Source of the DNA: an uncultured virus (IMG/VR IMGVR_UViG_3300025138_000017)
Lineage: Duplodnaviria; Heunggongvirae; Uroviricota; Caudoviricetes
DNA: 20,000 bases
Direction: 5' to 3' (one strand)
IMG/VR virus record: IMGVR_UViG_3300025138_000017
In this document: positions 1 to 20,000 of the stretch, in pieces
How the letters are laid out: every line of letters begins with the position of its first letter
Position numbering within the stretch: position 1 is the first letter of the stretch
The notes under the pieces: generated by a model
The model's input: only the letters and a program-made list of their open reading frames with translations
The model's database searches: none
What the model was told of the DNA's origin: nothing
Position numbers and translations under genes: made by a program

Positions 1-354
1 TCCAATATATGCTCCCAAGGTATCGTCGAGCCATTGAGATTTCTCAATATATTTTTTAATCCAATCTTTTTCTTCGGAAGAAAATCTTTCTCCTTCCATT
101 TGTAGAGTTCTTTTTAATGTGGGTTCATTTAGATCATATCCATAACTGTCTGGTGGAAACCCATCATGTGTTTCTGCTGGTGTGCTCTTAACGCACTCTA
201 ATGAAGCAGCATACTCAGCTCTATCTTCTTTTTTAAATTTACCTTTTGTTTTCCAATTTGGTAAATTTACATCTGGTGGATTTGCTGATACCCAATCGCT
301 ATATTCATTTAAGACGGTCAAAAGATCCGTAGGTAGTGTCAAAAGTTGTCTCAT
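1..354 (-). CDS. Hypothetical phage protein, 3'-truncated by the window edge (not in the ORF track)
   Basis: ATG at 354-352 directly after an in-frame TAA-TCA, with a GGGAGG SD ~13 nt upstream. Frame is open for 118 codons to base 1 (MRQLLTLPTDLLTVLNEYSDWVSANPP...THDGFPPDSYGYDL...WLDDTLGAYIG). Overlaps the glycosyltransferase 3' end by 50 nt. Confidence 0.8.
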   Translation of the reverse strand, partial: MRQLLTLPTDLLTVLNEYSDWVSANPPDVNLPNWKTKGKFKKEDRAEYAASLECVKSTPAETHDGFPPDSYGYDLNEPTLKRTLQMEGERFSSEEKDWIKKYIEKSQWLDDTLGAYIG

Positions 355-1147
355 TGATTATAAAAGCCTCCCGCTTATGTACTTGCTTGGAATCTATAGT
401 GTAGTGCAAAAATGCTTTTTTAGATCCAGGCCTCAATTCAGTTTCACGATACCCTGTAACAAAATTATATTTTGCATCATTAGGCATCCTTTTTATATTT
501 ATCTGCATATCTGGATTTTCATATAATGCTCTCCAGAATGCAAATGTATCCCAATACGTTAGCCCTTTAGGAAACGGTTTGGTGTTCTTTTCAACTGTAT
601 GTCTTTTATACCAATACAGCCATTGCTCCCATAGTTTTTGTGTTCGCTCATTCTTACGCCAGACAAACATTCCACAATGCCATCTAAACTTATGAGCCTT
701 TCCTTGTTTGTATAACTCAACATGATCAGGATTATAGTGTTCTAACTCTTCTCCAGGTATACCGGGTCCTACTTGATCGTCGTGTGTAAAGTAAACGACT
801 TTAGCATTGTAAGGTCTATTCTCTGACATGACAACATCTGCATCACCTAATAAATCAAAAACTTCTTCTATTTCATTGCTTAGTACAAATCCATCTACAT
901 CCAAATAACATGTAACGTCAAATGGTGTCAATGGTAATGCCCATAACTTTGTTCTACAATGTACTGGTACTGGTGTTATAAGATGATCAAACAAATGTCT
1001 ATCTTCATCTCTTACCCACTCTTCATGAGTAAACACTGCTACCTTTGCATCAGGTACCTCATCTTTCAATGATTGAACGCACATAACCATTGCTTCATAG
1101 AATGGTTTTGATAATGTAGCTACTAAAAGATAACCTCTAGTTTCCAT
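305..1147 (-). CDS. Putative GT-A fold glycosyltransferase (GT8-like / nucleotide-diphospho-sugar transferase)
   Basis: N-terminal GYLLVAT strand, SLK...VAVFT, TKLWALPLTPFDVTCYLDVD (DxD motif) followed by IEEVFDLL, and HCGMF (NxG-like) later; start overlaps the upstream gene by 11 nt. Confidence 0.75.
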   Translation of the reverse strand: METRGYLLVATLSKPFYEAMVMCVQSLKDEVPDAKVAVFTHEEWVRDEDRHLFDHLITPVPVHCRTKLWALPLTPFDVTCYLDVDGFVLSNEIEEVFDLLGDADVVMSENRPYNAKVVYFTHDDQVGPGIPGEELEHYNPDHVELYKQGKAHKFRWHCGMFVWRKNERTQKLWEQWLYWYKRHTVEKNTKPFPKGLTYWDTFAFWRALYENPDMQINIKRMPNDAKYNFVTGYRETELRPGSKKAFLHYTIDSKQVHKREAFIINETTFDTTYGSFDRLK

Positions 1148-1670
1148 CCTTTTCAGCTTCCTTAATTAAAATAGCAGATCCAAATGCTCTTGCCTCTTCG
1201 GCCGTTAATGCTGATCTAAGTTTTCTTTTTAAATTTTTATGTTCTGTATTTTTAACAGTAGGTATATCAAGAAACATAGATTTAACATTCCATAAGTCTG
1301 CTCGAGACTTTTCTCTTTCTTCTGCCTTCTTCATTTCTTCTGATGATTTTGACAAAGCTGACTGTATTGCTGCTTGTCTTTTAGTATTATGTCTAACTTC
1401 ATCTTCACTAAATTGTCTTTTTATATCTCTATACAATGGATGGTTTTGATCTTTAGGAATTCCTTTTTCTTGAGTAGCCATTCCATCTGGTCTTAATAAC
1501 ACACATGATAATTCTGTCCGAGCATTATTTGTATAATGTGGATTTACAATTACCGGTAATGTAGGATCCAGATGTAACTCTGGAATTGGAAGAGTTCTTA
1601 GTTCTTCTTTCTTGGGGGTTTCGACTGTGACTCCTTCTGGAATCTTAGCCATTTTAGGTTCTTCTGCCAT
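1137..1670 (-). CDS. Hypothetical protein, 177 aa (possible fibre assembly chaperone)
   Basis: ATG with GAGGA SD (1677-1681) and an upstream TATAAATA; charged helical C-half; NPHYTNNARTELSCVL loosely recalls tail-fibre-assembly N-terminal motifs (weak). Confidence 0.8.
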   Translation of the reverse strand: MAEEPKMAKIPEGVTVETPKKEELRTLPIPELHLDPTLPVIVNPHYTNNARTELSCVLLRPDGMATQEKGIPKDQNHPLYRDIKRQFSEDEVRHNTKRQAAIQSALSKSSEEMKKAEEREKSRADLWNVKSMFLDIPTVKNTEHKNLKRKLRSALTAEEARAFGSAILIKEAEKDGN

Positions 1671-1706
1671 AATGTATCCTCAATGTGGTCTAATTATATA
1701 CTATTC

Positions 1707-1714
1707 TATTTATA
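1707..1714 (-). promoter_or_regulatory. T4-type late promoter (TATAAATA)
   Basis: Exact gp55 consensus on the minus strand in the only sizeable intergenic gap (1671-1724), 37 nt upstream of the 177-aa gene. Confidence 0.7.
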
Positions 1715-1724
1715 AGGTCAACAG

Positions 1725-4700
1725 TTAAGCTGTTCTAACCCATAGTTTTAATGTTGTTATTGTTTCTGTACCAGCCTGTACTGTTTGTCCAGCATATGCA
1801 TGAGTATAGGTTCCTTCGTATTGGGCTACAAAGTTAGTTGTAAATGAACCCTCATATGCTTTTTCATATTGTTTAGTGTATTGGCCAATGTATGCTTTTT
1901 CGTATTGTGTTGTAAATGATCCCTCAAATAATTGCGTATAGGTCTTAACATAGTTACCTGTAAACTGCTGATCAAATTGACCAGAGTATGATTTTTCATA
2001 CAAGCCAACATATGCTTTTTCAAATTGTTGAGTAAACTGACCTGTAAATGTTCCTTCGTAATCTTTAGAATATATTTTTAACCAAGTACCAACATATGAT
2101 CTTTGGAATTCGCCTTCATATTGTTTAGTATATTGACCAAGATATTCGCCAGAGTATTGGCCAAGGAATGATCCAACCCAAGCCTTTTCAAACTGTCCTA
2201 CATATATGCCTTCATATTGTTTGTTAAATGATCCTTCAAACTGTTTACTAAATTGTTTTGCATATTGTTTAGTATATTGTCCTGTGTACTGTCCTAAGTA
2301 TGACTTGACGTATGAACCAGTAAACTCACCTTCATATGTTTTAGTATATTGTCCAACATATGATGCACCAAATTGGCCTTCAAAAGTTCCTGTATACTGT
2401 CCAATATATGTACCTTGATATATTCCCTGGTATGCATGTGCACCTTCATATATTCCTGTCCAGTATCCTATGTATACTCCTTCATATGTTTTTTCATACT
2501 GTCTTGTAAACTGGCCAGTGTATTGGCCATCATATTGTCCACTAAATGTTCTGTCACCTGTCCATTGCTTGGCATATGCTTTCTGATAGTTTGCACTTAC
2601 ATATGTTGTGTTGAAGACTCCTTCCCACTGATGAGCATATTGCCCCTCGTATGATCTGTCTCCTTCAAATTGACCTGCATATTGTTTTACATATTCAACT
2701 ACAAATACCTTTTGATAATTAGCTGAGTATTGTCCTGTATATGTTCTTGATCCAGAGTATGCTTTGGTATAGGTTTTATTAAATACTCCAGTGTATTGAG
2801 TGCCATACTGACCTGTATATGTTCTGTCGCCTTCATATTGTTTAGCAAATTGGCCTTCCCAGTTTCTAGCAAACGAACCTTCATATGTTTGACCATATTC
2901 TTTTTGATAGTTCTTAGTATAAGCTCTAGCGTATTGGCCTACAAACTGCGTATTGAATACTCCAACATATATTCCTTCGTATAATGTTAAGTATGTTTTG
3001 CCATATTGTCCAACAAATGATTTTAAGTAATCAGTTGTAAATGATCCTTGATATGATTTAGTATAGTTAGTATCAAATGAACCTTCATATAATGCTAAGT
3101 ATTGTTTATTGAATTGGCCTTCGTATGCTTTAACGAACAATCCAGTATATGTTTTAACATATGATGTTTCAAATACACCTTCATATGCTTTTTCATAATT
3201 AGTTGCAAACTGCCCTTCATAAGTTTTTTCGTAATTAGTTCCAAACTGGCCTGTGTATGTTGTGTCATAGTTTGTAGCAAATTGACCTTCATACAGTTTA
3301 GCATATTGTACTCCAAACGCACCCTCATATTGAGTAGTATATTGGCCTTCATATGCTTTAGCATATGTAGTATTGAAGTCTCCTTCGTATTGAGCTACAT
3401 AATCTTTAGCATAGTTTGTACTAAATATTCCTTCATACAATTTAGCATATTGTGTAGAAAACTGTCCTTCATATGCTTTAGCATATTGTTGTGTATAGTT
3501 AGTTGTGTATGTTCCTTCAAACACACCACCGTATATGTTTGTATATTGACCAATGTATGCTTTTGCATATTGCTCACTAAATTGTCCTAAGAATGCTTTA
3601 GAGTATGATCCAGTATATGCTTTTGCATATTGCTCAATATAATCTTTAGAGTAGTTGTCTGTAAATGCACCAGTAAACTGACTAGCATATTGTCCAAGAT
3701 ATGCTTGAGCATAGTTGACTGATTCCCCACCTGTAAACTCTCTTGCATAAGAACCTGTATATGTTTTCTGGTATTGGTTAACATAGTTCTTAGCATAGTT
3801 ATCTGTAAACTGTCCTTCGTATACATCTGTATATTGGCCTACATAATTCTTAGTATAATTGGTAGTATATGTTCCTTCAAACACTCCACCGTATATGTTA
3901 GTGTATTGACCAACATAGTTCTTAGCATATTGTGTTTGATATATTCCTACAAATGCTTTGGTGTAAGTTCCTGTATAATCTTTTTGGTAATTAGTAGAAT
4001 ATATTTTTGTATAGTTATCTGTATACTGGCCAGTGTACTGTCTGTCATAGTTTCCAGCATAAGTTTTAACATATTCAGTTACATAATCTTTAGCATAGTT
4101 ATCAGCAAATTGTCCTGTAAACTGTCTATCATAATTACCCTCATATTGCTTAGCATATTGAGCAATATAATCTTTAGCATAGTTGTCTGTAAATTGACCT
4201 TCATATGCTTTATCAAAATTCTTTATATATGATTTAGCATACTGTGTGGTATAGGTTCCTTCGAAGACACCACCATATATGTTCGTATATTGACCAACAT
4301 AATTCTTAGCATAATTTTCTGTAAACGCACCTTCGTATTGAGAAACAAATACACCCTCATATGTTTTAGTGTATTGTGTTGTGTATGCTCTTTCATATGA
4401 AGCTGCAAACAATCCTACATACTGACCTTCAAATTGTCCTTCATAGTTAGTAGCATATTGTCTTTCCCAGTTTTTAGTATAGTTGGTCGTAAACAATCCT
4501 GTGTATTGGTCTGTAAATTGACCTACGAATGCTTTTGTATAGTTTCCAGTATATGCTCTATCATAGTTGCCCGTATAGTCTCTAGTATAATTGGTTGTAT
4601 ATTGAGCATCAAATGATCCAGTAAATTGACTTGCATATTGTCCAACATAATTTTTGGTATAGTTAGTTGCATATGATCCAGCAAACACGCCACCGTATAT

Positions 4701-7700
4701 GTTTGTATATTGACCAACATAGTTCTTAGTATAGTTTGTTACATAATCTCTAGAATAATTGGTTGTGTATACTCCAACATATGCTTTTGTCCACTGACCT
4801 GAATATGCTTTTTGGAAGTTCTTATTATAGTTACCAGTAAACTGTCCGGCAAACCCTCTTGAGTATTGACCGATCCATTGTTGAGCATAGTTGGTTACAA
4901 ACGTACCCGCAAACACGCCTTCATATATATTTGTATATTGACCTACATATGCTTTCTGATAAGCAGTAGAGTAAGTTCCGTCAAACGAACCACCATATAT
5001 GTTTGTGTATTGGCCTACGTATGCTCTTTGATATGCTGTGTTATATGTTCCTGAAAATGCACCTTCATAGATATTCGTATATTGACCAACATAGTTTTTA
5101 GTATAATTGGTTGCATACTGGCCAGTAAAGGTTTTAGTATATTGACCAGTGTATTGTTTTAAATAGTTAGTAGCATATTGACCAGTATATGTTTTAGTAT
5201 ATTGTCCTGTATATGTCTTAGTATAATTTACATCATAGTTTTTAGTATAATTGGTTGCATACTGACCAGCAAACGCTTTTGTATATTGACCTGTGTACTG
5301 TTTTAAATAGTTTCTAGTATATGTTCCACTAAACTGTGTATTGTAAGTTCCAGAATATGCTCTATCATAGTTTCCAGCATAAGTCTTAGTGTAATTACCA
5401 GTATATGATTTTGTGTATTGACCAGTATATTGTCTTAAAAAGTTGGTAGCATACTGACCAGAATATCCTTTAGTATAATTACCAGTATAAGAACCTGTAT
5501 ACTGTCCAGTGTATGCTCCAGTATATTGACCTGCATATGCTCTTTGATAGCTAGTGTCATATTGTTTTAAATAGTTTTTATTATATGAACCACTAAACTG
5601 CTTAGTATATTGACCAGTATATTGTTTTAAATAATTGGTTCCATACTGGCCAGCAAATTGTCTATTATATGTACCACTAAACTGTTTGTTATAGTTACCT
5701 GCATATGCTCTAGTGTAGTTAGTTGCATATGTTCCACTATATTGTGTAGCGTATGTTCCTGTGTACTGTCCAGAATAAGCTGTTGAGAAATATCCTGTAT
5801 ATTGTTTAGTATAGTTGCCTGTAAATTGTCCTGTGTACTGTCCAGTAAATCCTCTAGTATATTGTCCTGTATACTGTCTTAAATAGTTAGTACTATAGGA
5901 CCCTGTATATGTTGTACTAAAGTATCCTGTATACTGACCTGAATATGTTGCAGTAGTTTGAGAGAAACAACCTTCGTATTCTTCAAAGTCATCATCACCA
6001 GTATCAATAAAGATTCTACAATATGTACCACCACTACTGAATTGTTGAGATACTGACCCTACAAATGTTCTAGTATAGTTAGTTGTTTTTACATAGTTTA
6101 AAAATTGGCTCCCAAATTTACTAGAGACAACCCTGTTGTAAGTTACATTACCAGCAAACTGTCTAGTATAATTTACATTTGCAGTACCAGTAAATTGTTG
6201 AACTGCCCCAACATAGTTTCCTGTATATTGAGTAGATCTGGTTACTCTTACATAGTTTCCTGAATAAGCTCTTGTATAGTTGGTTCCATATGATCCACTA
6301 TATTGTGAATTATATGTTCCGGAAAATTGACTACTATATGTTCCAGCAAATTGTTTTGAGTAGTTTGTAGTTCTAGTTACCCTAGAATAACTTCCTGTCC
6401 ATTGTCTTGAGAAGTTTCCTGTATACTGTCCTGTGTATTGTCTTGTATAGTTAGTGCTGTAATATCCAGTATATGTCTTAGTATAGTTTCCTGAATATGC
6501 TTTTGTATAGTTACCTGTATACTGTCTTAAAAAGTTAGTACCATATGTTCCACTATACTGTGCTGAGTATTGACCTGTGTACGATCTAGTAAAGTTAGTT
6601 CCATATTGTCTTGTATAGTTGGTAGCATAGTATCCTGTATACTGTCCAGAATAGGTTCCACTATACTGTCCTGAATATGCACCAGAGTATGCTCTGTCAT
6701 AATTTCCTGTATAATGTTTAGTATAGTTAGTTCCATATGTTCCAGCAAATTGACTGGTGTACGTGCCACTATATGCTCTATCATAGTTTCCAGTATATCT
6801 TTTAGTATAGTTACCTGTATATGATTTAGTATATTGACCTGTGTATGCTTTTTGGAAGTTAGTACCATACGTTCCACTATATTGAGAACTATAGTTACCT
6901 GTGTACTGTCTTTGATACTGAGCCGTATAAGTTTTTAAATAGTTTTTATTATAGTCACCAGAGTATGCTCTGTTATAGTTTCCCGTATAATGTTTAGTAT
7001 AGTTAGTTCCATATGTTCCAGAATATTGTTTATTGTAGTTACCTGTATACTGTCTAGTATAGTTAGTAGCAAATGACCCTTCCCATATTCTATCATACTG
7101 TCCTATATAAGAACCAACATATGCTTTAGTATAGTTTCTAGCAAATGATCCTTCCCATATTCTATCGTATTGTCCTACATAAGATCCAACATATGCTTTA
7201 GTATAGTTTCTAGTAAATGATCCTTCCCATATTCTATCGTATTGTCCTATGTACTGACCAACATATGCTTTCTGATATTGAGCTGCGTATGGTCCTAAGA
7301 ATGTTCCTGTGTATACTCCAGTCCATTGCGTCTGGAATAATTTAGTATAGTTGGTATTATATACGCCAGTGTAGGTGGTGTTATAGGAACCTTCATATGC
7401 TTTCTGATATTGTTTAACATAATTCTTAGCATAGTTTGTAGCAAATGAACCTTCCCAGATTCTATCATATTGTCCTACATATTGGCCAACATAGTTTTTA
7501 GTGTAATTCTTTGCAAACGTTCCTTCGAATGCTCCTGTGTATTGTCCTAGCCAAACTTTAGCATATTGCTTTGCATATGCTTTTTGATATACGCCTGTAT
7601 ATGTTTTGGTGTATACGCCTGTAAATATTGTAGAGTATACTCCTTCCCATATCTTGGTGTACTGGCCTTCATACTGTGCAGCCCATTGTACAAGATATGC

Positions 7701-10700
7701 TTTTTGATATTGTTTTGTATATACTCCAGTCCATTGTTTTGCATATGAACCTTCCCACTGTTGTGCGTATGCTGCAACATATTGTTTAGCATATTGTTTT
7801 GAATACTGACCGACATAAGCCTTTTCATATTGTCCAAGGTAAACTTTATCATATTGGGTAACAAATGTTCCTTCCCATATTCTATCATATTGGCCTACGT
7901 ATTGGCCAACATATGCTTTCTCGTATTGTTTTGAATAAGCCTTTTCATATGTTTTTACATATTGTCCGGTCCACTGTTGTTGATATTGAGCAACATAGTT
8001 TTTAGCATAGTTGGTTGTATACTGTCCTGTGAATCTTCCTTCGTATTGTCCAGCCCATTGTTGTAGGTATTGGGCAACATAGTTTTTAGCATATGCAGTT
8101 TGGAATTCACCTGCATATCTTTTTTCGTATATTCCTGTCCACTGTTGCTGGTATTGTGCTGCATAGTCTTTTTGATACTGACGAAGATAAACACCAACAT
8201 AGTCTGTCTCATAAGATCCTTCATAATCTTTGGTGTATTGAGTAACAAACGTACCTTCCCATATTCTATCGTATTGTCCTATGTACTGACCAACATATGC
8301 TTTTTCGTATTGTTTAGCAAATGTTCCTTCCCATTGCTTAGTGTACTGACCTGCCCATTGTTGTTCGTATTGGGTTACATAATCTTTAGCATAGTTAGTA
8401 TTATAGTCGCCATCAAATGCTCTTTCGTATGCACCAGCATATGCCTTTTGATATTGTGTTACAAACTGGCCTTCAAATGCTCCTGTGTATTGTCCTACCC
8501 ATTGTTGCTGATATTGCTTAACATAATTCTTAGCATAGTTGGTTTCATAGTCGCCAAGATATGCTTTAGAGTATGAGCCTTCGTATTGTTTATCGTATTG
8601 AGTAACAAACGTACCTTCCCATATTCTATCGTATTGTCCTACCCATTGACCAACATAAGCCTTTTCATATTGCTTACTATATTGTTTTACATATTGACCA
8701 ATGTAATCTTTTGTATATTGAGCTACGTATTGACCAACATATTCTTTTGTATATTGTGCAACATAGTTCTTAGCATATTGTCCTGTGTATGCTTTTATAT
8801 AATTTGTAGTATACTGACCACCATATTGACCAGCATAGAGACCTACATATGCTTGGCCCCAGTTTTGTTCATATAATCCTGTGTATTGATTAATCCACGT
8901 CTTACCGTATACGCCTGTATACTGTTGAAGATAATTACGTGCGTAGATTCCTGCATACTGTTTTAAGTATTGTGTTGCGTATTGGCCAACGTATTGTTTA
9001 GCATAACCTTTGTTCCAATTACTTAAATAATTCTTTTCATAGGATCCAACATATGCTTTCTCCCATATTCTATCATATTGGCCAACATATGTCTTTGTGT
9101 ATTGAGCTTCGTATATTCCAACATAATCTTTTGTGTATGTTTTTATATACTGGCCTATGAAATCCTTTTCGTAGTTCTTAATATAAGAACCTACATAAGC
9201 TCCTTCAAATGTTTTTTGATATGCTCCAACATAATCTTTATTATATGATGTAACATAATCTTTTATATAACCAGCAGTATAGTTACCAACATAATTAGCT
9301 TCTAAGAAATATCCTGAGAATAATTCTGAAGCACTATCATATTGTCCAGTGAATGTTCTATCACCTTCGTATTGTTTTGTATACTGACCTGTATATGCTT
9401 TTAAGTATCCTTGAGTATAGAAACCATTATATTCTCTATCACCCTCGTATGCTTTTGTAAATTGCTTTTGATAGTTTGTACCAAGATACCCTTTACTAAA
9501 GTTTTGAGTAAATTGGCCAGTGTATGTTCTTGTTCCAGTATATTGTTTTGTGTATTGACCTGTGTATGATGCTGTCCAATTACCAATATATATTTTTTGG
9601 TATTGATCTGCATACTGTCCTGTATATGTTCTACTACCAGCGTATGTGCCTTCGTATGAGCCCGTATACTGCTTTGCATATTGCTCAACATACTGTCCCG
9701 TATAGTTAGCTGCGAAAATGCCTTCAAACTGTTTTACGCCGGTGTAATACCCTGTGTATTGTCCATCGAACGAGCCTTCAAATTGTTTAGAGTATGCTCC
9801 AGTCCATTGTTGGCCAAATGATCCTTCATATTGTTTACTATACTGTCCTGTGTAAATTCCTGTATAAGTTGTATTAAAAGATCCTTCAAATACACCTTCG
9901 TATATTTTACTGAATGTTCCTTCAAATTGGCCTTCGTATTGCCCCAGGTATGCACCCATGTACTGTCCAGCAAACGCTCCGGAATATTGGGAAATAAAGA
10001 ATCCATCAAACGAGCCTTCATATTGCTTAGTAAATGAGCCTTCGTATTGTTTGCTGTACAGACCAGTATAAGACTTAAGATATATTTTATCATATTGGCC
10101 AACATACTGTTTAACATATACGCCTGTATATGTTCCTTCAAAAGAACCTTCGTATTGGGTTAAGAATGTTCCTTCGTATTGTTTTGTGTAGTTTCCAGAA
10201 AATGAACCTTCATACAATCCGGTATATGTTTTATTAAAGTTTCCTTCATATTGTCCAATATATTCTTTTGTATATTGGGAAACAAAGACACCCTCATATT
10301 GTTTTTCGTAATGGTGTGTGTATATACCGACATATTGCTTTGCATATTGAGATGCATATTGGCCAACATAGTTTGTATTGTATCCTATATCAGCTAAAGT
10401 GTTTCTATTATCAACAAATGATCCACCTACTTGTACCCAGGTCTCACCTGAAGCTGCAGGGTTAGTCGCTGATAATTTATATTGTCCTATACCAGTAGCA
10501 TATATTTGATTTCTCAATCTCATTGCTAATAGTTTTATCTCTGCATCGGACATCTCTTTAATTGCAGAGTTTTGAATTTTTGCTGTTCTAACAACAGAAG
10601 GTGCAGAAACACCTTGGGTCTTACGCCATAAGGTATATGTAGTCGTACCACCTAAAGTGGTATCGGTCATTGTGGATCCAGTACTTGTATAAAGGCTATT

Positions 10701-11129
10701 GTTGGGATTTGTTTCAGACAAGTGGTAGGATCCCAAACCGGACGATGTAAGATTCGCAAGTGCTCTTGATATAAGGACAGAGTTTAGAGTATTACTATGC
10801 TCAGATGCATAGCCGCTGTCATTAAGAAACAATGGGTACACCATAGATGTTTCTGCGATCGAATTGAGATTTTGTTTAAGTGTATATGTTTGGGACGTTA
10901 TATTATTAGCAGCTGGATGAGTACCTACGCTTTCTGTTCTATAGGTATCAGTGAAAGAACCCATTGAGGTTCCCTGTCCATTTATGTTTAAAGTACCAAG
11001 GCCAGAAGTGCTTGTTGAGAATTCAGATAGAATTTGATGGACGGCGTAATCCATCTCGGTAGTCTGCATTTCCTGCACACCGAGAAAAGTACCCCCTCCG
11101 GTCGTTTTTATTCTAAGTGGATTTCCCAA
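1725..11129 (-). CDS. Giant (3134 aa) aromatic-tetrapeptide repeat protein, probable virion fibre/filament with mirror-registered arms
   Basis: Uninterrupted 9.4-kb ORF with a TTG start 4 nt after the upstream stop; ~250-aa non-repetitive N-domain, then (Y/F/W)xxx repeats over aa 250-3112, then a short C-terminal strand; located in a tail-fibre cluster. Confidence 0.85.
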   Translation of the reverse strand: MGNPLRIKTTGGGTFLGVQEMQTTEMDYAVHQILSEFSTSTSGLGTLNINGQGTSMGSFTDTYRTESVGTHPAANNITSQTYTLKQNLNSIAETSMVYPLFLNDSGYASEHSNTLNSVLISRALANLTSSGLGSYHLSETNPNNSLYTSTGSTMTDTTLGGTTTYTLWRKTQGVSAPSVVRTAKIQNSAIKEMSDAEIKLLAMRLRNQIYATGIGQYKLSATNPAASGETWVQVGGSFVDNRNTLADIGYNTNYVGQYASQYAKQYVGIYTHHYEKQYEGVFVSQYTKEYIGQYEGNFNKTYTGLYEGSFSGNYTKQYEGTFLTQYEGSFEGTYTGVYVKQYVGQYDKIYLKSYTGLYSKQYEGSFTKQYEGSFDGFFISQYSGAFAGQYMGAYLGQYEGQFEGTFSKIYEGVFEGSFNTTYTGIYTGQYSKQYEGSFGQQWTGAYSKQFEGSFDGQYTGYYTGVKQFEGIFAANYTGQYVEQYAKQYTGSYEGTYAGSRTYTGQYADQYQKIYIGNWTASYTGQYTKQYTGTRTYTGQFTQNFSKGYLGTNYQKQFTKAYEGDREYNGFYTQGYLKAYTGQYTKQYEGDRTFTGQYDSASELFSGYFLEANYVGNYTAGYIKDYVTSYNKDYVGAYQKTFEGAYVGSYIKNYEKDFIGQYIKTYTKDYVGIYEAQYTKTYVGQYDRIWEKAYVGSYEKNYLSNWNKGYAKQYVGQYATQYLKQYAGIYARNYLQQYTGVYGKTWINQYTGLYEQNWGQAYVGLYAGQYGGQYTTNYIKAYTGQYAKNYVAQYTKEYVGQYVAQYTKDYIGQYVKQYSKQYEKAYVGQWVGQYDRIWEGTFVTQYDKQYEGSYSKAYLGDYETNYAKNYVKQYQQQWVGQYTGAFEGQFVTQYQKAYAGAYERAFDGDYNTNYAKDYVTQYEQQWAGQYTKQWEGTFAKQYEKAYVGQYIGQYDRIWEGTFVTQYTKDYEGSYETDYVGVYLRQYQKDYAAQYQQQWTGIYEKRYAGEFQTAYAKNYVAQYLQQWAGQYEGRFTGQYTTNYAKNYVAQYQQQWTGQYVKTYEKAYSKQYEKAYVGQYVGQYDRIWEGTFVTQYDKVYLGQYEKAYVGQYSKQYAKQYVAAYAQQWEGSYAKQWTGVYTKQYQKAYLVQWAAQYEGQYTKIWEGVYSTIFTGVYTKTYTGVYQKAYAKQYAKVWLGQYTGAFEGTFAKNYTKNYVGQYVGQYDRIWEGSFATNYAKNYVKQYQKAYEGSYNTTYTGVYNTNYTKLFQTQWTGVYTGTFLGPYAAQYQKAYVGQYIGQYDRIWEGSFTRNYTKAYVGSYVGQYDRIWEGSFARNYTKAYVGSYIGQYDRIWEGSFATNYTRQYTGNYNKQYSGTYGTNYTKHYTGNYNRAYSGDYNKNYLKTYTAQYQRQYTGNYSSQYSGTYGTNFQKAYTGQYTKSYTGNYTKRYTGNYDRAYSGTYTSQFAGTYGTNYTKHYTGNYDRAYSGAYSGQYSGTYSGQYTGYYATNYTRQYGTNFTRSYTGQYSAQYSGTYGTNFLRQYTGNYTKAYSGNYTKTYTGYYSTNYTRQYTGQYTGNFSRQWTGSYSRVTRTTNYSKQFAGTYSSQFSGTYNSQYSGSYGTNYTRAYSGNYVRVTRSTQYTGNYVGAVQQFTGTANVNYTRQFAGNVTYNRVVSSKFGSQFLNYVKTTNYTRTFVGSVSQQFSSGGTYCRIFIDTGDDDFEEYEGCFSQTTATYSGQYTGYFSTTYTGSYSTNYLRQYTGQYTRGFTGQYTGQFTGNYTKQYTGYFSTAYSGQYTGTYATQYSGTYATNYTRAYAGNYNKQFSGTYNRQFAGQYGTNYLKQYTGQYTKQFSGSYNKNYLKQYDTSYQRAYAGQYTGAYTGQYTGSYTGNYTKGYSGQYATNFLRQYTGQYTKSYTGNYTKTYAGNYDRAYSGTYNTQFSGTYTRNYLKQYTGQYTKAFAGQYATNYTKNYDVNYTKTYTGQYTKTYTGQYATNYLKQYTGQYTKTFTGQYATNYTKNYVGQYTNIYEGAFSGTYNTAYQRAYVGQYTNIYGGSFDGTYSTAYQKAYVGQYTNIYEGVFAGTFVTNYAQQWIGQYSRGFAGQFTGNYNKNFQKAYSGQWTKAYVGVYTTNYSRDYVTNYTKNYVGQYTNIYGGVFAGSYATNYTKNYVGQYASQFTGSFDAQYTTNYTRDYTGNYDRAYTGNYTKAFVGQFTDQYTGLFTTNYTKNWERQYATNYEGQFEGQYVGLFAASYERAYTTQYTKTYEGVFVSQYEGAFTENYAKNYVGQYTNIYGGVFEGTYTTQYAKSYIKNFDKAYEGQFTDNYAKDYIAQYAKQYEGNYDRQFTGQFADNYAKDYVTEYVKTYAGNYDRQYTGQYTDNYTKIYSTNYQKDYTGTYTKAFVGIYQTQYAKNYVGQYTNIYGGVFEGTYTTNYTKNYVGQYTDVYEGQFTDNYAKNYVNQYQKTYTGSYAREFTGGESVNYAQAYLGQYASQFTGAFTDNYSKDYIEQYAKAYTGSYSKAFLGQFSEQYAKAYIGQYTNIYGGVFEGTYTTNYTQQYAKAYEGQFSTQYAKLYEGIFSTNYAKDYVAQYEGDFNTTYAKAYEGQYTTQYEGAFGVQYAKLYEGQFATNYDTTYTGQFGTNYEKTYEGQFATNYEKAYEGVFETSYVKTYTGLFVKAYEGQFNKQYLALYEGSFDTNYTKSYQGSFTTDYLKSFVGQYGKTYLTLYEGIYVGVFNTQFVGQYARAYTKNYQKEYGQTYEGSFARNWEGQFAKQYEGDRTYTGQYGTQYTGVFNKTYTKAYSGSRTYTGQYSANYQKVFVVEYVKQYAGQFEGDRSYEGQYAHQWEGVFNTTYVSANYQKAYAKQWTGDRTFSGQYDGQYTGQFTRQYEKTYEGVYIGYWTGIYEGAHAYQGIYQGTYIGQYTGTFEGQFGASYVGQYTKTYEGEFTGSYVKSYLGQYTGQYTKQYAKQFSKQFEGSFNKQYEGIYVGQFEKAWVGSFLGQYSGEYLGQYTKQYEGEFQRSYVGTWLKIYSKDYEGTFTGQFTQQFEKAYVGLYEKSYSGQFDQQFTGNYVKTYTQLFEGSFTTQYEKAYIGQYTKQYEKAYEGSFTTNFVAQYEGTYTHAYAGQTVQAGTETITTLKLWVRTA
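1794..10382 (-). repeat. Degenerate 12-nt / 4-aa coding repeat array (e.g. YTGQ, YEGQ, YTKN, YVGQ)
   Basis: Aromatic residue at nearly every fourth position for ~2,860 aa; higher-order 24-aa (72-nt) and 120-aa (360-nt) duplications, e.g. an identical 47-nt stretch at 8235-8281 and 8595-8641. Confidence 0.95.
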
Positions 11130-11133
11130 TTTA

Positions 11134-14100
11134 CTAAGCCTTTAATTTAAACGCGCTATCCCCAAATACGCTACCAGTATTTATAAAACTTACTCGACTA
11201 GCATCATAACCTATTATAGCTGATCCTGGCTCGCCTCCGTTTCCTGACTGTGCGTATTGAGAATAGTGGGTTCCTGGGTTAGCAACATTCTGTGATGCAT
11301 CTGAGTCATCATTATACCCGCCTGCACCTGTTCCTAGTTGACCTAGTAATCCACCATTTCCTCCATGTATGCCTAATGCTGTGGATGCATTAGTGCCATT
11401 TCTATCTGAACTGCTTTCTGAAATGAAAGCTCCTGAATTCCATCCAGCACCAGTTCCACCGATGCCTCCAGAGCTACTTACTCCGTTTACGGGATAGCCA
11501 CCGCCACCTCCGCCACCACCGCCACCGGCGATGATACCATAATTTTCTATATAAACTTCTATACCGTTACCCATCTTAATAGCGTCACCACCATTAGCAC
11601 CATTCTGTCCAGTTGTAGCACCTAGACCAGCTACACCAGATTTACCAATAATATTTCCATCTGGTTTAACTAATATTTTAACTTTATGGTTAATATTTTG
11701 AATAGCTCCAAATCCTGATAAGTCAAGTGCTGGTGTAGTTTGATGATCTGAATATACATATACATCATCTGCTATTGTAATGTTAACATGTTGAGGTCTT
11801 GTTGCTTTTGATTTACCTAAGCTACTTAAATGAGCTGATAGGTTAAATTGTGATGTATTACTAGAAAGAGTTATATCTGTTCTTTCATAATTGACGCCTG
11901 TTATCTTCCATTGGCCGTCTTCTTTCTTTCTTACAATTGATACATCTCTCCATGCATCATTTTCTTTTATTTTTATATCTTTAGCTTGTTTCCATATGCT
12001 AGCATCTTTCACTCTAATTAAGCCACCATCATCTGTTAGCTCACCACTCTTAGTGTTAGCTACTGCAGTAGTTGTCACATATGAAGTATGGAATGTTTGA
12101 GGTCCTGCAAAGTTTGTTGCAAATCTCAAGGTGTCTCCTATACTGGCATAAGCCCCTTGATATACTCCACCATATGCTTTTACATAAGCACCTACGTATG
12201 TTTTATTAAATGCACCTTCATATAATTTAGAATACACTTTACCAAACTGAGCACCAAATTGTCCTTCGTATTCTTTAGTATATTGTTTGACGTATACTTT
12301 ATTATACACTCCTACAAATGCACCTTCATACTGACCTGTGAATAGAGCTCCATATTGTTTAATATATTGGCCTATAAATGTTCCTGTGTATTGACCAAGG
12401 TACACGCCTTCGTATGCTTTGATATAATTCTTTTCAAAGTTGTGTGTAACTAGTCCAGTAAAGTTTCCATTTGCTGATGCGTTGTATAAAGCTGGTCCTT
12501 GGAATTGTCTTGAATATACACCTGTCCAATGTTGAGTATATGTTTTAACATAGTCTTTATTATATTGACCAATGTACTGTCCTGTGTATGCTTTTTCATA
12601 TTGCTTTACAAAAGAACCTTCAAACAATCTTGAGTATTGTCCTACCCATATTTTATTGTAAACCTTTTCATATGCTTTAGAATATTGCTTTGTATATATT
12701 CCTGTATAGTAACCAATATAATATCCTATTGTTGTCCATGTCTTTTCATACTGTTTTAGATATCCTTTTTGATAAGACCTTGACCATCCGCTGGCGCCTC
12801 CAGCTCCATAATAAAGGGTTTTACTATGCATATAGCTTGAGGTAAATTGACCCCCGTAATGAGCTATAAAATTCACACCAGAATTGACTCCTAGATAACC
12901 AGTTCTTGCATCTGACCATGCAGATAGGTAGAACATGAGGTCAACCAAGGTTGAACCTTTGATGTATGCTTGCGGGCCCGAATCCGAATATGATTTTGCA
13001 TACGTTGCCAGGTTGCCAGTTGCTCCAAGATAAGAATTTAACTCCAAATCTTCAAAGTTTCTTTGATAATAAACACCACCTGTTCCTTGATATCCCGTTG
13101 CATCTGCACCAGCCTCTGGGTCCGCATCGGCAGTATTGCCACCAATATATGCTCTTGTCTGTGCACCAGTATATTGAGTTATGAATTCGCCACCCAGCAG
13201 GCCTGCTTTGGAATAAACGGTTCCACCAGACGCATAATACAGTGTACCAAATTCTCTATTGTTACCTTGTTCCCAAGACACACCTTGTGCGTTTAGATAA
13301 CTTCCTGTGCTCCCGGATGCATAGTTAGTACCACCACTATCTGAATAGTTAAGTACTTGAGATGGTGTGTCAGATGCGTTTACAAATAAACGAGAATAGC
13401 CTATATCGCCACTCCATGATTTAGAGTATTGAGCTGTAAAACCTAGGGAAACTGTACCCTCAAACCCTTCACCATCTTCTTCAGAATAAGTATTAACTAC
13501 TCTTACGTATGCGGTACCTTGATAATAGATCCCTTCGTACTGACTAGTTGCACCCCAAAATTTGCTGAAGTGGCGGAGAAATTGCGACTCATAATTTCCT
13601 ATATAAGTTTTGGCCCAAGTTTTGTAATACGATTTGTGATATTGCTTTAAGTACTCTTTTCCATAATGAGCAATATAATTTAAGTTTTCTGATCTATATG
13701 AATTAAATACTCCTTCATAATCCTTACTGTAATGTTTTGTCCACTGCGTAGTATAAGCTGCACCAAAACTTCCTTCAAAGGTTCCTTCGTATTGTCCTAG
13801 ATATGCTTTCTCGTATTGAGTGGTGAATACGCCCTCGTACACACCTTCGTATGTTTTAGTGTATGTTTTACTATAAGAAAGTCCGGATGCAAATGTTCCT
13901 TCAAATGCACCCTCGTACATTACTAGATAAGGACCACCTAAAAATTGTTTAGCAAATTGACGAGAGTAGCTAGCTATATAACTTTTATTATAATAACCAG
14001 TAAACGCTCCTTCAAACTGTCTGTTGAAAGCTCCCTCATAAGTCTTGCTAAAGCTATTACCAAACTGTCCTTCAAATTGACTAGTAAATGAACCTTCGTA

Positions 14101-14349
14101 AGCCTTGCTGTATTCTTTGCTGTATTGTTTTGAGTATACGCCTAACCACACACCATCGTATTGTTTGCCCCATTGTTTTTCGTATTGGCCTAGATATGTT
14201 TTTGTGTAGTCGCCTAGATAAGTTTTTAGATATGACGCAAGAAAATGCTCTATGCCTCTAATTTGATTAGCATAGTTAGTCCCAACATAGGATGCTGCGA
14301 ACTGTCTATCGTCACCTGCGAAAGACTTTGCGTAATTAATATCTGCCAC
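11134..14349 (-). CDS. 1071-aa tetrapeptide-repeat protein with C-terminal gp38-like glycine-rich adhesin domain
   Basis: GTG start with GGGGAG SD (14355-14360); Yxxx repeats at aa ~40-290 and ~525-734; Trp-spaced linker (IWKQ..AWRD..GQWK); C-terminal GGDAIKMG...IENYGIIAGGGGGGGGG and further Gly-rich motifs typical of T2/T6/S16 gp38 polyglycine adhesins. Confidence 0.75.
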   Translation of the reverse strand: MADINYAKSFAGDDRQFAASYVGTNYANQIRGIEHFLASYLKTYLGDYTKTYLGQYEKQWGKQYDGVWLGVYSKQYSKEYSKAYEGSFTSQFEGQFGNSFSKTYEGAFNRQFEGAFTGYYNKSYIASYSRQFAKQFLGGPYLVMYEGAFEGTFASGLSYSKTYTKTYEGVYEGVFTTQYEKAYLGQYEGTFEGSFGAAYTTQWTKHYSKDYEGVFNSYRSENLNYIAHYGKEYLKQYHKSYYKTWAKTYIGNYESQFLRHFSKFWGATSQYEGIYYQGTAYVRVVNTYSEEDGEGFEGTVSLGFTAQYSKSWSGDIGYSRLFVNASDTPSQVLNYSDSGGTNYASGSTGSYLNAQGVSWEQGNNREFGTLYYASGGTVYSKAGLLGGEFITQYTGAQTRAYIGGNTADADPEAGADATGYQGTGGVYYQRNFEDLELNSYLGATGNLATYAKSYSDSGPQAYIKGSTLVDLMFYLSAWSDARTGYLGVNSGVNFIAHYGGQFTSSYMHSKTLYYGAGGASGWSRSYQKGYLKQYEKTWTTIGYYIGYYTGIYTKQYSKAYEKVYNKIWVGQYSRLFEGSFVKQYEKAYTGQYIGQYNKDYVKTYTQHWTGVYSRQFQGPALYNASANGNFTGLVTHNFEKNYIKAYEGVYLGQYTGTFIGQYIKQYGALFTGQYEGAFVGVYNKVYVKQYTKEYEGQFGAQFGKVYSKLYEGAFNKTYVGAYVKAYGGVYQGAYASIGDTLRFATNFAGPQTFHTSYVTTTAVANTKSGELTDDGGLIRVKDASIWKQAKDIKIKENDAWRDVSIVRKKEDGQWKITGVNYERTDITLSSNTSQFNLSAHLSSLGKSKATRPQHVNITIADDVYVYSDHQTTPALDLSGFGAIQNINHKVKILVKPDGNIIGKSGVAGLGATTGQNGANGGDAIKMGNGIEVYIENYGIIAGGGGGGGGGGYPVNGVSSSGGIGGTGAGWNSGAFISESSSDRNGTNASTALGIHGGNGGLLGQLGTGAGGYNDDSDASQNVANPGTHYSQYAQSGNGGEPGSAIIGYDASRVSFINTGSVFGDSAFKLKA
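11178..11185 (-). promoter_or_regulatory. Possible T4-type late promoter (TATAAATA) for the giant gene
   Basis: Exact consensus inside the 3' end of the upstream gene, ~50 nt before the giant ORF start; chance matches are plausible in AT-rich DNA. Confidence 0.45.
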
Positions 14350-14360
14350 TCAGGCTCCCC

Positions 14361-14699
14361 TTATGTTAGAGTCTGATACCAGATGTCGCCGTTAGTGCCT
14401 ATAGAGTTACTACTTGGTGCTGAACTAGATATGTATATCTTTTGATTAGGTGTATGTGCAAATGATCCACTTGCTACACCTGCTGCATTAGTATTTGCAA
14501 ATGTTACACCAGTGACGTTTACAGACGTATTAGATGCTGCTGTTATTCTACCTTTAGCATTTACTGTGAACGTAACTAATTGAGTATTATTCGAAGTGTG
14601 CGTTGCTGCACTTACACCAGTATCTGATAAAGCTGTATCAACAACCTTAGCTGATGAATTAACTACCTCGGTACTGCCGTGTAAAATTTGATCAGACAT
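14361..14699 (-). CDS. Small tail-fibre-motif protein (112 aa), possible adaptor
   Basis: Contains LSDTGVSAA...FTVNAKGRITAASN and ISSSAPS...GTNGDIWYQ, both common phage tail-fibre motifs; start overlaps the upstream stop by 8 nt. Confidence 0.7.
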   Translation of the reverse strand: MSDQILHGSTEVVNSSAKVVDTALSDTGVSAATHTSNNTQLVTFTVNAKGRITAASNTSVNVTGVTFANTNAAGVASGSFAHTPNQKIYISSSAPSSNSIGTNGDIWYQTLT

Positions 14700-17600
14700 C
14701 TTCTTCCTCGTTTTCCTCTACATTAGGTTCTAGTTCTTTTACTCTTTCGGTCAACTCTTTGACGGCTTCTATCAGTAATGGTATCAGCGCATTATAGTTA
14801 ACTGTTTTAAACCCACGACTATTTATATCTACAGCGTGAGGCAACACGTTCTCCAATTCTTGAGCTATAACCCCATAGTCTGGTGTTCCAACTCTCATGT
14901 CTCCGATGTTGTTATTCCATACAAATTCATAACCACCAAGAGCATTTACTTTATCTAATGCAGTGTCTATCTTTAATATGTTATCTTTTAATTGTTGGTC
15001 TGATGAATAACTAGCTACTAGATCATCAGTAGCGTATATGTTATTTGCCAATACAGCTGTAGTATTAGCTAACGTATCTCCAACTACTATGCTAGTATCA
15101 AAGTATCCATTTTTGAATGATTTAGCTGCTGAGCCAATATCCCATTGATTGGTATTTGATGCAAACACATGACCATTAACTGAAGCATTTGCAAATACTA
15201 ATTGAACAGTATTTGCTCCATTACCAATTTGTACTATATTATTACCTGCGCCAGTTGTAGATGCTCCTGTTAACTTAAGAGAATTTGTAACTGTTACATT
15301 TGCAGATCCTAATTCAGTAGCTGTTAATGTTGTGTCTGATGGGAATTGAGCTGATACTCCAACCTGTAAGTGATCAACAACTAAGTTGTTAGATGTTAAT
15401 GCTGTTGCGTTAGCACTTATACCAGTATTAGAGAATATAACATTACTTGTATTTGCTAATGTAATATCATCACCAACTGATAGATCACCAACAATAGCAC
15501 CGGACGCTGCATTTACTTCTCCAGTAATGTCTACGTCTCCACCTGCTGTTATAACTCCTGATGTGTTTATTGTTGCACCAATTAGATCCCATCTAGCACT
15601 TGCAGCACCTAAGGTTAATCCATTAGCATTCGGTAAGACATTAGAAGCAACATCTGCTGTAAATGTTACTTTGTCTGTTGCAGCACTACCTATGATTGTA
15701 TTACCTGAAACTGTTAAGTCATTTCTTATTACTGCATTGTAAACATTTGCTTCTTTGTTATCAGCTATATCTAAATCATTTGATAATGTAGTAACTCCAA
15801 CAATGTTTGCTGATCCTGATAATGTTGTAGCACCTGTTACACCAAGTGTGTTTGCAAGAGATGCTGCTTTTAATACTGTTAAGGTTCCATCTGTGTGAAC
15901 AGCTGTAGAAGTTAATGATGTGTTTACTGTACTATTACCTACTGATAATTTAGATGCAGATAAGTTTACGTTTGCGCCTACATTATAGGCTACTGTTGTA
16001 TTAGATGTTCCTGTAACTGCTATACCATCACCAAAGGTTGCGTGGCCTGTATGTGTTGATAGTGTTGTGACTTTTAATACATTTGTATTTGTTGTTGCAG
16101 CTGCTTCTATATTAGCACTTGCTGTTATAACGCCTGTAGATGTAAGTGTACCAGATGTGTTTGCATTTGTAAATGACGCATTGTGCCATCTGTGATTTGT
16201 GTCACCAAGTACAACATTATTACCGTGTAGAGGTATAAGACCTTGTGTACTATTTCCAACTAATCCTTTTACTATAAGTCTATCAAAACCGTGTGTTGCG
16301 TTTGCTGCACCTGCATTACCTAAAGTTATTGTTCTGGTATTACCTGCTAATGATGTTACTAATGTATTGACTGTTGAGTTAGCAACAGTGAATTGAGCAT
16401 TAACAGATACATTGCCACCAACTGTAGCATTTCTAGTTATTGTTAAATCATTGTTGGATGTTATATCTTCACCGACTAAATCATCAGCTACTACATCCCA
16501 TCTTGCTGCTACGCTACCTAAACTTTTACTTCCATTAGCACTCGGTATTATGTTTGTATCGACTACACCAACAACTGATATTGTATCGCTTGCTGCTGAG
16601 CCTAAATCTGTATTGCCTTGAACTACAAGGTCTGTGTCTATGTTTACTGATGCATCAAAGTCTGCATCTTTAGTAACTTTTATTTTATCTGAGAATACTG
16701 CGTTAGCTGTAACTGTTAATAGATCACTATTAGCATTACCAATAGTAGCATTAGCTGTAGTTGTTAGGATCCCATCAATGTTTGTTGCTGAATTAATATC
16801 TAAATTCGTACCATGAATATTCATATTGGTAGAATCTATTAATGTGTTTGTTCCTGATACATTAAAGTCTGTTGACGTGATATCGGTTAATGCATTGTCA
16901 ACATCTAAGTTTGCATTTGCATCTATCTTAGTATTGAATATGTTAGTTGTAGCATTAGAAGTAAATGTTACTGCTGTTGCATCCATCTCTACTGCTGTGC
17001 TATTAGCTTTTAATACACCAGCATTGATATCTATTACTGCTGCATCTATGTTTACATTTGAACTTACATTAAACTCACCACCGTTAATTGCTGTGTTAGT
17101 AGATGAGAAATTGGTTAATGTATTATTAAAGTCTGCATCAGCATTAATGTCTAGTGGTGTATTGAATACATTGAGTCCAGCATTTGATGTAAATATATTT
17201 GCAGTAGGATCTATATTAATCTTATGTGTTGTTGAATTACTCTGTGTTACATTAAGTGCACCAGCCAGTACATCAAAGCTAGCTGCATCAAAGTTTACAT
17301 TAGATGTAATATTTAATTCACCATTTTCAACAACTGTATTACTAGATGTTATTTGTGTTAATGTATTGTCAATATCTAAGGTTGCATTTAGATCTATCTT
17401 AGTATTGAATATATTTGTTACTGCATTGGATTCAAATACTTTTGCAGTAGAATTAATTGTTAGATTGTTTGAAGTAGAGTTTGTTGTTAGTTGTACGCCA
17501 GGTGCAAAGTGTGCATTTGATTGTGCATGTATTATTGCATTAGCTGTACTGTTAGCTATGAATACTACATTTGAACTAATAATTAAATTAGCTGCTGCAG

Positions 17601-17847
17601 CCTTTGTTCCATATACTGTACTATTAGCTGTTACACCAGATAACTTTTGTTCTACTAATAAACTATTAGCACTAAAGAAACCATTAACATAAGAGTTACC
17701 AGTCGTGCAAGCACCTTGAGTATTTGCAACTGTTGATACGACAAACTTTTCCATATCGTAAGTAATTCTATTAGTGAGGTCAACCCACTCTCTAAATGTA
17801 TCTGACGAAGGCGTAATGTTAGCGTTTAAATAATTATTACTAGCCAT
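14692..17847 (-). CDS. Tail fibre protein with C-terminal intramolecular chaperone (peptidase S74)
   Basis: N-terminal DTFREWVDLTN motif; N/T/S/A-rich beta repeats; repeated GN..G.A..D and P......LG....RW motifs; C-terminal SDQQLKDNI...ALDKVNAL.GYEFVW...GVIAQELENVLP.AV...VNYNALIPLLIEAVKEL plus coiled coil. Confidence 0.88.
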   Translation of the reverse strand: MASNNYLNANITPSSDTFREWVDLTNRITYDMEKFVVSTVANTQGACTTGNSYVNGFFSANSLLVEQKLSGVTANSTVYGTKAAAANLIISSNVVFIANSTANAIIHAQSNAHFAPGVQLTTNSTSNNLTINSTAKVFESNAVTNIFNTKIDLNATLDIDNTLTQITSSNTVVENGELNITSNVNFDAASFDVLAGALNVTQSNSTTHKINIDPTANIFTSNAGLNVFNTPLDINADADFNNTLTNFSSTNTAINGGEFNVSSNVNIDAAVIDINAGVLKANSTAVEMDATAVTFTSNATTNIFNTKIDANANLDVDNALTDITSTDFNVSGTNTLIDSTNMNIHGTNLDINSATNIDGILTTTANATIGNANSDLLTVTANAVFSDKIKVTKDADFDASVNIDTDLVVQGNTDLGSAASDTISVVGVVDTNIIPSANGSKSLGSVAARWDVVADDLVGEDITSNNDLTITRNATVGGNVSVNAQFTVANSTVNTLVTSLAGNTRTITLGNAGAANATHGFDRLIVKGLVGNSTQGLIPLHGNNVVLGDTNHRWHNASFTNANTSGTLTSTGVITASANIEAAATTNTNVLKVTTLSTHTGHATFGDGIAVTGTSNTTVAYNVGANVNLSASKLSVGNSTVNTSLTSTAVHTDGTLTVLKAASLANTLGVTGATTLSGSANIVGVTTLSNDLDIADNKEANVYNAVIRNDLTVSGNTIIGSAATDKVTFTADVASNVLPNANGLTLGAASARWDLIGATINTSGVITAGGDVDITGEVNAASGAIVGDLSVGDDITLANTSNVIFSNTGISANATALTSNNLVVDHLQVGVSAQFPSDTTLTATELGSANVTVTNSLKLTGASTTGAGNNIVQIGNGANTVQLVFANASVNGHVFASNTNQWDIGSAAKSFKNGYFDTSIVVGDTLANTTAVLANNIYATDDLVASYSSDQQLKDNILKIDTALDKVNALGGYEFVWNNNIGDMRVGTPDYGVIAQELENVLPHAVDINSRGFKTVNYNALIPLLIEAVKELTERVKELEPNVEENEEEDV
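14820..14827 (-). promoter_or_regulatory. Possible internal late promoter (TATAAATA)
   Basis: Exact consensus ~120 nt upstream of the 112-aa gene, within coding sequence; may be chance. Confidence 0.3.
16860..17450 (-). repeat. Three ~75-80 aa internal repeats in the tail fibre
   Basis: FESNAVTNIFNTKIDLNATLDIDN / FTSNAGLNVFNTPLDINADADFNN / FTSNATTNIFNTKIDANANLDVDN; atctatcttagtattgaatat occurs at both ~16921 and ~17392. Confidence 0.85.
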
Positions 17848-18067
17848 TTGACTTCACCTCTGCTAACTGTATTATCATTTGCTTTATCTCTACCATATCC
17901 TGTTTTAAACTTTGCACTTCATTGCTAAGTTGATTTACTGTTCCAGCTTTTGCTCTTTGACTTTTGTATTGAACATATGCAGCCTTATCAGTATTTATGA
18001 GAGCCATTGATGACTTGTCTCTAAATATTCCTTGTGCTTCTGTCTCTATTAATGTTATCTTAGCCAT
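17840..18067 (-). CDS. Small hypothetical protein (75 aa) with C-terminal coiled coil
   Basis: TAATG overlap with the upstream gene and 8-nt overlap downstream; RDKSSMALINTD...Y motif resembles small proteins that follow VrlC-like genes in T4-like marine phages (from recall). Confidence 0.8.
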   Translation of the reverse strand: MAKITLIETEAQGIFRDKSSMALINTDKAAYVQYKSQRAKAGTVNQLSNEVQSLKQDMVEIKQMIIQLAEVKSNG

Positions 18068-20000
18068 TATAATGATACCGCTATTGCTCTAAAGTCATGT
18101 AGTACTGGAGCTTTAGATGTTGATTCAGATTTCATTACTATCTTAATTGCAAGTTTTTGATACCCAACAAACTTCTCACCAGCGCTATTGTAATATGTTA
18201 CTTGGCCTGGTACAGTAGCTTGAGGATCTCTAAACGCTTCATTAAGTGAAACGGAGTCCACTTTAAAGTGTGGCTTACCGGTTGTTTCTATACTTTGTAC
18301 TGCATCTGATATTGTTAGTTGTGTGTTGTTAGCAACCGCTGCAACTTTAGAAACAGTATAATCATTACCATCGTTAAATGATCCTTCTAATAATATAGTA
18401 TCGCCTGCAGCGTAATCACTTGAGAACGCTGTGCCTGATCCAGTAATAATTGTATTATTAGATGCATCTGTATGATATGTGACTGTTCCTGCTTTAACTG
18501 TTGTAGATGATGGTCTATCTAAGAATTCAAATCCATACTCATTAGTATCGCCTCTTTCTTTATCACTACTAAATTTAAACTCATTTGAAGTCATTTGTAA
18601 TGGAGACCAATTTGTATCATCTATAATTGATGCATCTGCTTGGTTTAATATTTTTGCATATACTTTAATATCAGTTCCAGAAGGTCTGTATCCTGTTACA
18701 AATACTTTTACATCTTCTGCATCTAATCCGTCAGCTAATGTTACTGTTCTTGATACATATTTTGCTAATGCTTCACCGGTGTTTGTTAAGTGCTCATTAG
18801 TATCAACATTATTAATAATGTTTTCATATTGCAATATACCCTGTGCCTGTAGGTCAACTGATGGGGCTGCAAATCTATGAGGTGAAGATAGTATGTGTCT
18901 AACTCTTAACGATTTGGTTAATGTTGCACCAGATATCTCGTTTGATTTAGATTTAATTTGTGTCGGTTCACTTGGATAGTTTCTATCATTACTTTTAATT
19001 GTTTCTAAGTCTGTGAATGCATTGTCGGCTGAATTTCTACCTTGAAGTTTAGATGTAATTAATGTTTTTGGTAATACTGTATTGTATAGTCTAGGCTCGT
19101 GATAACTAATAAAGTTATTAACTGGTGCATCGATTACACAATTGGCTCCACTTGATATACCTATAATTGTATCTTGGTTAGCAAATAAGTAATTACTATT
19201 TGCAGCTGTACTGTCTTGAACCATTATAGTATTTGTAACAACACCAGGTGATGTTAATTCTTTACTTAATTGAGTATAGATTGCAGAAGGTGTTTGCATA
19301 TAATTTGCAGATGAGTCTGTGAATGTCGGTCCACCTCTTACTACAAGATGAGTACTGTTTGATACAGAGTTAACTGTTACAATATCAAACACGGTTGTGT
19401 TTCCAGATAGTACTATTTTATCACCAGATGCTATTGCCGGACTTGTAAAGTTAGTTCCAGTTCCTATTATAATTGAGTTGCCTTCATTAACAGCAATTGT
19501 TCCAGCTGCGTTTGCAGCTAACTTAAATATTTCTTCGCCCTGTGAGAACGTACCATTCACGACACCATTATTAGCTACTAGCCACTCATAGTCCTCGTTG
19601 ACTAAATCAACTGTAGATACATTGTCTGAGAAGTATGCTCCGTACACTGTAAATTTAATATCTTCATCTAGGTAGGCCTTCCAAGTTCTATCATTTGTAG
19701 ATAAGAACATTGTACCTTTACCCCAATCTTGATTAGTTGTTATATTTGTAGATAAATCTTTATCACCAGCTTTAGTTGTAAATAATTTATACTCTGGTGA
19801 GTTGGCTCCTGGTTTAATGACAATTGCATATTCTCTTGATGAATCAACTGATATAGGATAAGGCCATGTTATAGTAGTTGCTACGGTACCTTTTGAAGAT
19901 GTATTAATGTCACTTGACTCTAATACAACATTGCATATTGCACCAGATGCTGGCATGCCATTTTCAGTTTCTCTAAGTTCAATAGTAACACCCTGGTTAG
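18067..20000 (-). CDS. Large virion structural/baseplate-associated protein, VrlC/DUF4815-like, 5'-truncated
   Basis: Frame stays open past the track's Met to the window edge (NQGVTIELRETENGMP); motifs EYAIVI, GTMFLSTNDRTWKAYLDEDIKF, AKYVSRTVTL, DIKVYAK, AIKIVMKS...P...DFRAIA; two inserted IxGxGTxF modules. Confidence 0.75.
   Translation of the reverse strand, partial: NQGVTIELRETENGMPASGAICNVVLESSDINTSSKGTVATTITWPYPISVDSSREYAIVIKPGANSPEYKLFTTKAGDKDLSTNITTNQDWGKGTMFLSTNDRTWKAYLDEDIKFTVYGAYFSDNVSTVDLVNEDYEWLVANNGVVNGTFSQGEEIFKLAANAAGTIAVNEGNSIIIGTGTNFTSPAIASGDKIVLSGNTTVFDIVTVNSVSNSTHLVVRGGPTFTDSSANYMQTPSAIYTQLSKELTSPGVVTNTIMVQDSTAANSNYLFANQDTIIGISSGANCVIDAPVNNFISYHEPRLYNTVLPKTLITSKLQGRNSADNAFTDLETIKSNDRNYPSEPTQIKSKSNEISGATLTKSLRVRHILSSPHRFAAPSVDLQAQGILQYENIINNVDTNEHLTNTGEALAKYVSRTVTLADGLDAEDVKVFVTGYRPSGTDIKVYAKILNQADASIIDDTNWSPLQMTSNEFKFSSDKERGDTNEYGFEFLDRPSSTTVKAGTVTYHTDASNNTIITGSGTAFSSDYAAGDTILLEGSFNDGNDYTVSKVAAVANNTQLTISDAVQSIETTGKPHFKVDSVSLNEAFRDPQATVPGQVTYYNSAGEKFVGYQKLAIKIVMKSESTSKAPVLHDFRAIAVSL

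Follow-up and report, generated by a model that had tools for sequence, protein, structure and literature searches.

Phage fibres are usually trimers, and parallel beta-helix or solenoid folds are common in phage tailspikes. In the tip of T4 gp37, the individual chains extend as far as the head and come back, and the core contains His-bound iron and His-x-His metal-binding motifs. Fold-back architectures are also found outside phages. SMC, Rad50 and MukB, ATPases acting on DNA, have intramolecular antiparallel coiled coils with alpha-helical arms of about 50 nm. In the stalk of streptococcal antigen I/II, a bacterial surface protein, an alpha-helix is wound with a polyproline-II helix over about 50 nm. 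The tip needle of T4 gp37 is described as six-stranded and antiparallel (PMC9659904, citing Bartual et al.) and as about 150 Å long (PMC3004832).

We analysed a 20,000-nucleotide stretch of DNA (hereafter the window) from an uncultured virus (IMG/VR IMGVR_UViG_3300025138_000017). It contains a giant gene whose product is most likely a candidate fold-back virion fibre; the phage itself would be an uncultured T4-like myovirus of aquatic origin. Such a fold-back fibre design is most likely undescribed at this scale. A preliminary description of the locus knew of no phage appendage built this way; the gp37 needle is a precedent at small scale, and none was found at the scale considered here. Like the gp37 tip (C-terminal ~215 residues; PMC9659904), the protein would belong to a T4-type phage fibre in which conserved flanks surround a divergent mid-stretch specificity segment. 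The gp37 needle makes up just the terminal part of a parallel trimer, whereas here the whole 2,860-residue array is proposed to be folded back. Moreover, the array is a Tyr/Gly tetrad repeat (Tyr 18%, Thr 12.5%, Gly 12%, Gln 10% and, unlike the gp37 core, only 0.2% His over 2,863 residues). No similarity to the gp37 tip or to its profile families was found in Pfam, PHROG and PDB sequence searches. As in SMC, Rad50 and MukB, the chain would fold back mid-sequence (at a hinge or hook in those proteins), with N and C parts joined in one head and arms matched in length, but its repeat has a 4-residue period based on Tyr and Gly, and the modelled arms are helix-free. With the antigen I/II stalk it would share a fold-back fibril, N-side repeats pairing with different C-side repeats and a binding domain at the far tip, but it is a phage protein with a tetrad repeat that is probably beta.

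The giant ORF is located at 1725-11129 on the minus strand. Its TTG start is aligned with the ATG of homologues. Residue numbers used in the preliminary description are those of this ORF, and its nucleotides 1794-10382 correspond exactly to Y250-Y3112. A near-identical copy of the protein is present in record G001 (3,128 of 3,134 residues are the same). The features of the locus are as follows.

1725..11129, minus strand: whole gene of the 3,134-aa candidate fibre protein (TTG start; stop 1725-1727), from the ORF and its translation
10383..11129, minus strand: globular domain at the N terminus, aa 1-249, which may serve as the base or attachment end (highest conservation, profile, model of relative P0042)
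9783..10382, minus strand: outer N arm, aa 250-449, tetrad repeats with mirror sum 3362 (Gly-pair scan; length kept in relatives L002 and L008)
9294..9782, minus strand: bulge zone of the N arm, aa 450-612, with G(D/S/T)RxY modules at 498, 532, 563 and 589 (aromatic register shifts)
6378..9293, minus strand: inner part of the N arm, aa 613-1584; tetrads are strict, YDRIW occurs eight times and QQW six times, and the mirror sum is 3366 (motifs, mirror scans)
5946..6377, minus strand: middle, proposed tip, aa 1585-1728, repeat breakdown (least conserved; sequence composition)
2838..5945, minus strand: inner part of the C arm, aa 1729-2764; tetrads are strict, and YTNIY occurs seven times and (T/A)DNY five times (motifs, mirror scans)
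2433..2837, minus strand: bulge zone of the C arm, aa 2765-2899, with G(D/S)RxY modules at 2767, 2793, 2823 and 2858 (mirrored modules)
1794..2432, minus strand: outer C arm, aa 2900-3112 (Gly-pair scan; aromatic spacing)
1725..1793, minus strand: C-terminal tail, aa 3113-3134, ending in ..TLKLWVRTA, the conserved closing strand of the family (same ending in homologues)
11134..14349, minus strand: next gene upstream, encoding a 1,071-aa fibre protein that carries a Gp38 adhesin domain at its C terminus (PF05268, E 2.6e-12; phrog_2056 tail fibre)
14692..17847, minus strand: 1,051-aa protein resembling a long tail fibre, with a chaperone domain of the Peptidase_S74 type (Pfam, PHROG)
18067..19956, minus strand: 629-aa tail-associated protein, VrlC-like (phrog_358)

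The giant gene thus sits within a tail-fibre gene block, and the gene encoding the Gp38-domain protein ends 5 nt before its start. This gene order is common to the window and phage C48C1. On the contig of the closest relative, the Gp23 capsid gene shows 70-76% identity to T4-like aquatic phages.

From Y250 to Y3112, an aromatic residue occupies every fourth position; the gap between successive aromatics is exactly 4 residues in 662 of 708 cases. Tetrads of the outgoing arm read Y-x-(G/K/T)-x. Re-counting in the translation bore out each number checked in the preliminary description and placed the D of DRIW at 686, 834, 954, 1082, 1222, 1298, 1322 and 1346, and the T of TNIY at 2018, 2042, 2066, 2142, 2282, 2410 and 2530. 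As had been reported, seven of seven DRIW:TNIY pairs sum to 3364. Similarly, the W of QQW at 877, 925, 997, 1025 and 1053 stand opposite the D of (T/A)DNY at 2491, 2443, 2371, 2343 and 2315, all five sums being 3368. The eighth DRIW (686) had been called unpaired; indeed no TNIY faces it, but a unique tetrad, YLALY 2677-2681, does. Four register-shifting bulge modules G(D/S/T)RxY are found in each arm and are also mirrored (498, 532, 563 and 589 by 2858, 2823, 2793 and 2767; sums 3355-3356). Additional QQW motifs, missing from the earlier list, have their W at 442, 1125 and 2085. The mirror partner of W1125 is FAASY, not DNY.

The mirror order extends beyond these landmarks. A mutual-information scan over all sums S = i+j, suggested in the preliminary description, gave a sharp maximum at the predicted value, S=3366 (z 11.7-12.2, against 59-109 in-phase offsets). 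The same sum was best when the scan was confined to aa 1350-1550 (z 5.2) or to aa 640-830 (z 4.5). By comparison, a parallel i/i+D scan had no peak above 3.1 sd. Pair information is carried by all three positions between aromatics, with 1.12 bits for the middle-middle pairs of the tetrads (z 19.8) and z values of 7.3 and 9.1 for the flanking pairs.

A simple rule, missed earlier, accompanies this signal: the residue midway between two aromatics is glycine in both arms or in neither. At S=3366, counts for Gly in both, in the first only, in the second only and in none are 105, 28, 21 and 151 over aa 255-1600 (odds ratio 27, p 9e-34), and 90, 6, 4 and 140 over aa 600-1580 (odds ratio 525). At eight off-register sums, odds ratios are 0.4-1.5. 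Each of four inner segments selects 3366 as the best among 33 sums. The outer segment aa 255-450 selects 3362 instead, again the best of 33 (counts 22, 7, 3 and 17; p 3e-5), the very sum that had been noted for the array ends. Mutual information and the Gly-Gly rule together bear out the residue-level antiparallel register of the two arms. The view that the partners are different sequences holds for complementary pairs such as K:T, DRIW:TNIY and QQQW:TDNY, but the strongest rule, Gly:Gly, matches like with like.

Conservation of the mirror was then considered among relatives. Six of them, 1,721-2,838 aa long, each have their own mirror sum, equal to protein length + 228 to 235. In an unbiased scan over all S, the sum minus the length was 232, 231, 230, 235, 232, 232 and 228 in seven of nine proteins (1,721-3,134 aa), the two exceptions being L015 and the truncated-looking L010. 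The numbers of DRIW-like and TNIY-like motifs co-vary among homologues (7+7, 4+4, 2+2), at mirror positions. Comparison with the closest relative, L002, is informative: all listed indels outside the middle are multiples of 4, mirror-placed indels come in pairs (for instance 32 with 32, 16 with 16, 4 with 4), and the net length difference summed from the indel rows comes to exactly 140 residues for each arm. When 1,191 residue pairs were transferred to L002, 914 fell exactly on the mirror sum of L002 itself. The covariation across homologues that had been proposed as a check is therefore found in the form of matched indels. Compensatory point substitutions were not seen, which counts against the pairing: for the Gly/non-Gly class, window protein against L002, 21 of 199 pairs had changed on one side and 0 on both.

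These data bear on the view that there is no physical pairing, the mirror order being a by-product of repeat duplication or chance. Both arms are made of related cassettes, and a forward comparison of the halves of the window protein also exceeds shuffles (z_fwd 4.6), as such an origin would allow. But no event at the DNA level puts forward-oriented modules in mirror order, and the peak is defined to the residue. The mirror also persists in homologues with differences of as many as ~1,400 residues, and matched indels preserve it. We consider this explanation highly improbable. Against the pairing, the mirror is not detectable throughout the family by the tests used here. Of 36 complete family proteins, a reversed-half test (nulls of only 8-20 shuffles) scored 13 at z>=5 and 15 at z<2.5. 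Among 27 distant complete proteins, a clear Gly/aromatic mirror peak was seen in only 2-3, and C48C1, the sole GenBank member, has no single-S peak.

The symmetry centre, previously placed near aa 1683, falls inside a non-repeat middle (aa ~1585-1728) where the tetrad pattern collapses. This segment contains two RVTR modules and the only two cysteines noted in the array, C1704 and C1721, with the acidic run DTGDDDFEEYEG between them. It varies in length among homologues and is the least conserved region in four of four homologue comparisons (17-37% of window residues identical). It also carries three of the four real substitutions that distinguish the window protein from the 99.8%-identical G001 copy (binomial p 4e-4).

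Pairing between chains, rather than within one, would be an alternative. In an antiparallel oligomer, two chains or two groups of chains would lie head to tail and residue i would pair with S-i of another chain; each rod end would be formed by one N domain and the C-terminal strand of the other chain, and the middles would meet mid-rod. Mirror statistics and matched indels are predicted equally well by this arrangement, and a monomer AlphaFold2 run would draw the inter-chain contact as intra-chain. Because the same statistics are expected from both, hairpin and antiparallel oligomer are inseparable by sequence alone. Yet the break of the repeat at the symmetry centre, its variable length and its low conservation are more easily explained by a turn or tip than by a junction halfway along the rod, and two identical rod ends would give no obvious virion-versus-host polarity. 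The oligomer appears to us quite unlikely.

We favour an out-and-back fibre, in which the base is probably built from both chain ends and the variable tip lies mid-sequence. In this model, the N domain (aa 1-249) and the C-terminal strand ..TLKLWVRTA would form one unit, the base. The chain would leave the base for ~1,330 residues of tetrads, form a small, fast-evolving non-repeat tip and return antiparallel along the outgoing arm, residue by residue, both arms probably being extended beta strands. The register would be set by the pairing pattern, with aromatic facing aromatic, Gly facing Gly and Lys/Arg opposite Thr/Lys/Glu/Asn. Landmark modules would face each other (YDRIW:YTNIY, YQQQW:(F/Y)(T/A)DNY and G(D/S)RxY bulge:bulge). 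Because both arms must stay matched, fibre length would change only by paired gains or losses of tetrads, and would therefore be evolvable; family members range from ~0.6 to 3.1 thousand residues. The gene context suggests that the protein serves as a long adsorption fibre with its mid-sequence tip contacting the host.

Structure predictions reach high confidence at the base. In the AlphaFold2 model of a full-length relative of 708 aa, P0042 (58-row alignment), the N domain has a pLDDT of ~95. The C-terminal strand 678-706 (pLDDT 82-97) is placed with the N-terminal domain. Strand 248-268 ends where 268+678=946, the mirror sum of P0042 itself. Structure alignments of this model cover residues 47..708 as a single domain. 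The mirror register and this modelled base closure are compatible with antiparallel flanks of the gp37 type, with arm models at pLDDT 32-60.

Along the arms, no model supports the hairpin; AlphaFold2 drew beta-solenoids at low confidence, as in parallel beta-helix fibres and tailspikes. In the window fragment aa 1290-2076 (mean pLDDT 32.4), each arm aligns separately to parallel beta-helices (Z 5.2-7.9) and not as a ribbon; the P0042 arms (pLDDT 40-60) align to LRR and solenoid folds (Z up to 8.5). Both sets of scores lie within the repeat-typical range of the alignment tool, for which Z under 8 is common with repeats. By DSSP, the arms are devoid of helix in both models. One could thus imagine two beta-solenoid rods side by side, antiparallel and in lateral contact, with coils of the same height matched. 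Such rods would have ~28 residues per turn here and 20-22 in P0042, and the fibre would measure only tens of nm. A weak 28-residue super-period, which is what a coil would produce, is present in both arms, lag 28 being the top autocorrelation there and in relative L003; P0042 has modules of 20-22 residues. Nevertheless, a solenoid is defined by i/i+coil contacts, and a regular one is disfavoured because it needs a strong i/i+coil correlation. Within arms, the best Gly-Gly odds ratio over 50 lags per arm is 2.2-2.5, with 1.7-1.9 at lag 28, about 200-fold below the mirror value. Homologue indels follow a 4-residue rather than a 28-residue unit, and the opposite arm carries residue-exact counterparts, which lateral packing of rods would not demand. 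We find the paired rods unlikely. Arms folding as beta-solenoids had been named in advance as an outcome against the hairpin; it appeared weakly, in these low-confidence models, and the sequence statistics speak against a regular solenoid. Constant-coil solenoid stacking was rejected on the within-arm Gly-Gly odds ratio (<=2.5) and the 4-residue indel units.

A more specific form of the out-and-back fibre is possible but doubtful. A single chain would make one continuous two-stranded antiparallel beta ribbon of ~1,330 rungs and ~0.4-0.45 µm, with no conventional hydrophobic core and with cross-strand Tyr pairs over Gly-Gly rungs. A peptide pairing code (G:G, K:T, DRIW:TNIY, QQQW:TDNY, bulge:bulge) would set its register, making it a length-tunable “fishing line”. 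That neither face of the ribbon is a classical hydrophobic core counts against it. The 0.45-0.5 µm given earlier is a maximum that assumes full extension of the strands. If it exists, such a ribbon would enlarge the capture radius of the phage in dilute water.

Neither a Pfam family nor a paper was found for this protein family. The whole giant protein has no match in Pfam and, in PHROG, only a weak unrelated one (phrog_2468, E 6e-5, 0 significant stretches). Nothing in Pfam, PHROG or the PDB sequences matched the N domain, and PDB sequence searches with an arm piece or the N domain returned nothing at E<0.25. The N domain is the most conserved region, with 63-80% identity to four homologues. 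A profile of this domain, built from 13 homologues with the window protein as first row, retrieved 501 proteins at E<=1e-3, of which 403 reached E<=1e-10; the window protein matches it. From these sequence features, the family may be described as an N domain, aromatic repeats and a C-terminal ..TLW/YxRxA strand, and the window protein carries both ends. The ..TLKLWVRTA-type ending is found in 7 complete IMG/VR homologues and in at least 27 complete proteins among the 150 profile matches listed.

The giant protein is the product of a single gene:

1725-11129, minus strand: giant fibre gene, one very long ORF of 3,134 aa

Its TTG start is aligned with the ATG of the homologues. Between an N-terminal domain (aa 1-249) and a short closing tail (aa 3113-3134), the protein is a repeat array with an aromatic residue at each fourth position. 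From Y250 to Y3112, 662 of 708 inter-aromatic gaps are of exactly four residues; we call these units tetrads. The array is rich in Tyr (18%), Thr (12.5%), Gly (12%) and Gln (10%), and His, Cys, Met and Pro are nearly absent. The span 1794-10382 assigned to the array in the preliminary description corresponds exactly to Y250-Y3112, its residue numbers are those of the ORF, and all its motif positions were correct on recheck.

That description had proposed that the chain runs out, turns and returns as an antiparallel hairpin filament, because different motifs of the two halves face each other at a constant sum of positions, i + j (mirror sum, S). DRIW motifs have their D at 686, 834, 954, 1082, 1222, 1298, 1322 and 1346. 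All seven DRIW/TNIY pairs (T at 2018 through 2530) sum to 3364, as claimed, and all five QQW/(T/A)DNY pairs to 3368. Three additional QQW motifs escaped the first listing (W442, W1125 and W2085); opposite W1125 stands FAASY, not DNY. DRIW 686, described as unpaired, indeed has no TNIY opposite but faces a unique tetrad, YLALY (2677-2681).

The mutual-information scan over S suggested in the same description rises sharply to a maximum at S=3366 (z 11.7-12.2, with 59-109 in-phase offsets for comparison). Two sub-windows show the same maximum, aa 1350-1550 with z 5.2 and aa 640-830 with z 4.5, and a parallel scan (i against i+D) gave nothing above 3.1 sd. The strongest signal had been missed: at mid-tetrad, Gly in one arm faces Gly in the other, and non-Gly faces non-Gly. 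At aa 255-1600, Gly in both, in the first only, in the second only and in neither was counted 105, 28, 21 and 151 times (odds ratio 27, p 9e-34); eight off-register sums used as controls gave odds ratios of 0.4-1.5. Restricted to aa 600-1580, these become 90, 6, 4 and 140, with an odds ratio of 525. Pair information is present at each of the three positions between aromatics (z 19.8, 7.3 and 9.1), and the frequent non-Gly middle pairs are K:T (28), K:K (27) and T:K (21). Among 33 sums tested, 3366 is the best in four of four independent inner segments and 3362 in the outer segment aa 255-450. The four-residue step between inner and outer registers is due to a bulge zone, where each arm has five mirrored 6-residue gaps between aromatics and the N arm is longer by one tetrad. 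The aromatic register i+j=3366 thus stands as to which tetrads face each other; at the level of residues, S=3366 (Tyr:Tyr) and a 2-residue stagger (Tyr:Gly) fit the statistics alike.

Full-length IMG/VR homologues of 2,838, 2,645, 2,436, 2,121, 2,093, 1,721 and 1,022 aa were found via the N-terminal domain. In addition, record G001 contains a copy 99.8% identical to the window protein and was used as a stand-in for the window's own genome. In an unbiased scan of all S, the best sum is the protein length plus 232, 231, 230, 235, 232, 232 and 228 for the window protein and six relatives of 1,721-2,838 aa, the 2,093-aa relative L009 being among those measured. The numbers of DRIW-like and TNIY-like motifs vary with the protein (7+7, 4+4, 2+2) but always agree between the arms, in mirror positions, and the same holds across relatives for the four bulge modules of each arm.

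Length changes are matched as well. Compared with the closest relative, L002, each listed indel outside the middle of the protein is a multiple of four, and adding the alignment rows gives the window protein 140 more residues in the N arm and 140 more in the C arm. Mirror-placed pairs of indels are 980-1011/2353-2384, 1191-1194/2172-2175 and 1157-1172/2190-2205. The covariation across homologues that had been put forward as a check is observed in this form, with 914 of 1,191 residue pairs landing exactly on L002's own sum. For the more distant L003, exact mapping falls to 11%, which we attribute to alignment ambiguity in the repeats. Point-substitution covariation was not seen between the window protein and L002 (of the class changes, 21 were single and none double). 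Almost all tetrad gains and losses affect the inner arms, on the side of the putative tip; outer arms and bulge zones (1794-2837 and 9294-10382, minus strand) are of constant length in L002 and L008. Overall, a fold-back in which the arms keep an antiparallel residue register and the two chain ends share one base is well supported.

The all-S scan showed no clear mirror in two relatives. One is L015 (1,022 aa; 10001-13069 of its record), which mixes 4-residue units with 7-residue Y-x-R-x-x-PGP-x-Y units and has no constant-S signal (top z 2.0-2.5). PGP-rich stretches of one of its arms stand opposite GRVY(Y/S) stretches of the other, an arrangement that is not significant when tested; from its sequence, L015 may follow a different pairing scheme. 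The other is L010 (654 aa; 10001-11965), which has the family N domain and tetrads and ends oddly in ..RRQTV, without the closing motif. It was probably cut short by a frameshift or an assembly error.

A profile built from 13 N domains and searched against 1.84 billion representatives matched 501 proteins at E<=1e-3, the majority incomplete. Among the 150 of these matches listed, at least 27 are complete proteins of 615-1,578 aa that close with the window protein's C-terminal motif (..TLW/Y-x-R-x-A). Family members range from about 0.6 to 3.1 thousand residues. The family appears undescribed: ten of ten members looked up are metagenomic and unnamed or 'hypothetical protein', a Pfam scan of eleven members assigned none to a family, and literature searches, in which subscription journals are thinly covered, found neither the family nor the fold-back design. 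The N domain had no match among proteins of 1,723-5,485 aa, no PDB sequence matched at E below 0.25, and the ESM Atlas returned no usable match. The sole GenBank phage with the family is C48C1 (Kyanoviridae; OQ984149), whose 3,347-aa member (13983-24026) lies in the same gene neighbourhood. Several non-repeat domains are inserted in this member, which also has a direct internal duplication (forward-half z 9.8) and shows no single-S mirror peak. A more general test, in which the C half is reversed before comparison with the N half and block-shuffled sequences serve as controls, was applied to 36 complete proteins: z is >=5 in 13 and <2.5 in 15. Some members of the family thus have a clear mirror, and in the rest it is undetected or coded differently. 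In P0042, a full-length member of 708 aa from the profile search, module lengths are mirrored and the peak is at length+238.

AlphaFold2 predictions are informative at the base of the structure. In full-length P0042 (58-row alignment), the N domain has a pLDDT of about 95 and the last 29 residues 82-97. Long strands are drawn at 248-268 and 678-706, and 268+678 equals the mirror sum of this protein, 946. Two structure alignments cover residues 47..708 as a single domain. Together with the confident terminal parts, they indicate with confidence that the loop is closed at the base in the model. Foldseek found no match of this model in the PDB at E<=0.001, and VIA-align gave middling Z only, on the repeats, with no fold match for the N domain. 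Window residues 1290-2076 are predicted as all-beta with a mean pLDDT of 32.4, too low for contacts. Complex prediction of aa 1014-1156 with aa 2210-2352, each from a 3-row alignment, gave an ipSAE of 0.00 in both runs, which weighs neither for nor against pairing. The observed period of 4 is incompatible with a collagen-like or polyglycine-II helix, for which it would have to be 3, and a coiled coil is excluded by composition and by the lack of helix in the models.

The arms are of low confidence in both models, and structure comparison indicates that each is drawn as a separate solenoid, the outcome that the preliminary description had set against its hairpin. Those of the window fragment resemble beta-helices (Z 5.2-7.9) and those of P0042 LRR and solenoid folds (Z up to 8.5), in models of low confidence. 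A pair of solenoids, one per arm, would also agree with a weak super-period of 28 residues (7 tetrads), which gives the highest autocorrelation of all lags in both inner arms (2838-9293, minus strand). L003 has it more strongly (0.36 against a mean of 0.21), and the 26+2-residue strand pattern of AlphaFold2 tracks it. However, the within-arm Gly-Gly odds ratio is 1.7-1.9 at lag 28 and at best 2.5 over 50 lags per arm, compared with 525 across the mirror, and indels come in fours, not in coil-sized units. For these reasons we keep paired solenoids only as an unlikely rival; the 28-residue period may reflect a coil or the history of duplication. Of the proposed hairpin filament, the antiparallel register and the fold-back are retained, and a lone two-stranded ribbon of 0.45 um is one possibility. 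The ribbon may itself coil, which would put the fibre length anywhere between a few tens of nm and about 0.45 um.

At the symmetry centre, aa ~1585-1728 (5946-6377, minus strand), the repeat collapses. Both the sequence and the length of this middle piece vary among homologues. It is the least conserved region in four of four comparisons (17-37% identical, versus 63-80% for the N domain). Three of the four real substitutions relative to the G001 copy also fall there (D1713S, F1715N and A1650V; binomial p 4e-4). The middle contains C1704 and C1721, which flank an acidic run, DTGDDDFEEYEG. Judged by its sequence, it would look like a turn with a host-contact tip. A continuous antiparallel duplex of two chains, which would give the same register, is harder to reconcile with the repeat breakdown and low conservation at this centre, as these fit a turn or tip.

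The genes surrounding the giant gene are the following:

305-1147, minus strand: small downstream ORF, 280 aa, no family
1137-1670, minus strand: small downstream ORF, 177 aa, no family
11134-14349, minus strand: upstream fibre protein, 1,071 aa, with a Gp38 adhesin domain (PF05268) at aa 845-1064, fused C-terminally
14361-14699, minus strand: 112-aa ORF following the 1,051-aa gene, weak PHROG matches only
14692-17847, minus strand: long-tail-fibre-like protein, 1,051 aa, with a C-terminal Peptidase_S74 intramolecular chaperone domain

The 1,071-aa fibre gene stops 5 nt before the giant gene start. T2/S16-type phages encode gp38 separately, and it binds to the fibre tip. A VrlC-like tail protein is also encoded upstream. 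The 280-aa ORF has a homologue in C48C1 (30% identity, E 2e-9), likewise downstream of the giant gene, so the pairing of the two genes is conserved. A megablast search of phages with the neighbourhood as query returned no match. A Gp23 capsid gene on the contig of the closest homologue shares 70-76% identity with its counterparts in Stenotrophomonas phage DLP6, Methylophilales phage Melnitz and T4-like cyanophages. This gene and the tail-fibre context mark the phage, on gene content, as an aquatic T4-like myovirus.

Fold-back rods are known in SMC/Rad50 coiled coils and in the streptococcal antigen I/II stalk, which are analogous but built of helices. With the T4 gp37 needle, the giant protein would have in common an out-and-back path and specificity in mid-sequence; it differs in sequence, in scale and in metal-binding motifs. 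The gp37 needle is about 150 A long (PMC3004832).

If true, a fold-back over about 1,330 residues per arm would be by far the longest known intramolecular antiparallel pairing in a beta-type protein. Partners, register shifts and the turn could be deduced without a structure, and each protein would offer hundreds of natural cross-strand pairs for the study of beta-sheet pairing rules. Fibre length would be evolvable via paired gain or loss of four-residue units. The likely host-recognition part would lie in mid-gene, which is relevant to host-range prediction for abundant uncultured aquatic T4-like phages.

Finally, several ORFs of 90-170 aa occur within the giant gene (2373-10141), on the plus strand and in the other minus-strand frames, for example at 3774-4232 and 8070-8576 (both plus strand). 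Their presence seems to be a side effect of the repeat composition.

Follow-up and report, generated by a model that had tools for sequence, protein, structure and literature searches.

Mirrored repeats in the two halves of a 3,134-residue phage fibre protein point to an antiparallel beta-hairpin

Single-layer beta-sheets with cross-strand aromatic ladders, such as the OspA-based self-assembly mimics and the tryptophan-zipper hairpins, consist of antiparallel strands with their aromatics on one face and have no conventional hydrophobic core. To our knowledge, such structures, natural or designed, comprise tens of residues, and none of them carries a glycine barcode, stutters or hundreds of repeats. 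In alpha-helical coiled coils, stutters and stammers are conserved local breaks of the period, and every partner strand must carry them at equal height. Among phage fibres, the distal needle of T4 gp37 is trimeric, has a few dozen residues per arm and holds seven iron ions on histidines, and its domain D10 is made of residues 811-881 together with residues 1010-1026 (PMC6957217). For marine T4-like phages, a variable host recognition cluster has been placed downstream of VrlC (PMC7029224).

Here, we followed up a sequence-only reading of a giant gene in which breaks of a short repeat appeared to be mirrored between the two halves of the product. The observation of mirrored stutters is confirmed. 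The overall best explanation, judged from the sequence, is probably that the product is a phage fibre in which aa 250-3112, the repeat region, form one intramolecular antiparallel two-stranded beta-ribbon.

The giant gene, its setting and its family

The window, which is the whole stretch of DNA analysed (20,000 nucleotides), contains an open reading frame (1725-11129, minus strand) whose translation is built from [Y/F/W]-x-[G/K]-x tetrads. Throughout the 3,134-aa protein, 663 of the 726 aromatic-to-aromatic gaps are of 4 residues. The source of the protein is an uncultured marine T4-like phage. A near-identical copy of the gene is present in viral contig G001, with 4 amino-acid differences, three of which fall in the apex. 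The only two cysteines of the protein are Cys1704, within the apex, and Cys1721, two residues beyond the apex end. The features are as follows:

1725..11129, minus strand: giant fibre gene, 3,134 aa, with a TTG start 5 nt past the stop of the upstream gene
10395..11129, minus strand: N-terminal globular base domain, aa 1-245 (316 metagenomic relatives at E<=1e-3; pLDDT >90 in the AF2 model of P0020)
9744..10382, minus strand: N-arm base segment, aa 250-462, with perfect 4-periodicity (partner aa 2900-3112, mirror sum 3362)
9291..9746, minus strand: N-arm stutter zone, aa 462-613, with 6-residue gaps at Y462, Y496, Y530, Y561 and Y587 and a 5-residue gap at Y548-Y553
aa 597-613, within the N-arm stutter zone: irregular patch YDSASELFSGYFLEANY, N arm only
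6387..9293, minus strand: N-arm inner segment, aa 613-1581, with 8 YDRIWE landmarks (mirror sum 3366 in 4/4 sub-blocks)
6186..6389, minus strand: N-arm near-apex segment, aa 1581-1648, with two 9-residue gaps (SRVTRTTN, VRVTRSTQ) opposite C-arm YTGYF motifs
5973..6185, minus strand: apex (putative distal tip), aa 1649-1719, non-repetitive; the pairing pattern ends at F1646:F1722
2835..5972, minus strand: C-arm near-apex and inner segment, aa 1720-2765, with 7 YTNIY[EG]G landmarks
2430..2837, minus strand: C-arm stutter zone, aa 2765-2900, with 6-residue gaps at Y2765, Y2791, F2821, W2856 and Y2894 and a 5-residue gap at Y2843-Y2848
1794..2432, minus strand: C-arm base segment, aa 2900-3112, partner of aa 250-462
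1728..1793, minus strand: C-terminal tail, aa 3113-3134 (...TLKLWVRTA), conserved family-wide (pLDDT 97 in the AF2 model of P0020)

Upstream of the giant gene lie a VrlC-like gene, an S74-chaperone fibre gene and a gene bearing a gp38 adhesin, and the giant gene is located in the host-recognition gene cluster of the phage. Such neighbours, the position known for the variable cluster of marine T4-like phages and the fall of most G001 differences in the apex all favour a fibre role. Downstream genes for 177-aa and 280-aa products accompany it in the homologues L004, L005 and L007, and the 280-aa one is also present in phage C48C1. The neighbouring fibre also carries tetrad repeats. The adjacent fibre genes (window 11134-17847) had no megablast match in the phage collection.

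With the N-terminal domain (~245 aa), 316 relatives were found at E<=1e-3, 40 of them at E<=1e-30. A C-terminal strand of the form ...LW.R[TV]A is shared by the window protein, L004, L005, L007, L016, L017, P0020, P0030, P0045 and P0002-P0007, and ...LWxRTA is the consensus in family alignments A1 and A2. Complete short members, such as P0030 (296 aa), P0045 (291 aa) and P0020 (415 aa), also carry this N domain and this C tail, separated by only some 25-150 residues. In the AF2 model of P0020 (61 sequences), the N domain and C tail have pLDDT >90 and the arms 34-55; these confidence values, together with alignment ranges spanning both elements, suggest that the C tail contacts the N domain. 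AF2 of the apex region (aa 1501-1830) without an alignment reached a pLDDT of 31 and was unusable.

Searches against known families and folds were largely negative. No Pfam family matched anywhere in the 3,134-aa protein, N-terminal domain included, and PHROG 2468 matched weakly (E 6e-5) with no stretch passing. A PDB sequence search with a 301-aa repeat stretch had a best E of 0.54, and one with the N-domain profile gave no matches. Foldseek of the base domain against PDB and BFVD returned nothing at E<=0.001, while for a likeness to the MABP / MACPF C-terminal beta-prism fold VIA-align (wide) gave a best Z of 6.4 (rmsd 3.5 over 116 residues), below the level that counts as meaningful. For the N domain, ESM Atlas gave only viral "hypothetical protein" clusters (score <=0.84), and none of the 47 matches of a protein homologue search was informatively named. 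Among the open-access papers searched, none dealt with such a protein, and "C48C1" led only to an unrelated paper. Among 50,697 phage records, the only match was WJE88074.1, a 3,347-aa hypothetical protein of Phage C48C1 (OQ984149, Kyanoviridae). It shares the N-terminal domain and ends in ...TLYVRVA, its repeats are likewise long and aromatic-periodic, its gene lies in a tail-fibre neighbourhood, and a homologue of the gene for the 280-aa product is also present. Identity is 26%, however, the repeats are R-rich and mix lengths of 4 and 8 residues, and several globular insertions interrupt the protein.

Mirror symmetry of the two arms

When residue classes at position i were compared with those at S-i, mutual information showed one peak, at S=3366 (1.45; mean 0.30, sd 0.13), and the same sum was found in four separate 240-aa sub-blocks. 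Gly stands opposite Gly at 91/95 sites at a single mirror sum. The concordance of G and non-G sites was 231/241 at S=3366, compared with a mean of 126.6 and a maximum of 151 for 100 other in-phase sums; for parallel alternatives, the best of 103 offsets reached 162/241. Of the 15 N-arm blocks with z>=3.5 in a blind windowed scan, 13 had S=3366 as their top sum and one had it tied for second, and the base block had its best sum at 3362. The sequence-only reading had traced the symmetry almost to the base, and indeed the outermost regular segments (aa 250-462 and 2900-3112) are 213 aa each and share the sum 3362.

The landmark motifs behave in the same manner. Seven of the eight N-arm YDRIWE motifs and the seven C-arm YTNIY[EG]G motifs have start sums of exactly 3364 and mirrored spacings (24, 24, 76, 140, 128 and 120), and at S=3366 they oppose one another unit for unit. 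A palindromic alignment of the gap strings scored 94 for the window protein, against at most 44.6 in 10 shuffles, and was trivial or at background level in P0003, P0004 and P0007. Charge complementarity between the arms had no peak, aromatic-only local mirror scans were uninformative in the regular regions and in P0005 and P0007, and a crude combined mirror score found nothing, the window protein included. The barcode scan of the distant homologues P0003, P0004, P0005 and P0007, the first two being near relatives of WJE88074.1, gave no mirror-paired blocks with z>=3.5. Overall, antiparallel pairing of the two halves is very probable.

Six distinct two-armed homologues of 2,317-3,134 aa were examined (the window protein, L004, L005, L007, L016 and L017). 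There are 5+5 stutters in the window protein, L004 and L017 and 4+4 in L005, L007 and L016, and the base segments are 213/213 aa or about 445/445 aa on the two arms; both differences split the same two clades and thus represent few independent events. The pattern of stutter sums (+4, 0, -1, 0, (0)) is common to all six. A mirrored glycine barcode is present in the window protein, L004, L005 and L007, the last three of which have the same single-S peaks, with G/non-G concordance of 196/209, 140/145 and 82/94.

Arm length appears to have changed on both sides together. Between the window protein and L004, the arm indels are all multiples of 4 and mirrored: +32 at 980-1011 in the N arm is matched by +32 at 2353-2384 in the C arm, +16 at 1157-1172 by +16 at 2190-2205, and +4 at 1191-1194 by +4 at 2172-2175, so that the cumulative indel runs from 0 to 140 along the N arm and from -1 to 139 along the C arm. 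Cumulative indels likewise track between the arms when L005 is compared with L007. Site-wise compensatory glycine change was not seen between the window protein and L004 (192 sites unchanged, 1 changed on both arms and 20 on one arm), and other homologue pairs had 2-9 changes on both arms versus 9-15 on one arm. Without single-site compensation, the evidence for covariation lies at the level of indels and modules and not of single sites.

The stutter zone and its register

The sequence-only reading had located eight GxR stutters, at G498, 532, 563 and 589 and at G2767, 2793, 2823 and 2858, with mirror sums of 3356, 3355, 3356 and 3356, and had added GVKQF (G464) and GAHAY (G2896) with a sum of 3360; all of these were reproduced (in the protein, coordinates 2442-9740 are aa 464-2896). 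The pattern G[DST]R[TSE][YF] has 8 matches in the entire protein, all of which are these stutters, and every GxR stutter, GVKQF and GAHAY represents one 6-residue aromatic gap, five per arm. Two 5-residue gaps, Y548-LGTN-Y553 and Y2843-VSAN-Y2848, were absent from that earlier list, as was the irregular patch at aa 597-613 of the N arm. When the four C-arm stutters were placed randomly, sums within a range of 1 arose in 0 of 2,000,000 trials; with the outermost pair held at its observed places, the fraction was 0.0017. The stutter spacings are reversed between the arms (34, 34, 31 and 26 in the N arm; 26, 30, 35 and 38 from N to C in the C arm), and direct duplication therefore cannot account for the stutters. 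Nor do the stutters of the two halves vary independently, since their number and position agree in 6/6 distinct two-armed homologues.

Within the zone, the G:G rule that holds elsewhere speaks for keeping the register of the base segments, in which each GxRxArxG unit lies opposite a like unit. In this register, G:G pairs number 14/18, 14/17, 13/15 and 14/16 in four proteins, whereas direct opposition of the stutters, the register of the earlier reading, gives 4/18, 6/17, 5/15 and 6/16 in the same proteins. On the other hand, aromatic:aromatic pairing is only 25/31 in the base-segment register versus 30/31 for direct opposition, which achieves 30/31, 30/30, 27/27 and 27/27 in the stutter zones of the four proteins. 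On balance, we lean towards the stutters pairing as GxRxArxG units with the register kept.

If the GxR stutters were instead directly opposite (the G498 versus G2858 region, aromatic sum 3358), they would form matched bulges and perhaps a knee or hinge, as had been proposed. A special mechanical element would suit the conservation of sequence and spacing in a zone whose flanking segments vary greatly in length. However, direct opposition requires a surplus of 4 C-arm residues past the first stutter and then a compensating N-arm surplus of 8 (4 in L005, without an irregularity there), and it violates the G:G rule in all four proteins by the counts given above. The view of the 6-residue units as bulges did not hold either: the two additional residues are present in each arm, which leaves the strands equal in length, and such an even, equal insertion makes no bulge. 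We consider this arrangement unlikely. Better candidates for a bend are the two 5-residue gaps, which bring one extra residue each, one per arm and ~34 residues apart, together with the N-arm insertion at aa 597-613, a patch that adds 4 residues to the N arm in most homologues. A complex prediction for aa 450-612 with aa 2746-2908, the region earlier proposed for modelling, scored 0.00 without controls and has no weight either way.

The zone might also serve chiefly as a docking site for another protein (a virion component, the adjacent tetrad-repeat fibre or one of the 177-aa and 280-aa products encoded downstream, for instance), with the mirrored stutters exposing Arg-containing patches at fixed intervals. 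The N-arm stutter zone is indeed the best conserved part of its arm (62-74% identity versus 47-61% in the base segment), has invariant spacings of 34, 34 and 31 residues, and belongs to a gene with which the two downstream genes travel in the homologues named above. However, such conservation is explained equally well by the need of the arms to match, and the partner is purely hypothetical; docking is a rather improbable main role.

The hairpin model and known systems

In the proposed hairpin, the N arm would extend for ~1,400 residues, a non-repetitive apex of ~70 residues would make the turn, and the C arm would return with residue i beside residue S-i, both ends being clamped in one globular base that the N-terminal domain forms together with the C-terminal strand. 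One ribbon face would have aromatic opposite aromatic every 4 residues, and at the sites between them Gly would lie opposite Gly, or Lys/Arg/Thr opposite Lys/Thr. The succession of G and non-G sites is aperiodic, resembling a barcode, and agrees between the arms; it would fix a single register. The stutters would be shortened units, G-x-R-x-Ar-x-G, with a G-to-G distance of 6 residues in place of 4 or 8, at equal height on the two arms and with Arg across from an aromatic; they would shift the aromatic phase by two on both strands together and leave the inter-strand register unbroken, and the added residues of the two 5-residue gaps would cancel each other. The conserved stutter zone may be a register key that penalises slipped pairing of a 4-periodic zipper, a role we put forward tentatively, and a flexible or bent joint seems somewhat less plausible still. 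The apex would be the host-binding tip. With Lys on it, the aromatic face is less likely to be simply buried in the core of a trimer.

It is likely that the pairing takes place inside one chain. Two extended molecules lying antiparallel, the N arm of each alongside the C arm of its partner, would show the same relation between i and S-i and would place each C tail beside an N domain, and sequence statistics cannot tell these arrangements apart. However, the centre of such a dimer should self-pair like the rest, whereas aa 1649-1719 are variable and have no pairing pattern: the G:G and aromatic:aromatic pattern halts at 1646/1722 and leaves a non-repetitive apex, as expected of a hairpin. Moreover, short family members have only about 25-45 residues from N domain to C tail, and two identical fibre ends would suit neither virion attachment nor a single hypervariable tip. 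Pairing between chains thus appears very improbable. Chance, or a by-product of tandem duplication, is hardly credible: many self-matches are expected in so repetitive, low-complexity a protein and aromatic-only scans are uninformative in its regular parts, but the spacings run in reverse rather than repeating, six homologues of varied length show the pattern, and this origin is contradicted by the random placements (0/2,000,000) and by the parallel maximum of 162/241 versus 231/241 for the mirrored register.

The hairpin may represent a new class of natural protein filament, namely a two-stranded beta-ribbon from one polypeptide, up to ~0.45 micrometre or several T4-type tail lengths long, whose register is set by a glycine barcode and paired stutter keys and whose length is tuned by mirrored tetrad insertions; a hairpin grown from a loop of a small globular domain may thus have become a marine-phage line for host capture with a hypervariable tip. 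If true, it would be by far the longest known beta-hairpin and a natural answer to how two repetitive 1,400-residue strands find one register, an answer legible in the sequence as G opposite G, paired shortened units and compensating one-residue gaps. It would also give a role to at least 316 unannotated marine-virome proteins, point to an unrecognised host-recognition appendage in abundant T4-like marine phages, and offer a design principle for protein nanofibres with length set by repeat number.

Compared with coiled coils, whose stutters interrupt the heptad period of parallel or antiparallel helices, the giant fibre would have beta strands and a two-residue break in a tetrad period. Its resemblance to the OspA mimics and tryptophan zippers lies in the modelled antiparallel strands with facing aromatics on one face. 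The giant fibre differs from T4 gp37 in its arms of ~1,400 residues each and its 4-residue aromatic tetrad repeat, and it has no Pfam or sequence similarity to gp37 or other tail-fibre families apart from the weak PHROG match; the HxH iron motif is also missing, with no H.H in 3,134 aa and His making up 0.2% of the repeat region. Nevertheless, in the gp37 needle the chain runs out to the tip and back and one domain is formed from two distant stretches. The mirror statistics suggest the same fold-back here, with N- and C-proximal stretches side by side, and the giant fibre would further resemble gp37 in having a receptor-binding tip at the turn and a gene in a T4-like tail-fibre module.

Mirrored stutters and the register between the arms

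The giant fibre protein is encoded by a single open reading frame:

1725-11129, minus strand: giant fibre ORF, 9.4 kb, translating to 3,134 aa

Residues 250-3112 are built of four-residue units of the form [Y/F/W]-[T/E/V/A]-[G/K/T/R]-[Q/N/S/A], and 663 of 726 successive aromatic gaps are equal to 4. The repeat region contains 18% Tyr, 12% Gly and 10% Gln, is essentially without Pro or Met, and has just two Cys. The start codon is TTG (window 11127-11129) both in the window and in G001, a near-identical viral contig copy, and lies 5 nt past the stop of the upstream gene; ATG stands at the equivalent place in the homologues L004, L005 and L007.

The four-residue period is interrupted by 6-residue aromatic gaps (stutters), which a sequence-only reading had described as mirrored between the N and C arms, the two repeat halves flanking the apex. 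The sites it named could be reproduced: G[DST]R[TSE][YF] occurs exclusively at G498, 532, 563 and 589 and at G2767, 2793, 2823 and 2858, with mirror sums (S, the sum of two paired positions) of 3356, 3355, 3356 and 3356, and the outer pair GVKQF (G464) and GAHAY (G2896) indeed sums to 3360. All ten sites are 6-residue aromatic gaps. When the four C-arm stutters were placed randomly, sums within a range of 1 were obtained in 0 of 2,000,000 trials, and the fraction was 0.0017 with the outer stutter pair held fixed. The mirrored stutter pattern is real and far beyond chance. Direct duplication was excluded as its source, since the spacings run in reverse order on the opposite arm. A phase map revealed, besides the sites already listed, two 5-residue gaps (Y548-Y553 and Y2843-Y2848) and an irregular 16-residue patch on the N arm only (aa 597-613), as well as an outermost regular segment on each arm that measures exactly 213 aa (250-462 and 2900-3112).

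Correspondence between the arms was also observed at the level of single residues. Mutual information of residue classes at i and S-i gave a single sharp peak at S=3366 (1.45; mean 0.30, sd 0.13), which recurred in four separate 240-aa blocks, while the base segment gave S=3362. At S=3366 aromatics oppose aromatics, and at the sites midway between them Gly lies opposite Gly in 91 of 95 cases and Lys/Thr/Arg opposite Thr/Lys/Arg. Agreement in G/non-G at the mirror register reached 231 of 241 sites. For 100 other in-phase sums the mean was 126.6 and the highest value 151; none of 103 parallel offsets exceeded 162. Because the G/non-G order is aperiodic, it acts as a barcode fitting a single register. 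The pattern extends up to F1646:F1722, which enclose a non-repetitive apex of ~70 residues. Judged by this residue order, the mirror symmetry is a residue-level register reaching beyond the stutters, and it points to a conserved physical pairing of both halves.

Seven of the eight YDRIWE motifs on the N arm pair with seven C-arm YTNIY[EG]G motifs at a start sum of exactly 3364; the eighth unit lies opposite YLALYEG. These landmark units (G-Q-Y-D-R-I-W-E-G opposite G-Q-Y-T-N-I-Y-[G/E]-G; aa 686-1350 and 2018-2535) follow at irregular but mirrored intervals of 24, 24, 76, 140, 128 and 120 residues. Each places one Ile per strand on an otherwise polar face, and they may be candidate contact patches for other chains or proteins.

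Mirrored variation among homologues

Relatives were found by scanning viral and metagenome contigs with the N-terminal domain. G001 encodes a 3,134-aa protein with four substitutions relative to the window. L014 matches L007 in length and positions and was not treated as a separate protein.

Stutters in the window protein and its close homologues (sum = N start + C end of the 6-residue gaps)
Window protein: N gaps 462, 496, 530, 561, 587; C gaps 2765, 2791, 2821, 2856, 2894; sums 3362, 3358, 3357, 3358, 3358
L004, full length, 2,838 aa: N gaps as in the window; C gaps 2468, 2494, 2524, 2559, 2597; sums 3065, 3061, 3060, 3061, 3061
L017, 2,878 aa read, N end missing at the contig end: five N and five C gaps; sums 3007, 3003, 3002, 3003, 3003
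L005, full length, 2,645 aa: N gaps 696, 730, 764, 795; C gaps 2070, 2100, 2135, 2173; sums 2875, 2871, 2870, 2871
L007, full length, 2,436 aa: four N and four C gaps; sums 2671, 2667, 2666, 2667
L016, full length, 2,317 aa: four N and four C gaps; sums 2554, 2550, 2549, 2550

All six distinct proteins have equal stutter numbers on both arms with an identical sum pattern, and all six keep the 5-residue gaps. The base segments measure 213/213 aa in one group and ~445/~445 aa in the other. Between the window protein and L004, every arm indel is a multiple of four and mirrored in position, as in the pairs N +32 at 980-1011 and C +32 at 2353-2384, N +16 at 1157-1172 and C +16 at 2190-2205, and N +4 at 1191-1194 and C +4 at 2172-2175; the cumulative indel runs from 0 to 140 on the N arm and from -1 to 139 on the C arm. 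Indels between L005 and L007 likewise track between the arms. Given the matched stutters in 6/6 proteins and the mirrored indels, stutter positions are not independent between the halves, and the symmetry proposed from sequence stands. The 5+5 versus 4+4 stutters and the 213 versus 445 aa base segments split the proteins into the same two clades, which implies few evolutionary events.

No pattern of compensatory change emerged at individual barcode sites (window protein against L004: 192 sites unchanged, 1 changed on both arms, 20 on one arm). The barcode is mostly conserved, and its few discordant pairs stem from single-arm changes. The barcode test gave nothing in the distant homologues P0003, P0004, P0005 and P0007 (25-28% identity), whose repeats are of other types and which carry globular insertions.

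Geometry and possible role of the stutter zone

Two registers were compared through the stutter zone. Register A keeps the base-segment sum of 3362, with 3361 between the two 5-residue gaps; it places G opposite G at 14/18, 14/17, 13/15 and 14/16 sites in four proteins and requires zero surplus through the fifth stutter, past which exactly +4 is needed where the N-arm patch is present and 0 in the patch-less L005. Register B, implied by the earlier reading, opposes the 6-residue gaps directly (aromatic sum 3358) and pairs aromatic with aromatic at 30 of 31 stutter-zone sites; however, its G:G matches fall to 4/18, 6/17, 5/15 and 6/16, and it needs unexplained surpluses of 4 and 8 residues flanking the zone. 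It is probably off by one tetrad. Register A is favoured for its better G:G score and its lack of unexplained surplus.

Under register A, each stutter would be a shortened unit G-x-R-x-Ar-x-G set against the identical unit of the other arm, for example with G498:G2864, R500:F2862, Y502:R2860 and G504:G2858. Such pairing fits the conservation of the entire motif, the second Gly included. The unit would move the aromatic phase two residues on both strands at once, and since the length gain is equal on both, it is not a bulge; the "matching bulges" suggested previously were not borne out, as neither strand is longer and direct opposition matches G:G at 4/18 sites versus 14/18. The 5-residue gaps, one per arm, each add one residue to one strand. 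They lie ~34 residues apart and straddle the third stutter, and the mirror sum falls by one between them and then recovers. A beta-bulge is needed if the aromatic following a 5-residue gap is to stay on its original face. Being real asymmetries, these gaps and the 4-residue N-arm insertion (597-613) appear to be better candidates for a bend than the 6-residue stutters.

Conservation along the arms is highest in the stutter zone (62-74% identity on the N arm, 55-70% on the C arm; 46-61% in the adjoining base segments). Its spacings of 34, 34, 31 and (26) are invariant across homologues, whereas the flanking regular segments range from 213 to 445 aa and from ~380 to 970 aa. We tentatively suggest that the zone serves as a register key. 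If a 4-periodic zipper slipped by any multiple of four, its aromatics would still be paired, while phase shifts of two residues at unequal spacings, combined with the barcode, would put every slipped register out of phase. A mechanical joint is a somewhat weaker possibility and a docking site an unlikely one; both roles are compatible with a register key and with each other.

Proposed architecture, gene neighbourhood and known systems

The protein is most likely one intramolecular antiparallel beta-ribbon with a globular base and a variable tip. The N domain has 316 metagenomic relatives, mostly fragments, and many of them are short, complete and end in a ...LWxRTA strand. In three such members (P0030, P0045 and P0020), merely a small aromatic-periodic stretch separates the N domain from this strand, and an AF2 model of P0020 has pLDDT >90 in the N domain and C tail and 34-55 in the arms. 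Since these short members share the same ends and a small repeat, the giant repeat looks like a hairpin that joins the final two elements of a small domain and has become extremely long. With a beta-strand rise of ~0.33 nm per residue, a 1,400-residue arm would, if straight, span up to ~0.45 micrometre. The stutter zone would be located 70-120 nm from the base.

The apex is the least alignable part among homologues and contains three of the four substitutions that distinguish the window protein from G001. Codons 1650, 1713 and 1715 hold 6 of the 12 real nucleotide differences (window 5985-5993 and 6180-6182) from this otherwise 99.9% identical copy. All three bases differ in codon 1713 (GAT/TCA) and two in codon 1715 (TTT/AAT), both in the apex loop IDTGDDDFEE. 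These differences make the presumed tip a local hot spot and are not confined to adenines. The sole cysteines of the window protein, C1704 and C1721, flank the loop of the apex (apex at window 5973-6185). L007 also has exactly two, both in the apex (C1352, C1365), and L004 and L005 are cysteine-free. Some members may carry a disulfide at the tip.

Four same-strand genes, encoding VrlC-like, 1,051-aa fibre, 112-aa and 1,071-aa proteins, lie upstream of the giant gene. Neighbours on both sides include:

18067-19956, minus strand: VrlC-like gene, matched by 823 phage records, mostly Synechococcus phages by count
14692-17847, minus strand: 1,051-aa fibre gene, C-terminal S74 intramolecular chaperone domain (Pfam PF13884, E 1.3e-13)
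11134-14349, minus strand: 1,071-aa gene (P0164), C-terminal gp38-type adhesin domain
1137-1670, minus strand: downstream 177-aa gene, no Pfam or PHROG match
305-1147, minus strand: downstream 280-aa gene, no Pfam or PHROG match

The best matches of the VrlC-like gene are in T4-like phages of Caulobacter and Sinorhizobium, with many cyanophages also found. In marine pelagimyophages and cyanomyophages, whose G+C is ~34-35%, one study describes a tail-fibre-bearing, hypervariable "host recognition cluster" located between VrlC and gp14 (PMC7029224); G+C in the window is 32-40%. P0164 carries the same aromatic tetrads, in two blocks at ~aa 36-260 and 545-735 that flank an irregular middle and are mirrored in G/non-G (19/25 at S=766, next best 15; 13/14 at S=763). 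It could represent a shorter version of such a hairpin. The 177-aa and 280-aa genes trail the giant gene in L004, L005 and L007 too (50-72% and 70-89% identity), and phage C48C1 encodes a 30%-identical relative of the 280-aa protein just downstream of its own giant gene. Both products could be assembly factors or partners.

Of 50,697 phage records, one alone, that of Phage C48C1 (Kyanoviridae), contains a relative of the giant protein, annotated as hypothetical; C48C1 was the single cultured carrier found. No paper on such a protein was found in the open-access literature searched. The distant members P0003, P0004 and P0006 have globular insertions within the C-terminal repeats, matching Pfam PF14312 and PF13385, which we take to be FG-GAP-like and concanavalin-like lectin domains; such insertions would fit host-surface binding.

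Conceptual analogues are found in single-layer sheets and tryptophan zippers, with their cross-strand aromatic ladders, and in coiled coils, with their stutters. Among known systems, the T4 gp37 needle comes closest in principle: its chain comes back from the receptor-binding tip. According to a study of gp37, domain D10 comprises residues 811-881 and 1010-1026, and the needle has seven iron atoms held by histidines (PMC6957217). In contrast, the giant fibre protein is without HxH, the defining feature of that needle, and no sequence or profile similarity was found. It appears to work like a fold-back fibre yet to lie outside the T4 gp37 family, and its mirror symmetry would mark a conserved pairing of two halves in a giant phage fibre protein.

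Follow-up and report, generated by a model that had tools for sequence, protein, structure and literature searches.

A probable out-and-back fibre protein with mirrored aromatic-repeat arms in an uncultured virus

The closest described arrangement to the protein reported here is the distal tip of the T4 long tail fibre protein gp37. Its collar domain D10 consists of residues 811-881 and 1010-1026 (PMC6957217), with the needle domain D11 lying in between; the chain runs out and back, and the base is completed by the C-terminal ~17 residues after the return from the tip. According to the same source, the needle comprises ~130 residues, is trimeric and carries seven iron sites on histidines (PMC6957217). 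It is the tip of gp37 that contacts the receptor.

Sheets that stand without a buried core, held by aromatic pairs across the strands and by long side chains on a face that remains exposed, are represented by designed tryptophan-zipper hairpins, which are 12-residue peptides, and by single-layer beta-sheets such as that of OspA, which are short segments. Among sheets of this type, we know of no natural one built as a repeat array whose length varies.

Here, we analyzed a protein of 3,134 residues encoded on the minus strand of a 20,000-nucleotide stretch of DNA from an uncultured virus (hereafter the window; IMG/VR IMGVR_UViG_3300025138_000017). We consider it quite probable that the source is an uncultured marine T4-like (Kyanoviridae-like) phage, that the product is a virion fibre and that this fibre is one out-and-back chain, composed of a base, an outward arm of ~1,340 residues, a tip, an antiparallel return and a tail that enters the third unit of the base. 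Such a chain would share with the gp37 tip its out-and-back path as well as an origin in T4-like phages. Unlike gp37, the window protein has arms of ~1,400 residues each and a 4-residue aromatic repeat, contains no HxH motif and holds a three-unit base within one chain. No sequence or significant fold match to the gp37/gp12 collar was found, and T4 protein 37 is listed in the BFVD search at an E-value of 1.2.

The gene (1725..11129, minus strand) is an open frame of 3,134 codons plus a stop that begins with a TTG at 11129, the first start codon past an in-frame stop, with the stop of the upstream gene 4 nt away. A sequence-only reading of this DNA had taken the similarity between the N-terminal units as support for the TTG start. 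In the relative L003, the same codon is ATG; ATG also opens the L004 gene.

The family to which this protein belongs carries no functional name in its source records. Residues 1-250 are matched by 320 representative clusters (E <= 1e-3), and the window protein is one of the longest members. No Pfam family matches it, the sole PHROG row is phrog_2468 (E 6.2e-5, with no stretch passing on its own), and the family profile, searched against PDB sequences, gave no match at E <= 1. In the GenBank phage collection there is no DNA near-identical to the window, and a protein search of the same collection returned C48C1 as the only record with a relative; a related-loci search with P0042 yielded one locus, at a contig end. 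A literature search found no description of this family, which does not prove absence, as subscription journals lay outside its coverage.

The base domain and its C-terminal strand

The base would be formed by residues 1-244 and comprise three homologous units, each of ~85 residues and with the order strand, strand, helix, strand and then a beta-hairpin. Unit 1 (10845..11129, minus strand; ~aa 1-95) comprises the PLRI strand (NPLRI at residue 3), a QEM helix, the SGLGTL strand (42) and a hairpin made of GSFTDTY (57) and TYTLKQN (81), as assigned from motifs, profiles and the secondary-structure order in a homologue model. Unit 2 (10590..10844, minus strand; ~aa 96-180) is assigned from motifs, profiles and BLASTP and contains YPLFL (98), SGLGSY (130) and the hairpin GSTMTDT-LGG-TTYTLWRKT, with GSTMTDT at 151 and TYTLWRK at 164. 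The N-terminal part of unit 3 (10398..10589, minus strand; ~aa 181-244), for which motifs, profiles, BLASTP and the homologue model all provide evidence, runs from RTAKI (181) through a KEM helix and TGIGQY (212) to the GSFVDNRNT strand (236), and is devoid of a last strand. The candidate for this strand is the extreme C-terminus, TITTLKLWVRTA (1728..1763, minus strand; aa 3123-3134), on the evidence of its motif, tail conservation, hhalign, the homologue model and covariation.

The sequence-only reading had proposed that the N-domain has three similar units, and every motif that it quoted is found in place in the 3,134-residue product. Using the window's own sequence, BLASTP relates unit 2 to unit 3 (E 2e-5), and the comparison of units 1 and 2 does not by itself reach significance (E 0.67). 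With hhalign profiles built from 9 natural minimal family members, the similarity of all three units becomes clear, with probabilities of 99.2% for units 2 and 3 (E 9e-19), 97.9% for units 1 and 2 (E 3e-12) and 94.6% for units 1 and 3 (E 1.4e-8).

A structural view of the base was obtained with AlphaFold2 for the 513-residue homologue P0007, using a 93-sequence alignment. The model reaches a pLDDT of 95-98 for the base (residues 1-250) and for the last 24 residues (490-513), and each unit displays one common beta-beta-alpha-beta-beta-beta order. Beta-prism and MABP domains have three similar sub-units; here, three such units are defined by homology and by equal secondary-structure order in the model, and they are probably arranged in a pseudo-threefold, beta-prism-like manner. 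A Foldseek search of the PDB and BFVD returned nothing at E <= 0.001. VIA-align (range 42..513, C-terminal strand included) gave 2qp2_A (Z 6.3, rmsd 3.5, 115 residues aligned), 8b6v_A (Z 6.1), 3tow_A (Z 5.4) and 6sb1_A (Z 5.1) as best matches, with 114-120 residues aligned, all at Z-scores (5.1-6.3) under the safe level of 8, below which a match may mean merely a common arrangement. These matches correspond to the MABP (MVB12-associated beta-prism) domain, which in MPEG1/perforin-2 bears a hyper-extended hairpin, and to the prism at the C-terminus of bacterial MACPF proteins. Unlike in MABP, the phage units each have a helix, and the phage hairpin would be longer by about two orders of magnitude and built of repeats.

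The same reading had held that the strand missing from unit 3 is supplied by the extreme C-terminus and that the whole array is inserted into one hairpin of the base, a view that our results support. In the shortest natural members, hhalign places the terminal 'ty.lw..T' of unit 2 on the C-terminal 'LW.r.a', with the mini-array as a gap. In the P0007 model, the last strand of unit 3 (482-511) is contributed by the C-terminus at a pLDDT of 96-98, and its extent is compatible with antiparallel pairing to strands 227-229 and 234-255. Covariation between K3128 and Q233 is the strongest for any tail column (APC-MI 0.80), and the antidiagonals 3360-3367 are enriched. Confidence, strand extents, homology and covariation together suggest that the tail pairs with strand 232-244. 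With the last 12 residues supplying the final strand of unit 3, both termini would lie in the base.

Homologues with variable inserts, whose existence had been suggested as a check, are abundant. Of 152 family proteins, 113 retain the N-domain together with the tail ...LW.R.A at the C-terminus, their lengths ranging from 273 to 3,347 residues, and in a 95-sequence alignment the unit 3 loop spans 17-2,888 residues, compared with 11-38 for the unit 1 loop and 6-16 for that of unit 2. Tail homology, tail pLDDT (96-98) and the variable insert are all indicative of a base domain built, as in gp37, from two discontinuous segments.

The two arms and their mirrored register

Between these segments, the array (~aa 245-3122) has an aromatic residue in every fourth position, the repeat being aromatic-x-(G/K/T/R)-x, with an aromatic autocorrelation of 0.93 at lag 4 and a negative value at lag 3; with a period of 4, it is distinct from collagen-like and other triplet-repeat fibres, in which glycine occupies each third residue. 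The outward (N) arm (6375..10397, minus strand; aa 245-1585) is divided into segment N1, reaching to aa 466, an irregular zone (9306..9731, minus strand; aa 467-608) with four G[DST]RxY/F phase shifts of +2 (aa 498, 532, 563 and 589), and the uninterrupted segment N2 (609-1585). The return (C) arm (1764..5957, minus strand; aa 1725-3122) follows the inverse order, with the uninterrupted C2 (1725-2769), an irregular zone (2436..2822, minus strand; aa 2770-2898) and C1 (2899-3120); here, GxRxY/F starts lie at aa 2767, 2793, 2823 and 2858, the first of them just before the zone.

The two arms are register-locked in mirror fashion, as judged from their sequences, residue i standing opposite about 3362-3366 minus i. 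The N arm contains 8 DRIW sites and the C arm 8 TNIY[GE]G sites, and 7 pairs of these sum exactly to 3364, whereas 200,000 random placements gave a maximum of 5, reached 5 times, and the best direct-repeat offset yields 3 matches only. Likewise, four GxRxY pairs between the arms have sums of 3355-3356, and in a mutual-information scan each of the four phase classes has its maximum at c = 3364-3367 (z 4.1-5.6). When residues i and j are paired such that i + j = 3366, 89 of the 94 mid-repeat glycines have a glycine opposite them, compared with 36.5 expected and with 19-40 matches in control registers, and in the basal segment 25 of 33 glycines are mirrored at c = 3362. The strongest covarying pair of the tail, K3128-Q233, sums to 3361, an odd offset from 3362 and 3366 that we count against the model.

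A similar picture emerges in two relatives. The sequence-only reading had suggested testing in homologues whether both arms scale together, and here they do: in L003 (2,838 residues) and L004 (2,645 residues), arm lengths change jointly and the glycine registers are mirrored, with 70 of 75 glycines at c = 3069 and 57 of 60 at c = 2875, respectively. The register predicted from the base is off by 0, 1 and 4 residues for the window protein, L003 and L004. The N1/C1 segment lengths in three relatives are 224/222, 225/223 and 454/454, and further segment pairs measure 977/1045, 849/899 and 603/590.

Across the wider family the mirror statistics are weak. Phase-event matching in 75 homologues gave 206 mirror and 232 direct matches, with 184 in shuffles, the mirror arrangement being no better. 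Among 91 homologues, the register of highest identity differed by at most 2 residues from that set by the base in 3 (chance 3.8) and lay on -4/0/+4 in 13 (chance about 2.3), in a test that is weak and biased at extreme offsets; the mutual-information register of 22 long members lay within +-6 residues in 6 (chance 2.4), which we also count as weak. Applied to the neighbouring 1,071-residue protein, the mirror test showed no signal (best mirror 0.129, best direct 0.192).

The middle of the array carries the marks of a turn. Among 92 complete homologues, the share with phase breaks peaks in the central 5% bins (68-88%) compared with 23-55% in the other bins. When the 19 proteins that have few breaks are considered, the three central bins account for 32 of the 47 that are occupied; motifs at the centre resemble LYYGG or FFGG.

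These observations bear on whether the array could instead be a conventional parallel shaft that begins at the phage with its N-terminus and ends distally with its C-terminus, the mirror symmetry and the conserved tail having another cause. Most tail fibres are parallel trimers, AlphaFold2 provides no confident hairpin for the array (in P0007, array residues 259-476 have a pLDDT below 50 and are not modelled), and the family-wide mirror statistics are weak, as described above. Nevertheless, a mirrored protein order cannot come from DNA duplication, and none of the following is expected of a parallel shaft: the 7 exact equal-sum motif pairs, the mirrored glycines (89/94, 70/75 and 57/60), the equal arm changes in relatives, the turn motif at the array centre, and a tail that is homologous to the last strand of unit 2 and is placed in the base at a pLDDT of 96-98. 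We therefore regard a parallel shaft as highly improbable.

In the out-and-back model, the hairpin of unit 3 would be hugely extended. The chain would exit the base after GSFVDNRNT, proceed for ~1,340 residues as a strand with Tyr, Phe or Trp in each fourth position, cross the tip zone with its irregular repeats and then the acidic loop between the two cysteines (aa 1704-1721), and come back antiparallel in fixed register. Hydrogen bonding between the arms would make them a ribbon, one face of which would present rows of aromatic pairs alternating with Gly-Gly rows and Lys/Thr/Arg rows, i.e. a 'tyrosine zipper', and the other Gln/Asn opposite Thr/Glu/Ala. Such a ribbon would be akin to tryptophan zippers and OspA in its coreless sheet, its cross-strand aromatic pairs and the long side chains on its exposed face. 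The rise of a beta-strand is ~0.33 nm per residue, and ~1,340 pairs would correspond to a length of up to about 0.45 micrometre if the ribbon is straight. To our knowledge, a free two-stranded ribbon of ~0.45 micrometre is without precedent, which we count against the model.

A real hairpin may also occur in a form other than a lone ribbon, namely as three chains whose six strands close into a needle like the gp37 tip and enclose the aromatic/Gly face. Trimers are the rule among phage fibres. The needle of gp37 is trimeric (PMC6957217), aromatic residues alternating with glycine on one face would make a packable core, and adjacent fibre genes show trimer-type features such as the S74 chaperone. 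Against this, a single chain already holds three homologous base units, suggesting a pseudo-trimer monomer rather than a trimer; the array has only 6 histidines in ~2,850 residues and no HxH metal site; and about a quarter of the aromatic/Gly face is lysine, which is awkward for a closed core. On balance, a closed needle appears improbable.

The tip, the neighbouring genes and the proposed fibre

The tip zone (5958..6374, minus strand; aa 1586-1724) consists of irregular repeats on the N side followed by a loop, the Cys-flanked acidic stretch C1704-RIFIDTGDDDFEEYEG-C1721 (5967..6020, minus strand), whose two cysteines are the only ones in the whole protein and which aligns with a GGGEGG loop in L003. 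This loop is likely to be both turn and contact site. Compared with the near-identical record G001, there are 12 real nucleotide differences, and the changed residues are A74S, A1650V, D1713S and F1715N; two of these four changes lie inside the tip loop, with 5 nucleotide changes within 9 nt, a clustering that would fit a specific contact site. The tip sequences of three relatives are unrelated except for SQQFSSGGT. No copy of the tip loop that could serve as the template of a diversity-generating retroelement was found in the 20 kb of the window, where similarity was limited to that of generic repeats. AlphaFold2 modelling of the window tip region (aa 1480-1886, 3-sequence alignment) was unusable, with a mean pLDDT of 33.5 and a pTM of 0.27. 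Near the tip, the N side carries about 60-80 residues more than the C side, which is counted against the model.

The gene lies among tail-fibre genes. Its neighbours encode a Gp38 adhesin domain (PF05268, E 2.6e-12), a Peptidase_S74 chaperone fibre (PF13884, E 1.3e-13), a virion structural protein and members of tail-fibre PHROGs, and the C48C1 homologue sits behind baseplate and tail-fibre genes; both contexts place the family in a tail-fibre or baseplate module. Downstream of the fibre gene, on the same strand, follows a three-gene set common to the window, L003, L004 and C48C1. The first gene (1137..1670, minus strand) encodes 177 residues of no family and is syntenic in all three relatives. 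The second (305..1147, minus strand; 280 residues), also syntenic, encodes a putative GT-A/GT8-like sugar transferase: the window protein matches Nucleotid_trans only at E 0.07, under the cut-off, and its L004 orthologue passes with PF01501 Glyco_transf_8 (E 3.4e-6). The third (1..354, minus strand) is cut by the window end and is syntenic with a C48C1 gene (E 2e-22); leads from the full-length L003 orthologue (260 residues) point to it as possibly a 2OG-Fe(II) oxygenase resembling Asp/Asn hydroxylases. A RiPP-precursor reading of the fibre gene product was rejected in view of the register lock between the repeats of the two arms and of the folded base that frames them.

The conserved three-gene set (small protein, GT8-like transferase and possible 2OG oxygenase) raises the question of whether the protein, instead of being a host-contact fibre, is a scaffold or coat on the virion surface that the co-encoded enzymes hydroxylate and glycosylate as their substrate, for example virion 'hair' that sticks to particles or provides shielding. 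This idea would add to the hairpin architecture and does not compete with it. We consider it doubtful, as the enzyme assignments are weak, with the window transferase-like protein under the Pfam cut-off and the oxygenase a lead only, and as the clustering of changes in the tip loop is in line with a specific site of contact.

Returning to the out-and-back chain, the base would dock on the virion and the tip loop would touch the host; like these contacts, the oligomeric state, true length and function of the fibre are what we infer. A more specific version, which we put forward tentatively and would not yet favour, is that of a monomer whose prism base caps a trimeric partner and whose ribbon, ranging across the family from ~0 to ~0.45 micrometre, is enzyme-modified and bears a fast-evolving receptor loop at its tip. 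Its length would be tuned by evolution through the addition of equal numbers of 4- or 8-residue repeats to both arms, and the co-encoded sugar transferase and oxygenase would modify the single, self-supporting 'tyrosine-zipper' ribbon. If true, this would represent a new class of repeat-protein fibre by which ocean phages enlarge their capture radius.

Taken together, three-unit homology, a conserved tail, a variable insert, a mirrored register and arms that scale together characterize this protein, suggesting a model in which one out-and-back chain is held together by a four-residue aromatic repeat. The short natural members of 270-520 residues are easy targets for structure determination, and the repeat could serve as a designable, length-programmable rigid spacer. 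If the model holds, this beta-hairpin would far exceed in length any other that we know of, and its fibre principle would be one not described for phages. It raises the questions of how a coreless ribbon is stable, how the arms are kept equal through evolution and what is gained from reach in dilute sea water. Fibre length would then depend on repeats being gained symmetrically at two widely separated places in a single gene.

A three-unit base probably completed by the C-terminus

The fibre gene (1725..11129, minus strand) encodes 3,134 residues from a TTG start, which is the earliest start past the in-frame stop, the stop of the upstream gene lying 4 nt before it. An ATG occupies the equivalent codon in the relative at locus L003. 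A TTG start was also favoured by the sequence-only reading. The same reading held that the aromatic array is inserted into the hairpin of the third of three N-terminal base units, and that the last ~15 residues complete this base; all motifs quoted in its favour were found where it placed them.

Searching aa 1-250 against 1.84 billion representatives recovered 320 clusters at E <= 1e-3. In a set of 152 proteins (the 150 matches listed, the window protein and its homologue in Phage C48C1), the conserved tail ...G.T[IV]....T.....LW.R.A forms the C-terminal end of 113, and the 39 proteins without it are mostly cut by contig ends. The homologues with variable inserts that had been anticipated do exist in this set, complete members ranging from 273 to 3,347 aa. 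In an alignment of 95 sequences, the loop of unit 1 spans 11-38 residues, that of unit 2 6-16 and that of unit 3 17-2,888.

Using unit profiles built from 9 natural members of <=300 aa, we obtained 99.2% (E 9e-19) for the comparison of units 2 and 3, 97.9% for units 1 and 2 and 94.6% for units 1 and 3, which shows, at the level of sequence profiles, that the three units are homologous. With the window's own sequence, only units 2 and 3 matched significantly (E 2e-5; units 1 and 2, E 0.67). In the profile alignment of units 2 and 3, the C-terminal LW.r.a is matched to the last strand of unit 2, and the mini-array appears as a gap. An AlphaFold2 model of the homologue P0007 (513 aa, 93 sequences) reached pLDDT 95-98 at residues 1-250 and 490-513, with the array (259-476) below 50; the order of elements is alike in all three units, and the C-terminus supplies the last strand of unit 3 (482-511). 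Furthermore, K3128-Q233 is the top covariation among tail columns of the family alignment (APC-MI 0.80), in which antidiagonals 3360-3367 are enriched in covariation.

Taken together, the profile alignment, the P0007 model and the tail covariation support the reading that the C-terminus supplies the missing strand of unit 3, and the third-unit hairpin is shown to be the insertion point of the array. The modelled extents of the unit-3 strands in P0007 fit an antiparallel pair and, by analogy with unit 2 of this model, W3130 of the window protein would face G235 (sum 3365).

Two further homologues are worth describing. P0101 (305 aa, N-terminally cut) has repeats in two hairpins: besides an array in unit 3, it carries a ~50-residue mini-array, turning at a central GSHGGW, in the hairpin of unit 1. 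The hairpins of the units thus seem to serve generally as points of insertion. P0005 (716 aa), which ranks third among the matches and is 58% identical in the base, shares the landmarks VKQF, GDRTY and GTRTY with the outward (N) arm of the window array; unrelated low-complexity sequence follows, the tail is lacking, and the gene call is probably frameshifted or chimeric.

Mirrored arms of the aromatic array

The array (~aa 245 to 3122) carries an aromatic residue at each fourth position (lag-4 autocorrelation 0.93). In its long regular segments, position 0 is Y/F/W (~99%), +1 is T/V/E/A, +2 is G (40%), K (23-29%), T or R, and +3 is Q/N/A/T. The phase map revealed a palindromic segment order: N1 (to aa 466), an irregular zone (aa 467-608), the uninterrupted N2 (aa 609-1585), an irregular tip zone and the tip loop (C1704...C1721) are followed on the return (C) arm by the uninterrupted C2 (aa 1725-2769), a second irregular zone (aa 2770-2898) and C1 (aa 2899-3120). 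Tandem duplication would give direct rather than mirrored order.

We expressed the register as c = i + j for facing residues i and j. Between eight DRIW sites in the N arm and eight TNIY[GE]G sites in the C arm, seven pairs share the sum 3364, compared to a maximum of five equal-sum pairs in 200,000 random placements and three matches at the best direct offset; four GxRxY/F pairs have sums of 3355-3356. In each of the four phase classes, mutual information between residues i and c-i is highest at c = 3364-3367. Of the 94 mid-repeat glycines in the N arm, 89 lie opposite a glycine when c = 3366 (36.5 expected; 19-40 at control registers), and the basal segment is best aligned at 3362, with 25/33 glycines mirrored. 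At the mirrored register, aromatic residues face aromatic residues, Gly faces Gly and Lys/Thr/Arg lie over Lys/Thr/Arg, with Gln/Asn against Thr/Glu/Ala on the other face. Three kinds of broader register statistics across the family were weak or uninformative.

The prediction that both arms scale together was supported in the close relatives at L003 (2,838 aa) and L004 (2,645 aa), both with ATG starts. N1/C1 measure 224/222 residues in the window, 225/223 in L003 and 454/454 in L004, and N2/C2 977/1045, 849/899 and 603/590, respectively. Distal mid-repeat glycines are mirrored at 90/104, 70/75 and 57/60 positions, at registers of 3366, 3069 and 2875, which are offset by 0, 1 and 4 from those predicted from the base. 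Across three relatives and >1,100 pairs, these results show the arms to be kept in register and to match to within 0-4 residues.

Using 5% bins, we also examined the array centre in 92 complete homologues whose arrays comprise at least 60 residues. The three central bins contain a phase break in 68-88% of proteins, compared to 23-55% elsewhere; in proteins with <=4 breaks (n=19), 32/47 occupied bins lie at the centre. Sequences found there resemble turn motifs, e.g. LYYGG and FFGG.

A variable tip

The tip zone of the window protein is irregular on its N side and ends with the protein's only two cysteines, around IDTGDDDFEEYEG. At the same place, L003 has a GGGEGG loop and L004 a proline-rich stretch, showing that the fibre tip is variable between relatives. 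The near-identical IMG/VR fragment G001 (otherwise 99.9% identical) contains the same fibre gene with 12 real differences in 9,405 nt, five of them synonymous and the others causing four residue changes (A74S, A1650V, D1713S and F1715N). Codons 1713 (GAT to TCA, 3 nt) and 1715 (TTT to AAT, 2 nt) lie in the tip loop (5967-6020, minus strand), which therefore holds five changed bases inside 9 nt, compared to seven in the remainder of the 9.4-kb gene. This pattern would fit a contact site under diversifying change. Searching the window for a template-like copy of the tip loop revealed none.

Gene context, precedents and proposed role

All long frames of the window (G+C ~35%) lie on the minus strand. 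Directly upstream, a 1,071-aa protein (11134-14349, minus strand) carries similar aromatic-every-fourth repeats in two blocks (~aa 32-269 and 544-738), which are separated by a region without repeats, and has at its C-terminal end a Gp38 adhesin domain (PF05268, E 2.6e-12) with a poly-Gly run; comparison of the two blocks gave no mirror signal. Further upstream are a 112-aa protein with weak PHROG head-decoration matches, just 3' of the gene for a 1,051-aa tail fibre (14692-17847, minus strand) with N/T/S/A-rich repeats and, at its C-terminus, an S74 intramolecular chaperone domain (PF13884, E 1.3e-13), a 75-aa virion structural protein (phrog_473) and a large protein (phrog_358) represented by its C-terminal 643 residues.

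Downstream lie ORFs of 177 and 280 aa and a cut frame. These three genes (window 1-1670, minus strand; L003 18573-20671; L004 17999-20028; L001, the Phage C48C1 locus, 22121-24001) are syntenic even in the distant C48C1 (BLASTP E 7e-6 to 2e-22). They encode a small protein, a GT8-like sugar transferase (PF01501, E 3.4e-6 for the L004 copy; best E 0.07, to a related family, for the window copy) and a possible 2OG-Fe(II) oxygenase or Asp/Asn hydroxylase-like protein, for which matches are leads only. This context suggests, but does not show, that the set modifies the fibre.

Among GenBank phage records, only Phage C48C1 (Kyanoviridae) contains a relative of the fibre protein (3,347 aa, L001 11983-22026), encoded after baseplate and tail-fibre genes. 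This homologue has other repeat flavours (RTRxSxY and NF/NY-G types), several globular inserts of ~110-250 aa in its second half and, by eye, a ~70-residue stretch twice in tandem.

The fibre protein matched no Pfam family, a PDB sequence search with the family profile gave no match, and Foldseek against PDB and BFVD returned nothing at E <= 0.001. A Foldseek-free structure search gave beta-prism domains as its best matches, namely 2qp2_A (Z 6.3), 8b6v_A (6.1), the MABP domain 3tow_A (5.4) and, from perforin-2, the P2 domain 6sb1_A (5.1); the alignment extends as far as the C-terminal strand. At Z 5.1-6.3, this modelled likeness is a lead rather than membership. Collar D10 of T4 gp37 consists of residues 811-881 and 1010-1026 with the needle in between (PMC6957217), and the MPEG1 MABP prism bears an inserted hyper-extended hairpin (PMC7593815). 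Both are published precedents for the principle, but without the repeat array, the variable length or the size of the fibre protein. The sources looked up held no functional name for the family, and it was not found in the literature searched. We rate the protein as a phage fibre tip of the out-and-back kind, distinguished by a repeat ribbon and a length range that are without precedent.

These observations suggest a model in which the arms would pair through hydrogen bonds as a two-stranded ribbon, and aromatic rows across the strands, adjoining Gly-Gly rows, would stabilise it. The base would dock on the virion and, as a pseudo-trimer, may sit on a threefold partner by analogy with PAAR-type caps. 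The ribbon, ~0.45 micrometre long if straight, would provide reach, and the tip loop would touch the host.

What the first reader, a model, noticed from the sequence alone, without database searches (positions are those of the whole stretch)
12148..14232. Second, smaller mirror-hairpin protein next door
In the 1071-aa protein the regular tetrads start at Y40 and end at Y734 (sum 774). The irregular patch at aa ~136-160 (FLGGPY..FASGLSY) mirrors that at ~616-638 (FQGPALY..FTGLVTHNF), with sums ~774-776. A ~235-aa irregular, loop-rich centre lies between the arms and begins with YVRVVNTYSEEDGEGFEG, echoing the RV and acidic motifs at the giant's tip. This suggests a two-member family of fold-back filaments with different bases and tips. 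Evidence is thinner than for the giant.
Basis: partly seen in the sequence, partly recalled or inferred. Interest (0 to 1): 0.72.

Follow-up and report, generated by a model that had tools for sequence, protein, structure and literature searches.

The report
Fold-back stalk fused to gp38 adhesin
A tail-fibre protein of an uncultured T4-like phage seems to run out and back on itself as a long two-armed stalk that carries a fast-changing head at its far end and a well-known fibre-tip adhesin at its base, a layout not described for any studied phage.

Summary
The mirror layout is real. The 1071-aa protein (11134-14349, minus strand) has an aromatic residue every fourth position in two arms (aa 36-265 and 494-734) around an irregular centre.

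The pairing register is not i+j of about 775. Tetrad position 3 (K or G in 74 of 91 tetrads) matches between the arms, read in opposite directions, at i+j=766 in the outer segment (17 of 23 identical; 16 of 5000 shuffles reach this). It matches at 763 in the next segment. The same register holds in relatives.

Relatives also change both arms together:
- Arm lengths correlate at r=0.91 over 20 proteins.
- G/non-G states switch on both arms at once.
- Two bulge motifs exchange arms.

Both AlphaFold models are of low confidence, but they give equal-length strand pairs at matching sums.

Between this window and a near-identical phage record, aa 320-529 (the head) holds 58 of the 62 amino-acid differences in the gene. 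The neighbouring giant differs at only 6 of 3134 residues.

Best reading: a gp38-type cap whose N-terminal extension is a fold-back stalk with a hypervariable, probably host-facing head. This scan has noted the same fibre class on other DNA. I found no paper describing it.

The parts
11134..14349 (-). Whole gene, 1071 aa plus stop, GTG start. Relatives begin MADINY/MAEINY at the same place.
14245..14349 (-). N-terminal base piece, aa 1-35. It is conserved (R15 invariant; I4, F17 and G23 nearly so). Residues 5-21 resemble residues 742-757 of the linker in the same direction.
   Evidence: the resemblance is by eye
13555..14244 (-). N arm, aa 36-265: aromatic-x-(K/G)-x tetrads in three segments of 25, 14 and 10 tetrads.
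13873..13944 (-). N-arm bulge, aa 136-159. It holds the GGPY motif with the only proline of this arm (P139).
12871..13554 (-). Irregular centre (head), aa 266-493. No family or fold was assigned.
13456..13509 (-). Arg-hydrophobic then acidic motif, aa 281-298, similar to the Cys-flanked apex of the giant (giant aa 1703-1722).
   Evidence: the similarity is by eye
12763..13392 (-). Hypervariable cassette, aa 320-529. It holds 115 nt and 58 aa differences plus small indels against record G001. Against that, aa 530-1071 hold 6 nt and 2 aa differences.
12148..12870 (-). C arm, aa 494-734: tetrads in segments 494-538, 544-616 (18 tetrads) and 638-734 (24 tetrads).
12436..12504 (-). C-arm bulge, aa 616-638. 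It holds the GPxxYNxxxxGNF-type motif with the only proline of this arm (P619).
12022..12147 (-). Conserved linker, aa 735-776, between the stalk base and the adhesin.
11896..12021 (-). Three 14-residue repeats, aa 777-818, each with a conserved Trp (W786, W800, W814). Stand-alone gp38-like proteins start with the same repeats.
11137..11895 (-). gp38 adhesin core with glycine-rich motifs (G942-G951 run), aa 819-1071.
1725..11129 (-). Context: the next gene, a 3134-aa tetrad giant with the same fold-back layout.
14692..17847 (-). Context: upstream 1051-aa distal-tail-fibre-like protein with a C-terminal Peptidase_S74 chaperone domain. It is a candidate trimeric partner of the adhesin.

Best explanation
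The gene encodes a tail-fibre tip protein in two parts.

The C-terminal part (aa 777-1071) is a complete gp38-type adhesin. It starts with three 14-residue repeats, each presenting one tryptophan. A beta-helix and polyglycine core follow. By analogy with phage S16, the three tryptophans plug one copy of the protein onto the end of a trimeric fibre (inferred).

The N-terminal 776 residues are an extension that leaves this junction. The chain runs out as about 57 aromatic-x-(K/G)-x tetrads and carries an irregular head of about 230 residues. It then runs back antiparallel to itself to a small base formed by aa 1-35 and 735-776. Pairing of the arms is shown by sequence statistics and by coupled change in relatives. 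It is not shown by a confident structure.

If the arms form a flat two-stranded beta ribbon, the stalk is at most about 75 nm long (230 residues at about 0.33 nm each, inferred).

The head is the part that differs between near-identical phages, so it most likely touches the host as a second, exchangeable recognition site held away from the fibre tip (inferred). The gp38 core is conserved and serves as anchor, and possibly as a constant receptor binder.
For: gp38 part:
- Pfam PF05268 matches at E 2.6e-12, 47.5 bits against a cut-off of 25, over aa 845-1064.
- phrog_2056 'tail fiber protein; host specificity' matches aa 788-1064.
- The AlphaFold block pLDDT is 66-90 over aa 790-950. Foldseek gives probability 1.00 to PP01 gp38 (9v85_C) and S16 gp38 (6f45_D).
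- W786, W800 and W814 sit 14 residues apart. W800 is invariant. W786 and W814 are kept in 14 and 15 of 16 aligned proteins.
- Four stand-alone gp38-like proteins of 251-292 aa begin with the same three repeats.
- S16 gp38 attaches through three conserved Trp placed 120 degrees apart on a gp37 trimer (PMC6851490, section 2.7, passages read).

Fold-back:
- The position-3 match is 17 of 23 at i+j=766 (16 of 5000 shuffles). In P0007 it is 20 of 24 at the equivalent register (4 of 5000).
- The mirror match beats the direct match in all 8 proteins compared.
- At the equivalent register (N-arm start plus C-arm end), G/non-G agreement is highest in 6 of 16 relatives and within 4 of it in 3 more (P0001, P0003, P0006). 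It is second to a shorter overlap of 10 tetrads in another 5.
- Tetrad columns 3, 5 and 21 show GG/xx/mismatch counts of 6/6/1, 6/6/1 and 6/7/0 over 13 relatives.
- N-arm and C-arm lengths correlate at r=0.91 over 20 proteins, while N arm against centre gives -0.06.
- The syntenic orthologue P0167 has segment lengths 34|9|13 against 30|9|13 tetrads, while this protein has 25|14|10 against 24|18|....
- The GGPY motif and the GPxxYN...GNF motif sit on opposite arms in 13 of 20 proteins: 7 one way round and 6 the other way.
- AlphaFold strands are E33-87 and E677-731 (55 and 55 residues, both end sums 764). In P0167 they are E37-51/E586-600 and E61-87/E550-576 (15/15 and 27/27 residues, sums 637).
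- Arm pLDDT profiles correlate in mirror with r=0.78 at sums 760-764, against 0.22 at 774.

Head:
- Against P0003, identity is 66% in the centre, 92-93% in the arms and 97-99% in gp38.
- Against record G001, aa 320-529 hold 58 of the 62 aa differences. dN/dS is 1.11 over aa 290-493.
- The giant next door differs from G001 at 6 of 3134 residues.
Against: - No confident structure exists. Mean pLDDT is 41.7 and 43.9, and the arms are mostly under 50. I could not read contacts, so pairing in the models is inferred from strand lengths and sums.
- For this protein alone the shuffle tests are moderate (p about 0.003 to 0.03). In several relatives the position-3 identity test is not significant: P0013 599, P0014 1275 and P0167 1313 of 5000 shuffles.
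- Relatives are not independent, so r=0.91 and the column counts overstate the number of events.
- Segment 2 has 14 tetrads on the N arm and 18 on the C arm. The innermost pairing is therefore uneven and unresolved.
- Sequence mirror symmetry cannot tell pairing within one chain from pairing between two chains.
- The three Trp repeats are predicted as beta hairpins, whereas S16 has helices.
- No sequence search reaches a solved gp38.
- The fibre that the adhesin would cap is not identified. The upstream fibre ends in a self-cleaving S74 chaperone, unlike S16 gp37.
- dS is also higher in the head (0.156 against 0.055). The variation may come from recombination rather than from selection on host binding.
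Confidence: 0.6

Rival explanations
1. Trimeric needle. Three chains each run out and back and bundle into a six-stranded rod, as in the T4 gp37 needle. The aromatic face forms the core, and three gp38 modules sit at the base.
For: The tetrads put an aromatic residue and K/G on one face, which needs burial. The T4 gp37 collar D10 is built from residues 811-881 and 1010-1026, so that chain also goes out and returns (PMC6957217, passage read). Most phage fibres are trimers (general knowledge).
Against: gp38 adhesins are monomers that cap a trimer (PMC6851490 section 2.7; PMC12032242 abstract). The three-Trp repeat here fits that trimer-to-monomer adaptor. The arms contain no HxH iron-site motif and only 4 His each. 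No sequence similarity to any solved chain was found.
Confidence: 0.15
2. Reverse polarity. The head docks onto the virion or another fibre, the stalk is only a spacer, and the gp38 module at the far end is the sole receptor binder.
For: In known phages the gp38 polyglycine domain is the receptor-binding end. The head has no recognisable binding fold.
Against: A docking surface should be conserved, yet the head is the most variable part: 66% against 92-99% elsewhere, and 58 of 62 differences against G001. The Trp adaptor, which in S16 is the docking element, is conserved.
Confidence: 0.12
3. Intermolecular pairing. The N arm of one chain pairs with the C arm of a second chain, giving an antiparallel dimer or a longer head-to-tail assembly instead of a hairpin.
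For: All sequence evidence demands only that the N and C arms pair in reverse order. It does not demand that they belong to one chain.
Against: Both monomer AlphaFold models place equal-length strands of the two arms at one sum within one chain, at low confidence. A dimer would put two adhesin modules at opposite ends, which fits no known fibre tip (inference).
Confidence: 0.08
4. No pairing. The two arms are independent repeat regions, and the mirror pattern comes from chance or shared repeat composition.
For: Both arms are built from the same tetrads, so some similarity is expected. There are also same-direction similarities, for example IAHYG...YLKQY in aa 225-245 and 494-538 (by eye).
Against: The mirror match exceeds the direct match in 8 of 8 proteins and exceeds shuffles. 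The arms co-vary in length and in G/non-G state. The bulge motifs swap arms while keeping mirrored positions.
Confidence: 0.05

Closest known systems
gp38 adhesins of S16/T2/PP01-type Straboviridae phages (Pfam PF05268; PDB 6F45 chain D, 9V85)
   Same: The C-terminal 295 residues match the family profile and fold, with glycine-rich motifs. Three regularly spaced conserved Trp sit at the start of the module, as in the S16 attachment domain.
   Different: Known gp38 proteins are stand-alone and about 250-290 aa long. Here the module carries a 776-residue N-terminal fold-back extension. The Trp repeats are predicted as beta hairpins, not helices. Variation between close relatives sits in the extension's head, not in the glycine-domain loops. 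No cultured-phage record matched the module by tblastn.
Needle (D10 collar plus D11) of the T4 long tail fibre protein gp37
   Same: The chain has an out-and-back course: D10 is made of residues 811-881 and 1010-1026 (PMC6957217). Host contact is at the far tip.
   Different: The T4 needle is about 200 residues long, an obligate trimer, and held by His-coordinated iron. Here each arm is about 230 residues of a strict four-residue aromatic repeat, without HxH, and with a domain-sized head of about 230 aa. No sequence similarity was found.
Giant tetrad-repeat fold-back proteins of uncultured T4-like phages (the neighbour P0002; Phage C48C1 CDS0201, annotated hypothetical)
   Same: They share the aromatic-x-(K/G)-x arms and the mirror register with position 3 matching position 3. 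Sequence similarity of the arms reaches E 4e-29 to C48C1 and 3.5e-28 to P0021.
   Different: The giants have an N-terminal domain of about 250 aa, a C-terminal ...LWVRTA return strand and a small Cys-flanked acidic apex. This protein has a short N-terminus, a large head, and a gp38 adhesin where the giants end.

Membership tests
gp38 adhesin (PF05268, S16/T2 type) | Match to the family profile above the curated cut-off | tested here: met
   47.5 bits against a cut-off of 25, E 2.6e-12, aa 845-1064. phrog_2056 matches at E 5.3e-14 over aa 788-1064.
gp38 adhesin (PF05268, S16/T2 type) | Fold like solved gp38 (beta-helix core with a polyglycine sandwich) | tested here: met
   Foldseek gives 9v85_C E 9.7e-4, probability 1.00, TM(target) 0.55, and 6f45_D E 2.3e-3, probability 1.00, TM(target) 0.42. 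The model's pLDDT in that part is 66-90. The glycine run G942-G951 is present. Whether PGII helices form cannot be read from the output.
gp38 adhesin (PF05268, S16/T2 type) | N-terminal attachment domain with three conserved Trp that plug into a gp37 trimer | tested here: inconclusive
   There are three 14-aa repeats with W786, W800 and W814, conserved in 14, 16 and 15 of 16 proteins. Stand-alone relatives start with them. They are predicted as beta hairpins, not the helices of S16. Binding to a trimer was not tested.
gp38 adhesin (PF05268, S16/T2 type) | Stand-alone monomeric protein of about 250-290 aa | tested here: not met
   The protein is 1071 aa, and the adhesin module is preceded by 776 residues in one reading frame. 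The oligomeric state is not testable here.
Tetrad fold-back fibre proteins (undescribed class; the neighbour giant is the reference) | Two arms with an aromatic residue every fourth position | tested here: met
   Across 91 tetrads in regular runs, position 1 is Y 62, F 23, W 6, and position 3 is K 39, G 35.
Tetrad fold-back fibre proteins (undescribed class; the neighbour giant is the reference) | Register-specific mirror match of position 3 between the arms | tested here: met
   Giant: mutual information is 1.122 bits at sum 3366, against 0.16-0.45 at 30 other sums. This protein: 17 of 23 identical at sum 766, reached by 16 of 5000 shuffles.
Tetrad fold-back fibre proteins (undescribed class; the neighbour giant is the reference) | Both arms change together in relatives | tested here: met
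   Arm lengths give r=0.91 over 20 proteins. GG/xx switches occur. Bulge motifs swap arms. The relatives are not independent.
Tetrad fold-back fibre proteins (undescribed class; the neighbour giant is the reference) | N-terminal anchor domain of about 250 aa and a C-terminal return strand (...LWVRTA) | tested here: not met
   This protein has only 35 residues before the arm and continues into a gp38 module.
T4 gp37 needle | Sequence similarity and repeated HxH iron sites | tested here: not met
   No solved chain matched at E up to 1 with either the protein or a profile. There is no HxH in either arm.

The most novel reading that the evidence does not exclude
A single polypeptide forms a two-stranded ribbon tens of nanometres long. 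Its register is set by a simple position-3 rule (G faces G, K faces K), much as bases set an RNA stem. The ribbon grows or shrinks by matched changes on both arms, and its paired bulges can flip between arms. Mounted on a gp38 fibre cap, it holds out an exchangeable head. In this lineage host-range evolution would then have moved from the gp38 loops to a cassette on a stalk, giving one fibre tip two separate recognition sites.
Probability: 0.4. Interest if true: 0.82.

Novelty: new variant of a known kind. Interest (0 to 1): 0.72.

Why it matters
gp38 adhesins are the textbook host-range determinants of T-even-type phages and are used for engineering host specificity. If this reading holds, an uncultured T4-like lineage has added a long self-pairing stalk with a swappable head to that adhesin. 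That would be a new way to build a thin rigid or semi-flexible protein rod from one chain, with a sequence rule simple enough to design from. It would also show where host range is set in these abundant environmental phages. The contrast between two near-identical phages is practical: about 28% amino-acid difference in the head (58 of 210 residues), against 0.4% (2 of 542) in aa 530-1071 of this gene and 0.2% (6 of 3134) in the next gene. This gives a ready-made natural pair for a swap experiment.

Tried and rejected
- Complex prediction on the two arms (aa 30-270 against 490-745, own alignment) returned 'no answer' with scores 0.00 and 0.01. The controls were not run. This is no evidence either way.
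- Full-length AlphaFold of this protein and of its syntenic orthologue gave low-confidence stalks.
- I found no sequence link to any solved structure with phmmer or with a profile.
- megablast of the gene against cultured phages found nothing. tblastn of the whole protein found only the giant of Phage C48C1. tblastn of the gp38 module found nothing. BLAST's low-complexity filter may hide glycine-rich matches.
- The search for related loci with the alignment found no relative. With the gp38 module it found one locus, L010.
- The ESM Atlas search of the centre gave only sub-threshold unnamed clusters, with scores 0.77 and 0.76.
- A smaller hairpin-plus-gp38 relative (P0035) looked useful for folding. 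Its homologues show that it is probably cut at the N-terminus, so I dropped it.
- I suspected a lectin-like middle domain in P0022, a relative of the giant. Pfam gave no family, so I dropped the idea.
- A diversity-generating template repeat for the head was not found in the window.
- The window's own assembly is not held.
- Literature searches:
  - Searches listed nothing on this design (titles and abstract starts read).
  - One search returned 0 papers.
  - One search returned no paper on Phage C48C1.
  - Subscription journals are not covered.
Full report
**Setting**

All long ORFs of the window lie on the minus strand and form one fibre block. In reading order they are:
- a protein of more than 643 aa (phrog_358);
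- a 1051-aa distal-tail-fibre-like protein ending in a Peptidase_S74 chaperone domain;
- a 112-aa protein;
- the 1071-aa protein of this finding (11134-14349);
- a 3134-aa giant, starting 4 nt after the 1071-aa protein's stop;
- proteins of 177 and 280 aa.

The same order (1046, 111, 952, 2838, 177 and 280 aa) recurs on a 50.7-kb IMG/VR contig. That contig also encodes a T4-type major capsid protein (PF07068, E 1.7e-149). Its closest cultured relatives are Stenotrophomonas phage DLP_6 (76%), Methylophilales phage Melnitz (70%) and cyanophages (69%). The phage is therefore an uncultured T4-like myovirus of unknown host. The window's own assembly is not held. The nearest record, G001, is a 21.7-kb fragment.

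**The observation**

Residues 40-734 correspond exactly to window 12148-14232.

Aromatic residues recur every fourth position in runs at aa 36-136, 141-153, 159-215 and 225-265, and again at 494-506, 522-538, 544-616 and 638-734. In 91 regular tetrads, position 1 is Y/F/W and position 3 is K (39) or G (35). Positions 2 and 4 are mostly polar.

The gene has no DNA-level inverted repeat that could produce a mirror layout.

**Is the mirror more than chance, and what is the register?**

I first learned the rule from the giant next door, where the numbers are large:
- Its segment lengths mirror each other: 53 tetrads at aa 250-462 against 53 at aa 2900-3112.
- 7 of 8 DRIW motifs have a T[ND][IV]Y partner at a sum of exactly 3364.
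- Mutual information between position 3 on one arm and position 3 on the other peaks at 1.122 bits at i+j=3366, against 0.16-0.45 at 30 other in-phase sums. There are 91 G-G pairs.

| Segment | Sum | G/non-G agreement | Source |
|---|---|---|---|
| 1 (aa 36-136 against 638-734) | 766 | 19 of 23 | |
| 1 | 774 (reader) | 13 of 24 | |
| 2 (aa 159-215 against 544-616) | 763 | 13 of 14 | |
| 2 | 775 (reader) | 5 of 14 | |

- Shuffling the tetrad order reaches these G/non-G values in 643 and 348 of 20000 trials.
- Exact identity of position 3 is 17 of 23 at sum 766, reached by 16 of 5000 shuffles.
- The best same-direction match is only 10 of 18.
- At sum 763 the two 10-residue breaks (aa 215-225 and 538-548) face each other.
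- The bulges can be threaded with small shifts of the sum: 766, then 763, 761 and 763 again. This threading is my own reading.
- Each arm has a single proline, and both prolines sit in the facing bulges (P139 and P619).

**Relatives**

Twenty proteins at E up to 1e-3 came from the word-indexed search. Eighteen carry the same tetrad arms plus gp38, or a fragment of that layout, and two are relatives of the giant. An exhaustive profile-free search found 272 cluster representatives at E up to 1e-3, of which 84 are at E up to 1e-10.

- **Register.**
  - Agreement is highest at N-arm start plus C-arm end in 6 of 16 relatives. Examples are P0007 23 of 24, P0009 22 of 24 and P0004 21 of 25.
  - It is highest within 4 of that sum in 3 more. 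In this protein the sum is 766, because the C run extends one tetrad further.
  - It is second to a shorter overlap of 10 tetrads in another 5.
  - The identity test is significant in P0007 (4 of 5000 shuffles), P0009 (28) and P0012 (75). It is not significant in P0013, P0014, P0006 or P0167.
- **State switches.** Across 13 relatives, tetrad columns 3, 5 and 21 switch between G-G and non-G/non-G on both arms at once, with counts 6/6/1, 6/6/1 and 6/7/0.
- **Arm lengths.** N-arm and C-arm lengths correlate at r=0.91 over 20 proteins. N-arm length and centre length do not (r=-0.06).
- **Orthologue.** The syntenic orthologue has 34|9|13 tetrads going out and 30|9|13 coming back, where this protein has 25|14|10 and 24|18|....
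- **Bulge motifs.** A GGPY bulge and a GPxxYN...GNF bulge always sit about 100 residues from the base on opposite arms. In 7 proteins GGPY is on the N arm and in 6 it is on the C arm. In the other 7 of 20 only one motif was recognised, and the loose pattern also gave spurious extra hits.

Such a swap is what one expects if the two bulges are partners in one two-fold-like ribbon. These relatives share ancestry, so the counts are not numbers of independent events.

**Structure prediction**

Both full-length AlphaFold models are poor in the stalk (mean pLDDT 41.7 and 43.9), and I cannot read their contacts. What the output does show is long unbroken strands of equal length on the two arms:
- aa 33-87 and 677-731 (55 and 55 residues, both end sums 764);
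- in the orthologue, 37-51/586-600 and 61-87/550-576 (sums 637, against an aromatic register of 639).

The pLDDT profiles of the arms correlate in mirror with r=0.78 at sums 760-764 and 0.22 at 774. This fits the sequence-derived register. It hints that each aromatic residue lies across from position 3 of the other arm (sum two less than the aromatic-aromatic sum), but at this confidence that is only a lead.

**The C-terminal third**

- It matches Pfam PF05268 above the cut-off and phrog_2056.
- It is the confident part of both models (block pLDDT up to 90-92).
- Foldseek gives probability 1.00 to PP01 and S16 gp38.
- The module opens with three 14-residue repeats, each holding a conserved tryptophan (W786, W800, W814).
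- Four stand-alone gp38-like proteins of 251-292 aa begin with exactly these repeats.

In S16, three conserved tryptophans of the gp38 attachment domain insert every 120 degrees into pockets of the gp37 trimer (PMC6851490, section 2.7, passages read).

So the protein is best described as a fibre cap with a 776-residue N-terminal extension. The fibre it caps is not identified. The upstream S74-ended fibre is the obvious candidate, by position only.

**The head**

The centre has no family, fold or Atlas match. It is the most variable part:
- Identity to the closest full-length relative is 66% in the centre, against 92-99% elsewhere.
- Against G001, the gene is identical at the nucleotide level from aa 530 to 1071 apart from 6 nt.
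- In the same comparison, aa 320-529 carry 115 nt and 58 aa differences plus small indels.
- dN/dS is 1.11 over aa 290-493, against 0.18 in the linker and adaptor.
- dS is also raised there, so exchange by recombination is as likely as point-wise selection.
- The 3134-aa giant differs between the same two records at 6 residues.
- No template repeat of a diversity-generating element lies in the window.

A cassette that changes while everything around it stands still is the usual signature of a host-contact surface.

**Comparison with what is known**

- The adhesin part is a member of the gp38 family by profile and fold. It fails the family's stand-alone architecture.
- The stalk resembles the T4 gp37 needle only in its out-and-back course (PMC6957217). 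It has no sequence similarity to it, no HxH iron sites, and a different repeat.
- My literature searches listed nothing describing an aromatic four-residue fold-back fibre or a gp38 with such an extension. Subscription journals are not covered.
- This scan has noted the same fibre class on other DNA, including one note of a hairpin protein capping a fibre through a gp38-like part. I treated those notes as leads and tested everything on this window.

**Verdict**

- The fold-back reading is well supported by sequence and comparative evidence, but with a corrected register.
- The physical form (flat ribbon or coiled; monomer or bundle), the partner fibre and the role of the head remain inferred.

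Noticed in passing
window 1725-11129 (-), giant protein aa 250-3112: The giant's mirror symmetry is exact. Its outer runs are 53 and 53 tetrads. 7 of 8 DRIW motifs pair with T[ND][IV]Y at a sum of 3364. Four G[DST]R.. motifs lie on each arm at sums 3355-3356. Position-3 mutual information is 1.122 bits at sum 3366.
   Followed up: partly
window 1725-11129 (-), giant aa 1703-1722 and aa 164-173 / 3126-3134: The giant's only two cysteines flank its acidic apex motif. Its C-terminal ...TLKLWVRTA resembles TYTLWRKTQG inside its own N-terminal domain, as if the returning chain adds a strand to the anchor domain (by eye).
   Followed up: no
window 14287-14337 and 12079-12126 (-), aa 5-21 and 742-757 of the 1071-aa protein: The N-terminus and the post-stalk linker carry a similar motif in the same direction (x-aromatic-A-x-x-F-A-G ... 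F-x-x-S-Y). The two ends of the stalk may therefore form a small two-part base (by eye).
   Followed up: no
window 14361-14699 (-) and L010 7690-8025: A conserved 111-112-aa gene sits between the S74-ended fibre gene and the hairpin-gp38 gene in both phages. It has weak PHROG hits only (phrog_36881, phrog_3018). It could be a fibre assembly factor.
   Followed up: no
window 13615-13677 and 12736-12870 (-), aa 225-245 and 494-538: The innermost N-arm and C-arm segments share a same-direction similarity (IAHYG ... YLKQY.K). On the C arm it is interrupted by a 16-residue insert (by eye).
   Followed up: no
proteins P0032, P0035, P0168-P0170 (metagenomic): A second, more distant group joins YTKDY/IW-type tetrad arms, apparently with several nested hairpins, to a gp38-like module (Pfam PF05268 in P0032, E 4e-8). 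The stalk-plus-gp38 fusion is therefore wider than this family.
   Followed up: partly
L001 (Phage C48C1, OQ984149, 141011-151054): The only cultured-phage match is a 3347-aa 'hypothetical protein' in the tail-fibre block of a Kyanoviridae phage. It has 24% identity over aa 5-749 of the query.
   Followed up: no
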